Positions 1-64,000 of a stretch of DNA of 64,000 nucleotides are shown one piece after another. Source of the DNA: an uncultured Gammaproteobacteria bacterium (lineage in GTDB: Bacteria > Patescibacteriota > Microgenomatia > UBA1406 > HO2-37-13b); NCBI GenBank assembly GCA_964413645.1, contig CAYPSA010000004.1:25765-89764 (forward strand). The letters are read 5' to 3'. The notes below the pieces were generated by a model, which saw only the letters and a list, made by a program, of their open reading frames with translations, made no database searches and was not told where the DNA came from. The stretch's first letter is position 1. Every line of letters starts with the position of its first letter. The position numbers were made by a program, and so were the translations under genes.

Positions 1-1106
1 AGGTCTTCTTCATCTAAATACATGTGACTTGCAGTTGCAGATTTGTCAATCAAAGAAAGATCGAAAAAGTCATCAAACTTTTTGTCCTGCTTATTTACAA
101 TTTTATTATTACCTTCGCTCACTTTTTGTTCAAGCTCGGCAACTTCTTTTTCATATTTTTTTCCAACCTTTTTTTTCAAAGAAGCAACTTCATTTTGAGC
201 ATCAGTAATTAATAGTGTCGCGCGCTCAATATTTAATGGCGCAACATTCGTTGCTTCTTCAAGTTTTGTATTCACAATTTCGGAAGATGCAGCAATATTT
301 TTTTTTGCTATTTCTCTTTCACGCCGCGCAACTCCAAACACCACACTCCATGTTAATAATGAAAGAAGAATCACAACTGCTGCAATAGTGATTTTTTTAG
401 AACGAGTTGTTGGAATCTTTTCCGATATACCACTTCCGACTTCGCCATGAATGAGTGTGTTGGATGACCGCGAGGGTTGACTGCTCTGTGTGGTTTGGAT
501 AGTGACTTCATCCTTTTGTAACTGCTCTTGAAGTGTGGGAGCAGCTTCGATCGCAATTAACGGTTCTTTTACGAACGATGTTAATAAACATGCACTCCCA
601 GGTTTTTCGTGTGTCTTTTTGCCAACTTCCTCCGCGGCCGTTGCAAGGTCGGCGCTTTTAAGCGATTCTGTTAAAAGCTCCACACTTACACTCTTTACCG
701 CTGACACCGTTTGAAAAATAAATATATCGGCAGGCAATACTTTACCTGACGCGTTAATTGATCCGCTAACAATCTTGCGAATTACCCCATCGCGCTTAAT
801 ATGAACTGCCCCTCCTCCAATAACTACCACATAAATTACATCACTAACAACACATCCACACGAAGCCGAGAATGCTGAGTCGCTTTGTAATACTGATAAT
901 TCTCTCGTAATAGCTTCTTGGAATTCTTCCAAACTACTTGGTGGATGTATTTTCAACGATTCTCGAAGAGATTCAGTGGCTTCATTAATGGTCTCTTTTT
1001 CAATTTCATGTGTTTCTAACACTACAGCAACGCTTACATCGCTTATAAACGAGGTTGAAGCTGTTTCCGTATCTGAAGCTCGATAAATACCGTACCGTAC
1101 GTCCAT
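1..1106 (-). CDS. hypothetical membrane-anchored protein (start in window, 3' end runs off left edge)
   Basis: Minus-strand frame is open from the ATG (cat at 1104-1106) to the window edge. It is absent from the ORF track because there is no stop in the window. Translation MDVRYGIYRASDTE...; one TM (ITIAAVVILLSLLTWSVVFGV) followed by a Lys/Glu-rich coiled-coil-like region. No family recognised. Confidence 0.5.
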   Translation of the reverse strand, partial: MDVRYGIYRASDTETASTSFISDVSVAVVLETHEIEKETINEATESLRESLKIHPPSSLEEFQEAITRELSVLQSDSAFSASCGCVVSDVIYVVVIGGGAVHIKRDGVIRKIVSGSINASGKVLPADIFIFQTVSAVKSVSVELLTESLKSADLATAAEEVGKKTHEKPGSACLLTSFVKEPLIAIEAAPTLQEQLQKDEVTIQTTQSSQPSRSSNTLIHGEVGSGISEKIPTTRSKKITIAAVVILLSLLTWSVVFGVARREREIAKKNIAASSEIVNTKLEEATNVAPLNIERATLLITDAQNEVASLKKKVGKKYEKEVAELEQKVSEGNNKIVNKQDKKFDDFFDLSLIDKSATASHMYLDEED

Positions 1107-1107
1107 G

Positions 1108-1344
1108 TTATAGAATAAGGATACCGTATGTCAAAAGAATTAGCGACAAGATAAGTTGAACCGTAGATGCAAGCTTTAACACACCATTGTCATGCACCTG
1201 AATCGTTTTTATAAGAACCTGTACTTGTTTAACCATTACAAATGCGTACAATACGTACAAAAAGCTCAAAACAATACCGAATAGCTTAATAAACATCGCT
1301 ACAAGGTCGGGATAATGAAGGTACAATAAAAAATAGTCAAACAT
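1108..1344 (-). CDS. small hydrophobic membrane protein, unknown function
   Basis: 78 aa ORF, mostly hydrophobic helices, packed 1 nt from both neighbours on the same strand. Confidence 0.45.
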   Translation of the reverse strand: MFDYFLLYLHYPDLVAMFIKLFGIVLSFLYVLYAFVMVKQVQVLIKTIQVHDNGVLKLASTVQLILSLILLTYGILIL

Positions 1345-1345
1345 A

Positions 1346-1909
1346 TTATCTTGGACGCGATTCCATAAGTTTATTAATAATTGTTACGACTTCAGAAGGA
1401 TACGGCACACTGTGAAAGTCTATTCCTTGGTTGGTACCTGCAGTTTGAGCTTGTACATGCCCGTAATTAAAGACTGATGGGAGAAAACCAATTGACAAGC
1501 TCGAGGCATCAACGATATCATCCATGGTTGTAGCAGTCACCTCACGACTAATAATGAGATTATAGTCCACATCCAACACTCGTCGGTCGGTTACAATTCC
1601 AACATTGAATGTCCAGTCAACTATTTTTAGCAAAACGTAACCAAACACAGCTCCGTACCAAAACACATTCAAAAAAAGAATTTGACGTACATCAATGTTT
1701 GATGCAAGAGCCACATTAATTATTAAAGGAATAACCATTAAAACAAGCGCTGTAAGAACCCAGGGAATTTGCGTTATCGGATGAGCCCGCAGAACAAGAA
1801 TAACTTTTTCACCATCTTGCTGTTCTTCAAAGCGCGTATTGGGGCGGTAACAAAAGGAGTGAAAAACTCGATGTTGTTGCGCGGTGTTTACATCGTATAC
1901 CGTCGGCAT
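1346..1909 (-). CDS. membrane protein with bacterial PH-like (YdbS/YdbT-type) architecture
   Basis: 187 aa with two TM helices (PWVLTALVLMVIPLIINVALA, LNVFWYGAVFGYVLLKIV) followed by a beta-rich soluble domain. The layout resembles bPH_2 proteins; called by eye only. Confidence 0.45.
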   Translation of the reverse strand: MPTVYDVNTAQQHRVFHSFCYRPNTRFEEQQDGEKVILVLRAHPITQIPWVLTALVLMVIPLIINVALASNIDVRQILFLNVFWYGAVFGYVLLKIVDWTFNVGIVTDRRVLDVDYNLIISREVTATTMDDIVDASSLSIGFLPSVFNYGHVQAQTAGTNQGIDFHSVPYPSEVVTIINKLMESRPR

Positions 1910-1930
1910 AACTCAATTATATACTAAAAA

Positions 1931-2055
1931 TGCCCTGGCGATAACCCATTTTCCCCTGCGCATAAAGCACTGAGTATCGTAGGCGCATTTTCGTTTCATG
2001 ACTCTGTTCGAGATGAGAAGAGATGGTTCCAAAAATGCCAGAAATCACCAAGGCA
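1931..2055 (-). rRNA. rrf: 5S ribosomal RNA
   Basis: Minus-strand RNA reads GCCUUGGUGAUUUCUGGC...CUCGAACAGAGUCAUGAAAC...GCGCCUACGAUACUCAG...UAUCGCCAGGGC. The two ends pair over 9 bp (helix I), and the internal blocks match the bacterial 5S pattern (CCGAAC.., GCGCC.A.GGUA-like). Confidence 0.8.
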
Positions 2056-2075
2056 ATATGTATTATACTAAATTA

Positions 2076-2098
2076 TTTAGCGGTATACAACGGGTTTT
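2076..2098. repeat. direct repeat copy 1 (tttagcggtatacaacgggtttt), a displaced copy of the rpsA 3' end
   Basis: Perfect 23-bp identity with 3426-3448. Confidence 0.95.
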
Positions 2099-3425
2099 AA
2101 TAGTAATTGAATTTAATTCGTAAAGGCGTTCTGATACAATCAACCTATGAGTATTGCAGATCAGGAAGCAGAAGCATTTCAAAGCGGTGAACTCTTGCCC
2201 ACATATATAGAATATCTTTCATATAATGACGTATCACCTCAAACACCCCAAGAACACGAGAGCTATCTAAGTGGAAGCTTAAGCGCTCAACGATACACTG
2301 CGGAATTCAGAGCGATGATACTGAAGTATGGTGAGGACACGTTAGTTCTTGAAGCACGAAAGGCGGTCCAGGAATTGCGTAAAGCTTGTGATCAAATAGC
2401 AATCGAACCGAGTGTATATGGACAAAGTAAGTCGTGGTTTTTATGGCATGCTGCAAAAGAACGGTTCTTAGCAGAACATCCTGAGGCCCAGCAAACTATG
2501 CCAAATGCCGACAGATATTCACCAATTGATCCACTCAAATATAGAGATATCTCCGCTGCGCCTGATGAAAGAGCCCGCGCGAACAAAATGTTCGAGGAAA
2601 TCGTTAATAGTCATTTGGGCTGGGAAATACGACATGGATCGCCTACATCAAGTAGACCAGATTGGAATATCGCAGATCATCTGGATCCTGGAACGCCACC
2701 AGAAATCATCGCCGAAATCAACCAACTCATGCAGGAGCCGTTATCGGATGGGAGGCAAAGTCTTCCGGCTTACAAATTACAGCGATTAGGAGAATTAGTA
2801 ACAGCTCATCTTCCGCATGAAGATGGACAGCAATCAACCAGCATTGTTCATGTTCGGGAGCGCTTGTTAGACCGAATCAGACCGAGTCGGGCAATACAAA
2901 TATCCACCCCTCTGCGTCGTTCAGAACAAGGTCATTTCAGAGCAACGAATCGAGCACAATTTGAACGGGAAGCCCAAGCAGATGCAGGGACATTGGTCGT
3001 GGAATCATCATTTAATAACGTAGATGGTGGTACGGTAATAACATATACTGGACTCGGAAGATCGATTCAAAGACAAGAATGGAAATTTGATCCGACCGGC
3101 AAACTCGTTGGAATGTCACTTATTGATGCTGTCGATACTGAAGCCATGGGCGGAAATTTTTCTGGACAATCAGCCCGTACATATTTTACTAATCCTGACT
3201 TTCGCACTCAGAAACCTTCTGTAAGCACCGCACGAACGATCACTCTCGAGCGTGATCCTAATGATGAAAGCGTATTCAGGGTTGCTCCCGGCAGTGAAAA
3301 TTTTGACGGAGGATTAGTACAAAAATGGAATCAGCAGAGAGAGGCAAACAAATACAGATTGTTTTCAAGAAAAACTCCCTCTTCAAACGACGACTAGTTC
3401 ACATAGATGCAAGATCGAGAGATAC
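2099..3425. mobile_element. putative integrase-less single-gene insertion bounded by 23-bp direct repeats
   Basis: 1327 bp between the two repeat copies, carrying a single ORF. G+C is higher than in the flanking genes in hand-counted samples. Confidence 0.45.
2147..3397 (+). CDS. hypothetical protein (416 aa, no recognisable family, Lys-poor, Arg/Gln/Glu-rich)
   Basis: Long ATG-initiated ORF with TACAAT (2135-2140) 6 nt upstream of the ATG. No TM or signal peptide seen. Confidence 0.6.
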   Translation: MSIADQEAEAFQSGELLPTYIEYLSYNDVSPQTPQEHESYLSGSLSAQRYTAEFRAMILKYGEDTLVLEARKAVQELRKACDQIAIEPSVYGQSKSWFLWHAAKERFLAEHPEAQQTMPNADRYSPIDPLKYRDISAAPDERARANKMFEEIVNSHLGWEIRHGSPTSSRPDWNIADHLDPGTPPEIIAEINQLMQEPLSDGRQSLPAYKLQRLGELVTAHLPHEDGQQSTSIVHVRERLLDRIRPSRAIQISTPLRRSEQGHFRATNRAQFEREAQADAGTLVVESSFNNVDGGTVITYTGLGRSIQRQEWKFDPTGKLVGMSLIDAVDTEAMGGNFSGQSARTYFTNPDFRTQKPSVSTARTITLERDPNDESVFRVAPGSENFDGGLVQKWNQQREANKYRLFSRKTPSSNDD

Positions 3426-3448
3426 TTTAGCGGTATACAACGGGTTTT
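3426..3448. repeat. direct repeat copy 2 (last 7 codons plus stop of rpsA)
   Basis: Perfect 23-bp identity with 2076-2098; encodes ...KPVVYR* on the minus strand. Confidence 0.95.
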
Positions 3449-4560
3449 TCATGAGGGAGCAAAATGAGACTCATGCGGCGTTGAACGGTGTCAACCTTTT
3501 CTACATATACTTTAATTTTGTCGCCAATAGGAAGTTCTTTATCGTTAGTAATCTTGGAAATATGAATAAGTCCTTCGATACCTGGTTCTAGTCGAACGAT
3601 GTAGCCATATTTTTCTCGACGAATAAGTTCGCCTTCGAATTCTTTATCGGTTGGGTATTTCTTTTCAACATCATCCCAAGGATCTTTACTAAGTCTCTTC
3701 ACTGAAAGATTTAATTTAAAGTTTTCAAGATTCTTTTCAACAACAACCACATCAATTGTTTCCCCTTCCTTCAAATGAGTCTTTGGATCGCTGATTTTCT
3801 TCCATGAAATTTCAGAAATATGAATAAGTCCTTCAATATTTCCAACTTCACAAAAAACACCAAATTCAGTAAATCCAATAATGGTAGCCTTATATTTTTC
3901 GCCGACCTTAATACTATCGAATTCTTTATGAAGATCTTTATATGACAAGCCCATAACTGAAGCTTTTTGAGAAACAACGAGTCTATTTTTTGCACGGTCA
4001 ACTTCAAGAACTTTTACACGTACCTTTTGTCCTCGTAGTTTTTCAGGATTATTAATGAAATCTTTGGTAAGTTGGATTTTTGGAATGACTCCTCGAATTC
4101 CCATAAATTCAATGAATACGCCACCTTTGCCATAATCACCACATAATACGTCAATTTCTTCTTCACCTTTTTGTTTTTCTTCCAAAATGTCCCACTTACC
4201 TTTTTCAAAGAATTTGCGCATTGAAACGACCGGATATCCTTCTTTTGATTCTTCAACAACGATCCGAACTTTTACCATATCTCCTACTTTAAAGAATGGT
4301 AAGTATGTTGAAAGGTCAGCAGCCTCGAGTTGTCCTAAAACTGCATATGATTTCCATCCGATGTCGAATAAAATGCTCTTTTTTGTAATAGCAATGATTT
4401 TTCCTTCAATTTCAGATCCTTTTTTTGGTGGTTTGAAAGAATTTTTACTAAGCAAATCAGCCATAGAACCTGAAAGTGGTTTTTTTGCCTTAATTTCTTT
4501 TTGAACTACGGTTTCGGTAGCTTTTGCGGGTTTAGTAGTAGCAGCTTTTTTTGTTGGCAT
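3427..4560 (-). CDS. rpsA: 30S ribosomal protein S1-like (multiple S1 RNA-binding domains)
   Basis: 377 aa with repeated S1-domain signatures (G..v.G.V......G.fv..g...Glih.Se), for example GEKYKATIIGFTEFGVFCEVGNIEGLIHISEISW. AGGAGG lies upstream (4574-4579, revcomp). Confidence 0.8.
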   Translation of the reverse strand: MPTKKAATTKPAKATETVVQKEIKAKKPLSGSMADLLSKNSFKPPKKGSEIEGKIIAITKKSILFDIGWKSYAVLGQLEAADLSTYLPFFKVGDMVKVRIVVEESKEGYPVVSMRKFFEKGKWDILEEKQKGEEEIDVLCGDYGKGGVFIEFMGIRGVIPKIQLTKDFINNPEKLRGQKVRVKVLEVDRAKNRLVVSQKASVMGLSYKDLHKEFDSIKVGEKYKATIIGFTEFGVFCEVGNIEGLIHISEISWKKISDPKTHLKEGETIDVVVVEKNLENFKLNLSVKRLSKDPWDDVEKKYPTDKEFEGELIRREKYGYIVRLEPGIEGLIHISKITNDKELPIGDKIKVYVEKVDTVQRRMSLILLPHEKPVVYR

Positions 4561-4682
4561 TTCGTTAATTCGTCCTCCTTGATCGGTTTGATCAAGCTAT
4601 AGTATAGCAGAAAGTTGTGTAAAAACAATAATGAGTTTCATTCCTTTGCAGTAGACTGCTCTGTTTGGTATCATATAAATAT

Positions 4683-5327
4683 ATGAGTGCATCCGAAAGA
4701 GGAAAAATTGGTCTGCGTTTAGAGCGAACTGCTATGGCAAGTGAAGGCTGGACAACATGGGGGATGACTGAAGCAGATAAGGGGAGAGACGTTCTGCCTG
4801 GTATGATTGGATTTACTCGCGAAAATGTATTAGAAGGACTTGCTGCCAAGCCTCTCGGGTCAATTGCTGAGAGGACGCTACCAGATGTGGAGAATGGTAA
4901 TGGAATCCTTATTGCGGCCCCTTTACAAGGCGTCGATGGAATTGATAGGATTATTGGCTTTCTTCAGCCACAATTCAATCGGAAACGCGGACTAGACAGG
5001 TCTGCTCCAATACATTCATCTCTTACATACGTAGGGATTCGTACCAATGGTAGCTTAATGCAATCTAACCGGAGAGGTTTGTTTCAAATCGCATGGGAAC
5101 CACGCGTAGGCGAAAGACCAGACGAGTTATTCCTATCGCACGTATGGGGTTCGTTACCTATCGATCCAAGGAGCTTTATTTCCGACTCTGTTCTTCAAAC
5201 CGCTCAATGGGTAGAAGCAAATCCAAATGAAGATGGAACAATATTCGAGCTTCCAGATGAAATTGGACATCTAAAAGTACCACCTGTAATTATTGCGGGT
5301 TTTACAATGATGCGTATTCCAAGCTGA
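4683..5327 (+). CDS. hypothetical protein (about 214 aa, no recognisable family, higher G+C)
   Basis: The ORF track start at 4665 is TTG; the first ATG is 4683 (MSASERGK...). No TM. Composition resembles the other orphan genes. Confidence 0.5.
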   Translation: MSASERGKIGLRLERTAMASEGWTTWGMTEADKGRDVLPGMIGFTRENVLEGLAAKPLGSIAERTLPDVENGNGILIAAPLQGVDGIDRIIGFLQPQFNRKRGLDRSAPIHSSLTYVGIRTNGSLMQSNRRGLFQIAWEPRVGERPDELFLSHVWGSLPIDPRSFISDSVLQTAQWVEANPNEDGTIFELPDEIGHLKVPPVIIAGFTMMRIPS

Positions 5328-5334
5328 CAAGTTT

Positions 5335-6855
5335 CTATTCTTCCCGTACTCGATACTGAAGTGCCTCAGAAATTTCACTAACACCAATCGCTCTAATTCC
5401 TTCCAAATCTGCGATTGTTTGCGACAGTTTAATAATTTTGAAATATGACCGGGCTGAAAGGGAAAGTCGAGAGATTGCCTGAGTAAGAAGACTTGATGCT
5501 TCTGGCTCCATAGTTGTGTATTTTCGAATATCGGCGGCGCTCATTTCACTATTTGTCCGTAACCCACTGGAACCAAAACGCTTCATTTGAATTTCGCGGG
5601 CTTTTTGCACTTTTTCACGTATGCTTTTACTAGCTTCTTCGTGTATTTCGCTCACTAGATCCTCCTCTTTAACTGGCCCAACCGTTACGTGAATGTCAAT
5701 TCGATCTAAAATCGGCCCCGATACCCTTTTCTTATACTGACTTATTTGGAACACGTTACAATGACACCTCTTTTTAGGATGCCCCAGAAATCCACACGGA
5801 CAGGGGTTTGAAGCAGCAATAAGTAAAAATTTTGCAGGGAACGTAACCGACCCAGTTGCACGAGATATAGATACTACCCCGTCTTCGATTGGCTGTCGCA
5901 AGGCCTCAATAACGCTCCGTGGAAACTCTGGAAATTCATCAAGAAATAACGCTCCACGATGGGCCAGTGAAATTTCGCCCGGCGTAAGTTTTGCGCCTCC
6001 CCCAATAAGGCCAATTCGAGAAACCGTATGATGTGGTGCCCGAAATGGACGAATTGTTCGAATAATACCGTCAGTATTTTGACCAGCTACTGAATATATC
6101 TTAGTAACCTCTACCGCTTCCTCTTCATCCATGTCGGGTAATATAGAAGGAAATGCGCGCGACATGAGCGTCTTACCTCCTCCGGGAGGACCTTTTAAAT
6201 GAATATTATGAAAACCTGCTGCGGCAATTGTGAGGGCTCTTTTAGCTTGTTGCTGACCATGAATAGCTGAAAAATCACTTTCGTAATTATTTTTTCTTCG
6301 AACTGAACGTAATGAAATATACTGATGAGGTTCCTTGATTTTGATCTTATTAAGATGAAGTATGAGATCGGTAAGTTTTTCAAATGAATACACAAAAATT
6401 CCTTCAACCATTGCTGCTTCCGCGACGTTTTGCCGAGGTACAATAATATTTTTAATGTGCTCTTTTTTTGCAAGAATAGTAATGGGAAGCACTCCAGAAA
6501 CAGGTTGAATTTTACCTTCTAAGGATAGTTCTCCAATAAATAATGAGTTCTCTACAAAATCTCGTTCTAAATTACCCGATGAGGCGAGTATACCAACAGC
6601 TATGGGTAAATCAAATAACGACCCCTCTTTAGGAATATTTGCTGGTGCTAAATTCACAACAATTCGGGACTCCGGCATTTCAAAATCGGAATTATGAATC
6701 GCAGTTTTTACGCGTTCTTTTGATTCCTCAATTGATTTATTGGGAAGTCCTACAATATTAAATGCCGGAAATCCACGACTCGCCACATCAACTTCAACCT
6801 TAATCAACACTCCGTCCAGTCCCACTGTTGCTGCTGAATATACAGTGGTTAGCAT
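5335..6855 (-). CDS. comM: YifB/ComM family Mg-chelatase-like AAA ATPase
   Basis: 506 aa with an N-terminal Lon-S5-like domain, Walker A GPPGGGKT, FLDEFPEF Walker B, and a CPCG...C.C zinc motif typical of ComM/YifB. Confidence 0.85.
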   Translation of the reverse strand: MLTTVYSAATVGLDGVLIKVEVDVASRGFPAFNIVGLPNKSIEESKERVKTAIHNSDFEMPESRIVVNLAPANIPKEGSLFDLPIAVGILASSGNLERDFVENSLFIGELSLEGKIQPVSGVLPITILAKKEHIKNIIVPRQNVAEAAMVEGIFVYSFEKLTDLILHLNKIKIKEPHQYISLRSVRRKNNYESDFSAIHGQQQAKRALTIAAAGFHNIHLKGPPGGGKTLMSRAFPSILPDMDEEEAVEVTKIYSVAGQNTDGIIRTIRPFRAPHHTVSRIGLIGGGAKLTPGEISLAHRGALFLDEFPEFPRSVIEALRQPIEDGVVSISRATGSVTFPAKFLLIAASNPCPCGFLGHPKKRCHCNVFQISQYKKRVSGPILDRIDIHVTVGPVKEEDLVSEIHEEASKSIREKVQKAREIQMKRFGSSGLRTNSEMSAADIRKYTTMEPEASSLLTQAISRLSLSARSYFKIIKLSQTIADLEGIRAIGVSEISEALQYRVREE

Positions 6856-6856
6856 C

Positions 6857-9022
6857 TTACTTTTTTGGCTTGGCTTTAATCATTTGTATAATATCCGATC
6901 CTTGAAAATTCATACCATCTTTGAGTAATCCAGTAAGTGTGGCCGAGGTTGAAGAACACAAAAGCGATGTATCTTTCAATTTAAAATTGAATACTGCGTC
7001 CGGCCTACCATCTCTATTAATATCTTGGGTTAAATGAAACGCTTTATGCGTAATTGGATTGATAAATATGTTTCTAGCTCCAGCGAATGCAACCGAATTA
7101 TCATTAATATCTTTAACATCAAACATGTCTGTTCCTAGTACAGCAATCGGGATCATAAGGCCTGAATTATTGCAAAATCCAACATTATTCTTAACGTGTG
7201 GTTCAATATCAATTGTTACGCCTAATTTTAGGATGGTTTGTGCAGGCTGAGGATTGTAAATAAGTTTATATTTGTGTGTTGATTGTTCCGTATATGGATT
7301 ATGTTGTTCAAAAACTTTAATTTTCAATGTCCCAGAACTGTCAGACGCGTGCACCGCAAGAGGAATGTCTAGCAAGTCAGATGTAAGAGAAACAATGTAT
7401 TCTCCTGCCACAGGCGTTCCAATAGTTACCGTATTATTACTTGATGATAAGAGCGAGGAAGATAGATTGGCGTTTGGAATTTCCTCATTTACTCTTCCTT
7501 TTGGATCGGTTACTTGAATTTTCCCCGGATACTTTGTGGTAAATTCAAGAGAGCTAAAATCGCTCGCTGTTTTTTTATAGCGCCTTATTCCGAACGCACT
7601 GTTCGAATAAGGTTTTTGATTTAATCTCGAAATATCATTTCGCGGATCGTTAACAACAAATGTTTCCTGATCTATTCCGGTAATAAGCGCCCAGTGTTCA
7701 TTGTTTTGAACTTTTGCAACGACAGGCTGATCATTCTTAATATCCTCCGCGACTGTTTTTGGATCCCATTCCGTGCTTTTTGCATCACTGAAAGAAACAA
7801 TTTTTTGAGTTCCAAATTTTTTATTTGAATCAGCCGAATATCGATCGGCTGCAGACCAAATGACATTTCCAAATGCATATCCTTGACTCACGCACCCTGA
7901 AGAAACACATTGGGTATTTTTATTAAAGTACTCATTAAGTACTAGAGGACTTGTTTGTTTTCCATCGGGACTTTTGGTAACGCCGTGAAAGCTTAAAAGC
8001 ATTGACAAAGATGTAATAACACACCCGCAATCGGCAATTGTTTTACCGCAATTCAAAGGCTGTTTATCTGCGTTGCCATACAATTCATTTGCCCACAATT
8101 GATTGGTTTGCTTAACCAACGGAATATCTAAAATAAAGGGCGGCGGAGCAGAAGGTGTAAACACGACTACGCGATGATTTCGCGCATCTGCAACGTACAC
8201 TCTGCCCCGCCTATCAACTCCAGTGCCATGGGGGACATTAAGAATGCCTTCGCCAAACATGGTTAATAGTTGACCGTCTTTAGAATATTTCTCAACCCTA
8301 TTTTTATATGTATTTGCGACAAATATGTTGTCGTTTTGATCGATAAATAAGTCTTGTGCAAATGCAAACGAGCCCCATTGTGCAAGACGTATTCCTTGTG
8401 GTGTAAACTTCATTATTGAGTCGTTTGCCATAACATACACGTATCCTTGCGAGTCAACTCTCACAGCTTCCAAACGAGCATGAATATTTAAAACTCCGTT
8501 CGTTCCCCATGAAGTAATCGGGTTCCCAACTGAATCAAATTTTTCGATATAGTTATCTGCATGCACTGAGTACACATAATTATCTGGGCTCACGGCAATA
8601 CCTACTCCGCGTGGAGTAAAGTTTCCACCTTGCTCACCACGCCATTCCGTTAAATAGGTGCCATTTTTATCAAGTTTCACAATGCGATGATTATTTGTGT
8701 CGGCAATGTAAAAATTTCCGTCACTTCCTTGTGCGATTTTTTCGGGATTCTTAAAACCAGTCCATGCTGAAAGAACTTGCGCATTCTGATTAAATAATTG
8801 AATTCGATTATTCAAATAATCCGCAACCAAAACTCTTTCATCATAATCAACATACACATCAACGGGGAAATCAAAATATCCCAGACCAGATCCATACCCT
8901 TTCCAGATTTCAGATAATGAATATGTCGTTTCCGCAGCAATAATTGGGGAAACGAAAATGAATAGCGACAAGAATGTGACTGAAAACACTGATATTGCCA
9001 AACTAAAAAAGAGTCGGTTCAT
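6857..9022 (-). CDS. secreted NHL-repeat protein fused to a C39-like cysteine peptidase-type domain
   Basis: Signal/TM at the N-terminus. Repeated NHL motifs (LVADYLNNRIQLF, YIADTNNHRIVKL, FVANTYKNRVEKY, YVADARNHRVVVF), then CGKTIADCGCVITSLSMLL and NNEHWALITG (Cys/His of peptidase_C39_2-like domains), then a beta-rich C-terminus. Confidence 0.6.
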   Translation of the reverse strand: MNRLFFSLAISVFSVTFLSLFIFVSPIIAAETTYSLSEIWKGYGSGLGYFDFPVDVYVDYDERVLVADYLNNRIQLFNQNAQVLSAWTGFKNPEKIAQGSDGNFYIADTNNHRIVKLDKNGTYLTEWRGEQGGNFTPRGVGIAVSPDNYVYSVHADNYIEKFDSVGNPITSWGTNGVLNIHARLEAVRVDSQGYVYVMANDSIMKFTPQGIRLAQWGSFAFAQDLFIDQNDNIFVANTYKNRVEKYSKDGQLLTMFGEGILNVPHGTGVDRRGRVYVADARNHRVVVFTPSAPPPFILDIPLVKQTNQLWANELYGNADKQPLNCGKTIADCGCVITSLSMLLSFHGVTKSPDGKQTSPLVLNEYFNKNTQCVSSGCVSQGYAFGNVIWSAADRYSADSNKKFGTQKIVSFSDAKSTEWDPKTVAEDIKNDQPVVAKVQNNEHWALITGIDQETFVVNDPRNDISRLNQKPYSNSAFGIRRYKKTASDFSSLEFTTKYPGKIQVTDPKGRVNEEIPNANLSSSLLSSSNNTVTIGTPVAGEYIVSLTSDLLDIPLAVHASDSSGTLKIKVFEQHNPYTEQSTHKYKLIYNPQPAQTILKLGVTIDIEPHVKNNVGFCNNSGLMIPIAVLGTDMFDVKDINDNSVAFAGARNIFINPITHKAFHLTQDINRDGRPDAVFNFKLKDTSLLCSSTSATLTGLLKDGMNFQGSDIIQMIKAKPKK

Positions 9023-9060
9023 ATGGGTGCATATGATACTGACTCTTTTTTTTGAAGTCT

Positions 9061-9097
9061 ACGGTCTATAAGTCCCATTTATGGGACTTTGGGCCGT
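9061..9097. repeat. intergenic repeat/hairpin (acggtctataagtcccatttatgggactttgggccgt)
   Basis: Contains the hairpin aagtcccat/atgggactt. About 27 of 37 positions match 21589-21625, including the 12-mer tataagtcccat. Confidence 0.7.
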
Positions 9098-9107
9098 CAC
9101 AACAGTC

Positions 9108-9338
9108 TTACTTTTTCTTTGTACCAGTCTTCTTTTTTGCTTTTTTAGCCGTCTTTGGTTTCTTAGAAGTGACCTTTTTTACCAATTTTTTCTCAGCTGC
9201 AATTGCTTTTTTTCCTAGGCTCTTTGCAACTCTTACTGTTTTAGTTCTATTTTCTTTTTTTGAAAAAAATATTCCCGCAACAGTTGCGGCAACACCGGCA
9301 AGTACCATTCCAACGAGTCCTGCATTTTTCTTTGCCAT
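9108..9338 (-). CDS. small membrane protein with Lys-rich tail
   Basis: 76 aa with one TM (LVGMVLAGVAATVAGIFF) and a KKAKKK-rich C-terminus. GGAGGTG lies about 9 nt upstream. The overlapping plus-strand ORF 9052-9372 is rejected. Confidence 0.6.
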   Translation of the reverse strand: MAKKNAGLVGMVLAGVAATVAGIFFSKKENRTKTVRVAKSLGKKAIAAEKKLVKKVTSKKPKTAKKAKKKTGTKKK

Positions 9339-9395
9339 ATCAATACACCTCCCCCCAAATATTTCAAAATAATAAAAGTTTCGCCTACTTTTATA

Positions 9396-10121
9396 TTACA
9401 AATAAACTCGGGCAATAGTCAATGCATAAATATTTTTTGCTCCTTTCTTTTTTAATTCCTTGCAAAGTTCCGTTATTGTTGTTCCGGTAGTCCATACATC
9501 GTCGCAAATAATGAAATCTTTTCCTGAAATATTTTTTGTTACATAAAATGCGCCAGTAATATTTTTTTCTCGTTCTTCTTTTGATTTCATTTCTACTTGC
9601 GGCGTTGTATATTTCTCCCTTATGACGATTTCATTTTGTATTGGTATATTTAATTTTTCCGCAATGTTTTGAAAAAGTTTTTCTGATTGGTTAAATCCTC
9701 GATCTTTTTTTCTTTTCCTATGTAATGGAACTGGGATAAAGGAAATATCTGGAGATAAAGATTTGTAAAAGAGAATCTTGTCAAATGTGCTATTTGGAAT
9801 TACACCAATGATATCTTCAACCGCATCGTATACTAATCCGTACTTTATTTTTTTGATTAGCTTTTGCAACAAACTTTCGTATCGAAAAATACTTATACCT
9901 CCATCGAGTCCAAAATACTTCTTGCATCCGACATGAGTAATTCCCGCCATTGTACTTTTATTACAGTACATACATAAATCACTATTACTTAACACGAGAG
10001 TTTTAGCGCAATTTTTACATAGATATGCACCTATCCTATTACATCCAAAACAAAATTTAGGAAAGAAAATATTCTTAAGAATCTGAAAGATGTTTAGCGG
10101 CGAGCGTGTTTGGTTCGCCAT
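9396..10121 (-). CDS. comF: ComF family protein (zinc ribbon plus phosphoribosyltransferase fold)
   Basis: N-terminal CxxC...CxxC pairs (FCFGCNRIGAYLCKNC, CMYC) and the PRTase motif FIICDDVWTTGTT. Confidence 0.8.
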   Translation of the reverse strand: MANQTRSPLNIFQILKNIFFPKFCFGCNRIGAYLCKNCAKTLVLSNSDLCMYCNKSTMAGITHVGCKKYFGLDGGISIFRYESLLQKLIKKIKYGLVYDAVEDIIGVIPNSTFDKILFYKSLSPDISFIPVPLHRKRKKDRGFNQSEKLFQNIAEKLNIPIQNEIVIREKYTTPQVEMKSKEEREKNITGAFYVTKNISGKDFIICDDVWTTGTTITELCKELKKKGAKNIYALTIARVYL

Positions 10122-11122
10122 AACGTGAACAAGTAGTAGGTAAATGCCATGAGCCCTATCCCAACAAATATATATAGGATCTGAGATATTTTTTGCATAA
10201 CAGGAGTTGGTGAATTTGTATTATATTCGCGCAAAATATTTCCCAAGAAAGTTGCATTTTCGGCGGGCATTGTTAAAAACTGTTCTCGAACAAAACGCGA
10301 TGATGGTATAACCAATAGTCGTCCCCCTGATTTTGTAGTTGCTTGCACAATAACCTTCTGAATATTTTGTTGATCAGCAGAGATTATTGGAATTTCATTA
10401 GGTGCCAAATTAAATTCGTTTTGCTGGATCCATGAATTTTTTTCAGACGAAACGAGAACTTCTGTTTTTGCGTTTTTACTCGGAACAACATTGATCGACG
10501 AACTCCATGGAAATGTTAATGCAGTTATTGATTCAAATACCGATGATGTTTTCTTAAAGTTGGATGTTTTAATCCACAGCGGATACGCCGATGAAAATGC
10601 TGATTTATCGGTATAAATATTTGCGACAGCATTTGTTTGAGAAACGAGCAAATTTGTTTGTAACTCGATTCCATACTTTTCAAAAAAATTAAATAAATTA
10701 TGTGATGAAGGGCCTGGTTTATTTCCTTGAGGAATGTAAATTCCATCGACCATGAAAATAGCAGAACCTCCGCGATTGATAAATTTTTCAATTTCGTCAA
10801 TCTGTAGTTTTGTAACTGGAGTATTAGTATCGAAATAAATTAAAATTTTTGTTTCAGGACCAATTGTTTTTTTTGTTTTATCGGACCAATTTAAATATTG
10901 AACTGGTGCAATTTGGGTTGCAAGTGAGCGAATCGTATAAATGTCGTCTTTTTGGGGTGTAATATTACTGGGAACTCGAACGAATGAGATGGTGTTTGGA
11001 GATTTGTAAAAGAAACTTGCTATTGAAAGTAGAATAAGAAATACTAAAACCGCGGCAAGAAAAATCTGGTTTCTTTTCTTAGTAATATATTTGCGAAAGG
11101 GAAATCTTTTAAGATAATCCAT
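10094..11122 (-). CDS. membrane-anchored protein, possibly GldG-like/ABC-type uncharacterized transport system domain
   Basis: The track start 11161 is TTG; the ATG at 11122 (MDYLKRF...) is preferred. N- and C-terminal TM helices flank a large soluble domain. Family call is weak. Confidence 0.35.
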   Translation of the reverse strand: MDYLKRFPFRKYITKKRNQIFLAAVLVFLILLSIASFFYKSPNTISFVRVPSNITPQKDDIYTIRSLATQIAPVQYLNWSDKTKKTIGPETKILIYFDTNTPVTKLQIDEIEKFINRGGSAIFMVDGIYIPQGNKPGPSSHNLFNFFEKYGIELQTNLLVSQTNAVANIYTDKSAFSSAYPLWIKTSNFKKTSSVFESITALTFPWSSSINVVPSKNAKTEVLVSSEKNSWIQQNEFNLAPNEIPIISADQQNIQKVIVQATTKSGGRLLVIPSSRFVREQFLTMPAENATFLGNILREYNTNSPTPVMQKISQILYIFVGIGLMAFTYYLFTLWRTKHARR

Positions 11123-11172
11123 ACGGAGCACTATGATACACCAAATCGAATAAAAATTCAAAGGAGTTTTGG

Positions 11173-11214
11173 CAACCTCTTAGGTTGGCAATGCGGCGTC
11201 AACCTCTTAGGTTG
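11173..11214. repeat. two copies of the CAACCTCTTAGGTTG hairpin repeat
   Basis: caacctcttaggttg occurs at 11173-11187 and 11200-11214. The same motif is at 25155-25169, with variants at 34594-34665 and 39873-39891. Confidence 0.9.
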
Positions 11215-11977
11215 CCACGTCGAGTAGGTCAGGGCGTTTTTCTTTGGTCAATAAGTATGTTTGTCGCATTCTCCATTTTTCAATTTCGGTATGGTTTCCC
11301 GAAAGCAAAATTTCGGGAACTTTTTTCCCATCATATTCCTCAGGTCGTGTGTAGTGGGGATATTCTAAAAGCTTAAGGGCTTCGATTCCTTTCTTATTTA
11401 TCTCCACTAATCTCTCGTCATGTGGTACGACATTCATCAAATCTCTCACCGCAACTTCATAAAAACTTTCCTGCTCAGTTGCAGCTTCTTTTTTTAACAC
11501 CTGGGGAATTAATCGAACAATCGAATCAATAATCGCTGCGCTAGCAATTTCCCCACCGGTCATAACAAAATCGCCAATAGATACTTCTTCATCGATATAA
11601 TCAAGAACGCGTTCATCAACGCCTTCATAATGCCCGGCAATAATTACCAAATGAGATAGTTTTGAAAATTCGATTGCTTTATTCTGAGAATACGTCGTTC
11701 CTTTTGCGGAAGTGAGAATTTTTTTTGAGACCCCACCTTCGGCTCTACTTGATTCAATACTCTTAAGCGCATCAACAACACAGTCAACACGCAAAAGCAT
11801 ACCCGCTCCTCCACCATAAGGCCGATCGTCAACGGATCCATAGGAGTCTTTTGCAAATTCCCGCAAATTAACAACCTGAATATCGACCAATTGCTTATCA
11901 ATGGCGCGTTTTACAATACTTTCGCTCAAAAAAGCTTGGAAAAGCTTCGGAAAGAGCGTTACAACAGTGATTTTCAT
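11207..11977 (-). CDS. trmD: tRNA (guanine37-N1)-methyltransferase
   Basis: 256 aa with the SPOUT/TrmD pattern (ITLFP..F......S...[23 protein letters not shown]). The last codons run into the hairpin repeat. Confidence 0.9.
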
Positions 11978-11991
11978 GGTATTATTATACT
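11978..11991. promoter_or_regulatory. 14-bp divergent intergenic region with two overlapping -10 boxes
   Basis: The sequence is ggtattattatact. TATTAT (11980-11985) lies 6 nt before the yidD ATG, and TATAAT (revcomp of 11984-11989) lies 6 nt before the trmD ATG. Confidence 0.5.
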
Positions 11992-12228
11992 ATGAAACAT
12001 ATATTAATATATCTTATTCGCACATACCAAAAATTTCCAATTTTAGACAATCCTATTTCACATGCACTCTTGGGGCCATCGTCAGTATGCCGATACTCTC
12101 CCCGATGCTCGGATTATACAATTGATGCTCTTCAAAAATATGGTGTTTCCCGCGGTTCTTGGCTTGCTGTAAAACGAATAGCACGATGTAACCCATACGC
12201 CAAAGGTGGATTTGACCCAGTTCAGTGA
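11992..12228 (+). CDS. yidD: membrane protein insertion efficiency factor YidD
   Basis: 78 aa with the conserved CRY.PSCS.Y-like core ([19 protein letters not shown]) and C-terminal [13 protein letters not shown]. Confidence 0.85.
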
Positions 12229-12710
12229 AACTTTGTGCTCGTTCTCGTATAATATGCGCTATGAGAGTTGCTAATAAAACATTACATCGCGAATATACGC
12301 CTATTGAAAAATATGAGGCAGGGATTGTATTGACGGGTGCAGAAGTAAAAGCAATCCGAACTGGCAGTATGCGTCTTGAAAAAGCATATGTACGATTTAT
12401 AGATAATGAATTATTTTTGGTTAATGCGGAAGTTTCAATCTACAAATTCTCACGGCCACAAGATTATAATCCTAGCCGATCACGTAAGCTACTCCTAAAA
12501 CGCTCTGAATTACTCCGATTACAAACAAAGTTGAAAAGTGCCCCTAACTTGACCATTGTACCTATAGCATGCTATAATAAAAAGAGCTTAATTAAGCTCG
12601 AAATCGCACTTGCCAAAGGTAAAAAATCGTGGGAAGTTAAGCGAGTAGAACAGCGAAAAGACGAAGATAGGAAGGCTGAAAAAGAGTTAAAAGAATATAT
12701 TAAGAACTAA
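12225..12710 (+). CDS. smpB: SsrA-binding protein SmpB
   Basis: Contains [31 protein letters not shown]... Start is either GTG 12225 (GTGA overlap with the yidD stop) or ATG 12261. tmRNA follows directly. Confidence 0.85.
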
Positions 12711-12712
12711 TT

Positions 12713-13107
12713 GGGGATGAACGGTATCGACGGGAGGATCGCACGTTTACAAATCGCCAGGTCGGAGCTATTCGTTAAATAGCATACTAAATGCAGATAA
12801 CAAGTCTGTAGGTTCTTACGGTTACGGTTATGCATTTGCATAAACTTAATTGCTAAGACCCGTTTTCTTTCACGTTTTACTCTGTGTTTTACAGAAAGAA
12901 GGCGCCAACCAATACAGGGTGCGTAGTGTGTGGGTTTTAAAGCTAGTTTACTACACGCTTCAAAGATCTTATCGCAAGACAAGAACAAACAATTGTCGCT
13001 TTTTAAAATTGTTGATTATATAAAAAGCGTATAAATCATCTACACCTGGCTACACGATTGTAAAATTGCCCTTTCGGACCCGGGTTCAACTCCCGGCATC
13101 TCCACCA
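12713..13107 (+). ncRNA. ssrA: tmRNA (transfer-messenger RNA)
   Basis: The 5' end GGGGAUGAACGGUAUCGACGGG and the 3' end GGACCCGGGUUCAACUCCCGGCAUCUCCACCA form the tRNA-like domain. The internal tag frame gca gat aac aag tct gta ggt tct tac ggt tac ggt tat gca ttt gca taa gives ADNKSVGSYGYGYAFA*. Confidence 0.9.
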
Positions 13108-13111
13108 AAGA

Positions 13112-13495
13112 TCATTTCTTAAACAGACTCCTGAATATACTAAGAATCGAAGAAGAAGCGGACTTTCTTTCTGCAGCCGCCGGTACTACTTCAACAACGA
13201 CAGATGCTGAAGGAGGTAATTGATAACCAACTTCGCCGGCTAATTGATCTAACAGTTCCGCTCCTTTTTGAGTACGCGCAACTTGTTCTTGAGATAGTCC
13301 ACCAACTCGTCTTTCGGCTTCATCAAGACGAGCATTGGTCACTTCTAAATCTGCTTCCATTCCTGACCGAAGATCTCTTGGCCCACCAAGAGCGTTTTGA
13401 CCTACGACCGCTCTCATTCCAGCAAGACCACTTCCGGCTTCTAGCCTTAGTCCATTAGCCCTAGTAATTCTTGAAGATTCTCCATCTTCTGCCAT
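13112..13495 (-). CDS. hypothetical protein (127 aa, coiled-coil-like, higher G+C)
   Basis: ATG ORF ending 4 nt from the tmRNA 3' end. TAGAAT lies 6 nt upstream of the ATG. No family recognised. Confidence 0.45.
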   Translation of the reverse strand: MAEDGESSRITRANGLRLEAGSGLAGMRAVVGQNALGGPRDLRSGMEADLEVTNARLDEAERRVGGLSQEQVARTQKGAELLDQLAGEVGYQLPPSASVVVEVVPAAAERKSASSSILSIFRSLFKK

Positions 13496-13530
13496 AAAAC
13501 AATTCTACACAGAATGAATTAATGAAACAA

Positions 13531-14055
13531 TCAGATTTCCCGACGCTTGTTAGGAAAATCGCGAACAAATAATCGCTCTTCTTTAGAATATTTCATGTCC
13601 GATGAATGGACAAATTCGCGATATCTAGTCATTGCCTCGTCTGTCATATTCCCAATTCCCCGCATATTTATTACTGTTGGAATTACTAACCTAGTATAAG
13701 TTGTACCGGGATCTTGAATAAATTTTATGGATTGGTCTGCAAAATGGTCTACCCATCGCATTCCTGCTGAAACACGAATCCCTTTTTGCTTTGCTCCTTG
13801 AAGTTGTAAAACTTCTAAATCGTCGTTATCACACTCTTCGTAACTAATAACTGCACCTAAATGTTGTTTATATACAAGCGCCAGAGTAAAATCTCCAGCA
13901 ACCGGTGCTTTAAGACCTATTCTCGCCCCCCCCACTAACAATTGCGTCTCCAATTGTTCAACTTGTAGCGGCGGCATATCGCGATTTGAAATAATATACT
14001 GGCGATACTCTTCTGCTCTTGGCGGTGTCCATAACGCTTCTAAATTGTTTTTCAT
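13531..14055 (-). CDS. hypothetical protein (174 aa, higher G+C)
   Basis: ATG ORF with TGTATAAT 8 nt upstream. No TM and no recognised family. Confidence 0.5.
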   Translation of the reverse strand: MKNNLEALWTPPRAEEYRQYIISNRDMPPLQVEQLETQLLVGGARIGLKAPVAGDFTLALVYKQHLGAVISYEECDNDDLEVLQLQGAKQKGIRVSAGMRWVDHFADQSIKFIQDPGTTYTRLVIPTVINMRGIGNMTDEAMTRYREFVHSSDMKYSKEERLFVRDFPNKRREI

Positions 14056-14092
14056 GAAGACATATTATACAGGAAAGTGCTGTTAGAGCGCG

Positions 14093-14965
14093 TTATTCTG
14101 CAATTCTATTCATCTTATACGCGCTTATAATAATGATTGCGCCTGCAATCCATTCTTTTACCGAAGGGGCTTCCGAATAAAACAGAATTCCAAGAATTAT
14201 TGAAAAAAGTGGAGAAAGCGTTAATAGGTTATTCGCCAAAACTGCCTCGATTTTTTCAAAGCCATAATTTGCTGCTAATTGATATGCAACATTAATTCCT
14301 CCTGCTCCCAAAAGAGCGTAGTAAACAGATGTGCTTACTGGAATATGTACGCGTTCTCCAAGCAGTAGTGAGAGTGCCCACAATACAATAGTTGCAATAA
14401 ACAGGAGTAACGAAGAAATTTCATAGTTATTCAATAGTTGTGTATGTTTACTACGTAATACCTGACCTAACGATACAAATACTATTGAAAATAGTGCCAA
14501 CATCTCTCCTGTCCCCCAGCTAAACAAAGATGCATAGTCCTTAACAGAAACAAGCATAACTCCCAAGAAGCCCGTGAATAAATAGAGTGCTTTTGACCGA
14601 GTCAATTTTTCCCCTAGAACCAGAACTCCTAATAACGCAACAATTGGGAGCGAATCAATAAAAGCTACCGTACTTAATTTCGCCATACCTACTGCTATTG
14701 AAAACGGAACAACCCCTAACAAATATGTTGAAAGTGACCGAAGAACAAGTAGTCTCCATTCCCCAGCTGTAATTCGCACTAATTTTTTATAATCAATGTG
14801 TTTGGCAAAAACGACAATACTAAGCACGAAAGCAATGCCAACACGCAAATATACTTGTTGCAATGGAGTGAAAAATTCACCCAGTATTCTGGCAAACAAG
14901 CCTGTGAGGGAAAGAATGAGCGCAAGGCCAATAATTGCAATTATACCTTTCTGCTTCGTGTTCAT
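14093..14965 (-). CDS. EamA/DMT-family transporter
   Basis: 290 aa with about 10 TM helices in two EamA-like halves. Confidence 0.75.
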   Translation of the reverse strand: MNTKQKGIIAIIGLALILSLTGLFARILGEFFTPLQQVYLRVGIAFVLSIVVFAKHIDYKKLVRITAGEWRLLVLRSLSTYLLGVVPFSIAVGMAKLSTVAFIDSLPIVALLGVLVLGEKLTRSKALYLFTGFLGVMLVSVKDYASLFSWGTGEMLALFSIVFVSLGQVLRSKHTQLLNNYEISSLLLFIATIVLWALSLLLGERVHIPVSTSVYYALLGAGGINVAYQLAANYGFEKIEAVLANNLLTLSPLFSIILGILFYSEAPSVKEWIAGAIIIISAYKMNRIAE

Positions 14966-15162
14966 TGAGAAAGTATACCAGGATGTACTTCGCGAACATA
15001 CATGCCTTCTTCAGCCGAAAAACGCATTCCCGCTGATTCATATTTTGTTATAGGCGATAATCGATTAGTAAGTGCTGATTCACGAGTATTGGGAACAGTC
15101 CCGCGCAATTTAATACAAAGCACCTCCTAGTTTTGTTATGCGAACTGTGATCAGTAGATTGG

Positions 15163-15183
15163 GTATACAATTAGATTGTATAC
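15163..15183. promoter_or_regulatory. perfect 9-3-9 palindrome gtatacaat-tag-attgtatac
   Basis: Lies 5 nt downstream of the sigma-like gene stop. No U-tract follows, so it is either an atypical terminator or a protein-binding site. Confidence 0.5.
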
Positions 15184-15188
15184 ACTAT

Positions 15189-16244
15189 TTATGAGCTCAA
15201 TCCTCGACGCTGCATTTCTCTCTTAATTCTAGCAAAGGCTCTTTCCTTGCTTTGATGGATCGCGTTTCTCGCTACCCCAAGCTTTCTTGCAATCTCGGCT
15301 TGTGACAACTCAACACCATCTTCTGTTAGTCCATAAAGAAGTCGTATTATTTCCAGCTCTCGAGGAGTAACAACATTAAGTAGCGAACTTACCAGATCCG
15401 ACATAGTTTCGTGGTCCATCTCTTCCAACACCAAACCTTCTACATCGGCTTCTTGAGAAATGTCTCTAATATGTCTTTCTAAAACATCTCCTGATCGACT
15501 CCCTGTCATCTCTAATGACGTGATTCTCGGCAAATTTAAACGCCGCATTACTTTCTTTATCGATAATCCAGAGGCTTCGGCAATTTCCACCAAAGTAGGA
15601 TCTATGTTTCCATTAAGCTGGAGCTCCTGTCTCGCCTTTTGTATGGAGTGTAGGTCTGTATGAACGTGGCGCGGGAGACGAATCATACCACCATATCCCT
15701 GAACAAATCTCTGCACATCCCGCTCTACTAAACCTAAACAATATGTTAATAGCGTAACATCACGGGCCATATCAAATCTATATATGTTTTCTTGATATGA
15801 TTGGAATCCCACCTGTAGGAGATCTTGTATGGGAATCCCTGAGGCTGCGTACCTTCTTACAGTCTTACTAATTACCCTCATGTCGGCCAACAAAATTCGT
15901 GCGACCGCGAGTCTTCCGTGCTCAATTTTATGTAGGTCTGATTCACTAGGGCTTGCCCCGGCATTTTTGATTTCTAAATAGCGCGCGTTTCCATCTTGAG
16001 CAATTTTAACAAGTTCTCGCTTGCGTATTTCATCAATCTGCGCTCCTTGCTTAACCGCTCCCGGGAGCACCTCTCCATCTTCGGGGAATCTAATTATAAG
16101 ACCTTGATCCTCGGTTATTGCTGATAGTAAATATAGTTCTCGCTGCAAAGCGACAGCACTGTTTAAATCAGGCTTAATTAAACGATCTGTAGTGCTGGTG
16201 TCTAATTGGGAAGGGAATCCGGTAAAATGATCTTCTTTTGACAT
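15189..16244 (-). CDS. divergent sigma-70 family protein
   Basis: Region 2-like DLLQVGFQSYQENIYRFDMARDVTLLTYCLGLVERDVQRFVQGYGGMIRLPRHV aligns to DLIQEGN.GL..A..KFD...G..FSTYA.WWIRQAI.R......R.IR.P.H. Region 4-like VTPRELEIIRLLYG...LSQAEIARKLGVARNAIHQSKERAFARIK. G+C is higher than in neighbours. Confidence 0.7.
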   Translation of the reverse strand: MSKEDHFTGFPSQLDTSTTDRLIKPDLNSAVALQRELYLLSAITEDQGLIIRFPEDGEVLPGAVKQGAQIDEIRKRELVKIAQDGNARYLEIKNAGASPSESDLHKIEHGRLAVARILLADMRVISKTVRRYAASGIPIQDLLQVGFQSYQENIYRFDMARDVTLLTYCLGLVERDVQRFVQGYGGMIRLPRHVHTDLHSIQKARQELQLNGNIDPTLVEIAEASGLSIKKVMRRLNLPRITSLEMTGSRSGDVLERHIRDISQEADVEGLVLEEMDHETMSDLVSSLLNVVTPRELEIIRLLYGLTEDGVELSQAEIARKLGVARNAIHQSKERAFARIKREMQRRGLSS

Positions 16245-16359
16245 GTTTTTATGTCCTATATTATAGCATATGGTCGTGTTATAGGTTTATATTTTAACTT
16301 CAACGTTATTGATGTTGTTTTATTAGAACTCTTCAAAGCATTCAGAACGTCACTGAGGA

Positions 16360-17709
16360 ATGATAAAATGTGGCATGCGTATTCAGAAAATCAACTCTTT
16401 ATTATTCTTTCTGTTTTTCCTCCTCCTCCCAACACAACTAGGGAAACATTTCTTTTTGGATTTTTCGTATGTGAATGGGGTCAGGATAGATTATTTAGCG
16501 CCTACTCTCTATTTGATAGATTTTGTAGTTGTTGCGCTAATGGTAGTTAATTGGAAGGTGGTATGGGGATCCCTAGTCAACGCTCTGAGATTTCTCACTG
16601 CGTTCGAAATGACAAAGGTATCGCTCAGAATGACAAAGGGAGACGCGATGACAAAGAGAGACATGGTGACAAAGTGGTTAGGGATAACAGTACTCGCTCT
16701 GGTGGGAATGAATATTGTATTAGCACAGGAACCGATTATGGCTCTGTATATGGCAGTGAGATATGTGGAGATGTGGGTGGTGTTTGTTCTTGTCCGAAAC
16801 CTTTACGAGCTCCGGGGGCTCGTAAAACCGTTGTTTATTGGAGTAGTAATTCAATTCGGATTATCAATTTATCAAATATCCGCCCAGCATAGTGCGCATG
16901 GAATTTTTTATTGGCTCGGCGAGCGAGCATTCTCTATTTCCACGCCTGGAATTGCAACCATTTCCCTCTTCGACACAATCGCTTTGCGCCCATACGGAAC
17001 ATTCTCACATCCGAATAGTTTAGGAGGATTTTACGCATTGTCTTATGTGTTTTTTTTGATGAGCCAGCTTAAGCTCCCCCGACGTATAGAGATAATGAGG
17101 TATGGAATATTACTATTAAGTGGATTTTTAGTGCTCATGTCGTTTTCGAAAGTGGCTATTGGAGCCGTGTTACTCACCACGCTCTATTACGTACTCCGTG
17201 TTTTAAAAATAAATTGTCGGTGGTGCAAATGGGGTCGCGTGTTTATGTTGGGTATCATTTCTCTCATTTTTCTTAGTGGGAAATCTGACGTCGCATCGCT
17301 CGACAAGAGAGTTGCGTTAACCCAATCCTCTCTCCATACGATTGCAAATTATCCATTCTTCGGAACCGGCCTGGGAAACTCGTTGTATTCCCAGAGTGTT
17401 ATGAGTCAACAGCTTCCCTATTTTTTCCTGCAGCCGGTACATAATATTTTCTTGCTGTTTATAAGTGAGGCAGGATTATTACTAAGTGCTGTTATAGCTC
17501 TCATTGCGTGGAGAGAGATAAAAGGAAAGAAGAAGGATGACCCTTCGGCTTCGCTCAGGGTTAACAAGAAGCGTGTGCTACTCTCTATCATAGCCGTGAT
17601 CGTTATCACTGGAATGCTTGATCATTACTGGCTAACGTTAATTCAAAATCAACTTGCGTTAGCAGCGTTTTTAGGAGTTGGAATAGGAATAAAGAGGGCG
17701 ACTACCTAG
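16360..17709 (+). CDS. O-antigen ligase-like (Wzy_C) polytopic membrane protein with in-frame repeat insertion
   Basis: About 12 TM helices. Contains YGTFSHPNSLGGFYAL and LGERAF..STPGIA motifs typical of O-antigen ligase-like proteins. Codons covering 16585-16673 derive from a dispersed repeat. Confidence 0.6.
   Translation: MIKCGMRIQKINSLLFFLFFLLLPTQLGKHFFLDFSYVNGVRIDYLAPTLYLIDFVVVALMVVNWKVVWGSLVNALRFLTAFEMTKVSLRMTKGDAMTKRDMVTKWLGITVLALVGMNIVLAQEPIMALYMAVRYVEMWVVFVLVRNLYELRGLVKPLFIGVVIQFGLSIYQISAQHSAHGIFYWLGERAFSISTPGIATISLFDTIALRPYGTFSHPNSLGGFYALSYVFFLMSQLKLPRRIEIMRYGILLLSGFLVLMSFSKVAIGAVLLTTLYYVLRVLKINCRWCKWGRVFMLGIISLIFLSGKSDVASLDKRVALTQSSLHTIANYPFFGTGLGNSLYSQSVMSQQLPYFFLQPVHNIFLLFISEAGLLLSAVIALIAWREIKGKKKDDPSASLRVNKKRVLLSIIAVIVITGMLDHYWLTLIQNQLALAAFLGVGIGIKRATT
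16585..16673. repeat. GTCATYC-family repeat (inverted orientation) plus four tandem (R)ATGACAAAG heads, inside a CDS
   Basis: ctgagatttctcactgcgttcgaaatgacaaagg is followed by tcgctcagaatgacaaagg, gcgatgacaaag and ggtgacaaag. The first unit is the reverse complement of the gtcatttcgaac...gagaaatctc type seen at 19765-19843. Confidence 0.85.
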
Positions 17710-17722
17710 CCACCCTCTTTTG
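17693..17722 (+). terminator. putative intrinsic terminator
   Basis: Stem agaggg/ccctct spans the stop codon of the ligase-like gene and is followed by tttt. Confidence 0.4.
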
Positions 17723-17738
17723 ATAATAAAGGTAAAAA

Positions 17739-18011
17739 TTACTTAATTAATCGCTTAAGCGATTTTCCAGCAGTAAACCCTGGTGTTTTGGTAGCAGGAA
17801 TTTGAATTTCTGCTCCAGTTTGTGGGTTTCGTCCTTTTCGGGTTGCGCGTTTGCGAACCAAAAATGTTCCAAAACCGGTTACCACTACTTTTTCTCCGCG
17901 CTTCATAGCATCAGAAATCGTAGAAAAAACTACAGATACTGCATCTTTTGAAGCTTTTGATGTAAGATTTGCTTTTTTTGCAACTTGTGCAACTAGGTCG
18001 GCTTTTGTCAT
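17739..18011 (-). CDS. hup: HU family DNA-binding protein
   Basis: MTKADLVAQVA...GFGTF.VRKRA.R.GRNPQTG..I.IPA...P.F..GK.LK. GGGAAGGGG lies 9 nt before the ATG at 18011; the track start 18020 is GTG. Confidence 0.9.
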   Translation of the reverse strand: MTKADLVAQVAKKANLTSKASKDAVSVVFSTISDAMKRGEKVVVTGFGTFLVRKRATRKGRNPQTGAEIQIPATKTPGFTAGKSLKRLIK

Positions 18012-18111
18012 ATAATCCACCCCCTTCCCACGTTAATATATAAAACTATGGTAGAGAGTTTGAGGCCTCTTGTCAATCTATATTTTTGCAGTCCTATTGT
18101 AACAATCTATA

Positions 18112-19551
18112 TCAGGAATGACTTGTTGCAAAAGCACGCGTCTCGCGGATGATGGTAATTTTGACTTGCCCTGGGAAAGTTGGGAATTTTTCTTCCACTT
18201 CATCTTTCATTTTGTTGGCAAGTACGGTCATTTCCGCATCGGAAATATCATCGGGTTTTACGATTACGCGAAGCTCGCGACCAGCTTGCAATGCATATGC
18301 ATCAGCTATTCCGCTCTTTGATTTCGCAATATCTTCAATTGTTTTTATTCGCTTTAAGTATTCCTGGAAGTCTTCATGTCGAGCACCTGGTCGACCTCCT
18401 GAAATTGCATCAGCAATATATACAATCACTGCTTCTACTGACCCAAAAGGAATATCCTCGTGGTGTGAAGCAACTGTGTCGATCGCGTGTTGTGGAATTT
18501 TGTATTGCTTCAACAACTCCACTCCAAGCGTGACGTGCGAACCTTCTTTATCCATAATGACCTTTCCTATATCATGGAACAAACAACCAAGTTTAACCAC
18601 GTTTACATCTGCGCCCAGTTCATGCGCAAGCGCAATTCCAATTTTAGTTTCTTCAAGCGTATGAAGAATCATGTTTTGACCATATGAGAAACGATATTTG
18701 AATTTACCCAACATTTTCATAAGTTCGGGTGGAACTGAATAAAGTCCAACCTGATGACACAAATCTTCTCCGGCTTTGGCAATAATTTTATCCATGTCTT
18801 CACGGGTTTTATGTACGATTTCTTCGATTCGTTCTGGCTGAATTCGGCCATCGCGAAGCAAACGCTCCATAGAAACGCGAGCAATTTCACGCCGAACACC
18901 ATCGAATGATGAGAATTTAATAATTCCCTCTTCTTCCAAATCAACATCAACGCCAGTGGCCAGTTCAAAGGCACGAATATTTCGACCTTCCTTTCCAATA
19001 ATACGACCCTTTACGTCTTCGCTTGGAAGCGAAACAGTTGAAAGTGTATATTCCGCAGCATAATCAACAGCTCCAAATCGCATGGCATCAACCAAAAGCT
19101 CTCGAGCTTTTTCATCAGCCGTTGCCTTAACTTCCGCTTCACTTTCTTTAATTTTAGTAGCAATTTCTTCCTTTAATTTTTCTTCCCACCCTTTTAGAAT
19201 GAGTTCCTTTGCTGCAGCAGCATCGAGTTTAGCAACTTTTTCAAGCTTAGCCAATACTTCATCGCGCTTTGCTGCAAGTTCGGCTTTTTCTTTTTCAAGA
19301 CGTCCTTTTTCAGCGTTACTGTTTGCAACCTGGGAATCTAAACTCTGTTGCTGACTTCGAAGTTTTTTTTCAAGCTCTACAATTTCGGTTGTAGCAGCCT
19401 GTGCTTGATCTTCGGCTTTTTGTTTAATCTGAACCGCTTCTTCTTGAGCTTTTAAAACAAGTTCTCGAGCTTTAATTTGATTTTGCGCAAGTTCATCAAG
19501 CGCGTGTTGTTTTTTTTCCTTTAACGCAGGAATAAGGTTATATAATTTCAT
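18112..19551 (-). CDS. rny: ribonuclease Y
   Basis: 479 aa with an N-terminal coiled coil, a KH domain (GRIIGKEGRNIRAFE) and an HD domain (HDIGK...SHHE). Confidence 0.9.
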   Translation of the reverse strand: MKLYNLIPALKEKKQHALDELAQNQIKARELVLKAQEEAVQIKQKAEDQAQAATTEIVELEKKLRSQQQSLDSQVANSNAEKGRLEKEKAELAAKRDEVLAKLEKVAKLDAAAAKELILKGWEEKLKEEIATKIKESEAEVKATADEKARELLVDAMRFGAVDYAAEYTLSTVSLPSEDVKGRIIGKEGRNIRAFELATGVDVDLEEEGIIKFSSFDGVRREIARVSMERLLRDGRIQPERIEEIVHKTREDMDKIIAKAGEDLCHQVGLYSVPPELMKMLGKFKYRFSYGQNMILHTLEETKIGIALAHELGADVNVVKLGCLFHDIGKVIMDKEGSHVTLGVELLKQYKIPQHAIDTVASHHEDIPFGSVEAVIVYIADAISGGRPGARHEDFQEYLKRIKTIEDIAKSKSGIADAYALQAGRELRVIVKPDDISDAEMTVLANKMKDEVEEKFPTFPGQVKITIIRETRAFATSHS

Positions 19552-19764
19552 ACGAAAATGTTGATCGAGTAAAAGCGAAGGGGTTAATCGATTATTTTTG
19601 CAGCAAAACAGGCGCCAGTTGAATGGCGGAAAGCATGAATCGTGTTTTGATGATGGAAATAAACGGTGGTAACCATGTAGCTTTTATTCGAAAAATAACA
19701 AATAATTTCTAATTGGGAATATTATACCACAGATCGGATTATTGGATTACAAAAAGAAGTTGTT

Positions 19765-19843
19765 TGTCATTTCGAGCCTTCGCCAACTGGCGAAAGGCGA
19801 GAAATCCCGGGTTCTGAGATTGCTCACTCTGTTCGAAATGACA
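19765..19843. repeat. full-length GTCATYC-family element with 10-bp terminal inverted repeats
   Basis: tgtcatttcga...gccttcgccaactggcgaaaggc...tcgaaatgaca. The ends gtcatttcga and tcgaaatgac are perfectly complementary. The recX stop codon lies inside the element. Confidence 0.85.
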
Positions 19844-20330
19844 CGAGAGCATGTTTGATGACGTCGAAAGAAAATCCGCGACGTAGAAGCAGATCGGTGG
19901 CTTTTTTGCGATATGTTGCAGGGTCGTACATGGAGAGTGTTCGTTGTTTTTTGAGAAGTACTTGTTTGGCTAATTCTACTTCATCAAGTTCGCTTTTTGA
20001 GAAAAATACGTCTAAATCATCTTGTTTTATTCCTTTTGCACGAAGTTCTGCAATAAGTCCTCTTTTCCCCCGCGGCCTAAAGGAACTTCGATTTTCGACC
20101 CACCATTTTATAAAAGAGTTGTCATTCAGAAAATCTAACTTTGTCAATTTCTGAATAACTCTTTCAACGAAGGTTTCTTTATCCGCAATCGCCAGAGCAT
20201 ACTCAATAGCTTTTTTGTTTAGATAGAGCTGCATTTCGTGAACACTCCTCGGTCTACCACTTATGAGTTTTGTGCTCATGCCAAATATGATTTGTTCAGC
20301 TTCGTGTTCGGTCATATGCGTATCCAGCAA
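19824..20330 (-). CDS. recX: recombination regulator RecX
   Basis: 168 aa helical-repeat protein immediately downstream of recA, with RecX-like segments (...YLNKKAIEY..., ...LLRRGFSFDVI...). Confidence 0.7.
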   Translation of the reverse strand: MLDTHMTEHEAEQIIFGMSTKLISGRPRSVHEMQLYLNKKAIEYALAIADKETFVERVIQKLTKLDFLNDNSFIKWWVENRSSFRPRGKRGLIAELRAKGIKQDDLDVFFSKSELDEVELAKQVLLKKQRTLSMYDPATYRKKATDLLLRRGFSFDVIKHALVSFRTE

Positions 20331-20332
20331 TG

Positions 20333-20396
20333 CTGAGATCCTTCGACTCCCTTCGGTCGCTCAGGATGACAAAGGTACCGATCAGGACGACAAAGG
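20333..20396. repeat. GTCATYC-family repeat (inverted orientation) with duplicated GACAAAGG head
   Basis: ctgagatccttcgactcccttcggtcgctcaggatgacaaaggtaccgatcaggacgacaaagg fills the recA-recX intergenic region. Confidence 0.85.
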
Positions 20397-20397
20397 C

Positions 20398-21486
20398 TTA
20401 TTCTTCTGTCTCTTCCTCGGCCGCTTTCTTACTTGCCTTAGAGGGAGTCTCCGCGTCTTTCTCAGAACTCTTACTCGACTCTTTTCCAGCCTTTGGAAAT
20501 GCTTTTGCGTATACCTCTGCAGTAATTTTTTCTTGCAGTTTTTTATCTTCCGCAATTGCCTCTTTAGCCTGCTCACGACCTTGACCAACTACTTCGTCGT
20601 TGTATTTAATAAAAGCACCACTCTTTTGCAAGATTCCCAGGTCAATTGCCGCATCAATAACGCTTCCTTCCTTATCGATTCCGTCTTTAGTGACTACAAA
20701 TGTTGCTTCTTTAAATGGAGGGGCAACTTTGTTTTTAACGATCTTAACTCGCGTTTTGGAACCAATAATTTGGTCACCTTTTTTAAGTGTTTCGATTTTA
20801 CGCACGTCCATACGAAGCGAACAGTAAAACTTGAGTGCCATTCCACCCGGAGTGGTTTCTGGATTTCCAAACATAACACCAATTTTCATACGAAGTTGAT
20901 TCGTAAATACTACCGTTGTGTTTGATTTAGAAACGACACTCGTTAATTTTCGAAGCGCCTGACTCATAAGTCGAGCCTGAACTCCCATTTGTGCGTCACC
21001 CATGTCACCTTCAATTTCCGAGCGTGGAACAAGTGCCGCAACTGAGTCGACAACGACCACATCTACTCCTCCGGAACGAATCAGGCTCTCTGTAATTTCA
21101 AGTGCCTGTTCACCAGTATCTGGTTGGGAAATAAGAAGATCGTCTAAATTAACCCCGAGTGTTTTTGCCCATGCAGGGTCTAGTGCGTGTTCGGCATCAA
21201 TAAATGCTGCAATACCGCCTTCGCGCTGTACTTGAGCTATCAAATTTAAACAAAGAGTTGTTTTTCCTGAAGCTTCTGGCCCATACACCTCCATAATACG
21301 TCCCTTTGGAATTCCACCAACTCCAAGTGCGATATCCAAAGGTAAAATACCCGTCTTATATACTTCAATCGCCATTGAGGTTCTCTCCCCTAACCGCATA
21401 ATGGAACCTTTTCCATATTGTTTTTGAATTGCTTCGACTGCCATTCTAACTGCTTCTGATTTAGGATCTTGTTGTGCTATTGCCAT
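20398..21486 (-). CDS. recA: recombinase RecA
   Basis: [17 protein letters not shown] (Walker A), [19 protein letters not shown]. 362 aa with an acidic C-terminus. Confidence 0.95.
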
Positions 21487-21588
21487 AAATAAATTAAGAA
21501 CTTATAGATTGTACCCGACGGCACATACTGTACATTTACGTGTTGCGGGTGGTACGGCCCATGATAAAATATCACTGTGACAATGTCA

Positions 21589-21625
21589 ACGGCTTATAAG
21601 TCCCATAAGTGATGGTTTAGGGCGT
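21589..21625. repeat. second copy of the tataagtcccat-containing repeat
   Basis: acggcttataagtcccataagtgatggtttagggcgt, compared with 9061-9097. Confidence 0.7.
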
Positions 21626-21671
21626 TAGGACAACGTATATCGTCGTTTATAGTAAGCGAATTCTGTGCGTA

Positions 21672-21742
21672 CGGGGAGTAGTATAATGGTAGAATGCGCC
21701 GCTGGGGGTGGTGCGGTCCGGGTTCAATTCCCGGCTCCCCGA
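21672..21742 (+). tRNA. tRNA-Pro (anticodon GGG)
   Basis: Acceptor CGGGGAG/CUCCCCG with C1:G72 and A73 (the bacterial Pro pattern). Anticodon stem CGCCG/UGGUG and loop CUGGGGG. T arm CCGGG-UUCAAUU-CCCGG. No encoded CCA. Confidence 0.8.
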
Positions 21743-21758
21743 CACGAAAGACGGGTCA

Positions 21759-22397
21759 TTATTTTGATTTAGGCTGAATAAGAGGGATTAATCGCACAGA
21801 TTCATCAAGCTTATAATTCAGGGCCCAACCCAATACTCTCCTATTATCCTCTTCGATACTAACTGTCATTACGCCTACAGATGTAAGTATGGGACCTCCA
21901 AACACTGATAAATTGTCTGTTTCCTGGACCAAAAGCACTGTTTCAAGATAGTCTCGTGGGGTACCCAAGAAAACCTCACCCAATCTATTTCCGGTCTGTA
22001 CATTTTCACCAAGAAACAAAGCGCGTTCATCAAAATAGAGAAGGATATCTTCTGGATCAATAAAATTTTCAGGTACCACTTCGGTAAATTGTGGGTGAAA
22101 TGCAATTGATCGTTGTGGTGTCCTAACATCAAGCACGGTCCTCAACTTATGATTCACATCTGGTGAAACCTGTCCTATTAGATTGCGTAACGTATTTCCA
22201 GAATGTTCAACAATAACATACCCACTATCCAATAGTGATGTGCGCTCATTATCAAAAAAGTGACGCGGGCGATTATTAGGATCAATAGGAACATCTCCTC
22301 CAAGAATCTCACGAACTTCTCTAAGTTTTGTAATTGCCTCCTCTGCCTGTTCTGGCCGATATCCACGACGTATAGCCCCAATCGCTCTTTCTAGCAT
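21759..22397 (-). CDS. hypothetical protein (212 aa, higher G+C)
   Basis: ATG ORF with TATAAT 9 nt upstream. No family recognised. Shares an xF(H/L)xPQF motif at the same position as the 4665/4683-5327 product. Confidence 0.5.
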   Translation of the reverse strand: MLERAIGAIRRGYRPEQAEEAITKLREVREILGGDVPIDPNNRPRHFFDNERTSLLDSGYVIVEHSGNTLRNLIGQVSPDVNHKLRTVLDVRTPQRSIAFHPQFTEVVPENFIDPEDILLYFDERALFLGENVQTGNRLGEVFLGTPRDYLETVLLVQETDNLSVFGGPILTSVGVMTVSIEEDNRRVLGWALNYKLDESVRLIPLIQPKSK

Positions 22398-22421
22398 ATG
22401 GTGCGTATTATATCTCAGTCA

Positions 22422-24035
22422 TTACTCGCTTTTGTCTTGTTGTGAGCGCACAATCATGCTCCACAACCTCTCTTCCGCGTCGCTACCCCACCCACCACCA
22501 ACAATTTTTGAAACAGCTGCAACAACCGCACGAACGGAATAGTGTAGTATTTCTCCGGCTTTTTGCCCATAGGTTACATATATTTGCTCGGGTATAGCAG
22601 CATAGGTGCCATACATAGGAATTAGTGTTGTGCGCGCTGCTCTTTTAAGATCTGTTTCCGACATTGTGTCTACTACTGCCGTAGAAACCGCACGAAGAAT
22701 CCCGGGCGCAAAAATATTAAAAATAGACACTAATCCAATATTCCTAGCTGGATTTTCCGATGTGGCTGCAGCCACTCCCATAGGCACCGTCATCACGTCA
22801 ACAGCACGAGCGACCACCATATAGTAAGTACTCATACCCAAATACACAGCCATATCTTTTCTAGAAACCTTTTCAAGTGCCTGCTCAAGTTGCTCTGTAG
22901 AAACAAGACCCTGCGCGTGAGCCTGTTTCATCCCGAGCAGTATTGAGTTGTTCACGAGTGCTTTTGATAAATGACTTCTGTCCGTTGCTAATTTTGAAAC
23001 ACTTTCGTGAAATTCCGGACTCCTCAACAATTTTAGCTTTGAGTCACCACAAAAATCTAAGAACGCTTGTACTCCAAGCCTTGCAACCTCTTTTGTGCGA
23101 AATATTTCAAAAGCACGTGGAGAACGACGTAAATGTTCTGCTTGTTGTGGGCTAATTAAACCCCTCTCTTGTGCATCTTGAATGTAAAGATTGCGAGGAT
23201 CACCCGAAATAGCATCTTGATATCGTTTTGAGGCATCGTCATATAGCTCCATCGCTTCTGTAAGACCGTCAAAATCCTCAAAAGAAATACTGCTCGATCG
23301 TTTTGCAAGACTCTTTCTAAGCATGCTTGTATGGATACGATTATATGTCGACCCTAAAGAACCAAACGTTTTTCGAACATCATCATGGAACCCGAAGTTC
23401 AAAATTGGCCTTACATGTGCGGTGTGCCTAAACACAGGTAAATAATCGTGCCAAATAACACTTCCGTCCTGGGCAAGCCATAAATTAGGTTTCCCAAAGG
23501 GATTGCGCGGATGAACCTGTGCAACATGCTCTGAGCCAAGTGTTGTAGCAAGTCCCCACAGATCCTGCCGTGCTTGGCGAATTTTCGCGTTTTCTTTTCC
23601 ACCATCGTTAAAAATAGTGCCTCTCCCGTATGTTCTCTCTGCATGTTGCCCGTATCCCAATTCTCGACTCACACGAACATATCCATGAGCTTGCGGGGTA
23701 TGAACTTGTCCATCAGTAAAAATCGGAACTGCTTGATGGAGAATTCTCCCTGCTAAATAGTCTAATTGCGCAGCAGATTCAAAAGCTCGAGAAGGAAAGG
23801 GTATGTCCCAATTTAATACACGTAAAGCTTCGTGCAGCGCGTCGGGGGTAGTAGTTTTAATCACCGAATCGGGCAAGACAATAACACTTCCAAAGAAACC
23901 ATTTCCCGTTATGTGCTCGACTGGTTCAGAAATGGGCTGTTCAACTATTCCTTGTGATGTTACCTGCTTGCTTACAAAATCAAATGGTTCACCTTCAACA
24001 ATGCCCGCTCTATGAATATGTTCGTGACGTGACAT
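22422..24035 (-). CDS. atypical protein-kinase-like (UbiB/ABC1-like) protein with hydrophobic C-terminal segments
   Basis: Gly-rich loop GNGFFGSVIVLPDSVIK (GxGxxGxV...K). VHPRNPFGKPNLWL..DGSVIWHDY resembles the HPGN...DFG core of ABC1/APH-type kinases. C-terminal hydrophobic stretches (AVYLGMSTYYMVVARAV, IGLVSIFNIFAPGIL). TATAAT lies 6 nt before the ATG. Confidence 0.45.
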   Translation of the reverse strand: MSRHEHIHRAGIVEGEPFDFVSKQVTSQGIVEQPISEPVEHITGNGFFGSVIVLPDSVIKTTTPDALHEALRVLNWDIPFPSRAFESAAQLDYLAGRILHQAVPIFTDGQVHTPQAHGYVRVSRELGYGQHAERTYGRGTIFNDGGKENAKIRQARQDLWGLATTLGSEHVAQVHPRNPFGKPNLWLAQDGSVIWHDYLPVFRHTAHVRPILNFGFHDDVRKTFGSLGSTYNRIHTSMLRKSLAKRSSSISFEDFDGLTEAMELYDDASKRYQDAISGDPRNLYIQDAQERGLISPQQAEHLRRSPRAFEIFRTKEVARLGVQAFLDFCGDSKLKLLRSPEFHESVSKLATDRSHLSKALVNNSILLGMKQAHAQGLVSTEQLEQALEKVSRKDMAVYLGMSTYYMVVARAVDVMTVPMGVAAATSENPARNIGLVSIFNIFAPGILRAVSTAVVDTMSETDLKRAARTTLIPMYGTYAAIPEQIYVTYGQKAGEILHYSVRAVVAAVSKIVGGGWGSDAEERLWSMIVRSQQDKSE

Positions 24036-24070
24036 CGAGGTATTATACCCAATCTTAGCCCTTCATAGTG

Positions 24071-25075
24071 CTATAAAGGATTTTTTGGATCAATCCATTC
24101 TTTCGTATTACCCTCCAAATATCGCTCTATTTCCAGAGCTGCAGCAACGCCCATTCCTGCAGCGGTACTCGCCTGGCGGTACACAAAATCAACCACATCG
24201 CCTGCGGCAAAAATTCCCGGAATATTTGTGCCGTGCTGGAATGAAAAATCAAGTCCGTCTTTGGGAAGTTTGAGCGCTCCCTCACGCAGTGTGCGCCATG
24301 CATAAATTCCCCCGGTAACTATATATCCTTTTTCATCAAGCAAAATTCCCGAATCTTTCAAAAATTCAGTATCGGGCTTATGGCCAATACCCATAAATAA
24401 GCCAGAAAGCTCTAGCGTGGTGCCGTTATCAAGTTGTAGACCCTCCACTCTTTGTTCCCCGAGGACATCTGTTACTTGCGTATTAAACATGACCTCGACT
24501 TTAGGATTTTCCAGCACTCTTTTTTGCATTATTTTGCTTGCTCGAAAAGAGTCTTTTCGGTGAATAAGATATACCTTTTTTGCAAAACGGGTAAGCGTTT
24601 GAGCTTCTTCCATGGCTGTGTCTCCTCCACCCACAACCGCAACCACTTTTTCTTTAAAGAAAAAACCATCACACGTAGCACAAGCAGAAACTCCACGACC
24701 CCGCAGACGTTGTTCATTGGGAAGTCCAAGCCACAAAGCAGACGCGCCGGTTGCAATAAGAAGTGTTTCTGATTCCAGCTGTTCTCCGTCGGAGAGCGTA
24801 ATGGTTTGACCATCTTTGGAAGCAGAAATACTTTTTACATTATCGTCACGGAATTTTGTGTGAAATTTTTCAGCTTGAGCGCGCATTTTTCCAACAAGCT
24901 CAGGACCCAAAATTGAGTCAAAACCCGGAAAATTCTCAACATCCGACGTGAGCATGAGCTGACCTCCGGCAGGAGCTCCGGCGATGACCAGCGGGAATAT
25001 TTCCGCGCGGGCGGCGTAAATAGCTGCGGCAAGACCAGCCGGTCCACCACCAATAATAATGAGTTTTTCTTTCAT
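24071..25075 (-). CDS. trxB: thioredoxin-disulfide reductase
   Basis: MKEKLIIIGGGPAGLAAAIYAAR, redox motif CATCDG, second GGGDTAMEEA. The start at 25075 is preferred (TACAAT 8 nt upstream) over 25108. Confidence 0.9.
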   Translation of the reverse strand: MKEKLIIIGGGPAGLAAAIYAARAEIFPLVIAGAPAGGQLMLTSDVENFPGFDSILGPELVGKMRAQAEKFHTKFRDDNVKSISASKDGQTITLSDGEQLESETLLIATGASALWLGLPNEQRLRGRGVSACATCDGFFFKEKVVAVVGGGDTAMEEAQTLTRFAKKVYLIHRKDSFRASKIMQKRVLENPKVEVMFNTQVTDVLGEQRVEGLQLDNGTTLELSGLFMGIGHKPDTEFLKDSGILLDEKGYIVTGGIYAWRTLREGALKLPKDGLDFSFQHGTNIPGIFAAGDVVDFVYRQASTAAGMGVAAALEIERYLEGNTKEWIDPKNPL

Positions 25076-25125
25076 GTAAGGGTATTGTAGCGGAGAATAG
25101 CCAACCATGCAAGACCCGTACTAAC

Positions 25126-25169
25126 GGCAACCTGCGGGCAAAAGTAGGAACGCTCAACCTCTTAGGTTG
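25126..25169. repeat. hairpin-repeat family members (ggcaacctgcgggc and caacctcttaggttg)
   Basis: 25126-25139 is the reverse complement of gcccgcaggttgcc at 34652-34665. 25155-25169 is identical to the 11173 and 11200 copies. The second hairpin abuts TGTATAAT of the HIT gene. Confidence 0.85.
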
Positions 25170-25181
25170 TATAATGGATTT

Positions 25182-25592
25182 ATGGACATCTGTATTTTCT
25201 GCAAAATTGTGACGAAGGAAGTTCCCAACTATAAAGTATATGAGGACGAATATTTTCTGGGGTTTTTAGATGTATATCCAATAAGCAAAGGACATACGCT
25301 CTTGGTTCCCAAAAAACATTATCGATGGACACATGACGTTGAAAATTTTGGGGCATATTGGGAAGCGGCGAAGGTTGTTGCACTGAAACTTCAAAAAGCT
25401 CTTGGCGCTTCGTGGATACAATTCGTTACTCACGGACAAATTCCTCATGCACATATTCATATTATTCCCCGATATGACGATGTAAAGACGGCTCCACAGG
25501 TTGCAAATGGTGGAAAAACACTCACATTTTCTAAGGAAGAATTTGGGGAAATACTCAGATCTCTCGATTCGACTCCGTCTCTGACGGGATGA
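25182..25592 (+). CDS. HIT (histidine triad) family protein
   Basis: CIFCKIV...GHTLLVPKKH...HAHIHIIPR. TATAAT 25170-25175 lies 6 nt before the ATG at 25182. The C-terminal ~13 aa are read from a GTCATYC-family repeat. Confidence 0.85.
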   Translation: MDICIFCKIVTKEVPNYKVYEDEYFLGFLDVYPISKGHTLLVPKKHYRWTHDVENFGAYWEAAKVVALKLQKALGASWIQFVTHGQIPHAHIHIIPRYDDVKTAPQVANGGKTLTFSKEEFGEILRSLDSTPSLTG

Positions 25593-25598
25593 CAAAGG
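25554..25598. repeat. degenerate GTCATYC-family repeat (inverted orientation)
   Basis: ctcagatctctcgattcgactccgtctctgacgggatgacaaagg. Confidence 0.7.
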
Positions 25599-25623
25599 CT
25601 CGCCAATTCTATATACTGAATAT

Positions 25624-26415
25624 ATGGAACCCCATCCGGTACCTCGACAGATTACTACATTTGAGTTCAAATTAATTGGGTTTATGACCTTAAAAGAGTT
25701 TGCGTATATGATTGTGTTTGCAGGCTTGGCGACAATTACATATTTTTTGACACCGGGGGAACTGTTTAAATATATAGGCGCCGCGATAGTTTTTGCCATT
25801 GGAATCTTTTTAGCTTTTTACAAATATAATGAACGGTCAGTAGACGTGTGGATTCGTAATTTAGTACTTAAGATGTTTTCATCGTCGCAGTACTATTACC
25901 ATAAGAAAAACGATCCTCCTTCATTCTTAGAAAACATTATTTACGATAAAAATATTGCGGTTTTGCACGCAGATGCGCAGAAGAAGCTAACGAGCTATTT
26001 GGGAAAAGTTGAGAAAGCTCCTGTCGTAGGGACAAAGGTTGAAATGGCGCCCCCTACTCCAGTAGACACTGTTGAAACAGAGCCAGTTCAGACTCCCACT
26101 CCTATCGATACTTCTCCTCCTGAGCCAGTAGTGGAGACACTCGTCTCCGAACACCCGGCGCTCTCCGGAATTGTAAAAAACGGCAAAGATTTACCTATCC
26201 CAAATATTTTGGTGTATGTGAAAAATAAAGAAGGTCAAGTTGCGCGGATTCTTAAAACAGACAATCATGGTGTGTTTTCGACCACAAAACCCCTCGGAAG
26301 CGACCAGATTATTCTTGAACCCAAAGATAGCGCGAATCGATTCTTTTTTGATACACTGAATATTAATCCGGGTGCCGGTACGCCCCTTGTTATTCGTTCC
26401 CGAGAGGCATTGTAG
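25624..26415 (+). CDS. PrgI/VirB3-like T4SS membrane protein with C-terminal carboxypeptidase-regulatory-like beta domain
   Basis: The N-terminus VPRQITTFEFKLIGFMTLKEFAYMIVFAGLATITYFL matches the PrgI-family pattern. A Pro/Thr/Val linker follows, then GIVKNGKDLPIPNILVYVKNKEGQVARILKTDNHGVF. Confidence 0.55.
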   Translation: MEPHPVPRQITTFEFKLIGFMTLKEFAYMIVFAGLATITYFLTPGELFKYIGAAIVFAIGIFLAFYKYNERSVDVWIRNLVLKMFSSSQYYYHKKNDPPSFLENIIYDKNIAVLHADAQKKLTSYLGKVEKAPVVGTKVEMAPPTPVDTVETEPVQTPTPIDTSPPEPVVETLVSEHPALSGIVKNGKDLPIPNILVYVKNKEGQVARILKTDNHGVFSTTKPLGSDQIILEPKDSANRFFFDTLNINPGAGTPLVIRSREAL

Positions 26416-26423
26416 CCACATAT

Positions 26424-27077
26424 ATGACTATTCGAAAACCAACAAGCCCCGTAAAATCATCTACACAAGACTTCATCGAAATCGAAGCGGTATTTGAAGA
26501 TGTGGTTATGATGAAAGATTATTCGTGCGCCATTTTAATAGAGGCAGGAACAACAAACTTCGGCCTCCTTTCAGAAGAAGAGCAACAGGCATTAATATAC
26601 TCTTATGCTTCGCTATTAAATTCTCTATCATTCCCTGTTCAAATTTCAATCATTTCCAAACGAATGGATATTTCATCGTACCTGAGCTACTTAGAAGAAA
26701 AATTGGAGTCTCAAAAAGATGAAACGCTTCGCAAGCGACTAATAACATACACGGAGTTCATTAAAAACATGGTGAAAAAAAGTACAATTTTGGAAAAGAA
26801 CTTTTATTTTGTAATTCCATTCTCCCCGCTTGAGCTTGGACTTTCATCAAATACAAAGAGGAAGCTAGAAAAAGACTATGTATTTACCCGAGCAAAAACA
26901 GCGCTATATCCCAAGCGCGATCATTTATTGCGACTGTTAAAAAAAGCGGGTCTTGGAGGAAGGGCATTGTATGAGCAAGAAGTTTCTGAGATTTTTTATA
27001 ACCTATACAATCCTTCAGCGACTGGCCGAAAACTTTCTGCAATTAAAAGTTACACCGACATTATTTTAACGTCATGA
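26424..27077 (+). CDS. VirB4/TrbE-type N-terminal domain encoded as a separate ORF
   Basis: TQDFIEIEAVFEDVVMMKDYSCAILIEAGTTNFGLLSEEEQQALIYSYASLLNSLSFPVQISIISKRMD follows the pattern of the N-terminal region of Gram-positive VirB4 homologues. Overlaps the next ORF by ATGA. Confidence 0.55.
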   Translation: MTIRKPTSPVKSSTQDFIEIEAVFEDVVMMKDYSCAILIEAGTTNFGLLSEEEQQALIYSYASLLNSLSFPVQISIISKRMDISSYLSYLEEKLESQKDETLRKRLITYTEFIKNMVKKSTILEKNFYFVIPFSPLELGLSSNTKRKLEKDYVFTRAKTALYPKRDHLLRLLKKAGLGGRALYEQEVSEIFYNLYNPSATGRKLSAIKSYTDIILTS

Positions 27078-28780
27078 AAAACTTAGCGAGTACGTTATTA
27101 ATGCCAGGAGCCGTGTCGCTTAAAGATATTGTTGCGCCTTCATTTGTAGAGGTCGATTTTAACAATATTAAAATTGATGAAAAGTTTTATCGAACGCTAT
27201 TCGTTGTCGGTTACCCTCGATTCGTGGCTCCAAACTGGCTCTCATCGCTCATAGCTTTTGATCACCCACTTTATGTTTCCATGTTCATTTATCCAAATGA
27301 GTCCAAAGATATCTTGAAAGACTTGCGTAGAAAAGTCGCTGAAATGGAAGCAACCATTGATTCAGATATTAAGGCTGGGAAAGTTGTAGATCCTTCCGTT
27401 CAGGTAGCGCTTGATGATGCACTTATGCTTCAAAATGAACTTGCCGCCGGAAGTGAGCGCTTTTTTCAGTTCGGGTTGTATGTAACAATTCCAGCCGACA
27501 CCAAGATCGAACTTGATCGAATTACTAAGGAAGTTGAATCTTCTCTGTCGTCGCTCCTTATTGTCGCAAAAACCGCCACGCTTGAAATGGAAGAAGGATT
27601 CAAATCTACTCTACCTTTGTTCTTAGATAAATTGCGTATTTGGAGAAATATGGACACTACATCACTCGCTACGTCGTTTCCGTTTGTAACTTCAAGCCTT
27701 ACTCAAAACGAAGGAATTATGTATGGGGTAAATGAGCACGATGGTAGTTTGGTAATTTTTGATCGGTTCTCACTTGAAAGTGCAAACTCTATTATCTTGG
27801 GAAAGTCAGGAGGAGGAAAAAGCTTTTTGGTTAAATTAGAAGCACTTCGCTTACTCCTTATGGGAACTGACGTTATTATTATCGATCCAGAAAACGAGTA
27901 TGAAAAGCTAACCACAGCCGTAGGCGGTGAATTTGCTTCATTTTCAATCTCATCGACATTCAAAATCAATCCATTCGACCTTGGCAGCGATGATCAAGAG
28001 CCCGATGAGCTAGCAAACAAAATTCAAAGCCTCCATTCACTTATGCGTGTAGTAATGGGCGATCTTACGCCTGCACAAGACGCACTTTTAGATCGTTCGC
28101 TCGTTACTACCTATGCTCAGAAGGGAATAACGCAAGACGTCACCACCCACAAAAAGGAACCACCTCTTATGGAAGATCTTTATAAAGTTCTTTTGGGAAC
28201 CGAAACTGCCGAAGGCGCAGAATTAGCTGCTCGTCTAGAGAAATTCATTAAAGGGTCTGCGAGTGGAATTTTTAATCAGCAATCAAATTTTGATATTAAG
28301 AATAAATTTACCGTGTTTGGTGTGCGTGATTTAGAAGAGAACCTTCGACCGATTGCCATGTATATTATTCTTGATTTCGTATGGAGTAGAATTCGAAAAG
28401 ACAAAAGAAAGAGAGTACTCGTTGTTGACGAGGCATGGTACCTTATAAAACACAAAGACTCTGCAGCATTCTTATTTAGTCTCGCCAAACGTGCGCGAAA
28501 ATATCAACTCGGACTCACTACCATTACTCAAGACGTGGAGGATTTCTTGAGCGTTGAAGAGGGTCGGGCTATATTGACTAACTCAAGCCTTCAAATACTG
28601 TTAAAACAAAGCACAGCAGCAATAGACCGGGTCGCAGATACTTTCAACCTAACCGCCGGAGAAAAACACTTTTTACTATCTGGTGGCGTAGGAGAAGGTC
28701 TCTTTTTTGCAGGATCTTCGCATGTAGGTATTAAAATCTTAGCTTCCGAAGAAGAAAATGCAACAATTTCGCAATCGTAG
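27074..28780 (+). CDS. virB4: VirB4-like T4SS ATPase (middle and ATPase domains)
   Basis: Walker A GKSGGGKSFLVK, Walker B VLVVDEAWYL, and TTITQDVEDF. The N-terminal YRTLFVVGYPRFVAPNWLSSL is typical of VirB4. Confidence 0.8.
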   Translation: MKNLASTLLMPGAVSLKDIVAPSFVEVDFNNIKIDEKFYRTLFVVGYPRFVAPNWLSSLIAFDHPLYVSMFIYPNESKDILKDLRRKVAEMEATIDSDIKAGKVVDPSVQVALDDALMLQNELAAGSERFFQFGLYVTIPADTKIELDRITKEVESSLSSLLIVAKTATLEMEEGFKSTLPLFLDKLRIWRNMDTTSLATSFPFVTSSLTQNEGIMYGVNEHDGSLVIFDRFSLESANSIILGKSGGGKSFLVKLEALRLLLMGTDVIIIDPENEYEKLTTAVGGEFASFSISSTFKINPFDLGSDDQEPDELANKIQSLHSLMRVVMGDLTPAQDALLDRSLVTTYAQKGITQDVTTHKKEPPLMEDLYKVLLGTETAEGAELAARLEKFIKGSASGIFNQQSNFDIKNKFTVFGVRDLEENLRPIAMYIILDFVWSRIRKDKRKRVLVVDEAWYLIKHKDSAAFLFSLAKRARKYQLGLTTITQDVEDFLSVEEGRAILTNSSLQILLKQSTAAIDRVADTFNLTAGEKHFLLSGGVGEGLFFAGSSHVGIKILASEEENATISQS

Positions 28781-29881
28781 CTATTCTGTTTCCTCGATCC
28801 GAATAGGCATTACAATGTGAATAAAGTCATTATTTCCCTCGATCTTAAACACCCCAGGAGCCGTTGGTGACGAAGATTCAAAAATCACCGATTCGGTATC
28901 GATAGCATTTAGAAACTCTAAAATAAATCTAAAATTAAATGCAACCCGCGTGTCTTCACCCTCATATGTTTGAATGTCCTGAAATATCACGGTCCCATCA
29001 CGTTCTACCCCACGTGGAACCAAATGCATTCCAGCTTTTTTAATCTCCAAAATTGCTGTGCTTGAAATATCGCGAGCAAATACCGAAACAAGTTTCACGT
29101 TTCGTAAAAATTCTTCTCGATTTACAATAATCCTCGTACGATGTTCCTGGGGAATTACGCGCGCAAATGGAGGGAATTCACCGTCAATAAGGCGTGAAAA
29201 AATCGTTGTGTCACCGTTTACAAACTTTACAAATTTTTCAGTCTCAGAAATTACTAATGAGAGCTGTTTTTTTCCAAACAATCTTAATACTTCTTCCAAG
29301 ATCGAGGCAGAAATTGTAAATGCAGCAAATTCTCCTTCGTGCTTGCCCGAAACGAGTGATAGTCTAAATCCATCGGTAGCAGATATATAGAGTGTGTTTG
29401 CTTTGCATGAAAAATTAACACCCGTCAAAATCGGTCGGGCTAGATCTTTAGAAGCTGCAAGTAATACAAGCGGGAGATCTTTAAGCATTTTCTCTTTAAA
29501 TTCAATTGCTTCTCCTTCAAATGCTGGTAGTGCTGGATAGTCGGTGGCAGAAATTACGGGGAATGTTCCCTTTGTTTTATCGGTTTCAATAAGTACGGTA
29601 CTCGCCGTTGATGAAAGAGTAACATCGCCGGGTTTCAAATAACTTAGAAAATCCACGATGTGTCGGATATCACAAACACCTTCTCCTTCTTCAATTACCG
29701 TCGCTTTAATCTTTGTATAAAAGAAGTCGTTTAGATTTGTAGCAATGATTTCGATATGTCCATCCTTTACTCTGAGCAATCCTCCTTGTAATGAAGATAG
29801 TGATGATGTTCGAGATACACAAAACTTTGTTGCAGTTACCAACGCATCCTTTAATTGTGTGTTTGGAATGGTTACTTTCAT
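28781..29881 (-). CDS. dnaN: DNA polymerase III beta sliding clamp
   Basis: 366 aa three-domain clamp pattern, immediately downstream of dnaA. Confidence 0.9.
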   Translation of the reverse strand: MKVTIPNTQLKDALVTATKFCVSRTSSLSSLQGGLLRVKDGHIEIIATNLNDFFYTKIKATVIEEGEGVCDIRHIVDFLSYLKPGDVTLSSTASTVLIETDKTKGTFPVISATDYPALPAFEGEAIEFKEKMLKDLPLVLLAASKDLARPILTGVNFSCKANTLYISATDGFRLSLVSGKHEGEFAAFTISASILEEVLRLFGKKQLSLVISETEKFVKFVNGDTTIFSRLIDGEFPPFARVIPQEHRTRIIVNREEFLRNVKLVSVFARDISSTAILEIKKAGMHLVPRGVERDGTVIFQDIQTYEGEDTRVAFNFRFILEFLNAIDTESVIFESSSPTAPGVFKIEGNNDFIHIVMPIRIEETE

Positions 29882-30009
29882 CGTATATATTAATTAGTTC
29901 TAGTAGTGTGTGTGCATAAGTTTATAACGCCCATTTTAATAATGCAATAGACCGATACAGCAATTAAATAATCTCAAATTCCTATGTGGACTTCGTCTGA
30001 ATACTTTGT
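29882..30009. other. AT-rich dnaA-dnaN intergenic region with DnaA-box-like sites (possible second oriC half)
   Basis: tgtgcataa (29911-29919) has 1 mismatch to TGTGGATAA. tgtggactt (29985-29993) is weaker. The flanks are AT-rich. Confidence 0.4.
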
Positions 30010-31344
30010 TCATAGCGCAAGCGATTGGGTTATCCTGTCAATCTCTTCCTTAAAATTTGGGTTTTTAAGCATGAGGTTTGTTATCTTGTCGGAGGCATGA
30101 ATTACGGTTGTGTGGTCTTTTCTTTTAAGCATGTATGCTACGTCTTCAAGATTGAGTTTTAAATGATTTCGCAAGATGTACATTACAATCTGGCGCGGTA
30201 ATACAATGCTTTCCTTGCGTCCAGGTTTTTTTAATACCGCTGGACTCACATTATAATAGGCACACACCACTCGGATTACATCTTGAGGAGTTACTTTCGA
30301 AGCTTGTTTTGCATTGTGTTTGTCGATATCCTTCCCCACAGAGTCGGGAGTGATTACTCCCCCATGGTCTAAAGAGTTGGTATAAATTCGTAATAATTGT
30401 CCTTCCAATTCACGGGCGTCGGCTGTTTTTTGGGCGATCAGACTTGCTGTTTGGAAGTCGATATCAATATTTCGCGCCTTTGCCTTGATTAAAAGAATGG
30501 CTGTACGAAGCTCAAAATCGGGCTTTTGAATATCGATTGCAAGTCCTCCGGCAAAGCGCGACTTTAATCGATCTTCAAGCTTCTTGATTTCACCTGGGGG
30601 CCGGTCGGACACTAAGATTATCTGTCCACCCTTCTTAATAATCGTATTAAAAGTATGATAAAACTCCTCTTGCACATAATTTTTCCCGGCTAGAAACTGC
30701 ACATCGTCAACTATTAGCAAGTCAAGCTCGCGATATTTCTTTCGGAATTCGTTTGTGCTCTTTTCACGTATAAGCTCGACTAAGTCGTTGGTGAACTCTT
30801 CGGAAGTACAGAACAATACTTTCTTGGTTGGATTTACTTCTAATATGCTATGTGCAATTGCTTGTGAAATATGTGTTTTGCCTACCCCTACCCCACCGTA
30901 GATAAAGAGTGGATTGTATGAGGTCCCTGGATTTCGACTTACGGCTGTTGCGGCAGCATAGGCTATTTGGTTGCTTGACGAAACTGCAAAGCTCTCGAAT
31001 GTAAACTGGGGTAATAGTCCCGCATCGGCTACGCTTGTTTCTTTGGCCTTTTCAAATACCGCCAGCGGAAGCGGTTCGGCTTCCTTCTTTTTTATTCGAG
31101 CACCTGCTTTAAATTCAAATCGTATTGTTATTGGAGTGCCCGCTACCGCCGTTAGGAGCTCTTCAAGCCGCGCCTTTTGCTTTTCAAGGTACATATGCAC
31201 TCCTTCATTAGGGTAATTGATAGTAAAAACCCCTTCTTCCAACGATTCTGGCGAAGCTTGTTTTACTACCTGTAAGAACGTAGAAGAATCGGGAAGATTT
31301 TGAATTGTTGTTAAGAGTTTGTCCCAGGAAGCCAAAACTGTCAT
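30010..31344 (-). CDS. dnaA: chromosomal replication initiator DnaA
   Basis: Walker A GGVGVGKTHISQA, box VII/VIII region, and a C-terminal DNA-binding domain (HTTVIHA). The start at 31344 (MTVLASW) is preferred because the longer track ORF translates through the DnaA boxes. Confidence 0.95.
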   Translation of the reverse strand: MTVLASWDKLLTTIQNLPDSSTFLQVVKQASPESLEEGVFTINYPNEGVHMYLEKQKARLEELLTAVAGTPITIRFEFKAGARIKKKEAEPLPLAVFEKAKETSVADAGLLPQFTFESFAVSSSNQIAYAAATAVSRNPGTSYNPLFIYGGVGVGKTHISQAIAHSILEVNPTKKVLFCTSEEFTNDLVELIREKSTNEFRKKYRELDLLIVDDVQFLAGKNYVQEEFYHTFNTIIKKGGQIILVSDRPPGEIKKLEDRLKSRFAGGLAIDIQKPDFELRTAILLIKAKARNIDIDFQTASLIAQKTADARELEGQLLRIYTNSLDHGGVITPDSVGKDIDKHNAKQASKVTPQDVIRVVCAYYNVSPAVLKKPGRKESIVLPRQIVMYILRNHLKLNLEDVAYMLKRKDHTTVIHASDKITNLMLKNPNFKEEIDRITQSLAL

Positions 31345-31351
31345 AATAAAT

Positions 31352-31370
31352 TGTGGATAACTTATCCACA
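31352..31370. promoter_or_regulatory. two perfect DnaA boxes in inverted orientation
   Basis: tgtggataa (31352-31360) and ttatccaca (31362-31370), 8 nt upstream of the dnaA start. An A/T-rich stretch follows. Confidence 0.85.
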
Positions 31371-31474
31371 GATAATAAACAATAAAAACGGGGTTTTCAA
31401 CGAGAAGAAGACTATAGGAGGTGAAGTTTGGGAGGTATCTTTTCAAGGAAGAGTAGAGAGAAAGGAGGAGGTGG

Positions 31475-31500
31475 ATTGTGGACCGGAGGGGACTTGAACC
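31475..31500. repeat. direct repeat copy, a displaced 3' fragment of tRNA-Ala (attgtggaccggaggggacttgaacc)
   Basis: Perfect 26-bp identity with 32433-32458, which covers the T-arm 3' half, the acceptor 3' strand and 4 nt downstream of the intact tRNA-Ala. Confidence 0.95.
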
Positions 31501-32432
31501 GCCTCCAATTACTCCTTTGTAAGAATATTCTGGGGTTTCCCAGAAACAAAGGTCTCAATATTTTGAACTGCTATTTCAGCACCATTCATTACTGCTTGCT
31601 TTGACGAAAATGCGATATGAGGAGTTACTAATATTTTAGGATTTGAAAGTGCTTTTTGATAAAATTCATTTGTTGTATCTCCAAACTTTTCTGGATCACA
31701 GTCTATGGCTGCTCCTGCAATAATATTATTTTCAATTGATTTTATAAGACCCCCCAGATCATATGTGTATTGTCTGACGAAAGTTATGTAGTAGGCACCT
31801 TTTTTAAGCGACATAAAAAAATTCTCATCCAACAAGTTCTTACTTGAAGTATTGCAATTCAAAGAGTTAATTATTAAATCGGAATCAGCAGATCTATCGT
31901 GTAAATCATCATCTCGCTCAAAAAAGTCGACCCGCATTCCAAAAGCTTCGCAGAGAAGAGCGATTTTCGTACCAATACTACCTTTTCCAATAATCAACAC
32001 TTTTTTGTCGACTAAACTTTCTTGAAGTTCAACGGGAAAATTCTCATTCACTCTAACCATAGGAATAAACTTCCGGAAAAGTGATAGTGTCATAAACATT
32101 ACCCACTCTATAATCGAGGATCTATTTCCTCCCTGGGAGTTTGCTATTAATACTCCGCTCTTCTCTAATTCCTTTGTATTAAACAGACCAAGCTCAACGT
32201 ACGGATAGGTAATAAAAACGTTTCTAAGAGAAGACAGGCTATCAAGCAAGAATGCACCGTCGCTATATAGTATATCTGAGCTTGCGGCCTGTTTTATTAG
32301 TTCGTCAGAAGATGAGGGGCTTGGTAAATATTTAACTTCACCAAGTATTTGCAGGCGTGCTTTTTGCTTATCATCTAAATTTCCCCCAAAGACAACAATT
32401 TTTCTCATAATAGTTATTTAGAGATAAACATA
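31501..32432. mobile_element. putative integrase-less single-gene insertion at the tRNA-Ala 3' end
   Basis: 932 bp between the two 26-bp repeat copies, containing only the 2-hydroxyacid dehydrogenase gene. Confidence 0.5.
31509..32408 (-). CDS. D-isomer-specific 2-hydroxyacid dehydrogenase family protein
   Basis: NAD-binding VLIIGKGSIGTKIALLCEAFGMRV and catalytic-region ...AAIDCD...LVTPHIAFSS. Confidence 0.75.
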   Translation of the reverse strand: MRKIVVFGGNLDDKQKARLQILGEVKYLPSPSSSDELIKQAASSDILYSDGAFLLDSLSSLRNVFITYPYVELGLFNTKELEKSGVLIANSQGGNRSSIIEWVMFMTLSLFRKFIPMVRVNENFPVELQESLVDKKVLIIGKGSIGTKIALLCEAFGMRVDFFERDDDLHDRSADSDLIINSLNCNTSSKNLLDENFFMSLKKGAYYITFVRQYTYDLGGLIKSIENNIIAGAAIDCDPEKFGDTTNEFYQKALSNPKILVTPHIAFSSKQAVMNGAEIAVQNIETFVSGKPQNILTKE

Positions 32433-32436
32433 ATTG

Positions 32437-32510
32437 TGGACCGGAGGGGACTTGAACCCCTGACCCCTTCACTGCCAGCGAAGTGCTCTAGCCAACTGAG
32501 CTACCGGCCC
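32437..32510 (-). tRNA. tRNA-Ala (anticodon GGC)
   Basis: Revcomp is GGGCCGGUAGCUCAGUUGGCUAGAGCACUUCGCUGGCAGUGAAGGGGUCAGGGGUUCAAGUCCCCUCCGGUCCA. It has the G3:U70 identity pair and anticodon loop CUGGCAG. No encoded CCA. Confidence 0.9.
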
Positions 32511-32542
32511 AACAGGCTTATTATACCAAGTAGAAATACTAT

Positions 32543-32731
32543 TTAATAAGGAGCTGGATCGATTGGAGTAGAATGTGGTTCTACTTTCGGACCGGTCCCT
32601 GGTGTGGGGGAACCATATGGCTCGGGCCCGTCGGGAGTTGGGGTGGGCGTGGATCGAGGAAAATCAAAGGGACTTGGTCTTGTGTCATCTGGTGGTCCTG
32701 GAATTCGGTCTTTTTGATATTCGTTTGGCAT
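32543..32731 (-). CDS. possible small proline-rich protein
   Basis: 62 aa, about one third Pro (PGPPDDTRPSPFDFPRSTPTPTPDGPEPYGSPTPGTGP). Locally high G+C. No good promoter or SD seen, so it could be non-coding. Confidence 0.3.
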   Translation of the reverse strand: MPNEYQKDRIPGPPDDTRPSPFDFPRSTPTPTPDGPEPYGSPTPGTGPKVEPHSTPIDPAPY

Positions 32732-32770
32732 ATTTTATATCAAATTTAAATATTTACATTATGGTGATTT

Positions 32771-32962
32771 TTATTCTCCCTCAAATACTATCGTGGCAAC
32801 TTCCAAGGCTTCGACAGTTGCGCCATTAACTAGATTTTTTAGGGGAATTTCTGAAGCTCGAGCCTGCTCTCTAACCAAGAGCTCTCCATGAATAAGTCCC
32901 GCGTCAATTGGCCAATCTTCTCTATCTCCGGTAGTGAGAGGAGTATTTTCACAACGTGCCAT
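32771..32962 (-). CDS. small hypothetical protein translationally coupled to the DsbB-like gene
   Basis: The ATG at 32962 overlaps the upstream stop (TAATG). 63 aa, MARCENTPLTTGDREDWPIDAG... Confidence 0.4.
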   Translation of the reverse strand: MARCENTPLTTGDREDWPIDAGLIHGELLVREQARASEIPLKNLVNGATVEALEVATIVFEGE

Positions 32963-33381
32963 TAATTTTTTCCTTCCTTCCACACAACCGCCATACTCAC
33001 GACAATTATTACAAATGCAACTAAACTCATAAATGGAATAGTAACAAACCCAAAATACTCAATATATCGACTGGTACATGAAATTCCTTGTACGCATGGG
33101 GCGAGGTTGTCGGGTATGACTTTCATCTGTAATAAATAGTGGAACAATGCAATTACTCCTCCAACACCACTCAATACAAGAGTATACAGCGGCATGTTTT
33201 TATCTTTTTTTACAATTCCAATACCAATAATAAGCACAAGCGGATACATAAAAATGCGCTGATACCAACACAAAACACATGGCGGGAGTTTAAGGATTTC
33301 ACTAAAAAACAAACTTCCGAAGGTTGCGAAAAAAGAAGTTGCCCAGGCAAGTAATACTGCGTTTTTTTTAAGTAGGCTCAT
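32962..33381 (-). CDS. dsbB: disulfide bond formation protein B (BdbC/DsbB-like)
   Basis: 139 aa with 4 TM helices, a CVLCWYQR motif in TM1 and a second Cys pair (APCVQGISC). Confidence 0.7.
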   Translation of the reverse strand: MSLLKKNAVLLAWATSFFATFGSLFFSEILKLPPCVLCWYQRIFMYPLVLIIGIGIVKKDKNMPLYTLVLSGVGGVIALFHYLLQMKVIPDNLAPCVQGISCTSRYIEYFGFVTIPFMSLVAFVIIVVSMAVVWKEGKN

Positions 33382-34547
33382 TATTGTACATGGAGGTAGT
33401 AGCTAATGATTCCTCCCCCATGGTCCACGTATTTTATCTTAATAGTTGAAGATCCGCAACTCTGAGATGTTGAATAGAGCGTTCCATCGGCTGGTGCGCG
33501 AATTACATCGGACGACTTACTTATCATATCGATACCTGTGTGGATTCCACCACTGTATGAATATCGATACGACCACGGTGTTTGTCCGTAATTTTGTGTA
33601 ATAACAATAGGGTCAGTAAGTGGCCAATCCCAACTTCCCCCACCCGGGGAACTATCGTTACCTTCTTGGTCATTATGCAGAGAATGAGAGCTTAAGAAAT
33701 TGAGTGGACTTGTCCAACTTCCTCCTTGTCGAACTTCAAAATGCAAATGTGCACCCGTAGAGCAGCTTGGATATCCCGTGTTCCCTACCAATGCAATTGG
33801 ATCACCCTTTTTTACCGGACCAACCAGACTTCCTGTTCCAACAGCTCGTTCAATAGCCTGGAACTCAGCAAGCGCCTGAGCAAGAAGTTGCTCGTATTTT
33901 TTTTGATCATTTCCTGTTTGGCTTAAAATTGACTGTTTTTCGGTTTTTTGGACGCCTAAAACCTTCTTCTGTGAATTCAGATCGATCTCAAGTTGTTCGA
34001 GTTGTTTCTTTTTTTCTTCTCTCAAATTCTTTTGCTCTTCAAAATTTTGTTTTGTTTGTTGGAGTCTAAACGCCAAGCGCCTATCGCTATTTTGAGCGAC
34101 GTCAAGGTATTTGATTTTGTTTCCTAAAACTCCTGCGCTTTGAGAATCAAGAACAATGTCTAAGGCCGTGACGTCTTTGTTTTTGTACGATTCGACGATT
34201 TTTTCAAGCAACACACGGGTTAAGTAATCAAGAGAAGAGTTTAGTCCGGTGATTTTATCGCCTAAACTATCAATCTCTGATGCAGTCTTTTCAATTGTAT
34301 ATTCTGTGGTTTTAATTTTTGTCGTGGTAAGCGATATTTTTGCATCCATCAGGCCAATTTGCGTCGAAAGTGTTTTCTTTTGATCTTGTAGTTGGGTAAT
34401 TTTTTTCTCATAATCCCTAATTTGATTAGTACATTCGTCTTTATTTGAACATTGGGCATAAGAACCGCTGGCCGTAACGAGAGAATAAATTACTACAAAA
34501 AAAGAAAGAATAAAAAGTCCCCTCTTTTGAGTAAATATCATGCGCAT
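33381..34547 (-). CDS. secreted coiled-coil protein with M23 metallopeptidase domain(s)
   Basis: Signal-like N-terminus and a long coiled coil. M23 motifs GNTGYPSCSTGAHLHFEV, plus a second GIHTGIDM...YYLHVQ region. The start at 34547 is preferred (TACAAT 6 nt upstream); the track start is 34574. Confidence 0.75.
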   Translation of the reverse strand: MRMIFTQKRGLFILSFFVVIYSLVTASGSYAQCSNKDECTNQIRDYEKKITQLQDQKKTLSTQIGLMDAKISLTTTKIKTTEYTIEKTASEIDSLGDKITGLNSSLDYLTRVLLEKIVESYKNKDVTALDIVLDSQSAGVLGNKIKYLDVAQNSDRRLAFRLQQTKQNFEEQKNLREEKKKQLEQLEIDLNSQKKVLGVQKTEKQSILSQTGNDQKKYEQLLAQALAEFQAIERAVGTGSLVGPVKKGDPIALVGNTGYPSCSTGAHLHFEVRQGGSWTSPLNFLSSHSLHNDQEGNDSSPGGGSWDWPLTDPIVITQNYGQTPWSYRYSYSGGIHTGIDMISKSSDVIRAPADGTLYSTSQSCGSSTIKIKYVDHGGGIISYYLHVQ

Positions 34548-34593
34548 ATATTTATTGTAGCAGATTACAGCCATCCTGTCTTCGTAAAGTTTA

Positions 34594-34665
34594 GCAACCT
34601 TCCAGGTTGTCTAGGCACTGTCCACCCTCCAGGTTGTCTAGGCATAGGCAAGCCCGCAGGTTGCC
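34594..34665. repeat. three tandem ~27-bp units of the hairpin-repeat family
   Basis: gcaaccttccaggttgtctaggca / ccaccctccaggttgtctaggca / gcaagcccgcaggttgcc. ccaggttgtctaggca is repeated exactly at 34602 and 34629. Confidence 0.9.
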
Positions 34666-34795
34666 AAGTTAATTACGAGCCCTGGGTCCGCCGTCTGGCG
34701 GATCGTAGAGAGTTTTGCGGGTATTATGCGGTAAATATGCGGGAAATAAGATTATTTTACTCATTTTATGTGATTTATGCCTTATAATAGGCCGT

Positions 34796-36067
34796 ATGAA
34801 GATTGCTATTCTTGGTGGAGGTGTAACAGGGCTAATCGCTGCATACGATTTATCTAAAAAAGGCCACAAGGTTGTGGTTTTTGAAAAGTCCCCTGTCTTA
34901 GGAGGTCTTGCTGTAGGATTTAAACAAAAAAATTGGGAATGGCCAATTGAGCGAGCGTATCATCATGTGTTTTCAAGTGACACCGATATTTTAAAGTTTG
35001 CCAAAGACACTGGTTTTGATGGGTTCTTTTTTAAAAAACCCCACACAGATTCTCTGTATGAAGAGGGATTGTTTCCACTCGGAAGCCCCCTCAGCCTACT
35101 TCGCTTCCCTCTTTTAACCATATTGGACAAATTTCGTTCTGGAGTTATTTTAGCGTATCTCAAACTTTCTCCATTTTTAGGTATATATGAACGGATGACT
35201 ACTGAAGAATTTTTGATCAAAACAATGGGAAAACATGCCTACGGAGTACTGTTCCAAGAGCTTTTGCGGAAAAAGTTCGGGAAATATGCGGGAAATATTG
35301 TTGCTAGTTGGATATGGTCACGAGTCAATAAAAGAACACAAAAACTTGGATATATTAACGGTGGATTTCAGACATTTATCGAACACGTGGAAGCAGAAAA
35401 TGTAAAACAAGGAGTGAAGTTTAAAAAGGGAAAGGGAATAGACGCGATTACGAAGAAAGGAAAGAATTATATTGTTGATGGTGAAATCTTTGACGTTGTC
35501 ATTTCTACCCTTCCGACCCAAACACTTGCATTTGTAGGTAAAAAAATATTTCCAACCGCATACTTAAAGCGTTTCGCAAAACTACATTACTTGTGGGCTC
35601 AAGTGCTGATTATCGAGACCGACAAGCCACTCCTTAAGAAATCATACTGGCTAAATATATGTATTCCTTCGTTTCCAATAACGGTTTTAGTACAACATAC
35701 AAACTTTGTTAGTAAAAAACATTATGGCGACAAACACCTATTGTATGTAGGAAATTATTTGGAAGACAACTCTCCATTGCTTAAAATGACTGACAGAACA
35801 CTTTTTAACCACTTTAAACCATATTTACAAGCAATTGGGCCAAAGGGATCTTTGCAAAAGCCCAAAGTCTATCGATTCCAGGCGCCATATGCTCAACCAA
35901 TCTTTGATAAAGAATTCCTTGAAAATAAGCCCGATTTTATAACGCCTGCAAAAAACTTTTACATCGCAAATCTTGACATGACGTATCCACACGATCGGGG
36001 AACAAATTATGCGGTGAAATTGGGACGGGAAGTGTCAGAACTTGTTTTGAACCGTGTTTTGAAGTGA
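34796..36067 (+). CDS. FAD-dependent oxidoreductase (amine oxidase/HemY/CrtI-like fold)
   Basis: MKIAILGGGVTGLIAAYDLSKKGHKVVVFEKSPVLGGLA dinucleotide-binding motif. TATAAT 34783-34788 lies 7 nt before the ATG. The track N-terminal extension is rejected. Confidence 0.7.
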   Translation: MKIAILGGGVTGLIAAYDLSKKGHKVVVFEKSPVLGGLAVGFKQKNWEWPIERAYHHVFSSDTDILKFAKDTGFDGFFFKKPHTDSLYEEGLFPLGSPLSLLRFPLLTILDKFRSGVILAYLKLSPFLGIYERMTTEEFLIKTMGKHAYGVLFQELLRKKFGKYAGNIVASWIWSRVNKRTQKLGYINGGFQTFIEHVEAENVKQGVKFKKGKGIDAITKKGKNYIVDGEIFDVVISTLPTQTLAFVGKKIFPTAYLKRFAKLHYLWAQVLIIETDKPLLKKSYWLNICIPSFPITVLVQHTNFVSKKHYGDKHLLYVGNYLEDNSPLLKMTDRTLFNHFKPYLQAIGPKGSLQKPKVYRFQAPYAQPIFDKEFLENKPDFITPAKNFYIANLDMTYPHDRGTNYAVKLGREVSELVLNRVLK

Positions 36068-37296
36068 TCGGTACCTACATTGGGTTGATTGATAAGTTTG
36101 TCTAGAATATTCCACCGGGCTTTTTTTATGGGGTGGGGAACATCATCTTCCATTAGCTTAGTAGCCGCTGTCATAGCTCGTTGTGAATAGATGCTAATAT
36201 ATGCTTTCTCAAAATTCGCCTTCTTACACAATGCTACCGTGCTTTCAAATTCCTTATCTGTTTCTCCGCAAAAGCCCACAATAATATCAGTGGTAAATCG
36301 AATGTCGGGAACTTTTGCACGAATTCTCTCCAATAGAGCCAGATAGTCTTTAGCTGTATACCATCGATTCATGCGGCGAAGCACAGCATCATCACCTGAT
36401 TGCAAGGCAAAATGGAGCGTTCGAGAAATGTTTTTATTCTTCGCAATTACCTCAATAAGTTCGTCCGAAAAATCCCACGGGTTTGAGGAAATAAAATCAA
36501 CTACGGTAAATCCCATTTGCGCGACTTCATCCAATAAATGAGGGAAGAGAGTTGGAATACGTAGTCTACCCAAATGTTTCACATACACCGGTTTTTTACC
36601 AAGGTACAGATCGCTCTCTCCAGTGGGTGCGGGAGTGTGGGTCGGGGAGTCGAGAGAGTCCTTAGCGCTCCCTTTAAAATACGATTTCCCCGGTACATCG
36701 CGCATAACCTGCACGGCCTTTTCGCCCATAATCAAATCTGCACCATAAGAATTTACGTTTTGCCCAAGCAACATAATATTCTCGTATCCCTTGTTTCTCA
36801 AATCCTGACACTCTTGAATAATTGCCTCATACGGCCGCGAGATCTCTCTGCCTCGGGTAAACGGCACAATACAAAACGTGCAAAAATTATTACATCCATT
36901 AGAAATCGGCACCCACGCACTTTTATCGTTTGTTCGCACAGGTGGATGATCAAACCCTACTTCTTCAATCGGCATGAATTCATCGACTTGGGGCATAATG
37001 TCTTTAAGACGAGCGAGGTATTTTCCAGATTTATCTCGGAATGCTACCCCAACCATACAGCCCGTAACGATAATTTTTAGATTCGGGTTTTGAGCCTTTC
37101 GAGTTTTGAGATTATTTACCAATCCATACACTCTGTTTTCCGCGGTTTCCCGAACCATGCACGTGTTTATTACAATATAGTCGGCGTCTTTCATGGAATT
37201 TGCCGGTTCCATTCCCCGCGACTGGCATGCTTGGGCAACCCGTTCTGAATCAGCGGCGTTTTGCTGGCACCCAAATGTTTTGATGAAATATTTCAT
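36007..37296 (-). CDS. miaB: radical-SAM methylthiotransferase (MiaB family)
   Basis: N-terminal FGCQQN...TC, radical SAM CNNFCTFCIVP, C-terminal TRAM-like region. The last ~20 codons overlap the convergent gene. Confidence 0.8.
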   Translation of the reverse strand: MKYFIKTFGCQQNAADSERVAQACQSRGMEPANSMKDADYIVINTCMVRETAENRVYGLVNNLKTRKAQNPNLKIIVTGCMVGVAFRDKSGKYLARLKDIMPQVDEFMPIEEVGFDHPPVRTNDKSAWVPISNGCNNFCTFCIVPFTRGREISRPYEAIIQECQDLRNKGYENIMLLGQNVNSYGADLIMGEKAVQVMRDVPGKSYFKGSAKDSLDSPTHTPAPTGESDLYLGKKPVYVKHLGRLRIPTLFPHLLDEVAQMGFTVVDFISSNPWDFSDELIEVIAKNKNISRTLHFALQSGDDAVLRRMNRWYTAKDYLALLERIRAKVPDIRFTTDIIVGFCGETDKEFESTVALCKKANFEKAYISIYSQRAMTAATKLMEDDVPHPIKKARWNILDKLINQPNVGTDHFKTRFKTSSDTSRPNFTA

Positions 37297-37353
37297 GCAG
37301 CTATTATACCTGAGTGCGTGAGTAGCATGCGTGGGAGTATGGAAAGTGTCAAG

Positions 37354-38400
37354 TTATTCGGGTCTAGGATGCGATTCGACCAATCCATTACGGGAAATCT
37401 GAATAAATTCTGCCTTTTTCCACAGTTGTTCGAGCGTGGAAGCTCCGGTATATGAAAATCCTGAGCGCACGCCTCCAAGAAGTTGATGAAGCACGTCCGC
37501 GACCGTTCCTTTGTAGCGGACAATTGCCGAAATTCCCTCGGCAGTATACATATTTAGATCTTTATGAGCAATATCATTTGTTGTTTTTTTTCTATCCTGA
37601 CTTGCTTGTAAAGAAGCCATTCCTCGAACAAGCTTGAATTTTTCTCCATTTTGAAAAAAGGCTGCGCTTGGACTTTCTTTGCATCCGGCAAGTAAAGTTC
37701 CAATCATTACCGTTGAGGCGCCAGCTGCGAGTGATTTAACAATATCGCTTGAATAACGTATCCCACCATCGGCAATAATAGGGACGTTAAATTTTTGAGC
37801 TATTTTTGCACAGTCAGCAATTGCAGTAAGTTGTGGAACTCCAGCTCCAGCAACTATACGAGTTGAGCACATAGCCCCTGGACCAATTCCAACTTTTAAA
37901 GCAGATGCTCCGCCATTGATTAAATCTTTTGCAGCTTGAGCAGTTGCGACATTCCCCGCAATAATGTCTGTTTTTTTAAAACGTTTTTTTAATTGTGTAA
38001 GGATTTTGAGCAAATGCGTGCTGTGGCCATGGGCAATATCGATAACAAGGACATCGCAACCGGCATTAATGAGTGCCGCTGCTCTATCGAAACAATCGTC
38101 TTTTATTCCTATGGCTCCACCCACGAGTAGGTCGAGCGATTTTACCAAAGAAACTTCTTCAACCTGTCTTTCAATCGTTAAAAAACGGTGAATAATGCCA
38201 ATACCTCCCATGTGTGCCATTTGAATTGCCATAGCACCTTCCGTAACCGTATCCATGTTGGAAGAAACAAGTGGGATACGGAGCGAAACAGAGGGTGTTA
38301 ATTGGGTATCTAAAATAACGTCGGCTCGAGAAGCAAGCGAGCTTTTTTGTGGAACAAGCAAGACGTCATCAAATGTTAGACCTTGTGGGCGTACGTTCAT
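37354..38400 (-). CDS. IMP dehydrogenase/GMP reductase family protein lacking the CBS subdomain
   Basis: [11 protein letters not shown], catalytic loop [28 protein letters not shown]. 348 aa. Confidence 0.8.
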
Positions 38401-38434
38401 ACCGCCTATACTATATTCCTATCGAATCGATTTG

Positions 38435-38878
38435 TCAATTGCCCAGGAGTTCCTTCACCATTTTCGTAATTCTACTTGGATCAGCTTTTGCACGTAGCTC
38501 TTTTATTGTTACTCCAAATAAAGCGTTTGGGCTCGACTCTCGCAACGCAGTATTTGCAGAGATAACGCGCTCAACTTCTGCTCGAAGCTCTTCATCGCTT
38601 ATCTCAGTAGGGAGATACGCAGAGAGCACTGTAATTTGCGCCTCGTTTTCAGCTACCAAATCTGCCCGCCCACCTTTTTCAAACATTTCTTTTGCATCAT
38701 TCAATTGTTTTACTTGTTTTCGAATTACTCCCATTGCTTCCTCGTCTGAAAGTTCGTGCCCTAAATCGATCTGTTTGTTTTTTAACTCAGCGCTTAGGAG
38801 TCGGAGTGTTGTAAGCGTAGATTCATCTTTTGCCTTTAAAGCAGTGAGCTGGTCTTGTTGAATTTTTTCTGTAAGCAT
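38435..38878 (-). CDS. GatB/YqeY domain protein
   Basis: The pattern L.......A.K.kd......lR.l.s..kn..i......l.deE...vi.k..Kq is visible (LTALKAKDESTLTTLRLLSAELKNKQI). Confidence 0.8.
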   Translation of the reverse strand: MLTEKIQQDQLTALKAKDESTLTTLRLLSAELKNKQIDLGHELSDEEAMGVIRKQVKQLNDAKEMFEKGGRADLVAENEAQITVLSAYLPTEISDEELRAEVERVISANTALRESSPNALFGVTIKELRAKADPSRITKMVKELLGN

Positions 38879-38896
38879 TGTATAGTTGATTATACC

Positions 38897-39283
38897 ATGA
38901 ATTCAGTCTCTGCAAAAACTCAAAAGGCGATTTCGTTAATCGAACGCGTACAAGCACTTGATCTTTCTCAACCAGGTCACAAGACTATGATCGACGACAT
39001 TAAAATGACGAATGTTAAAATTCGTTCTGTTGAAGGAGATATTTTTAGCCTGAATCATGATGAGGATCATTTCATAAAATCATTGTGGAAAATTACGAAG
39101 ATCGAGCAAATTGCGCGTGAAGCGAGCGAGATTCTTGATGATACTGAAGCGGAACACTTTTTTTCTTATCTTGATTCCCGTACACAATGGCGCTATGATT
39201 CTGATTCTAGCGATTCTTTTGATCGCACAGTCAAGCTTGAGGTTTTCAACCGCGATGATGCCGACTCCAAATTAGTTAACTAA
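38897..39283 (+). CDS. hypothetical protein
   Basis: 128 aa acidic protein. The first ATG is 38897; the track start 38855 is TTG. Confidence 0.4.
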   Translation: MNSVSAKTQKAISLIERVQALDLSQPGHKTMIDDIKMTNVKIRSVEGDIFSLNHDEDHFIKSLWKITKIEQIAREASEILDDTEAEHFFSYLDSRTQWRYDSDSSDSFDRTVKLEVFNRDDADSKLVN

Positions 39284-39286
39284 CGT

Positions 39287-39862
39287 ATGAATAAGCCTGT
39301 TGTTTTGGATCTAGAAACAAAATATACCTTTCGTGATTTTTCTGATCACAAAAAGTTGGGAATTTCTATTGCCTCATTATATGACTACGCGACTGGTACT
39401 ATGAGTAGTTATTTGGAAAATGAGTTGGGAGAACTTTATAAAAAGCTTGAACAAGCATCGTTTATTATTGGATTCAACATTGTAAGTTTTGATTTGCCTG
39501 TTTTGCAAGCGTACTATCCGGGCAATGTAGAGCAGTTCAAGACATTTGATATTTTGGATGATATTAAAGAAAAATTAGGCCATCGCTTGGCCCTTAACGA
39601 TGTTGTTGGAGCAACACTTGGACTTAAAAAAAACGGGCATGGTCTTCATGCGATTGAACTATATAAGGAAGGAAAGATCGACGAGCTTCGTGAATATTGC
39701 GAAGGTGATGTAGATATTACTCGACAACTTTTTGACTACGGCGTAGAACACGGAGAGATATATTATCTCAACCATGCTGGTAAGGCCACCATTCGGGTGA
39801 ATTGGAAAAGTGCGCTTGCAAGCAAACCGCAGAGCGATATTAGCATGACCTTGCCGTTTTAA
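39287..39862 (+). CDS. RNase H-like/DEDD-type 3'-5' exonuclease domain protein
   Basis: VVLDLETK (ExoI-like DxE), FNIVSFDLPVL (ExoII-like), YCEGDVDITRQL (ExoIII-like). Confidence 0.5.
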   Translation: MNKPVVLDLETKYTFRDFSDHKKLGISIASLYDYATGTMSSYLENELGELYKKLEQASFIIGFNIVSFDLPVLQAYYPGNVEQFKTFDILDDIKEKLGHRLALNDVVGATLGLKKNGHGLHAIELYKEGKIDELREYCEGDVDITRQLFDYGVEHGEIYYLNHAGKATIRVNWKSALASKPQSDISMTLPF

Positions 39863-39872
39863 AGTCTTTGGC

Positions 39873-39891
39873 GACAACCTTCCAGGTTGTC
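39873..39891. repeat. hairpin repeat gacaaccttccaggttgtc
   Basis: Same core as 34595-34609. Lies between the exonuclease stop and the UbiA-like start. Confidence 0.9.
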
Positions 39892-39927
39892 AAATTTGAA
39901 CAGATAAATTCGTGGTATAATTCCCTT

Positions 39928-40848
39928 ATGAACCTTGTGAAACTGAAAGCAGTATATCGTGCCGCTCGACCGAATCAATGGCTCAAGAACCTCATCATTT
40001 TTACTTCGCTCATCTTTTCAGGTCAGCTATTTAACGGCGACCTATTCGTAAAAACACTTATTGGATTTGGACTTTTTTGCTTACTTTCATCAGTATCATA
40101 CATTCTTAATGACATTATTGATTACCCCTTCGATAGAAAACACCCATCAAAAAAATTCCGACCCATTGCTTCGGGTGAATTAACCGTTCCCGACGCCACA
40201 TTCGTAATATTTGCTACGTCGCTTGTAACCATGATTGCGGCGCTTTTTTTCTCGGTCCCATTCTTTTTTGTGGCGTTTGCATTTTTGCTTCTACACTTTT
40301 TTTATTCTCTCTATTTTAAAATGCATCCAGTGCTCGATATTTTTACGATTTCGTTTTCATTTATGCTACGAGCATTTGCCGGCTCGATTATTACCGGATA
40401 TCATATTCAAATTTGGCTCCTTTTGACCGTATTTTTTATCTCTCTCTTTATCGCAACCGTTAAGCGTCATGCTGAGCTTGTCGCCCATGGAACCCAAACC
40501 CGCTCGTCTCTGTATCGATATAAAGAGCATTTGATTGATTTTCTTACCACCACATTTGCAACGCTCACTATTACCTCGTATTCACTTTATACTTTCCTGG
40601 AAAAGCCACCAGTAATTTCTACTCCAATTAGCATCTACTTCAGTTCGTTATTCCCTTCGTTTGAAGCTCGAAAGTGGATTATGGTAACTGTACCAATTGT
40701 GGTTTATGGAATTGCCCGATATGCACAACTTTTGTACGAGAAAGAGCAGGGAGAATCGCCAGAAACAATTATTACCAAAGATAAACCGCTCATTGCGGCC
40801 ATATTAGCATGGGGAGCGATTGTAATTGGTCTTATATATCTCTTTTAA
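39928..40848 (+). CDS. UbiA-family prenyltransferase (decaprenyl-phosphate phosphoribosyltransferase-like)
   Basis: RPNQWLKNLIIF, NDIIDYPFDRKHPSKKFRPIASG (Asp-rich motif), about 8 TM helices. TATAAT 39916-39921 lies 6 nt before the ATG. Confidence 0.75.
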   Translation: MNLVKLKAVYRAARPNQWLKNLIIFTSLIFSGQLFNGDLFVKTLIGFGLFCLLSSVSYILNDIIDYPFDRKHPSKKFRPIASGELTVPDATFVIFATSLVTMIAALFFSVPFFFVAFAFLLLHFFYSLYFKMHPVLDIFTISFSFMLRAFAGSIITGYHIQIWLLLTVFFISLFIATVKRHAELVAHGTQTRSSLYRYKEHLIDFLTTTFATLTITSYSLYTFLEKPPVISTPISIYFSSLFPSFEARKWIMVTVPIVVYGIARYAQLLYEKEQGESPETIITKDKPLIAAILAWGAIVIGLIYLF

Positions 40849-40853
40849 GCAAT

Positions 40854-40909
40854 CGTCATTCTGAACCGTAGGTGAACCCGCCAGCCGGCAGGCATGGTAC
40901 TCAGAATGA
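40854..40909. repeat. full-length GTCATYC-family element with 10-bp terminal inverted repeats
   Basis: gtcattctga (40854-40863) ... cccgccagccggcagg ... tcagaatgac (40900-40909). Confidence 0.85.
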
Positions 40910-40941
40910 CAACGATATTGCTCCTCCTGTATAATACTCTC

Positions 40942-41562
40942 ATGGATTCCTACATTATCGATACTAATTTTTTCTTCAATCTTGAAGTAAAAACGGGATT
41001 TGGTTCTACTGCTCACGAGGTAATTACCAATTTCACTGAGCTTGCAAAAAAACTTAAAGCCGAAAAAAAGGCAGAATTTTTTATGCCTGCAAGTGTGGCG
41101 CGTGAAACAAGTGAGTTTACCAGTAATACTGCGACTGAAGAAGACATTAAAACGCTTCTTGCCTGCATTACAATTAAATCCCCCGATGTTTCCAAAGTGG
41201 AATTTCCCGCGACTATTTTTTACACCATGGTTGATGAAATTCGCACACGTTCGTATCGAGGCTTAACAGTTGCTCAAGAACAAGTTGAAGCAGGCGCTCA
41301 GCTCATGTCGAGCAAAACGTTTGAGAATAAAATTGAATATCAAAAAGGACTCGGAGATGTTATTACTAAGCTTCGTGATCGGTACCGTCAGGCTACCCGG
41401 TTTAACTTTCTCGATAGCGTTGCAGACCTTGATCTTATCGTGCTTTCAAAAGAGCTTGATGGATATCTTGTTTCAGCTGACGAAGGAGTTCTTCGTTGGG
41501 GACGAATGTTTGGAATTAAAGAAGTTCCCGCAGAATTACTTCTAAGCAAAATCTCTCATTAA
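40942..41562 (+). CDS. PIN_5-type protein resembling HARP (RNA-free RNase P, Aq_880/MJ_0950 RNA-ligase-partner family)
   Basis: MDSYIIDTNFF, AEFFMPASVARE, IKSPD...FPATIFYTMVDEIRTRSYRGL, LRDRYRQA...FLDSVADLDLIVLSKELDGYLVSADEGVLRWGRMFGIK. This matches my recollection of conserved blocks of the Aquifex Aq_880 family. TGTATAAT lies 6 nt before the ATG. Confidence 0.6.
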   Translation: MDSYIIDTNFFFNLEVKTGFGSTAHEVITNFTELAKKLKAEKKAEFFMPASVARETSEFTSNTATEEDIKTLLACITIKSPDVSKVEFPATIFYTMVDEIRTRSYRGLTVAQEQVEAGAQLMSSKTFENKIEYQKGLGDVITKLRDRYRQATRFNFLDSVADLDLIVLSKELDGYLVSADEGVLRWGRMFGIKEVPAELLLSKISH

Positions 41563-41589
41563 CGCGCGGGCAGAACCCCGTGCGGCACC

Positions 41590-42081
41590 TCACTCGTTTG
41601 GCATAAGTCTCGATAAAGCTCCAATCATTTTATCGGTTAGTGTTTTTCGAGGATGTTCTTGGTACACCAAATAATCCGACAGTATCTCAATTACTTGGTC
41701 TCGAATTTCTTCGTTGGGCACAACAAAGTATATGTGGTATGAGAGCGGTGGGTGGGAAACTACTACCAACATGTAATAGTCAAACTGCTTAGTAATATAA
41801 AAGTATGATAGGTGGTCAAATCGAAATGTTTTACTATCAGCGGTAAGTCCAAACTTTGTAATGCTATTCTTTACCGCTGGAGGTTTGGTGATTGTAAGCG
41901 TGTAAAACAAAAAGAGCATTGCCCATATGGGTAGCACGAGAATTTTTTCACCCCAGAAGAAAACAATTAACGAAAGTAATAAGGCAAGCGCTAGGTAAAA
42001 CCGCAATACCCCTTTAGACTCATTTTTGTATGCTCGTAATGGAGCTTCCCATGAAAAGATTGTTTGTGGATTTGAATACAT
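41590..42081 (-). CDS. hypothetical membrane protein
   Basis: Two TM helices (LRFYLALALLLSLIVFFWG, LVLPIWAMLFLFYTL) followed by a soluble domain. The ATG at 42081 is preferred over the long track ORF. Confidence 0.45.
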   Translation of the reverse strand: MYSNPQTIFSWEAPLRAYKNESKGVLRFYLALALLLSLIVFFWGEKILVLPIWAMLFLFYTLTITKPPAVKNSITKFGLTADSKTFRFDHLSYFYITKQFDYYMLVVVSHPPLSYHIYFVVPNEEIRDQVIEILSDYLVYQEHPRKTLTDKMIGALSRLMPNE

Positions 42082-42295
42082 ATTCTCATTTTCTCCAATT
42101 GAGCAAGCATTGTCAATTGAAGAAATTCTTTCATACTGTACAAGTTTTTTCACGCAAATGACATAAAATTTCTTTCTATTTTTTCCTAGGCACACCCAAA
42201 AATGTTTGATATAGTTTGAATATAATTTGATCCGTTGACAGGGGCTAATTAGTGTAATAAAGTGTTACTTGACACTAGATAAGAAGGAACAAGGT

Positions 42296-42742
42296 ATGCA
42301 ATGTATTTTTTGCCAAAACACTAACACAGACGTTGTAGAGACACGAGTATCAAGCGAAGGAATAACGATTCGACGACGACGAGCTTGCCCAAAGTGCGAC
42401 AAACGCTTTACCACATATGAGCGAGTAGAGGAATTACCGGTTGTTGTGATAAAGCGCGATGGAAAACGTGAGCGGTTTGATCGAAATAAATTACGCCAAG
42501 GTATTTTAAAATCGATTGAAAAGACGCCGGTAACTCAAGAGCAAGTAGAAGACATTATTTCATCAATCGAAATGGATTTGAAGCAAGAAGCGTCAACTGA
42601 AGTATCTAGTAGTACCGTTGGTAAGCTAGCAGCAAAAAAACTAAAAAAAATCGACAAAATTGCGTACATTCGCTTTGCATCGGTATTTTGGAGGTTTTTA
42701 GATGTGCATGATTTTGAGCGAGAGATTAAAAAATTACTGTAA
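42296..42742 (+). CDS. nrdR: transcriptional repressor NrdR
   Basis: MQCIFCQNTNTDVVETR...CPKCDKRFTTYE zinc ribbon plus an ATP-cone (VVIKRDGKRERFDRNKL). Confidence 0.9.
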   Translation: MQCIFCQNTNTDVVETRVSSEGITIRRRRACPKCDKRFTTYERVEELPVVVIKRDGKRERFDRNKLRQGILKSIEKTPVTQEQVEDIISSIEMDLKQEASTEVSSSTVGKLAAKKLKKIDKIAYIRFASVFWRFLDVHDFEREIKKLL

Positions 42743-42753
42743 AACATAAAAAA

Positions 42754-44034
42754 ATGGAAATAAAAAAAATTCAAAAACGCGACGGTAGTATTGTAGATCA
42801 CAACCCCGGAAAGATTGTCAAGGCGATTCAGCTAGCAATGAAAGCAGCCAAGAATGGAAATAAGGAAAACGCAGAATACGTAGCTAATAAAGTGGAAAAA
42901 GCGCTTTCCAAAATGGAAAAAGCAGCAAAGAAAAAGCCATACGTTCCAAATGTAGAAGATGTTCAGGATATTGTTGAAGGAATGTTAATGGAAACAGGTT
43001 TTCATGACGTTGCAAAAGTATATATATTGTACCGAGAGAAGAAGCGACAAGAAAGAAGACGCGATATTTTCAAAAAACGCATTAATTTAAAACCCTATGA
43101 ATATCCGGAACTTGCCGAATATGTTAATGCTATCCGTCATTCATATTGGTTGCACACGGAATTTAATTATACAAGCGATGTGCAGGATTTTAAGGTTAAT
43201 GTAACTCCATCGGAACGCAATGCGCTAAAAAATACCATGCTTGCGATTTCACAAATCGAAGTTGCGGTTAAAATGTTCTGGGCCGACATATATAAGCGTT
43301 TGCCAAAGCCCGAAATTGGGTCTGTTGGCGTTACCTTCGCAGAGAGTGAAGTACGACATCATGATGCCTATTCACATCTGCTTGAGCTCTTAGGACTTAA
43401 TAACGAATTCGAAAGGATTTTTGATATTCCAGTAATTAATAATCGTGTTCGATATTTAAACAACGCGCTTGAAACTGCAAAAAGCGAAGATAATCGAGAC
43501 TATACCCGTTCTATTCTTCTATTTTCACTCTTTATTGAGCACGTTTCGCTTTTTTCACAGTTTCTTATTATTATGTCGTTTAACAAGTATAAGAATCTAT
43601 TCAAGGGAATTTCCAATGCTGTTGAAGCCACATCAAAAGAAGAACAGATTCATGGGCTTTTTGGCATAGATTTAATTAAAATCATCAAACACGAAAATCC
43701 CGATTGGTTTGATGAACAATTGACGCAAGACATTTATACTGCGTGTAAAGAAGCATACGAAGGAGAAGAACAGGTAATTGAGTGGATTTTTGAAAAAGGT
43801 GAATTTGATTTCCTTCCCAAAGACCAAATCAAAGAATTCATTAAAAACCGACTTAACAACTCGCTTGTGAGTATTGGAATGAAGAGAATCTTTACGGTTG
43901 ATGACAAGCTTTTAGAAAAAACAGAATGGTTTAACGACGAGATTATTGCAACCAAACATAATGACTTTTTTAACAAGCGCTCGATAAACTACAACAAACG
44001 AAGCAAAAGCGTTACGGGAGACGATTTATTTTAA
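42754..44034 (+). CDS. nrdB: ribonucleotide reductase small (radical-generating) subunit with N-terminal ATP-cone
   Basis: Residues 1-95 form an ATP-cone (IQKRDGSIVDHNPGKIVKAI...VEDVQDIVEGML...VAKVYILYREKK). A ferritin-like R2 core follows, with AESEVRHHDAYSHLLE (E-x-x-H...Y) and a later EEQIHG. Confidence 0.8.
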   Translation: MEIKKIQKRDGSIVDHNPGKIVKAIQLAMKAAKNGNKENAEYVANKVEKALSKMEKAAKKKPYVPNVEDVQDIVEGMLMETGFHDVAKVYILYREKKRQERRRDIFKKRINLKPYEYPELAEYVNAIRHSYWLHTEFNYTSDVQDFKVNVTPSERNALKNTMLAISQIEVAVKMFWADIYKRLPKPEIGSVGVTFAESEVRHHDAYSHLLELLGLNNEFERIFDIPVINNRVRYLNNALETAKSEDNRDYTRSILLFSLFIEHVSLFSQFLIIMSFNKYKNLFKGISNAVEATSKEEQIHGLFGIDLIKIIKHENPDWFDEQLTQDIYTACKEAYEGEEQVIEWIFEKGEFDFLPKDQIKEFIKNRLNNSLVSIGMKRIFTVDDKLLEKTEWFNDEIIATKHNDFFNKRSINYNKRSKSVTGDDLF

Positions 44035-44052
44035 TTATTAATTTCAAAATCT

Positions 44053-45747
44053 ATGAAACAACAAGCACCCGCTATGGAATGGTTGAATGAGAACAGTCGC
44101 AAATTTTTAAGTCGAGGATATTTGACCGAAGGAGTGACGCCAGAAGAGCGGATCATGTTTATTGCAAAAACAGCAGAAAAAATCTTAAAGAAAAAAGGCT
44201 TTGCAGATAAATTCTATGGCTACATGGCAAAGGGGTATTATTCTCTATCAACTCCAGTGTGGGCGAATTTTGGTTTAAAAAAAGGACTACCAATAAGTTG
44301 CTTCTCATCTCATATTAGTGATAACATGGCTGACATTTTATTTACTCATGCAGAAATTGGAATGTTCAGTAAATATGGCGGTGGAACGGCGGGTTATTTT
44401 GGTGATCTTCGCGGCCGAGGAACCGACATTACGAATAACGGAGTGTCATCGGGAGCTGTGCATTTTATGCAATTGTTTGAAACGCTTGTTGACGTAGTCA
44501 GCCAAGGCTCTACGCGACGTGGACATTTTTCGCCATATTTACCAATTGAACACCCAGACATCGAAGAATTTCTTGAAATTGGAACTGAAGGGAATTCAAT
44601 TCAAAAGTTAACCCACGGAGTAACGGTTACAGATAAGTGGATGCAAGAAATGATTGATGGAGACGCGAAAAAACGCAAAACCTGGGCAAAAGTAATTCAA
44701 AGTCGTGTGGAAATGGGATATCCATACATCTTTTTTACAGACAACGTAAATAATGGTACGGTTGATGTATATAAAGATAAAAAATTGCCTATTCGTCACA
44801 GCAACATGTGTTCTGAAATTGTGCTTCCAACCAACGAGGAATGGTCGTTTGTGTGTGACCTTTCATCGATGAATTTACTTCATTATGACGAGTGGAAAGA
44901 AACCGATGCAGTGCAAACCATGGTGTATTTCCTTGACGCGGTTATGGAAGAGTTTATTCAAAAGCTTGAAGAGCTCCGCGACAGTAAAGACAGAAGTAAG
45001 CAAGAGGCATTTTATTTTATGCAAAAAGCTCATCGATTTGCCGTTGCTAATCGTGCAATTGGATTGGGTGTACTCGGATACCACTCATATCTACAATCAA
45101 AGATGATTGCTTTTGAAAGCAAGGAAGCCAAAAAAGCCAACATACAAATATTTAAATTCATTAAAGAAAAGTCGTACGAAGCATCTGCTCAGCTTGCCAA
45201 AGAGCTTGGAGAGCCATCACTTTTGAAAGGCTATGGTCGACGCAATACAACGCTTAATGCGATTGCCCCAACCACATCGTCCGCCTTTATTTTAGGCCAA
45301 GTTTCCCAAAGTATTGAGCCGGTGTTGTCAAATTGTTACGTAAAAGATTTGGCAAAAATGAAGACAACCATTAAAAATCCATTCCTTGAAAAATTACTTA
45401 AAGAAAAGGGGAAGAATACTAAGGAAGTGTGGGAATCTATTCGAAGTAAAGATGGATCGGTGCAACATTTGTCGTTTTTGTCTGATGCGGAGAAAGAGGT
45501 ATTTAAAACGTTCTCGGAAATTGATCAGATTGCGATTATTGATCAGGCGGCCACACGCCAGCAATACATTGATCAAGCCCAATCGCTTAATCTCATGATC
45601 AACCCAAGCGTTCCTACAAAGGACATCAATGCCTTGTACATTTTCGCATGGCAGGCAAAAATTAAAACACTGTACTATCAACACAGTACCAACGCCGCAC
45701 AACAGTTTAATCAATCCAAGATGTGTGTCGATGGATGTGAAGCGTAA
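44053..45747 (+). CDS. nrdA: ribonucleotide reductase large subunit (short form, no ATP-cone)
   Basis: 564 aa with the NMCSEI active-site Cys-Glu region, PTTSSAFI, and a C-terminal Cys pair CVDGC. Confidence 0.8.
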   Translation: MKQQAPAMEWLNENSRKFLSRGYLTEGVTPEERIMFIAKTAEKILKKKGFADKFYGYMAKGYYSLSTPVWANFGLKKGLPISCFSSHISDNMADILFTHAEIGMFSKYGGGTAGYFGDLRGRGTDITNNGVSSGAVHFMQLFETLVDVVSQGSTRRGHFSPYLPIEHPDIEEFLEIGTEGNSIQKLTHGVTVTDKWMQEMIDGDAKKRKTWAKVIQSRVEMGYPYIFFTDNVNNGTVDVYKDKKLPIRHSNMCSEIVLPTNEEWSFVCDLSSMNLLHYDEWKETDAVQTMVYFLDAVMEEFIQKLEELRDSKDRSKQEAFYFMQKAHRFAVANRAIGLGVLGYHSYLQSKMIAFESKEAKKANIQIFKFIKEKSYEASAQLAKELGEPSLLKGYGRRNTTLNAIAPTTSSAFILGQVSQSIEPVLSNCYVKDLAKMKTTIKNPFLEKLLKEKGKNTKEVWESIRSKDGSVQHLSFLSDAEKEVFKTFSEIDQIAIIDQAATRQQYIDQAQSLNLMINPSVPTKDINALYIFAWQAKIKTLYYQHSTNAAQQFNQSKMCVDGCEA

Positions 45748-45767
45748 AAAAATTATATACTCATTAC

Positions 45768-46223
45768 ATGAGTGTTAATTTTACGTCGATTGATTATTTG
45801 CTTAACCAAACCGACCCGGTCACAACGGCTCCTGAACCAATTTCTACGGGTAGTGTAGAAAAAACAGAACCTGTTGGGGGAAGGATTATTGAATCAAAGC
45901 CGATTGCTGAAATTAAGGAAGAGGTGGTCGAAGAGCAGCCTAAACAACCAAGCGTTCAAGACTATGTACAGGTTCAGTCAGCAATACCAAAGATCTCTGC
46001 CGACGTGGCTGCTGCAGGGGTGCAAGCATCAGGTCCGTCTGTTATCGCCGAGGATCCCATTTTGGAACTTCCGCTGCCCGACGAACAAATTCCCGCAGCC
46101 CTTAAAAAACCCGTATCTTCTGGATTACGATGGATTGCCGAAATTTGTTTATACATACTAAGAAAAGCTCATTTGAAGCTGAAAACAATTCATGGGAAAG
46201 TTATGCGTGTTGCAGATAAGTAA
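45768..46223 (+). CDS. hypothetical protein
   Basis: 151 aa with an acidic low-complexity N-terminal part and a C-terminal amphipathic/hydrophobic helix. TATACT lies 6 nt before the ATG. Confidence 0.4.
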   Translation: MSVNFTSIDYLLNQTDPVTTAPEPISTGSVEKTEPVGGRIIESKPIAEIKEEVVEEQPKQPSVQDYVQVQSAIPKISADVAAAGVQASGPSVIAEDPILELPLPDEQIPAALKKPVSSGLRWIAEICLYILRKAHLKLKTIHGKVMRVADK

Positions 46224-46234
46224 AGAAGTAGTTT

Positions 46235-46263
46235 GTCATCCTGAACGTGTTTCATGATCCTAC
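46235..46263. repeat. short GTCATYC-family copy
   Basis: gtcatcctgaacgtgtttcatgatcctac. Confidence 0.6.
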
Positions 46264-46270
46264 GAGAGCT

Positions 46271-46594
46271 TTATAGAAGTTTATCGATTTCGCTTTTAAA
46301 TCCACCCTTGTCTCGAGCGCCAGAGACAGTATTTACGACCTCTCCGCCTTTAAACGAGATAAAAGTTGGAATAGAGAAAACATTATATTGTTGTGCTAAT
46401 TCGTTATTTTCGTCGACGTCAATTTTTACAAATAGGACTTTGCCTTTGTATTCGTCGGATTCAGAAAGGTCTTCAATGACTGGTTCTGTAATTTTGCATG
46501 GTCCACACCACTCCGCAAAAAAATCTGCAAACACAGGAAGGGTGCTTTCTAAAACTTCTTTTTGGAATTCTGCAGTAGTTATTTGTTTAACCAT
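46271..46594 (-). CDS. trxA: thioredoxin
   Basis: WCGPC active site. The start at 46594 (MVKQITTAEF) is preferred because the track N-terminal extension is translated from repeat 46604-46641. Confidence 0.9.
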   Translation of the reverse strand: MVKQITTAEFQKEVLESTLPVFADFFAEWCGPCKITEPVIEDLSESDEYKGKVLFVKIDVDENNELAQQYNVFSIPTFISFKGGEVVNTVSGARDKGGFKSEIDKLL

Positions 46595-46603
46595 AGCGCT
46601 TGC

Positions 46604-46641
46604 GTCATCCTGAGCGACCGTAGGAAGTCGAAGGATCTCAG
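46604..46641. repeat. GTCATYC-family half element
   Basis: gtcatcctgagcgaccgtaggaagtcgaaggatctcag. The internal hairpin atcct..gcgac/gtcg..aggat is visible. Confidence 0.85.
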
Positions 46642-46698
46642 TTAACGGATACTCATCATACCGAAACAATACAACAAAATCAACACGTATTTGAAAAC

Positions 46699-48381
46699 TT
46701 ATTTCTTCTCCACATTATACAAAGGTCCTACTATTTGAATATTTGCCGGAGCGCGCAGGTTAAACCAATCTTTAAATTCATTTCCGCTAAATGTTGTTCC
46801 ACCAACGCTTATTGAGCTCGTTTTTCCGGATCCAAAGTCGGGCGACACGGAAACATTCGTTCCATCTGTTACTGGACTTCCACCGCGATTGCGCAATTCT
46901 TGAGCAACTCGATTTGCATCCCACGTTTCTTTTCCAGCAGGGTTTGAATTGTCTACTTGGTATAAATGTTCTTTATCTACATCTGAATATCGGGCGAGTA
47001 AAATGACATTTGCAATATCGGCCACTTCCTCACTCTTTAGCCACGCAGTTCCACCATATTGACTTCGCGATCCCCAGTTACAGTAAAACCATGGAGAAGC
47101 TTTATCGTACGCGCGCTCATTTAGTTCCGCAAAACTGCCGGGATTTCCGCCACTTCCATCAAACTTTCCCAAGTTCAGAATATATCCTCCGTGTGTTGAA
47201 GCATATTGAGTGAAACCGGGGTTTCCACCATCCATAATTACCCACCCTTTGGTTGCTTCTACTGCTGCGTCCCAATTACCCCCCTTTGGTTCAGGTCGGA
47301 ATACTTGACATGCTTCTGTTGTACAAATACGTCCATTGCGTTGCATAGAATTGAGCGCATATGTTCGAGCAGCAACGGCTTGTGCTTTCAAAGCGGCCAT
47401 TCCTCCATCGTCGCCCCATGAATTAGGAACTTCCCAAATGCGTTTTACATAATCTTCAATCGAAAACGTTCCGTGACCATCTACATTAACTTGGGCATTT
47501 TGGTCATAATCTTTCTTAAGTGAGAATTGTGGATAATATTCTGAAATAATTTGCTCTTCTGATTGACCAGCTTTAGCGCGTGCATATGCTCCATATTGAT
47601 TAAGTCCATTTCGATGCGGAGCTCCATAGGTAAAAAATCCAACCGCAGGTGAGAACCCGGGAGATTTTCCATTGGTTAAATCGCTCGAACATCGTCCACC
47701 CGACGATCCGGCCGATCGTGGAATTCCCAAGCCCGCAAGTTTAGATGCGACTAAACTTTGCTGGCGAGCAGAAAGGGAAGCGATTTTTCCTGAAAGTTCG
47801 CTTTGATATTTTTTTGCTTTTGAAACTTCTCCGGAGAGAAATGTAGATTGTGTATCAACCGTTTTTTTAGTTACTGCAAGTCGTGAGCGCTCACTCTCAA
47901 GCGTCTTTTTACTTTCCTCAAGACTGGTAATGTAAACGATTAAATTAATAATGACCGCTTTGTCTTGGTCGGCTACTGTTTTTTGATAAAAAAAGTTTTT
48001 CAAAGAAACAGAAAGATCGTCGGCAGCAAGAAGAGTGAGGAGTGATACTTCGGCCTTTTTAACATTTCGATAATATGCGTTTACTCGTTTGTCCAGAATT
48101 TTTTTTTGGTTCACCAGTGCTTCTTCTCCTTTTTTAACGGCAACTTCTTTTTTAACAATATCGTTTTCAATGGTGGTTAGGCGACCCTTTATCGCATTTA
48201 ATTGGGTTTGGAGCTTTGCCATGTCTGACTCAAGGGGTTTGGTGGCTTTTTGAGAAGCTTCTAGATCGTTTTTGAGTTTACTCAATTGACTATTAATATC
48301 GTCAATTTCATCGGCACGAATAGTGGTAGCGAGCCCAAAACATAAAAATAGAGCCAATAGTAGGGTCAGAAATCTACGCAT
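46699..48381 (-). CDS. secreted coiled-coil protein with SpoIID/LytB-like domain
   Basis: Signal peptide and a ~200 aa coiled coil. The SpoIID signature region is ALKAQAVAARTYAL...CTTEACQVF. Confidence 0.7.
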   Translation of the reverse strand: MRRFLTLLLALFLCFGLATTIRADEIDDINSQLSKLKNDLEASQKATKPLESDMAKLQTQLNAIKGRLTTIENDIVKKEVAVKKGEEALVNQKKILDKRVNAYYRNVKKAEVSLLTLLAADDLSVSLKNFFYQKTVADQDKAVIINLIVYITSLEESKKTLESERSRLAVTKKTVDTQSTFLSGEVSKAKKYQSELSGKIASLSARQQSLVASKLAGLGIPRSAGSSGGRCSSDLTNGKSPGFSPAVGFFTYGAPHRNGLNQYGAYARAKAGQSEEQIISEYYPQFSLKKDYDQNAQVNVDGHGTFSIEDYVKRIWEVPNSWGDDGGMAALKAQAVAARTYALNSMQRNGRICTTEACQVFRPEPKGGNWDAAVEATKGWVIMDGGNPGFTQYASTHGGYILNLGKFDGSGGNPGSFAELNERAYDKASPWFYCNWGSRSQYGGTAWLKSEEVADIANVILLARYSDVDKEHLYQVDNSNPAGKETWDANRVAQELRNRGGSPVTDGTNVSVSPDFGSGKTSSISVGGTTFSGNEFKDWFNLRAPANIQIVGPLYNVEKK

Positions 48382-48431
48382 ATGTATCCATTATAGCAGT
48401 TGTTATCTTGAGAGAGTGAGGCGACCTACTT

Positions 48432-48472
48432 GTCATTCCGATCCTGAGCGAAGTCGAAGGAGAGGAATCTCA
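48432..48472. repeat. GTCATYC-family half element
   Basis: gtcattccgatcctgagcgaagtcgaaggagaggaatctca. Confidence 0.85.
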
Positions 48473-48475
48473 GTC

Positions 48476-48931
48476 TTAGGATTTTCTACGTAAGTACACA
48501 CCACCGAATAAGGCAGAAGCCAAAAGTGGCAAGAGCGCTGTTTGTGCGCCCGCATTTGGAATTGTTTGAATGGACTGTGTCGTGTTTAAACCACCTTTAG
48601 TATTGGTAATATATACAGTTTTGGTTGGAGCAGCCGCTTTGGTTGCAGCAACAGTGGGAGTAGCGATTTGAGCGTTGTTAACTTGCTCGACTGTGCGTAC
48701 TTTAGATGTGTCGCTATCAACGATTTGTTTAATAGTAAGCTTTTTAGATGCGTTAGGTGTTGGAGCAACTGTTTTATCATCTTTTCCGAAAAGACCGGCC
48801 AAGACACCGCCATTTTTAGCAGTAGTTTTGTTTTTGTCATAGAAGCCCAACTTGCCGAAGGCATAAGAAATCACGAATAGAACTACGATTAGTCCCACAA
48901 AGAGCGATATGATACGTCGAATATTATCCAT
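48476..48931 (-). CDS. surface protein with N-terminal TM and C-terminal sorting-signal-like tail
   Basis: N-terminal TM (IISLFVGLIVVLFVISYAF). The C-terminus IPNAGAQTALLPLLASALFGGVYLRRKS has a motif, hydrophobic stretch and basic tail, as in sortase substrates. Confidence 0.5.
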   Translation of the reverse strand: MDNIRRIISLFVGLIVVLFVISYAFGKLGFYDKNKTTAKNGGVLAGLFGKDDKTVAPTPNASKKLTIKQIVDSDTSKVRTVEQVNNAQIATPTVAATKAAAPTKTVYITNTKGGLNTTQSIQTIPNAGAQTALLPLLASALFGGVYLRRKS

Positions 48932-49023
48932 ATAGTCCTGTAGTATACCATATTCAACTAACTATGTCAAATTCCCTCAAATTACCCATTGACAACTTAT
49001 TATTTTTATCTATACTGTTAATT

Positions 49024-49506
49024 ATGGAAGTAATTAGCACTGTCGGAGAAAAACTATTTCATCTTGTAAACGCCCCTTTTGTTAAGGTTGCTCAAGCGAC
49101 AAATCATTTGCCTCCATGTGGAACTATTCAAGTTAACGAAGGGACACTCGGTTTTGTAATTCCAAACTTCGGAGAAATGCTTACCTTTTTAGTTAAGGGA
49201 TTTTTTGTTATCGCTGGTCTTGCAGCATTAGTTATGCTCCTTTGGGGTGCACTTGAATGGGTCCTTTCAGGTGGCGATAAGGAAAAGGTTGAAGGTGCTC
49301 GTGACCGAATCACTGCTGCAATCATTGGTGTTTTTATGATTCTTGTTGCGCTGGCAATCATCTGGACTCTAGAAAATATCGTATTCCAGAAGACAATATG
49401 TTTCGGTCTTTCATGCCCAGTCAGCTTGCCAACACTACTTAAGAAAACAACAGGCCCAACACCACCTCCAGATTGCTTGACTCCGACTGCTATTCCAAGA
49501 CCGTAG
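49024..49506 (+). CDS. T4SS pilin-like (TrbC/VirB2-type) membrane protein, paralog 1
   Basis: Two TM helices flank a GG(D/E)xEK...A..R loop (LVMLLWGALEWVLSGGDKEKVEGARDRITAAIIGVFMILVALAII). Promoter TTGACA (48989-48994), 16 nt, TATACT (49011-49016), 7 nt, ATG. Confidence 0.6.
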   Translation: MEVISTVGEKLFHLVNAPFVKVAQATNHLPPCGTIQVNEGTLGFVIPNFGEMLTFLVKGFFVIAGLAALVMLLWGALEWVLSGGDKEKVEGARDRITAAIIGVFMILVALAIIWTLENIVFQKTICFGLSCPVSLPTLLKKTTGPTPPPDCLTPTAIPRP

Positions 49507-49565
49507 TGTCGAATTTTATTAATTAATCCTCTTGCTTTATTTCTTTTTTAGTTTTACCATTAAGC

Positions 49566-50171
49566 ATGGATGTTCAAGTAAACGAAAGCACTCTCGGATT
49601 TCAAATTCCTACCTTCGGAGAAATGTTAACGTTCATGGTTAAGGGATTTTTCGTGGTTGCAGGAATTGCCGCGCTCGTTATGCTTCTGTGGGGTGCACTT
49701 GCATGGGTTCTTTCCGGAGGAGACAAAGAGAAAGTCGAAGCTGCTCGCGATCGAATGACCGCGGCAATCATTGGGGTTTTTATGATTCTTGTAGCGCTTT
49801 CTATTGTTTGGACTCTTGAACAAATAGTGTTTCAAAAGACAGTCTGTTTTGGACTTTCGTGTCCTGTCTCGATTCCTACGCTTCTCAAGTCGTCTAAAAG
49901 TGGAGGAGCTGGAGGATCGGGTGGATCCGGAGGTTCAACCGGTGGATCAAGCACGTCATCGCATATTTTTGCTCGACCAACAACCACCTCAGGAACTGGT
50001 ACTAATGGAGGAAGCACTAATGGATCCGCAACGAGTGGTTCTGGTTCGCAGACTAGTACTTCTGGGACAAACAGTGCTAATGGAGCAGCGACCAGCTCCA
50101 AAACTAGTACGCAAGGTGGAACAAATCCTTCCCCTACAGGATTGCAAAAACTCCCCGGGACTGGACTCTAA
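49566..50171 (+). CDS. T4SS pilin-like protein, paralog 2, with long Gly/Ser/Thr-rich tail
   Basis: The core is highly similar to paralog 1 (high identity by eye over the shared ~105-residue core). The tail is SGGAGGSGGSGGSTGGSS...TSGTNSANGAATSS and ends in KLPGTGL. Confidence 0.6.
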   Translation: MDVQVNESTLGFQIPTFGEMLTFMVKGFFVVAGIAALVMLLWGALAWVLSGGDKEKVEAARDRMTAAIIGVFMILVALSIVWTLEQIVFQKTVCFGLSCPVSIPTLLKSSKSGGAGGSGGSGGSTGGSSTSSHIFARPTTTSGTGTNGGSTNGSATSGSGSQTSTSGTNSANGAATSSKTSTQGGTNPSPTGLQKLPGTGL

Positions 50172-50201
50172 AAACTTCTAAAAAATTGGTATACTGATCG
50201 T

Positions 50202-50660
50202 ATGTTATCGTTCTTTGTGAATGCTCAAATTGCTTCTCTCTCGAATAGTGCTTGTGTTGTCGATGGTGTCGTTACTATTAGGTGTGCGGAAGTCATTTTC
50301 GAGCGACTACTTACCATATCATCATCGCTTGTATTATTAGTTTTATTTATCATGCTTATTGTCGGTGCGTTTAAGTATATTACTTCGGGAGGAGAAGCGG
50401 AAAAGCTTGCGGGTGCACAGAATACACTTAAGTTTGCCTTTATTGGAACATTTCTATTTTTGGGCTCCTATTTGTTCCTTACTATTCTTCAAACGCTTTT
50501 CTTGGGTGGTAAAAACAATACGCAATTTAATTTATTCAAGTTTTCGATTCCTGAATATGGAGTTTCCCCTATGCCAACTCCAACTCCAAGACGACGTTTC
50601 GAAAGAATGACACCAATCCCAACTATTGATTCTCGCAGGCCAAGGCCCACAGCTATTTGA
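50202..50660 (+). CDS. T4SS pilin-like protein, paralog 3
   Basis: LVLLVLFIMLIVGAFKYITSGGEAEKLAGAQNTLKFAFIGTFLFLGSYLFL has the same TM-GGExEK-TM layout. Pro/Arg-rich tail. TGGTATACT lies 6 nt before the ATG. Confidence 0.55.
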   Translation: MLSFFVNAQIASLSNSACVVDGVVTIRCAEVIFERLLTISSSLVLLVLFIMLIVGAFKYITSGGEAEKLAGAQNTLKFAFIGTFLFLGSYLFLTILQTLFLGGKNNTQFNLFKFSIPEYGVSPMPTPTPRRRFERMTPIPTIDSRRPRPTAI

Positions 50661-50810
50661 TTACGGAACCGGAGATAGCTGAATAACCTTTATACCACCC
50701 GCATCGGGAACCGGCGTAACAAGACCTTCATTTCTGCCAAAAAATAAATAGCCAAGAAAAACCAGAATGCCAAACCCAATCGCGATAAATATATACCCAA
50801 GCAGCTTCAT
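50661..50810 (-). CDS. unlisted small membrane protein (49 aa)
   Basis: MKLLGYIFIAIGFGILVFLGYLFFGRNEGLVTPVPDAGGIKVIQLSPVP*. The ATG overlaps the GT2 stop (ATGA). Below the ORF-track length cutoff. Confidence 0.4.
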   Translation of the reverse strand: MKLLGYIFIAIGFGILVFLGYLFFGRNEGLVTPVPDAGGIKVIQLSPVP

Positions 50811-51742
50811 AGATTAACTTTTTTCTTTACCAAAAACATTGGTCGACCTTGCACTTCTTTGTAAATTTTTCCGATATACTCTCCGATAATTCCCATTGTC
50901 ATAAGTTGTATGCCACCAAAGAACATAATTGACACAAAAAGAGCTGTCCAGCCGGTTATCCAGAATTCATGGGGTAAAAATATACGTCGAGCGAGTGCAT
51001 AAATGATACCTAAAAAGCCAAAAAGTGATATGAATATTCCTAAATACGAAGCTATTTTAAGCGGTTTGGTGGAAAACGACACCATCCCATCGATTGCCAA
51101 ATTGAGCATTTTGAATAGTGGGTAGTGCGTTTTTCCAAATTGTCGTTTATGACGAGTAAATGTTACTGTTTCAGTTTTAAATCCTCCCCAGGCTACTAAA
51201 CCCCGCAGAAAACGTGATTTTTCGGGAAGGCTGACGAGTAGTCGTGCGACTGATTTGTCGATTAAACGAAAGTCTCCTACATCAACCGGAACGGGAACTT
51301 CTGAGAACGTATTCAAAAATCGGTAAAACATGCTTGCCGTAGCGCGCTTGAAGAGCGTTTCTCGGCGCGCAGAGCGTCGTGCGTACACAATGTCTGCGCC
51401 TGCTTGCCATTTATGAATGAGCTCAGGAATCAATTCGGGTGGATCTTGCATGTCGGCATCGATACTTACCATACAATCACCTTTGGCAAACTCATATCCG
51501 GCTGAAAGTGCCATTTGGTGACCAAAATTACGTGAAAACGAAACTATTTTTATGTTTTTATTTTTTTGTGCGCTTGCTGTAAGGATTGCAAGCGTATCAT
51601 CTGTTGATCCGTCGTCGACAAAAAGAATTTCATGGGGAATATGGTTCAAAACACCAGTGATTTTTTCAATAAATGCAGAAATGCCAATCGATTCGTTGTA
51701 GGCGGGAACAATGACGGAAACTAAGAATTTTTCTCGTTGCAT
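50807..51742 (-). CDS. GT2 polyprenyl-phosphate glycosyltransferase (GtrB/ArnC/DPM1-like)
   Basis: VSVIVPAYNES, DDGSTD, DADMQDPPE, two C-terminal TM helices. The start at 51742 has TATAAT 6 nt upstream. The track N-terminal extension runs through a tRNA gene and is rejected. Confidence 0.85.
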   Translation of the reverse strand: MQREKFLVSVIVPAYNESIGISAFIEKITGVLNHIPHEILFVDDGSTDDTLAILTASAQKNKNIKIVSFSRNFGHQMALSAGYEFAKGDCMVSIDADMQDPPELIPELIHKWQAGADIVYARRSARRETLFKRATASMFYRFLNTFSEVPVPVDVGDFRLIDKSVARLLVSLPEKSRFLRGLVAWGGFKTETVTFTRHKRQFGKTHYPLFKMLNLAIDGMVSFSTKPLKIASYLGIFISLFGFLGIIYALARRIFLPHEFWITGWTALFVSIMFFGGIQLMTMGIIGEYIGKIYKEVQGRPMFLVKKKVNL

Positions 51743-51783
51743 GAAGTAATTATACACGATCCAACCGTGGGGGTTTTGAAAAG

Positions 51784-51812
51784 TTGCTATATATCTTTGT
51801 GCGTAGTATAAT
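51784..51812 (+). promoter_or_regulatory. sigma-70-type promoter for the tRNA
   Basis: TTGCTA (51784-51789), 17 nt, TATAAT (51807-51812), about 9 nt before the tRNA 5' end. Confidence 0.6.
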
Positions 51813-51821
51813 AAACCGTAT

Positions 51822-51892
51822 AGCGGGGTAGTGTAAGGCCGCACAGGAGGCTCATAATCTCCTAGGCCGTGGTTCGATTCCCGGCCCCGCAA
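51822..51892 (+). tRNA. tRNA with CAU anticodon (elongator Met or Ile2)
   Basis: D stem GUGU/GCAC. Anticodon stem GGAGG/UCUCC with loop CUCAUAA. T loop UUCGAUU. The T stem needs a bulged U (CCGUGG/CCCGG) and position 1:72 is A:A in the best fold. The GGG/CCC initiator signature is absent. Confidence 0.65.
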
Positions 51893-51903
51893 CATATATA
51901 AAA

Positions 51904-51927
51904 GCCGCCCGAATGGGCGGTTTTTTT
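51904..51927 (+). terminator. intrinsic terminator
   Basis: gccgccc-gaat-gggcgg followed by ttttttt. Confidence 0.8.
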
Positions 51928-51941
51928 GATATTATTCGTAT

Positions 51942-52313
51942 ATGAATTCTTACCAGAAGCAGATAAAGAAATTTAATGATGCTCGCAATTGGGATCAGTT
52001 CCAATCCCCCAAAGACCTCCTTTTGGGCATAGTAGAAGAAATTGGAGAACTTCGCAATATTATTAAATGGGAACAGGATCCTGAGATAATCCGCAAGGTG
52101 ATTTTGGATAATAAAGATGAATTTGAGGATAATATTGGTGATATTTATTGGTTTTTGGCAGTTTTGGCCAACAAGTATGACATTGATATGGATCAAGCAA
52201 TTACCAAAGTCATTAAGGGAAACAAGAAAAGGTTTCCACTAAAACAAACGAAGGATCACCATACTAATCTCAAACTCGGAGGCACGGACAAGCAGTATAA
52301 AAACAAAGCTTAA
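51942..52313 (+). CDS. MazG-like nucleotide pyrophosphohydrolase
   Basis: FNDARNWDQFQSPKDLLLGIVEEIGELRNIIKWE and EDNIGDIYWFLAVLANKYDIDMDQA (EExxE/DxxD-type helices). Confidence 0.75.
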   Translation: MNSYQKQIKKFNDARNWDQFQSPKDLLLGIVEEIGELRNIIKWEQDPEIIRKVILDNKDEFEDNIGDIYWFLAVLANKYDIDMDQAITKVIKGNKKRFPLKQTKDHHTNLKLGGTDKQYKNKA

Positions 52314-52633
52314 AAAAACACTTTTCTCCATTGTTCATATGGAGGCAGGATTACTGTTGGGGTAGGTGTGGGAACTCTTGAAGGTCGGGGAATAATTAAC
52401 TCGGTCTCATTCGGTTTGGTTTTGCCCAATTTATTTCGAATAATTTTTTCTACTTCGTAATAGTCTTTACTCTTTGCAAGATCACTTTTTAATTTTTTAT
52501 TAATTTCTAGCTGCTCATTATATTGTTGTAGACTCGTGTCATAAAACGAATTCTTCTGTAAAGAATCCCAAATACTCTTTGACAGAGCCAAGATCGGCAA
52601 CGCTAAAAGAATAACGATGAGTAGTTTTTTCAT
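52310..52633 (-). CDS. FtsB/DivIC-like septum formation initiator
   Basis: N-terminal TM, a short coiled coil, and YYEVEKIIRNKLG resembling the family C-terminal motif. Confidence 0.55.
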   Translation of the reverse strand: MKKLLIVILLALPILALSKSIWDSLQKNSFYDTSLQQYNEQLEINKKLKSDLAKSKDYYEVEKIIRNKLGKTKPNETELIIPRPSRVPTPTPTVILPPYEQWRKVFF

Positions 52634-52701
52634 AGTATGTATGAGTTCAATATCGTTAGTTGCGGTTGCAATTTGACCATGATAATGATATTATAGGTTA
52701 T

Positions 52702-53544
52702 ATGGATTCAGGAGACCTTCGAGGACTCGTTAGTTCTTTTGTTGAAAACCTCAAGAACCAAGGAAAATCGAATTACACAATTGTAGCATATAAGAAAGAT
52801 TTGGAGCAATTTATTGCCTTCATATCTTCTCGTGAAAAAAACGACATCAAAGAAGTCAAGCGCGATGAGATTGATGGCTTTATTCAAAAGCTATTAGGTG
52901 AAGGATATACAAAGAAATCAGCCTCACGAAAGCTTAATTCAATTAGAACGTTCTTCCGATTCTTAAAGTTAGAAGGTGTTATTGGTCTAAATCCTGCTCT
53001 TGAGGTATCACATCCAAAATATACCCAAGCTCCTCCCCGCATTCTTTCCAAATTAGAATACCGCGCTCTTCGAGATTTTTCTAAAGAAGACCTTCGAACA
53101 TACGCCATTGTAGAACTCTTGCTTCAAACAGGTGTTCGTATTGGAGAGCTTGCAGAAATTAAGACAACCGATATTGGTACGGACTCATTAAAAGTAAATG
53201 GCCGATCAATTCCATTGAATAAGGCTGTTAAAAAAGCTATTGAAGAATATTTAACCATTCGACACAAAACGGATAGCGCGTATTTGTTTGTCACTAAAAC
53301 CGGTCGTCCCCTTTTGGTTCGTAACATTCGCACACTAATTACTCGATGCTTCAGAGAAGTTGGAATCGAAAACGCTAAAGTTCAAGATTTACGAAACACA
53401 TTTATTGCTTATCAGCTCGTTGGAGGCGGATCAATCGCCTATATTTCAAAGATTGTTGGTCACAAACGTCTTTCATCAACTGAAAAATATCTAAACCTCA
53501 TTAAAGAAGAAACCGAACGCAAAGAAAAGCTTGGAGAACTCTAA
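52702..53544 (+). CDS. tyrosine recombinase (XerC/XerD-like)
   Basis: N-terminal SAM-like core-binding domain. Catalytic LLLQTGVRIGEL (Arg), VQDLRNTF (box II with Gln in place of the usual His), VGHKRLSSTEKY (His, Tyr). The ATG at 52702 has TATTAT 7 nt upstream. Confidence 0.8.
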   Translation: MDSGDLRGLVSSFVENLKNQGKSNYTIVAYKKDLEQFIAFISSREKNDIKEVKRDEIDGFIQKLLGEGYTKKSASRKLNSIRTFFRFLKLEGVIGLNPALEVSHPKYTQAPPRILSKLEYRALRDFSKEDLRTYAIVELLLQTGVRIGELAEIKTTDIGTDSLKVNGRSIPLNKAVKKAIEEYLTIRHKTDSAYLFVTKTGRPLLVRNIRTLITRCFREVGIENAKVQDLRNTFIAYQLVGGGSIAYISKIVGHKRLSSTEKYLNLIKEETERKEKLGEL

Positions 53545-53571
53545 GCAACTCAATTCTGCTATCATAAGTAT

Positions 53572-53976
53572 ATGATTCTCTCAATTCACACTGACGGTGG
53601 TTCAAAAGGAAATCCAGGTCCTTCTTCGATTGGTATCTTAATAACGTCTCCAGAGGGAGAACTGCAGCGCTACCGAGAAGATATTGGAATAGCTACCAAT
53701 AATGTTGCGGAATATACAGCGGTCAGTAGAGCGTACGACCTTATTACAACACTTATTAAAGAACGCGGTTTAGATGTAGCCCGACTCAACTTTTATTCTG
53801 ATTCACAGCTTATTGTTCGACAGCTTTCGGGAATTTACAAAGTCAAGAATCCCGTTATGAAAACATTTGTTAATCAAGTTAAGGAAAAAGAAATGATGTT
53901 AGGTATTCCGGTCAGTTACACTTCTGTTCCCCGCGAAGAAAATACGGTTGCTGACGGGCTTGTTAACGGGAATTAA
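53572..53976 (+). CDS. rnhA: ribonuclease HI
   Basis: IHTDGGSKGNPGPSSIG, NNVAEYTAV, YSDSQLIVRQL, NTVADGLVN (DEDD carboxylates). Confidence 0.85.
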   Translation: MILSIHTDGGSKGNPGPSSIGILITSPEGELQRYREDIGIATNNVAEYTAVSRAYDLITTLIKERGLDVARLNFYSDSQLIVRQLSGIYKVKNPVMKTFVNQVKEKEMMLGIPVSYTSVPREENTVADGLVNGN

Positions 53977-54376
53977 TCCATGGATCGATTGCTTTTGCTG
54001 CGTTTAAATACTTATCTGCAGTGTCAATTTCTGCATTTGCACGGTATAGGTGGCCCAAATTTATTAAGATATCCGTACTTTTTGGATTTTTTGCCAACAC
54101 TGATTCTAAGTTTTGGATTGTTGCAACGCGCTGATTTTCTTCACTGAATACCTTCTCATGAAACTCTGGTCCATAGAGACTCTCAAAATATGCTAATTGT
54201 GCAGGAAATTCTTGTGAGGCGCGAATATTTTTCAAAAATAGCACTGTTTGGTCAACATCTTTATACCGTGTTATAGCAGGAAAAAAAGGGGAAACAGCCT
54301 GGGAAATTACCGCATTTGAAATGACCAGAACAGACAGGGCTATTATTAAAAGGGAAGCACCAATTGGGCTGATCAT
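53963..54376 (-). CDS. membrane-anchored protein with TPR-like C-terminal helices
   Basis: N-terminal TM. The C-terminal LINLGHLYRANAEIDTADKYLNAAKAIDP is TPR-like. Overlaps the convergent rnhA by 14 nt. Confidence 0.45.
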   Translation of the reverse strand: MISPIGASLLIIALSVLVISNAVISQAVSPFFPAITRYKDVDQTVLFLKNIRASQEFPAQLAYFESLYGPEFHEKVFSEENQRVATIQNLESVLAKNPKSTDILINLGHLYRANAEIDTADKYLNAAKAIDPWINSR

Positions 54377-54461
54377 AAAAATATCGCAACTACCTTGACT
54401 TAGTATAACAAAGGAAAACCATTCCTTGATTCGATATTAAGAATGCTGTACTATCTCAAGT

Positions 54462-56897
54462 ATGGGTAAAATTAGGACCATCGTGTTATTGAGTAGTTTC
54501 TTTATTGGTTTTATCGTTCTTCTTACCGCAATACAATTACCCCAGTTTATTAAAAAAAATGCTCAAGAACGTGCAATAGACCGCCTAAAAGTAACAGATA
54601 AAACGACAACATCAGAAAAGGCTCTCAAGAATGCTCTCAATAATCGACTGATTGTTAAACTTAAAAAAAATACAACAACACCCATAAAGATTCTTACTAA
54701 AGCAGGATTGAGCAATTCTTACAAATTGCAATCCATAGAAACACCGCTCCTACGTTTTCCACCAAAAGATATGGGAACGTATTTTAGACTTACTGTGCCC
54801 AATTCAAAAGACATTAATAAAACAATCGCCGTGTTAAAGAAAGATAATAATGTTGAATATGTTGAGTCTGATTATATAGTTACAGCAGAAAATCACATCA
54901 ATGACGAGTTTTTCTTGGATCCAAATCCTCCGGCTGAAATAAGAGGATTGGTAAATGGAAGTGGTAAATGGGACCCATCGTTTGATATCCAGTGGAATCT
55001 GAAAAAAATTTCATTTCCACATAATTTGCCGATTGTTAACCCATCTGTAATTATTGCCGTAATAGATACGGGTGTTGATTATAGCCATCCAGAGCTTATA
55101 GATCACATGTGGAAGAATCCTAATGAAATTGTTGGAAATGGAGTAGATGATGACAGGAACGGATATATTGACGATGTTAGAGGGTGGGATGCTGTTACCT
55201 ATGACTTTGTTCCTGAAGATGCGACTGATCCAAACACACGATTTATTAAAAAACCAGACAACGATCCTATGGATGATCCTCGGGAAGACTTTTTTACATA
55301 TTATTACTCGAGTAAGGCTGTTGCGGGTGGGCATGGCACGCATGTTGCGGGAATAGCTTCTGCAACCAGTAATAATTATGGAATGGTTGGGATTAACCCG
55401 GGCGCCACCATTATGCCACTGCGCGTGCTAAATGCCGATGGGTTAGGTTATGCGTCCGATATTGCTGAAATGATTAATTATGCAGTATTTAATAAGGTCA
55501 AAGTGATAAATCTAAGTTTAGTAACATATGGACACTCAAAGATGCTGTACGATGCGATTAAATTTGCCAACGAAATGGGTGTTGTTATTGTCGCTGGTAA
55601 TGCGAACCTTGCTCGAGACTTCAATATGGCTTATCCAGCAGATTACCCAGAAGTCATGGCCGTTTCATCGATAGACTCCTCGAACCGCAAGGTGAACTAT
55701 AATAACGAAAAAACGGATATAGCCGCTCCTGGCGATCAAATTATTGCACCGCGGGCAAAAGGCACAGACATTGCCTGCATACATGATGCTGGCTGTTTAG
55801 GCGGTCGTAAAAAGGAAACAGAATATGTAGTAGGGAAAAATAAAGATTATTATATTATGTCAGGTACGTCTATGGCTACTCCGCATGTTTCAGCACTAGC
55901 GAGTTTAGTAATGACAAAGTGGCCAAATTATACTTCCTCGCAGGTAAAACAAGCTATTTTTGGGAATGTTGATTATGTTGTCCCTGCTCCAGAAGGTATA
56001 TCAACACACTTTGGAGTTATTAATGTCGATCGAACACTCAACAATCCGAAACCATTACCCACTCAATATCCCAGTTTCAAAAACTGGAAACTTTCTTTCG
56101 TTCCTTCCTGTACAAATGGCAATGTACTGTGGGAACAGCGAACCTACTTATCATTAAGGACCGAAAAAATCCTTAATAATGGCCAAAAAAGTTCGGATGG
56201 TCGAGTTCTTTCAAAAAAAGCTCTTGAAGAAAAAACGTTCAACATAACATCACCCGATATAGATACACCGATTATGATTTCAATGTGGACGGGCTATGAT
56301 GGAAAACTAACTCGAAGCAATACCGCAGCACTTCCGCATAAAAGCATGATTTTTGACAGATTTGATGAGTCGGTTATTTGGAATGCTCGAGATTTGCCAT
56401 CAGGAGAATACGAATTCAAATATAAAATTGATGACCCTATTGCATGTAATCCCTTAAAATGGAACATTACAGCTGAAATAGTATGTAAGAATAATCGAAT
56501 GTCTGAATTACTTGAGACCCAAATGGCATATATGATTTGGCCTCCTGGAAAGCAAAAATGGCAAACACTTCCAATAAATAAAGTTTTGAGTCATGAATTC
56601 GATATGAATACAGTTGCACCGTTTTCAAAAATATATATTGCGATGAAAACGGGTGATGGTTTATTTCTACAGCCAAATTATAAAGTTATGCGAGACCGTG
56701 AATCTTTCACACCGACTAATGAATATATTACTTTCTCAAACTTTGGATCAAATAAAAAATATCCAGTGATTGACTGGTATATAAATGACACTCTCGAACA
56801 AAGGCCGCGATTTATACAGGCAGTGCAAGCAGATGGATATATCGAAAAGCTTACTTTTCAATTTTACGCTCCAGATGAATGGTGCCAGCGTTTATAG
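54462..56897 (+). CDS. secreted subtilisin-family (S8) serine peptidase with large C-terminal extension
   Basis: Catalytic triad contexts VIAVIDTGVDYSHPEL (Asp), GHGTHVAGIA (His), SGTSMATPHVSALASL (Ser). N-terminal TM/signal. About 290 aa C-terminal region of unknown fold. Confidence 0.85.
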   Translation: MGKIRTIVLLSSFFIGFIVLLTAIQLPQFIKKNAQERAIDRLKVTDKTTTSEKALKNALNNRLIVKLKKNTTTPIKILTKAGLSNSYKLQSIETPLLRFPPKDMGTYFRLTVPNSKDINKTIAVLKKDNNVEYVESDYIVTAENHINDEFFLDPNPPAEIRGLVNGSGKWDPSFDIQWNLKKISFPHNLPIVNPSVIIAVIDTGVDYSHPELIDHMWKNPNEIVGNGVDDDRNGYIDDVRGWDAVTYDFVPEDATDPNTRFIKKPDNDPMDDPREDFFTYYYSSKAVAGGHGTHVAGIASATSNNYGMVGINPGATIMPLRVLNADGLGYASDIAEMINYAVFNKVKVINLSLVTYGHSKMLYDAIKFANEMGVVIVAGNANLARDFNMAYPADYPEVMAVSSIDSSNRKVNYNNEKTDIAAPGDQIIAPRAKGTDIACIHDAGCLGGRKKETEYVVGKNKDYYIMSGTSMATPHVSALASLVMTKWPNYTSSQVKQAIFGNVDYVVPAPEGISTHFGVINVDRTLNNPKPLPTQYPSFKNWKLSFVPSCTNGNVLWEQRTYLSLRTEKILNNGQKSSDGRVLSKKALEEKTFNITSPDIDTPIMISMWTGYDGKLTRSNTAALPHKSMIFDRFDESVIWNARDLPSGEYEFKYKIDDPIACNPLKWNITAEIVCKNNRMSELLETQMAYMIWPPGKQKWQTLPINKVLSHEFDMNTVAPFSKIYIAMKTGDGLFLQPNYKVMRDRESFTPTNEYITFSNFGSNKKYPVIDWYINDTLEQRPRFIQAVQADGYIEKLTFQFYAPDEWCQRL

Positions 56898-56942
56898 AGC
56901 TGAACCTACCATACGGACTTAGAATTCATCTATAATATAACC

Positions 56943-59282
56943 ATGGATGATGTAACCGGCAGAATCGTACTCTCTATACTTGTAATATTCACGTTTATAT
57001 TCGCTGCTTTATTGACTGTTGGCATCTTTTACCTATATGTCATGTACGTACGGCTTAAAAAGCGAGAAAAGGCCTCTTTGGACATGGTTACGATGGAAGT
57101 TCGGGTTCCAAAAGATAATGAAATCAAAATAGATGCTGCTGAACAGATGTTTTCAGGGTTTTCTGGACTTGCAACGCATGGGTTTTGGCATTTTTTTGAA
57201 GTTTCAGACACGATTGCATTTGAGATTGTTGCCAAAGAAGCTGAAATCCGGTTTTATGTTACTGCTCCATCAAAGCTCCGTGATTTAGTTGAAAAACAGA
57301 TTTATGGATATTATTCTGCGGCCGATATTAAGCTAGTTGACGAGCCACACGTGTTTACTGAAGATGGTGCGGTAGCCTGGGCAGAGCTTCGACAAAAAAA
57401 GGATGAATTTAAGCCAATTAAAACATACAAAGAGCTTCCCACCGACCCATTGTCGGGAATAACGTCTGCTCTTTCGAAGATGGGTGTAGGTGAAGGAGCT
57501 GTGCTGCAAATTCTTATTCGTCCAATCAATAGTCATTGGAAACATAAGGGAAAAGAATATATTTCTGGTACAAAAAAGAAAGAAGCAACCCCCGATGAGG
57601 CAAGTTTTAGCGTAGATGCAAAAACACTTGAGAAAATTGATGAAAAAGTTTCGCGATCGGGTTTTGAAACGGCAATTCGCATTGTTGTGTCATCAAAAAA
57701 TAAAGACATGGCAGATTTACATTTGAAAAATATCAAATCGTCTTTTTCACAATTTACATCTGACTTAAATAACTTTGGATCTGCTAACATGCTTTTCAAA
57801 AGCAGCTTTATGTTGAATTTTATTTATAAATTTTTCCCCGTGTTTAATTTACCCATTTATAAGACAACGTCTATCCTTTCGACCGATGAACTGGCGAGTA
57901 TTTTCCATTTCCCAAATAAAACAATAGAAACACCGCATATTAAATGGTTAAAAGCGAAAACTGCTCCAGTGGCCGCAGAGGTTCCTCAGAGTGGCGGAAC
58001 AAGTATTGGAATGGGACAATATCGAGGTGTTCGACGACCGATTCATATTCAGCTCGTCGATCGTCGCAGACACACGTATATTATCGGAAAAACAGGTACT
58101 GGAAAATCACAACTGCTTTTGGAAATGGCCCGACAAGATATTGTTGCGGGTCATGGTGTTTGCGTCATTGATCCGCATGGAGATTTGATTGAGGATATTA
58201 TTAAGCACATTCCTCCTTCACGAGCCGAGGATATTATTTATTTCGATCCTTCCGATGGGGAACGGCCCATGGGGCTTAACTTGCTCGACGCTCGGACCGA
58301 GGAAGAGCAGCATTTTATTACATCTGCAATTATTAACTTGATGTATAAATTGTACGATCCACAGAGAACGGGAATTATTGGTCCACGATTTGAACACGCG
58401 GTTCGTAATGCAATGCTTACGGTTATGGTCGATCCTGGTGCTACGTTTATTGAGGTCGTTCGAGTGCTGACGGATCAAAAATATGTGCAGGAACTCCTGC
58501 CAAAAGTAAAAGATCCTATTATTCGTCGATACTGGACTGATCAAATCGCTCAAACGTCAGACTTCCATAAGTCCGAAGTTCTTGATTATATCGTTTCAAA
58601 ATTTGGTCGATTTGTTACCAACAAAACAATGCGAAATATTATTGGGCAATCAAATTCCGCATTTAATTTCCGAGAAGTTATGGATGAAGGAAAGGTGCTT
58701 CTTATTAATCTTTCCAAAGGAAAATTGGGAGAAGAAAATTCTAACTTCTTAGGTCTTGTTTTGGTCCCAAAAATATTGGTTGCGGCAATGAGCCGACAAG
58801 ATATTCCAGAAGAAAAACGCCGAGATTTTTTCTTGTACGTCGACGAGTTTCAAAATTTTGCAACGCCAGATTTTGCGACAATTCTTTCAGAGGCTCGAAA
58901 ATATCGATTATCGCTTACCGTAGCAAATCAGTTCATCGGACAAATGGATGAAGAAGTCAAAAATGCTGTTTTTGGAAACGTAGGAACCTTGATGTGTTTC
59001 CGTGTTGGTGTAACGGATGCTTCATATATGTCACATGAATTCCAACCTATTTTTAGTGAATCAGATTTAATTAACATTGATCGATTTAATGCATACATGA
59101 AAACAATCGTTGATAATGAACCAGTTCCTCCATTCTCGGTCGACACAACAAAAGATATGACCGAGCTTAATGCAGCAGCAAATCCAAAAGTTGCTGATGC
59201 TATAATTCAGCTATCACGACTTAAATATGGCCGACCTCGTGAACTTGTTGAGGCCGAAATTATTCAACGCTCCAAACTATGA
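56943..59282 (+). CDS. T4SS coupling-protein-like (TraD/VirD4/TcpA-type) ATPase
   Basis: N-terminal TM (IVLSILVIFTFIFAALLTVGIFYLYVMY), Walker A GKTGTGKSQLL, Walker B FFLYVDEFQNF, and LTVANQF. TATAAT lies 6 nt before the ATG. Confidence 0.7.
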   Translation: MDDVTGRIVLSILVIFTFIFAALLTVGIFYLYVMYVRLKKREKASLDMVTMEVRVPKDNEIKIDAAEQMFSGFSGLATHGFWHFFEVSDTIAFEIVAKEAEIRFYVTAPSKLRDLVEKQIYGYYSAADIKLVDEPHVFTEDGAVAWAELRQKKDEFKPIKTYKELPTDPLSGITSALSKMGVGEGAVLQILIRPINSHWKHKGKEYISGTKKKEATPDEASFSVDAKTLEKIDEKVSRSGFETAIRIVVSSKNKDMADLHLKNIKSSFSQFTSDLNNFGSANMLFKSSFMLNFIYKFFPVFNLPIYKTTSILSTDELASIFHFPNKTIETPHIKWLKAKTAPVAAEVPQSGGTSIGMGQYRGVRRPIHIQLVDRRRHTYIIGKTGTGKSQLLLEMARQDIVAGHGVCVIDPHGDLIEDIIKHIPPSRAEDIIYFDPSDGERPMGLNLLDARTEEEQHFITSAIINLMYKLYDPQRTGIIGPRFEHAVRNAMLTVMVDPGATFIEVVRVLTDQKYVQELLPKVKDPIIRRYWTDQIAQTSDFHKSEVLDYIVSKFGRFVTNKTMRNIIGQSNSAFNFREVMDEGKVLLINLSKGKLGEENSNFLGLVLVPKILVAAMSRQDIPEEKRRDFFLYVDEFQNFATPDFATILSEARKYRLSLTVANQFIGQMDEEVKNAVFGNVGTLMCFRVGVTDASYMSHEFQPIFSESDLINIDRFNAYMKTIVDNEPVPPFSVDTTKDMTELNAAANPKVADAIIQLSRLKYGRPRELVEAEIIQRSKL

Positions 59283-59998
59283 TCGCCGATTTTCATCCAA
59301 CCCTAACTGAAAAAATACAATTATCCCATGATGTATGGAGACTGGTTTTTACATTACAGCCAGGTGAGCAGCTGGAATTTGCTGCTGGACAATACATGAT
59401 TTTGCGCGTTGGAGAGGTCCGACGACTGTACTCAATTCTTTCTACACCAACTGAAAAAGGCAAGTTTGAATTGTTGATTGAAGTGGTTCCAAACGGAATT
59501 GGATCAAAGTACTTGTGTGATTTGAAAGTTGGGGACACTGCTTTTTTTCAAGGACCTGCGGGAATTTTTACGTTAAAAGACGAGCGACCCGAAAAAGTTT
59601 TTATGGCAACGGGAACGGGTATTGCTCCAATTTTGAGCATGATCGGAACGCTTTTGCAAAGTGGATGGGATAAAGATATGTATCTGTATTGGGGGCTACG
59701 TGCGCAAAAAGATTTATATTTTGTACAAGAAATTAAGGATCTTATGGTGGCACATCCAAACCTTAAGGCCATTATTTGCTTATCGCAAGAAACTGATGAA
59801 ACAGTTTTTTCTGATCCGCTTTTTCGAAAGGGAAGAATAAATATGTATGTTCACGGACATATTACAAAAGATGTGGAAATAAAAAATTCGACAACATTTT
59901 ATATCTGCGGCGCCCAGCCAATAGTGGAATCGCTTAAAACATTTGTGGCAGAAAATGGAATCGATAAAGCCAATATTCATTTTGAAAAATTTGTATGA
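59279..59998 (+). CDS. FNR-family FAD/NAD(P)H oxidoreductase (flavin-reductase-like)
   Basis: FAD-binding RLYSI, NAD(P)-binding ATGTGIAP, and a C-terminal ...CGAQPIVESL...HFEKF. ATGA overlap with the upstream ATPase gene. Confidence 0.7.
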   Translation: MIADFHPTLTEKIQLSHDVWRLVFTLQPGEQLEFAAGQYMILRVGEVRRLYSILSTPTEKGKFELLIEVVPNGIGSKYLCDLKVGDTAFFQGPAGIFTLKDERPEKVFMATGTGIAPILSMIGTLLQSGWDKDMYLYWGLRAQKDLYFVQEIKDLMVAHPNLKAIICLSQETDETVFSDPLFRKGRINMYVHGHITKDVEIKNSTTFYICGAQPIVESLKTFVAENGIDKANIHFEKFV

Positions 59999-61770
59999 GA
60001 CAAATATTCTCTGTCATTCCGATTCCCTTAGTCATTCTGATCCGCCGACTGGCGGAGAAGAATCTCCTCGTCACTAAATTGCCGATACTCTTAATCCTTA
60101 TCTTCGCCCTCTGCATACGTCTTTATGGACTTAACTGGGATCAAGGACAGCATTTACATCCGGATGAACGGTTTTTGACGATGGTCGCAGTTGCCCAGGA
60201 ATTTCCAAAAACATTGTCGCAGTATTTTGACCCTACAACCTCAAAATTAAACCCTTCAAATATCGGACACCAATTTTATGTATACGGAACATTTCCCATT
60301 ACGTTTGTAAAATATGTCGCTACACTTCTTGGTAAAGGAGATTATTTCAACCTAACGCTAGTAGGTAGAGCGGTGAGTGCGGTTTTGGATGTGGGGATTG
60401 TTTTACTGGTTTATCTATTCGTAGCCCTTTTTGAAAAACAATACAAATGGGATCGTAGAATTAAATACGTAAGTGCGTTTTTGTATTCAGTTATGGTCTT
60501 TCCGATTCAGCAAGCCCATTTTTTTACTGTAGATAGTTTTGTTACTTTTTTTATGCTCTGCTCGCTCTATTTTGCATATCGCGCGCGCCTGCTACGCCCT
60601 TACCGAGAATTAAATATTATTCTGACTGCAGTTTTTTTTGGATTAGCACTTGCTAGTAAAGTAAATACTCTATATATCGCCCCACTACTCGGTGCAATCC
60701 TTTTTGTAAGGAGCATAAAGCGATTTAATTTTCGTGAAATTCCTTCGATAGTTATTTCAGGACTTTTTTTTATTGCTACAACATATATTTTTCTTCGTCT
60801 AGCTGACCCCTATTTGTTTGCAAATGGAAATTTTTTTGATCCTCAAATAAGTAAAATTTTTATAAAGAATATTCTTGAATTACAAATACTCAACACCCCC
60901 GAGGCCTGGTACCCGCCAGGAGTTCAGTGGATTTCAAAAACAAAAATTCTGTTTCCACTACAAAACATTTTTTTCTTTGGTATGGGGCCGGTGCTTTTTA
61001 TCTCGGCTATCCTTGGAGTAATTATGCTACTGAAAAATAATCTCCGTTTGGAGCTGTACCTACTTTATCTGTGGGTCTTTGCGTTTTTTATATACCAAGG
61101 AATGCAGTTCGGTATGACGATGCGATATTTTTCTATTTTGTATCCACTTTTGACAATTCCTGCTGGGTATTTTGTAGCCAATCTTTTTTCTTTTAATATC
61201 ATCAAATCCTCCAGAGATGGTTCTCATAGAGCGTGGAGCAAGGCAAAGAGACCTATTTTTATTATCTACGTAATTCTCATACTCATATGGCCTCTCGCAT
61301 TTCTGTCTATTTACTCTCGACCTCATTCTAGGGTGACCGCTTCCAAATGGATGTATGAAAATTTACCACCCACAGCGGTTCTTGCTCAGGAACATTGGGA
61401 TGATTCGCTCCCTCTTGGGTTTCCTGAGAACATAAACTCTTTTACCACTATTCAAATGCCCGTTTTTGCACCTGACGATGCGGTCAAATGGGCAGAGATT
61501 ACGGATGCGCTTCAAAAAGCTGACTACATCGTTTTTACGAGCAATCGCGGGTATGGTAGCATGACAACTGCTCCGCAGCGATTTCCCAGAATGGTCCAAT
61601 TTTATACTGATCTATTCGCTGGGAAACTCGAGTTTAAAAAAATAAAAGAATTTACCTCATATCCGGGCATTCATATTGGAAGCATTGGCTTTGAAATTCC
61701 CGATCAATGGAGTGAGGAAGCGTTTACAGTGTATGATCATCCGAAAATAACTATTTTCAAGAAAGAATAA
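59995..61770 (+). CDS. GT39/ArnT-like polyprenyl-phosphate-sugar-dependent glycosyltransferase
   Basis: About 12 TM helices and LHPDERF (DE motif) in the first loop. The ATG at 59995 overlaps the upstream stop (ATGA), but codons 6-25 come from a repeat; an alternative TTG start is at 60079. Confidence 0.7.
   Translation: MRQIFSVIPIPLVILIRRLAEKNLLVTKLPILLILIFALCIRLYGLNWDQGQHLHPDERFLTMVAVAQEFPKTLSQYFDPTTSKLNPSNIGHQFYVYGTFPITFVKYVATLLGKGDYFNLTLVGRAVSAVLDVGIVLLVYLFVALFEKQYKWDRRIKYVSAFLYSVMVFPIQQAHFFTVDSFVTFFMLCSLYFAYRARLLRPYRELNIILTAVFFGLALASKVNTLYIAPLLGAILFVRSIKRFNFREIPSIVISGLFFIATTYIFLRLADPYLFANGNFFDPQISKIFIKNILELQILNTPEAWYPPGVQWISKTKILFPLQNIFFFGMGPVLFISAILGVIMLLKNNLRLELYLLYLWVFAFFIYQGMQFGMTMRYFSILYPLLTIPAGYFVANLFSFNIIKSSRDGSHRAWSKAKRPIFIIYVILILIWPLAFLSIYSRPHSRVTASKWMYENLPPTAVLAQEHWDDSLPLGFPENINSFTTIQMPVFAPDDAVKWAEITDALQKADYIVFTSNRGYGSMTTAPQRFPRMVQFYTDLFAGKLEFKKIKEFTSYPGIHIGSIGFEIPDQWSEEAFTVYDHPKITIFKKE
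60013..60067. repeat. GTCATYC-family element with duplicated head
   Basis: gtcattccgattcccttagtcattctgatccgccgactggcggagaagaatctcc. Confidence 0.85.
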
Positions 61771-61776
61771 TTATAT

Positions 61777-62544
61777 ATGATAGGAGAACTTATACTAAGA
61801 AAAACAGGATACTATGCTTCATCATTATTAGTGATAGTACTGTCACTGAAGAATCCGTGGAATTTATTGCCGATATTTTTCAAAAAAGAGGCCCGATTAA
61901 ATTTTCGGAACGGGATGTCTTTGTATGCAAGTCAGCCGTTAGATGTATTAGTAATGAAAGAAACAATATTTGATGATGTCTATGGGGTGAGTACTCTGAG
62001 GCAAACTGATGAATTGGAGCCTGCGTACATTATTGACGTAGGAGCAGCAATGGGAGATTTCGCGATTTTCGCTAGTCGAACATTTCCAAACGCAAAAATT
62101 GTAGCATTCGATCCGAATCCACAGCTGTTTAAACTTTTGGAAAAAAATATCAGAGCGAATCAGATGAAAAACATAATGACACGACCTTTACCACTTGGCA
62201 ATAAGCCAGTATATACAATTTATGTAGGTGCTTCGAATGTACGCAGTTCGACTATTAAAGATGATTTAACACGGAAGATAATTAAGCTAAAACCAGAACC
62301 ACTTGAAAAGTACTTAACCCGAAATGTTGATTTGCTGAAAATCGACACAGAAGGCGGTGAGGTAGATATCTTAAAAAGTGTTAAATCGTGGCAAAAAATT
62401 AGGCGCGTTGTATGTGAGTATCACCGACATCTGGTGAAAGACCAAGACTTGCTTATAATAAAAATTTTATCTAACCACTTTAAAGATGTTCGCAAAAATC
62501 CGGACCAGTACAATAAAGATATTGGATATATCATTGCGTGCTAG
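61777..62544 (+). CDS. FkbM-family methyltransferase
   Basis: IIDVGAAMGDFAIFA SAM motif and LLKIDTEGGEVDIL, typical of the FkbM family. Confidence 0.7.
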   Translation: MIGELILRKTGYYASSLLVIVLSLKNPWNLLPIFFKKEARLNFRNGMSLYASQPLDVLVMKETIFDDVYGVSTLRQTDELEPAYIIDVGAAMGDFAIFASRTFPNAKIVAFDPNPQLFKLLEKNIRANQMKNIMTRPLPLGNKPVYTIYVGASNVRSSTIKDDLTRKIIKLKPEPLEKYLTRNVDLLKIDTEGGEVDILKSVKSWQKIRRVVCEYHRHLVKDQDLLIIKILSNHFKDVRKNPDQYNKDIGYIIAC

Positions 62545-62556
62545 CGCATCGCCTCG

Positions 62557-63381
62557 TTACTTTATTGCATGTACAACTAAATTTGTTGAGGTTTTAGTTG
62601 GTATTTTTTTGTCTAGTAAATGCGACGGAAATCGCATAAATGATGCGAGAAATTTTGAAAGTGGTTTTGATGCGTCTATATTAAACCTGTCAAAGCCAGA
62701 AGTTCCAAATCTTTCTACTAGATTTTTTCCGATACCGTATAGTAAGAAATGACTGAAAGGCCACGACCACATAACCACATCTTCATTATTCAATACTACA
62801 AAGCCAGAATTCTCAATTTTTGATAACAGTTCCTTTTTGGTATATAGACGAACGTGATCAGCCCAAATTCCCGCAATCCACCAGCGATCGGGATTCATAT
62901 GAGTGTTGAAAAACTTCATCAGCGTCCAGTTAATAGGATCCCAAAGAAAAGGAAAGTTTTGGTGCGGAACAGAGATGAGTAACGATCCGCCCGGTTTAAG
63001 GACGCGCCTAAGTTCGGCAAGTGCCTTTTTATCAGCGTTCAAATGTTCAAGTATTTCGGAACATACAACGGCGTCAAAAGTACTACGTGCAAAGGGCAAA
63101 GAATAAATAGATCCACTGATTACTGTCGCTTTTGATTCTCCTCTAATTGTTTCGTGAGCGCGTTTTAGATAGTTGTTATTAATATCGATACCAATAACCT
63201 TTTTTGTATGGGGAAGCATACTAATGAGTTTTACATAGTAACCACGACCGCATCCGGCGTCTAAAACTTTGTGGGCCTTAATTTTATGGAGTTTGTCTAT
63301 AATATATTCTGATCGCTGTGCAAAAGCTGGATCTATCTCCTGATCAAAAATGTTCTTAAAAATTTGCCGAGAATTTTTCAT
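62557..63381 (-). CDS. class I SAM-dependent methyltransferase
   Basis: VLDAGCGRGYY (motif I), DAVVCSEILEHL, LKPGGSLLISVP. Confidence 0.8.
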   Translation of the reverse strand: MKNSRQIFKNIFDQEIDPAFAQRSEYIIDKLHKIKAHKVLDAGCGRGYYVKLISMLPHTKKVIGIDINNNYLKRAHETIRGESKATVISGSIYSLPFARSTFDAVVCSEILEHLNADKKALAELRRVLKPGGSLLISVPHQNFPFLWDPINWTLMKFFNTHMNPDRWWIAGIWADHVRLYTKKELLSKIENSGFVVLNNEDVVMWSWPFSHFLLYGIGKNLVERFGTSGFDRFNIDASKPLSKFLASFMRFPSHLLDKKIPTKTSTNLVVHAIK

Positions 63382-64000
63382 ATTTTTTTAGAAACGGAAT
63401 AACGTTCTTTTTGCTCTGCATGTACTTTATGCGATTTTCTAGTACGTCAATGATACCATCTGCAAGTGCGTTTGGGTCATTAGAAACGACAATCCTCCCT
63501 AACCCTGTCTCCTTTACCAACATACGAGCTCCAGGAATATCGGTGCATACAATTGGAACTCCTGCATGAGCTGCTTCCATTTGCGTAAGCGCTAAACAAT
63601 CAGATCTCGAACTTATTACAAATACATTGAGACTGTTGTAGAATTCGGCAAGTTTTTTTCCATCTAATAATCCTAAATATTTAACGTGTTTTTTCTGACT
63701 GTTAAAAAGTTTTTTTTGTGATTCATAAAATGGTTCATAATCCATTTTGGTACTTCCTGCAAATACAAATTTTGCAGAAGGAACTTTTTTTATTACTTTA
63801 TCCATTGCTTTGTAGAGAATGTCGAACCCTTTTTCTTCTACAAACCTGCCAGCAAACCCAATGAGTATTTGTTTGGATGGTGATGATCTTTGCGCATTGG
63901 GGAGTGTGACAGCGGGAATATACGCAAAAAACTTAAATAGAAAATATTTCATAGTTCGAGAATGACGCGCGTAGTCTTTTGTAAATGTCGCAATTCTGTC
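63356..64000 (-). CDS. GT1/GT4-family glycosyltransferase, C-terminal part (5' end beyond window)
   Basis: The frame stays open from 63952 to the window edge. FAGRFVEEKGFDIL, ISSRSDCLALTQMEAAHAGVPIVCTD (E-x7-E-like region). Confidence 0.7.
   Translation of the reverse strand, partial: DRIATFTKDYARHSRTMKYFLFKFFAYIPAVTLPNAQRSSPSKQILIGFAGRFVEEKGFDILYKAMDKVIKKVPSAKFVFAGSTKMDYEPFYESQKKLFNSQKKHVKYLGLLDGKKLAEFYNSLNVFVISSRSDCLALTQMEAAHAGVPIVCTDIPGARMLVKETGLGRIVVSNDPNALADGIIDVLENRIKYMQSKKNVIPFLKKYEKFSANF

Follow-up and report, generated by a model that had tools for sequence, protein, structure and literature searches.

A clade-specific HARP variant of Roizmanbacteria is a candidate for the principal RNase P of the cell

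Textbooks cite RNase P as the ribozyme that has survived, and organisms in which a protein has replaced it are rare. The bacterial ribonucleoprotein (RNP) enzyme is composed of a ribozyme (rnpB) and a protein cofactor (RnpA, PF00825), whereas HARP is an unrelated protein-only PIN nuclease, and the member described here is presumed to catalyze the same reaction. Eukaryotic PRORP resembles HARP in being a PIN-like metallonuclease with a two-metal mechanism, and three of its four active-site aspartates superpose on HARP residues. However, PRORP is a 60-kDa monomer of independent origin that carries PPR and zinc-binding domains, whereas HARP is a 23-kDa oligomer. The described HARPs most useful for comparison are those of Aquifex aeolicus (Aq_880, here AaHARP) and Hydrogenobacter thermophilus (7f3e, 8kd9, 8kda, 8ssf), together with those of Planctomycetes bacterium GWF2_40_8 (7e8k, 7e8o) and T. 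celer (7e8j). The sole-enzyme status of the Aquifex-type HARP is proven, whereas that of the protein described below is only a candidate one. In the literature bacterial HARPs are assigned to a small number of lineages, mostly of extremophiles, and are associated with an RNA ligase. Among more than 1 million genomes surveyed in 2025 there were 178 bacterial HARP cases, with none from CPR listed in the genome table, and Daniels et al. (2019) reported HARP in 'unclassified bacteria', some of which had HARP only. In our literature search we found nothing that links Roizmanbacteria, CPR or Patescibacteria to HARP or to RNase P.

The DNA analysed here (the window) is a 64-kb stretch of one genome having a size of about 1 Mb. 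The host is a member of the Roizmanbacteria (CPR) and is mesophilic, in contrast to the hyperthermophilic host of Aquifex HARP. The original prediction had assigned one open reading frame of the window to the HARP family (Aq_880-like PIN_5 or 'RNA ligase partner' proteins), and the coordinates given for the frame proved exact (Table 1). A longer frame starting at an ATG at 40894 is possible but is disfavored, because the homologues begin MxxYIxDT and because a near-consensus promoter-like site ends 6 nt before the ATG at 40942. No Shine-Dalgarno sequence was found upstream of the latter ATG and, as the -10 box stops so close to it, the HARP mRNA is probably leaderless. The upstream gene encodes a UbiA-family prenyltransferase (Pfam).

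Table 1 Features of the window discussed in the text.
Feature	Coordinates	Strand	Remarks
yidD	11992..12228	+	PF01809, 78.8 bits
tmRNA (ssrA)	12713..13107		
tRNA-Pro(GGG)	21672..21743	+	No encoded CCA; presumed substrate
dnaN	28781..29881	-	Pfam DNA_pol3_beta
dnaA	30010..31446	-	Pfam Bac_DnaA
tRNA-Ala(GGC)	32436..32510	-	No encoded CCA; TATAAT 9 nt upstream of mature 5' end
HARP promoter-like site	40906..40935	+	ATGACA-18 nt-TATAAT; consensus scan 11/12 matches
HARP gene	40942..41562	+	ATG at 40942, TAA ends at 41562; 206 aa
TM201 partner gene	41590..42081	-	163 aa, two predicted TM helices; convergent with HARP
TM201 promoter-like site	42088..42116	-	TTGACA-17 nt-GAAAAT; consensus scan 10/12 matches
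tRNA-Met(CAT)	51822..51893	+	No encoded CCA; TATAAT 9 nt upstream of mature 5' end

The family assignment was fully supported by profile searches, residue mapping and the predicted fold. The protein scored 161.1 bits against TIGR03875 (curated cut-off 95.3; E = 2.2e-47) and 155.6 bits against PF08745, PIN_5 (curated cut-off 27; E = 1.5e-45), with the PF08745 match spanning residues 4-202. A phmmer search of the PDB matched chains named 'RNA-free ribonuclease P' at E values of 1e-27 to 1e-22, the T. celer HARP (8.6e-27) being a marginally better sequence match than that of GWF2_40_8 (2.3e-26). The A. aeolicus and H. thermophilus enzymes, which fall in the same Pfam and TIGRFAM families, are about 30-32% identical to it. 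All of the sequence blocks from which the protein had been recognized are present and conserved, namely IIDTN, AEFFMPxSVxxE, the arginine-rich helix LRDRYRQATR and LDSVADLD...LVSADEG...W. These matches are far beyond chance and, as judged at the sequence level, the protein is a true HARP of the RNA-free RNase P family. It is thus a member of a family already known, in a variant specific to the Roizmanbacteria clade. The CPR proteins are called 'RNA ligase partner protein' by NCBI because they belong to the same family (TIGR03875) as haloarchaeal HARP.

The AF2 model of the protein (pLDDT 94.4) is that of a PIN-like metallonuclease core with a protruding two-helix hairpin, the modelled helices being residues 90-124 and 130-153. 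When this model was searched against the PDB with Foldseek the top 34 matches were all HARPs, the first being that of GWF2_40_8, which like the present protein comes from a metagenome-derived, non-thermophilic bacterium. The model superposed on the A. aeolicus and H. thermophilus structures with TM values of 0.82-0.91 and on pre-tRNA-bound HARP forms with values of 0.79-0.91 (rmsd 2.0-2.8 Å).

All four HARP-specific catalytic aspartates, which the original prediction had named as a check, are present on alignment. AaHARP residues D7, D138, D142 and D160 correspond to D7, D158, D162 and D180, and Ser139 corresponds to S159; D158, S159, D162 and D180 are invariant in 121 homologues and D7 is Asp in 120 of these. 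Of the basic residues with which AaHARP contacts the tRNA elbow and the cleavage site, R125, R129 and R133 become R145, R149 and R153, whereas R94 becomes R101 or R103, and the equivalents of all four are invariant in the 121 sequences. Each of these residues is shared with both the A. aeolicus and the H. thermophilus enzyme. The importance of the catalytic Asp, Ser and Arg residues is documented (PMC12217051, PMC8266387), and R94, R125, R129 and R133 are the arginines at which mutation most impairs pre-tRNA binding or activity.

The CPR protein departs from the studied HARPs at three places. The first is the position of Glu141, a fifth acidic active-site residue of AaHARP, the E141Q mutant of which is inactive. 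All solved HARPs, including that of GWF2_40_8, keep a [K/R]-E-D motif there (K-E-D in the latter), which the CPR proteins lack: the residue is Ala161 here and among the 121 sequences is Ala in 117, Val in two and Thr in two, but never Asp or Glu. Secondly, R102 and R109, which make further contacts with the elbow, have no conserved counterparts, the residues being T109 and E116 here with R/N/K/T/Q and E/D/V/I/N in the respective columns of the clade; these positions were mapped through the H. thermophilus alignment, where 109 is Lys, and the AaHARP numbering was applied without direct alignment. Thirdly, the tip of the hairpin has about 11 additional residues, the protein having 206 residues versus about 190 in the A. 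aeolicus and H. thermophilus enzymes. These differences would suit a HARP-derived nuclease that has changed its job, being no longer an RNase P but having some other structured RNA as its target or operating at the membrane. The strict pairing with a two-TM protein described below would also fit such a change, as would the inactivity of several recombinant HARPs of bacteria towards pre-tRNA in vitro. However, HARPs inactive in vitro retain Glu141 (Hhal2243, for example, reads REDID), and hence this residue is no predictor of activity. Moreover, four of the five acidic residues are kept along with Ser159 and the four key arginines, and the predicted fold superposes best on pre-tRNA-bound conformers. 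We therefore consider a changed job improbable.

Downstream of the HARP gene and convergent with it lies a gene that we call TM201, with the two stop codons 27 bp apart in the window and the 3' ends overlapping in many relatives. We collected 160 HARP loci, 80 from GTDB and 80 from metagenomes, each comprising 6-10 kb on either side of HARP (about 2 Mb in all). TM201 was adjacent to and convergent with HARP in all 80 GTDB loci, which had been picked by HARP. Conversely, 77 of the 80 metagenome loci, picked by TM201, had the pair and the remaining three contigs end there, so that the convergent pair was present at 157 of 157 testable loci. TM201 has no family match in Pfam, NCBIfam or the PDB, and the single-sequence AF2 model (pLDDT 58) was too poor for a fold search. 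The arrangement of two TM helices, beta strands and a helix, with a C-terminal domain of about 95 residues and a DUF5673 match at E = 0.075, might be bPH-like, but this is only a guess. A promoter-like site, the -10 box of which ends 6 nt before the ATG at 42081, a spacing identical to that of HARP, presumably drives the partner gene.

A tightly linked small neighbor gene and the placement of HARPs within the VapC-like branch of PIN domains bring to mind a VapC-like toxin of a toxin-antitoxin pair, or the cargo of a mobile element. Neither proposal is credible. VapC-type toxins share only a distantly related PIN core, have no protruding helical hairpin and are encoded in an operon with a partner antitoxin, whereas TM201 is convergent, has its own promoter-like site and encodes a membrane protein, and no antitoxin gene is co-transcribed upstream. 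VapC structures matched the AF2 model only at E > 5e-3, with TM values of about 0.4. Regarding mobile elements, no phage matches were obtained and the plasmid matches were restricted to HARPs of haloarchaeal megaplasmids. The stable chromosomal position and the strong purifying selection documented below also argue against both.

A tightly linked neighbor is itself typical of the HARPs of haloarchaea and other euryarchaea. There this neighbor is the RNA ligase Rnl3, and Rnl3 lies within 5 kb of HARP in 80% of the ligase-positive bacterial HARP genomes. The ligase gene is usually on the strand opposite to HARP, being convergent in the available rows of the 2025 survey and divergent in the Halogeometricum locus. 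The HARP genomes of Planctomycetes in that survey likewise have a convergent Rnl3, in contrast to the CPR loci examined. Thus, whereas the haloarchaeal neighbor is a 375-residue RNA ligase found with a HARP that is dispensable beside the RNP enzyme, the neighbor here is an unrelated 163-residue membrane protein. A Pfam scan of the whole window found no ligase domain, and tblastn with H. borinquense Rnl3 gave nothing in the window or the 160 CPR loci, a search of limited sensitivity at this distance.

HARP relatives are encoded by at least 173 GTDB species-representative genomes. The best 80 of the 173 are all from Roizmanbacteria, Microgenomates or Patescibacteria MAGs and include single-contig genomes of 0.94-1.23 Mb; among the complete HARP-positive genomes are MGBH01000001.1 (1.217 Mb), CAWJTN010000001.1 (1.232 Mb), OZ246401.1 (0.938 Mb) and CAZLGV010000001.1 (0.80 Mb). 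The dN/dS values of HARP (0.02-0.04) are similar to those of dnaA and indicate strong purifying selection. Being present in every relative examined, HARP appears by its behavior to be a core housekeeping gene of the Roizmanbacteria lineage.

The genes dnaA and dnaN mark the origin region in the window, and the minimum of the cumulative GC skew falls at about 40-42 kb. At about half of the 160 loci dnaA or dnaN directly abuts HARP. A preprint reports that rnpA and rpmH are common near virB4/dnaA in CPR, and in an outgroup CPR contig (L084) dnaA is followed by rpmH-rnpA-yidD-yidC-jag. No rpmH-rnpA is found beside the dnaA gene of the window, and rpmH, rnpA, yidC and jag were found neither in the window nor in the 160 HARP loci. 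Hence, at about half of the loci HARP sits in the dnaA-proximal slot where the outgroup contig keeps rpmH-rnpA. The yidD gene of the window, which had been predicted to stand without its usual partner rnpA, does so: it is displaced from the canonical rnpA-yidD-yidC cluster and is flanked by trmD (opposite strand) and smpB-ssrA. Aquifex, in contrast, retains a remnant rpmH-yidD-yidC cluster. A homologue search with YidD listed 20 matches, the more distant of which were from unrelated Gram-negative bacteria. The separation of yidD from rnpA is a trait of this sub-lineage and a weak clue to a HARP-only state.

We searched for an RNA-based RNase P in the window and in about 10 kb beyond its right end, which together constitute about 7% of the genome. 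The extension on the right came from contigs encoding identical proteins, which on the left led only to a contig of 5.7 kb. In agreement with the original prediction, Rfam searches of the 64 kb, whether limited by gathering score or by E <= 1, gave no RNase P RNA, and none was found in 144 kb of further loci. A paired P4-motif scan for rnpB over the 2 Mb of loci, a crude scan run without a positive control, also gave no match. A Pfam scan of all called ORFs of the window gave no RnpA, nor did a search of its six-frame ORFs with a CPR RnpA profile, and approximate RnpA queries from E. coli, B. subtilis and T. maritima gave only chance matches. Nor was rnpA found in the 10 kb beyond the right end or within 6-10 kb of HARP in the 160 relatives. 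The RnpA of L084 used as query retrieved two proteins from a word-indexed database and 71 by exhaustive search; those relatives having names were from Saccharimonadales and Woykebacteria with none from Roizmanbacteria, but most clusters lacked a name and the result is thus uninformative. The window, with neither rnpA nor rnpB, is in this respect like the Aquificaceae, but 64 kb is too small a part of a genome of about 1 Mb for their absence to tell much. Lui et al. (PMC8172020) found RNase P RNA in all 35 circularized CPR genomes, among them 11 Microgenomatia, and 10 of the 35 RNAs emerged only when the threshold was lowered to 5 bits. As some CPR RNase P RNAs are detectable only far below Rfam thresholds, negative Rfam scans are weak evidence.

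These considerations lend substance to the proposal that diverged but canonical rnpB and rnpA genes lie elsewhere in the genome, and that the role of HARP is accessory, either as a back-up enzyme, as one specialized in some of the pre-tRNAs, or as a tRNA 3'-trailer enzyme, HARPs having been reported in a recent paper to cut 3' trailers also. Outside the Aquificaceae and some Nitrospirae HARP as a rule co-occurs with the RNP enzyme, which all archaea and most bacteria having HARP also possess. However, where HARP coexists with the RNP enzyme it is dispensable and patchy within genera (9 of 20 Haloarcula genomes), whereas here it is found in 173 species representatives. An accessory role also fits poorly with a dN/dS like that of dnaA, with the occupation of the dnaA-proximal rpmH-rnpA slot by HARP and with the lack of rnpA and rpmH in about 2 Mb of HARP-linked sequence. 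Moreover, 89% of HARP genomes have the Rnl3 ligase as a companion, and our searches around HARP did not detect it here. We regard an accessory HARP as doubtful but as a proposal to be taken seriously.

The three tRNA genes of the window lack an encoded CCA, as had been predicted, and have CAC, CAA and ACA in its place. A missing encoded CCA is common in CPR, and its absence is a weak clue to a HARP-only state. Nanoarchaeum equitans transcribes its tRNAs without leaders and needs no RNase P, which raises the possibility that tRNAs are transcribed leaderless here also and that HARP is a relic. Two of the three tRNA genes could be read in this manner, since in tRNA-Ala and tRNA-Met a TATAAT precedes the mature 5' end by exactly 9 nt, which would give leaders of only about 1-3 nt. 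However, among 19 tRNA genes from the window and its relatives the -10 box was 9-19 nt from the tRNA or no box was seen, and hence the leaders are short but variable with no fixed leaderless design, and the tRNAs should still need processing. A relic would also be unlikely to show dN/dS values of 0.02-0.04 and invariant catalytic residues. We consider this explanation very unlikely.

HARP is found in every relative examined, is origin-proximal, evolves under strong purifying selection and is preceded by a near-consensus promoter-like site of its own. On these grounds HARP most likely serves as the main RNase P of its host, and possibly as the sole one, a prediction to which we give somewhat better than even chances. 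HARPs require oligomerization, from tetramer to dodecamer, for activity. If it works like the enzymes of A. aeolicus and H. thermophilus, HARP would assemble as a homo-oligomer in which one dimer grips the T-loop/elbow of the tRNA by means of the hairpin arginines R145 and R149. A neighboring dimer would then set the -1/+1 phosphodiester in the two-metal site formed by D7, D158, S159, D162 and D180, and that site would remove the 5' leader of the pre-tRNA. We put forward more tentatively a broader proposal, which is that an order-level group of Roizmanbacteria-like Microgenomatia, of at least 170 species, has lost the RNase P ribozyme, and that its sole enzyme is the variant HARP beside dnaA, aided by TM201. 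According to this proposal a HARP having a four-carboxylate site and a longer hairpin would have been installed where rpmH-rnpA used to be.

Replacement of RNase P by a protein informs how and why RNA catalysts become lost. The features new to this HARP clade are the convergent TM201 neighbor, the position adjacent to dnaA/dnaN and the lack of a ligase nearby. The Glu to Ala change at the Glu141 position provides a natural active-site variant for mechanistic work, and the clade has a bearing on checks of genome completeness in which an RNase P RNA is required. The CPR HARP clade also constitutes a natural test of whether small genomes favor a 23-kDa protein solution. If the ribozyme has indeed been lost, Bacteria would have replaced RNA-based RNase P a second time, on a much larger scale, in non-thermophiles and with a new partner, and the hosts would be mesophilic organisms of groundwater and sediment. 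A large, mesophilic and genome-reduced CPR clade in which HARP is universal would change the picture of bacterial HARPs as enzymes of a few, mostly extremophile, lineages.

The product of the 206-codon ORF proved to be a HARP (RNA-free RNase P), as the original prediction had proposed: its coordinates were correct and every one of the motif blocks described was found in the protein. It scored 155.6 bits against PF08745 (Pfam PIN_5; residues 4-202, cut-off 27) and 161.1 bits against NCBIfam TIGR03875 (cut-off 95.3), 'RNA ligase partner protein', which is already the automatic annotation of the CPR proteins. When PDB sequences were searched with phmmer, only 'RNA-free ribonuclease P' chains matched (E = 1e-27 to 1e-22), those of Thermococcus celer, Planctomycetes GWF2_40_8, Hydrogenobacter, Aquifex and Halorhodospira. 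An AlphaFold2 model made with 121 sequences (mean pLDDT 94.4) predicted a PIN-like core from which two long helices, 90-124 and 130-153, protrude. By use of this model in Foldseek, the first 34 PDB chains retrieved were HARPs, and the pre-tRNA-bound Aquifex and Hydrogenobacter dodecamers superposed with TM 0.79-0.91 and rmsd 2.0-2.8 Å. VapC-like PINs followed the HARPs only at E > 5e-3 with TM of about 0.4; a toxin reading is essentially excluded, as is a reading of the gene as a relic. The assignment to the HARP family has all the certainty that sequence analysis can give.

A mechanical ORF list offers an alternative upstream ATG at 40894. We kept 40942 as the start because homologues begin M-x-x-Y-I-x-D-T and because the -10 box of a near-consensus promoter ends 6 nt before this ATG. 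The -10 box of a promoter-like site at the convergent neighbouring gene likewise ends exactly 6 nt before its ATG and neither gene is preceded by a Shine-Dalgarno sequence, which together suggest that both mRNAs are leaderless.

Coordinates of the HARP gene, its neighbors and related features
Feature	Location	Coordinates	Strand	Remark
HARP ORF	window	40942..41562	+	ATG to TAA, 206 aa
HARP promoter-like site	window	40906..40935	+	ATGACA-18-TATAAT
Partner gene	window	41590..42081	-	163 aa, two predicted TM helices, C-terminal domain of about 95 aa
Partner promoter-like site	window	42088..42116	-	
dnaA	window	30010..31446		about 9.5 kb from HARP
yidD	window	11992..12228		
tRNA TATAAT regions	window	32511..32530, 51802..51821		also in HARP-selected loci L002, L003, L005, L008, L016, L037, L050, L057, L075
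T4SS-like genes	window	25624..28780, 48964..50660, 56943..59282		
nrdR and ribonucleotide reductase	window	42269..45747	+	small subunit 42754..44034
5S rRNA gene	window	1933..2052	-	
rpmH-rnpA-yidD-yidC-jag	L084	5581..7421		
AdoCbl-II riboswitch	L027	16397..16469		
AdoCbl-II riboswitch	L054	6226..6296		
AdoCbl-II riboswitch	L081	14821..14892		

Residues were mapped by alignment to the Aquifex aeolicus enzyme (AaHARP), the C-terminal half being offset by +20. The AaHARP catalytic residues D7, D138, S139, D142 and D160 correspond to D7, D158, S159, D162 and D180, and thus the HARP-specific aspartates (D7, D158, D162 and D180) are present. R94, R125, R129 and R133, mutation of which abolishes binding or activity of AaHARP (PMC12217051), correspond to R101 or R103, R145, R149 and R153. 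Residues D158, S159, D162, D180 and the mapped arginines are invariant in 121 CPR homologues, and D7 is aspartate in 120 of them. We regard family membership, the predicted fold and the conservation of the catalytic and binding residues as established. The protein would form the homo-oligomer typical of HARPs, within which the hairpin arginines of one dimer would bind the tRNA T-loop/elbow and the two-metal site of a neighboring dimer would cut at -1/+1.

Glu141 is retained as [K/R]-E-D in all solved HARPs, and its E141Q substitution gives an inactive AaHARP (PMC12217051). The equivalent residue is Ala161 in the window protein, and the column among the 121 CPR sequences has 117 alanines, two valines and two threonines, with no acidic residue. 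As R102 and R109, which make secondary contacts to the elbow, are also not conserved in the clade, and as the helical hairpin has a tip about 11 residues longer than in solved HARPs, the CPR proteins form, by alignment, a variant of the family that is distinct in active site and hairpin. Ala161, together with a membrane-protein partner, suggests that the function of HARP could have changed in this clade, a reading we consider improbable given the catalytic and binding residues retained.

That partner is encoded convergently beside HARP in all 80 GTDB loci (chosen via HARP as the best 80 of 173 genomes), its 3' end often overlapping that of HARP. The reciprocal test used 80 JGI metagenome contigs chosen by the membrane protein alone: in 77 of these HARP was its convergent neighbor (median gap 32 nt), and the other three contigs end at that point. 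Adjacency therefore holds in 157 of 157 judgeable loci. The partner had no family match in Pfam, NCBIfam or the PDB. Other HARPs have an Rnl3 ligase beside them, whereas in the CPR clade the two-TM protein has that place; no Rnl3 was found in the window (Pfam) or in the 160 loci (tblastn with a haloarchaeal Rnl3 query).

When one genome was taken from each GTDB species, a relative was found encoded in 173 of them. Among these, the best 80 (44-95% identity) consist entirely of Roizmanbacteria, Microgenomates or Patescibacteria MAGs, include single-contig genomes of 1.23, 1.22, 0.94 and 0.80 Mb, and have as closest members CAYQYZ010000002.1 (95%) and the Roizmanbacteria MAG JAYPGZ010000008.1 (89%). 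Named homologues belong to Candidatus Roizmanbacteria and the 'Patescibacteria group'. The window's strain also occurs in runs SRR8893623 and SRR8893624. Gene content and synteny clearly place dozens of TPA MAGs titled 'uncultured Gammaproteobacteria bacterium' (L003, L004, L005 and many further loci) among Roizmanbacteria-like CPR; such titles are placeholders or mislabels.

The distance between HARP and dnaA is at most 10 kb in 43 of the 80 GTDB and 43 of the 80 metagenome loci. The two are divergent and only 28-94 bp apart in eight loci (L019, L022, L024, L026, L027, L050, L056 and L061), as in the 1.23-Mb genome CAWJTN010000001.1, and about 24 loci have the order dnaA-dnaN-HARP on one strand. 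The cumulative GC-skew minimum of the window falls at about 40-42 kb, and genes are mostly on the minus strand up to near 38.9 kb and mostly on the plus strand beyond it. A replication origin no more than 2-3 kb from HARP, and about 8-10 kb from dnaA, is possible. The outgroup CPR contig L084 (YidD 47% and DnaA 39% identical to the window proteins; RnpA closest to those of Saccharimonadales and Woykebacteria) has the classical order virB4-like, recF, dnaN, dnaA, rpmH-rnpA-yidD-yidC-jag-rnhA, and a preprint reports rnpA and rpmH to be common in the CPR virB4/dnaA neighborhood. In contrast, the HARP-partner pair fills the dnaA-proximal slot where L084 has rpmH-rnpA-yidD-yidC-jag, and about 2 Mb of HARP-linked sequence gave no rpmH, rnpA, yidC or jag by tblastn and a profile of 72 CPR RnpA sequences. 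HARP dN/dS against the two closest genomes was 0.02-0.04, the same as dnaA (approximate values, dS being near saturation). HARP had no phage matches, and its plasmid matches were only haloarchaeal megaplasmid HARPs of about 30% identity; the gene is not mobile.

Around the origin region are T4SS-like genes encoding PrgI, a VirB4-like ATPase (adjoining dnaN/dnaA), three T4SS pilins and a TrwB-like coupling protein, as described for Patescibacteria. The nrdR gene precedes a class I-like ribonucleotide reductase; its small subunit has an N-terminal ATP-cone and no counterpart in the 80 relatives, and the relatives' large subunit is only about 24% identical to that of the window. AdoCbl-II riboswitches were found in three loci and a Cobalamin riboswitch match in L049, and a swap of reductase type in the window's sub-lineage is suggested. 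The 5S rRNA gene is solitary, without a neighboring 23S rRNA gene, consistent with the unlinked rRNA genes reported for CPR.

Is HARP the only RNase P of the cell? The original observations all stood: yidD lacks a preceding rnpA, the 64 kb gave no RNase P RNA with either the Rfam gathering scores or E <= 1 as threshold, and the three tRNA genes lack an encoded CCA (as do 16 of 19 in the window and relatives). RnpA was also not found in the window (Pfam, CPR RnpA profile), nor RNase P RNA in the 10 kb that follow the window on the right or in six long-contig loci. Only about 7% of the roughly 1-Mb genome is covered by these observations, none of which is diagnostic. Lui et al. 2021 (PMC8172020) reported RNase P RNA in 35 of 35 circularised CPR genomes, 11 of them Microgenomatia. 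Ten of these RNAs came to light only with an RF00010 threshold reduced to 5 bits and subsequent extensive refolding by hand; hence a negative Rfam scan counts for little as evidence in CPR, and by the same token such low-score rescues would deserve re-examination in HARP-carrying genomes. Coexistence of HARP with a diverged RNP enzyme (rnpB RNA plus RnpA) is the main rival, a real but lesser possibility. A leaderless tRNA solution like that of Nanoarchaeum is unlikely: TATAAT boxes precede the mature tRNA 5' ends by 9-19 nt (by exactly 9 nt in the case of the window tRNA-Ala and tRNA-Met), so that leaders would measure only about 2-12 nt and some processing of 5' ends is required. Given its clade-wide retention, selection and position at the origin, we lean slightly toward HARP as the principal RNase P of the cell; that it is the sole one is a tentative proposal, somewhat short of an even call.

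HARPs have been reported from Aquificae, Nitrospirae, Thermodesulfobacteria, some Proteobacteria, Verrucomicrobia and Planctomycetes, as well as from a small number of unclassified bacteria, part of the latter having HARP only (PMC6380272, PMC10941002). A 2025 genome-mining paper counts 178 bacterial instances, with emphasis on extreme habitats and Rnl3 ligase linkage, and its genome table has no entry for Patescibacteria. The literature searched gave no link of HARP or RNase P with Roizmanbacteria or CPR. Chen et al. 2019 (PMC6509639) described a 'PINc domain ribonuclease' of a hot-spring Roizmanbacteria that is hit by self-targeting CRISPR spacers and did not recognise it as HARP; since Pfam describes PF08745 in these words, the HARP gene is probably what the spacers target. 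The family is a known one, but the CPR variant is not described in the literature searched: it is distinguished by mesophilic hosts, replacement of Glu141 by alanine, an extended hairpin, the lack of a nearby ligase, an obligatory two-TM neighbor and a dnaA-proximal position.
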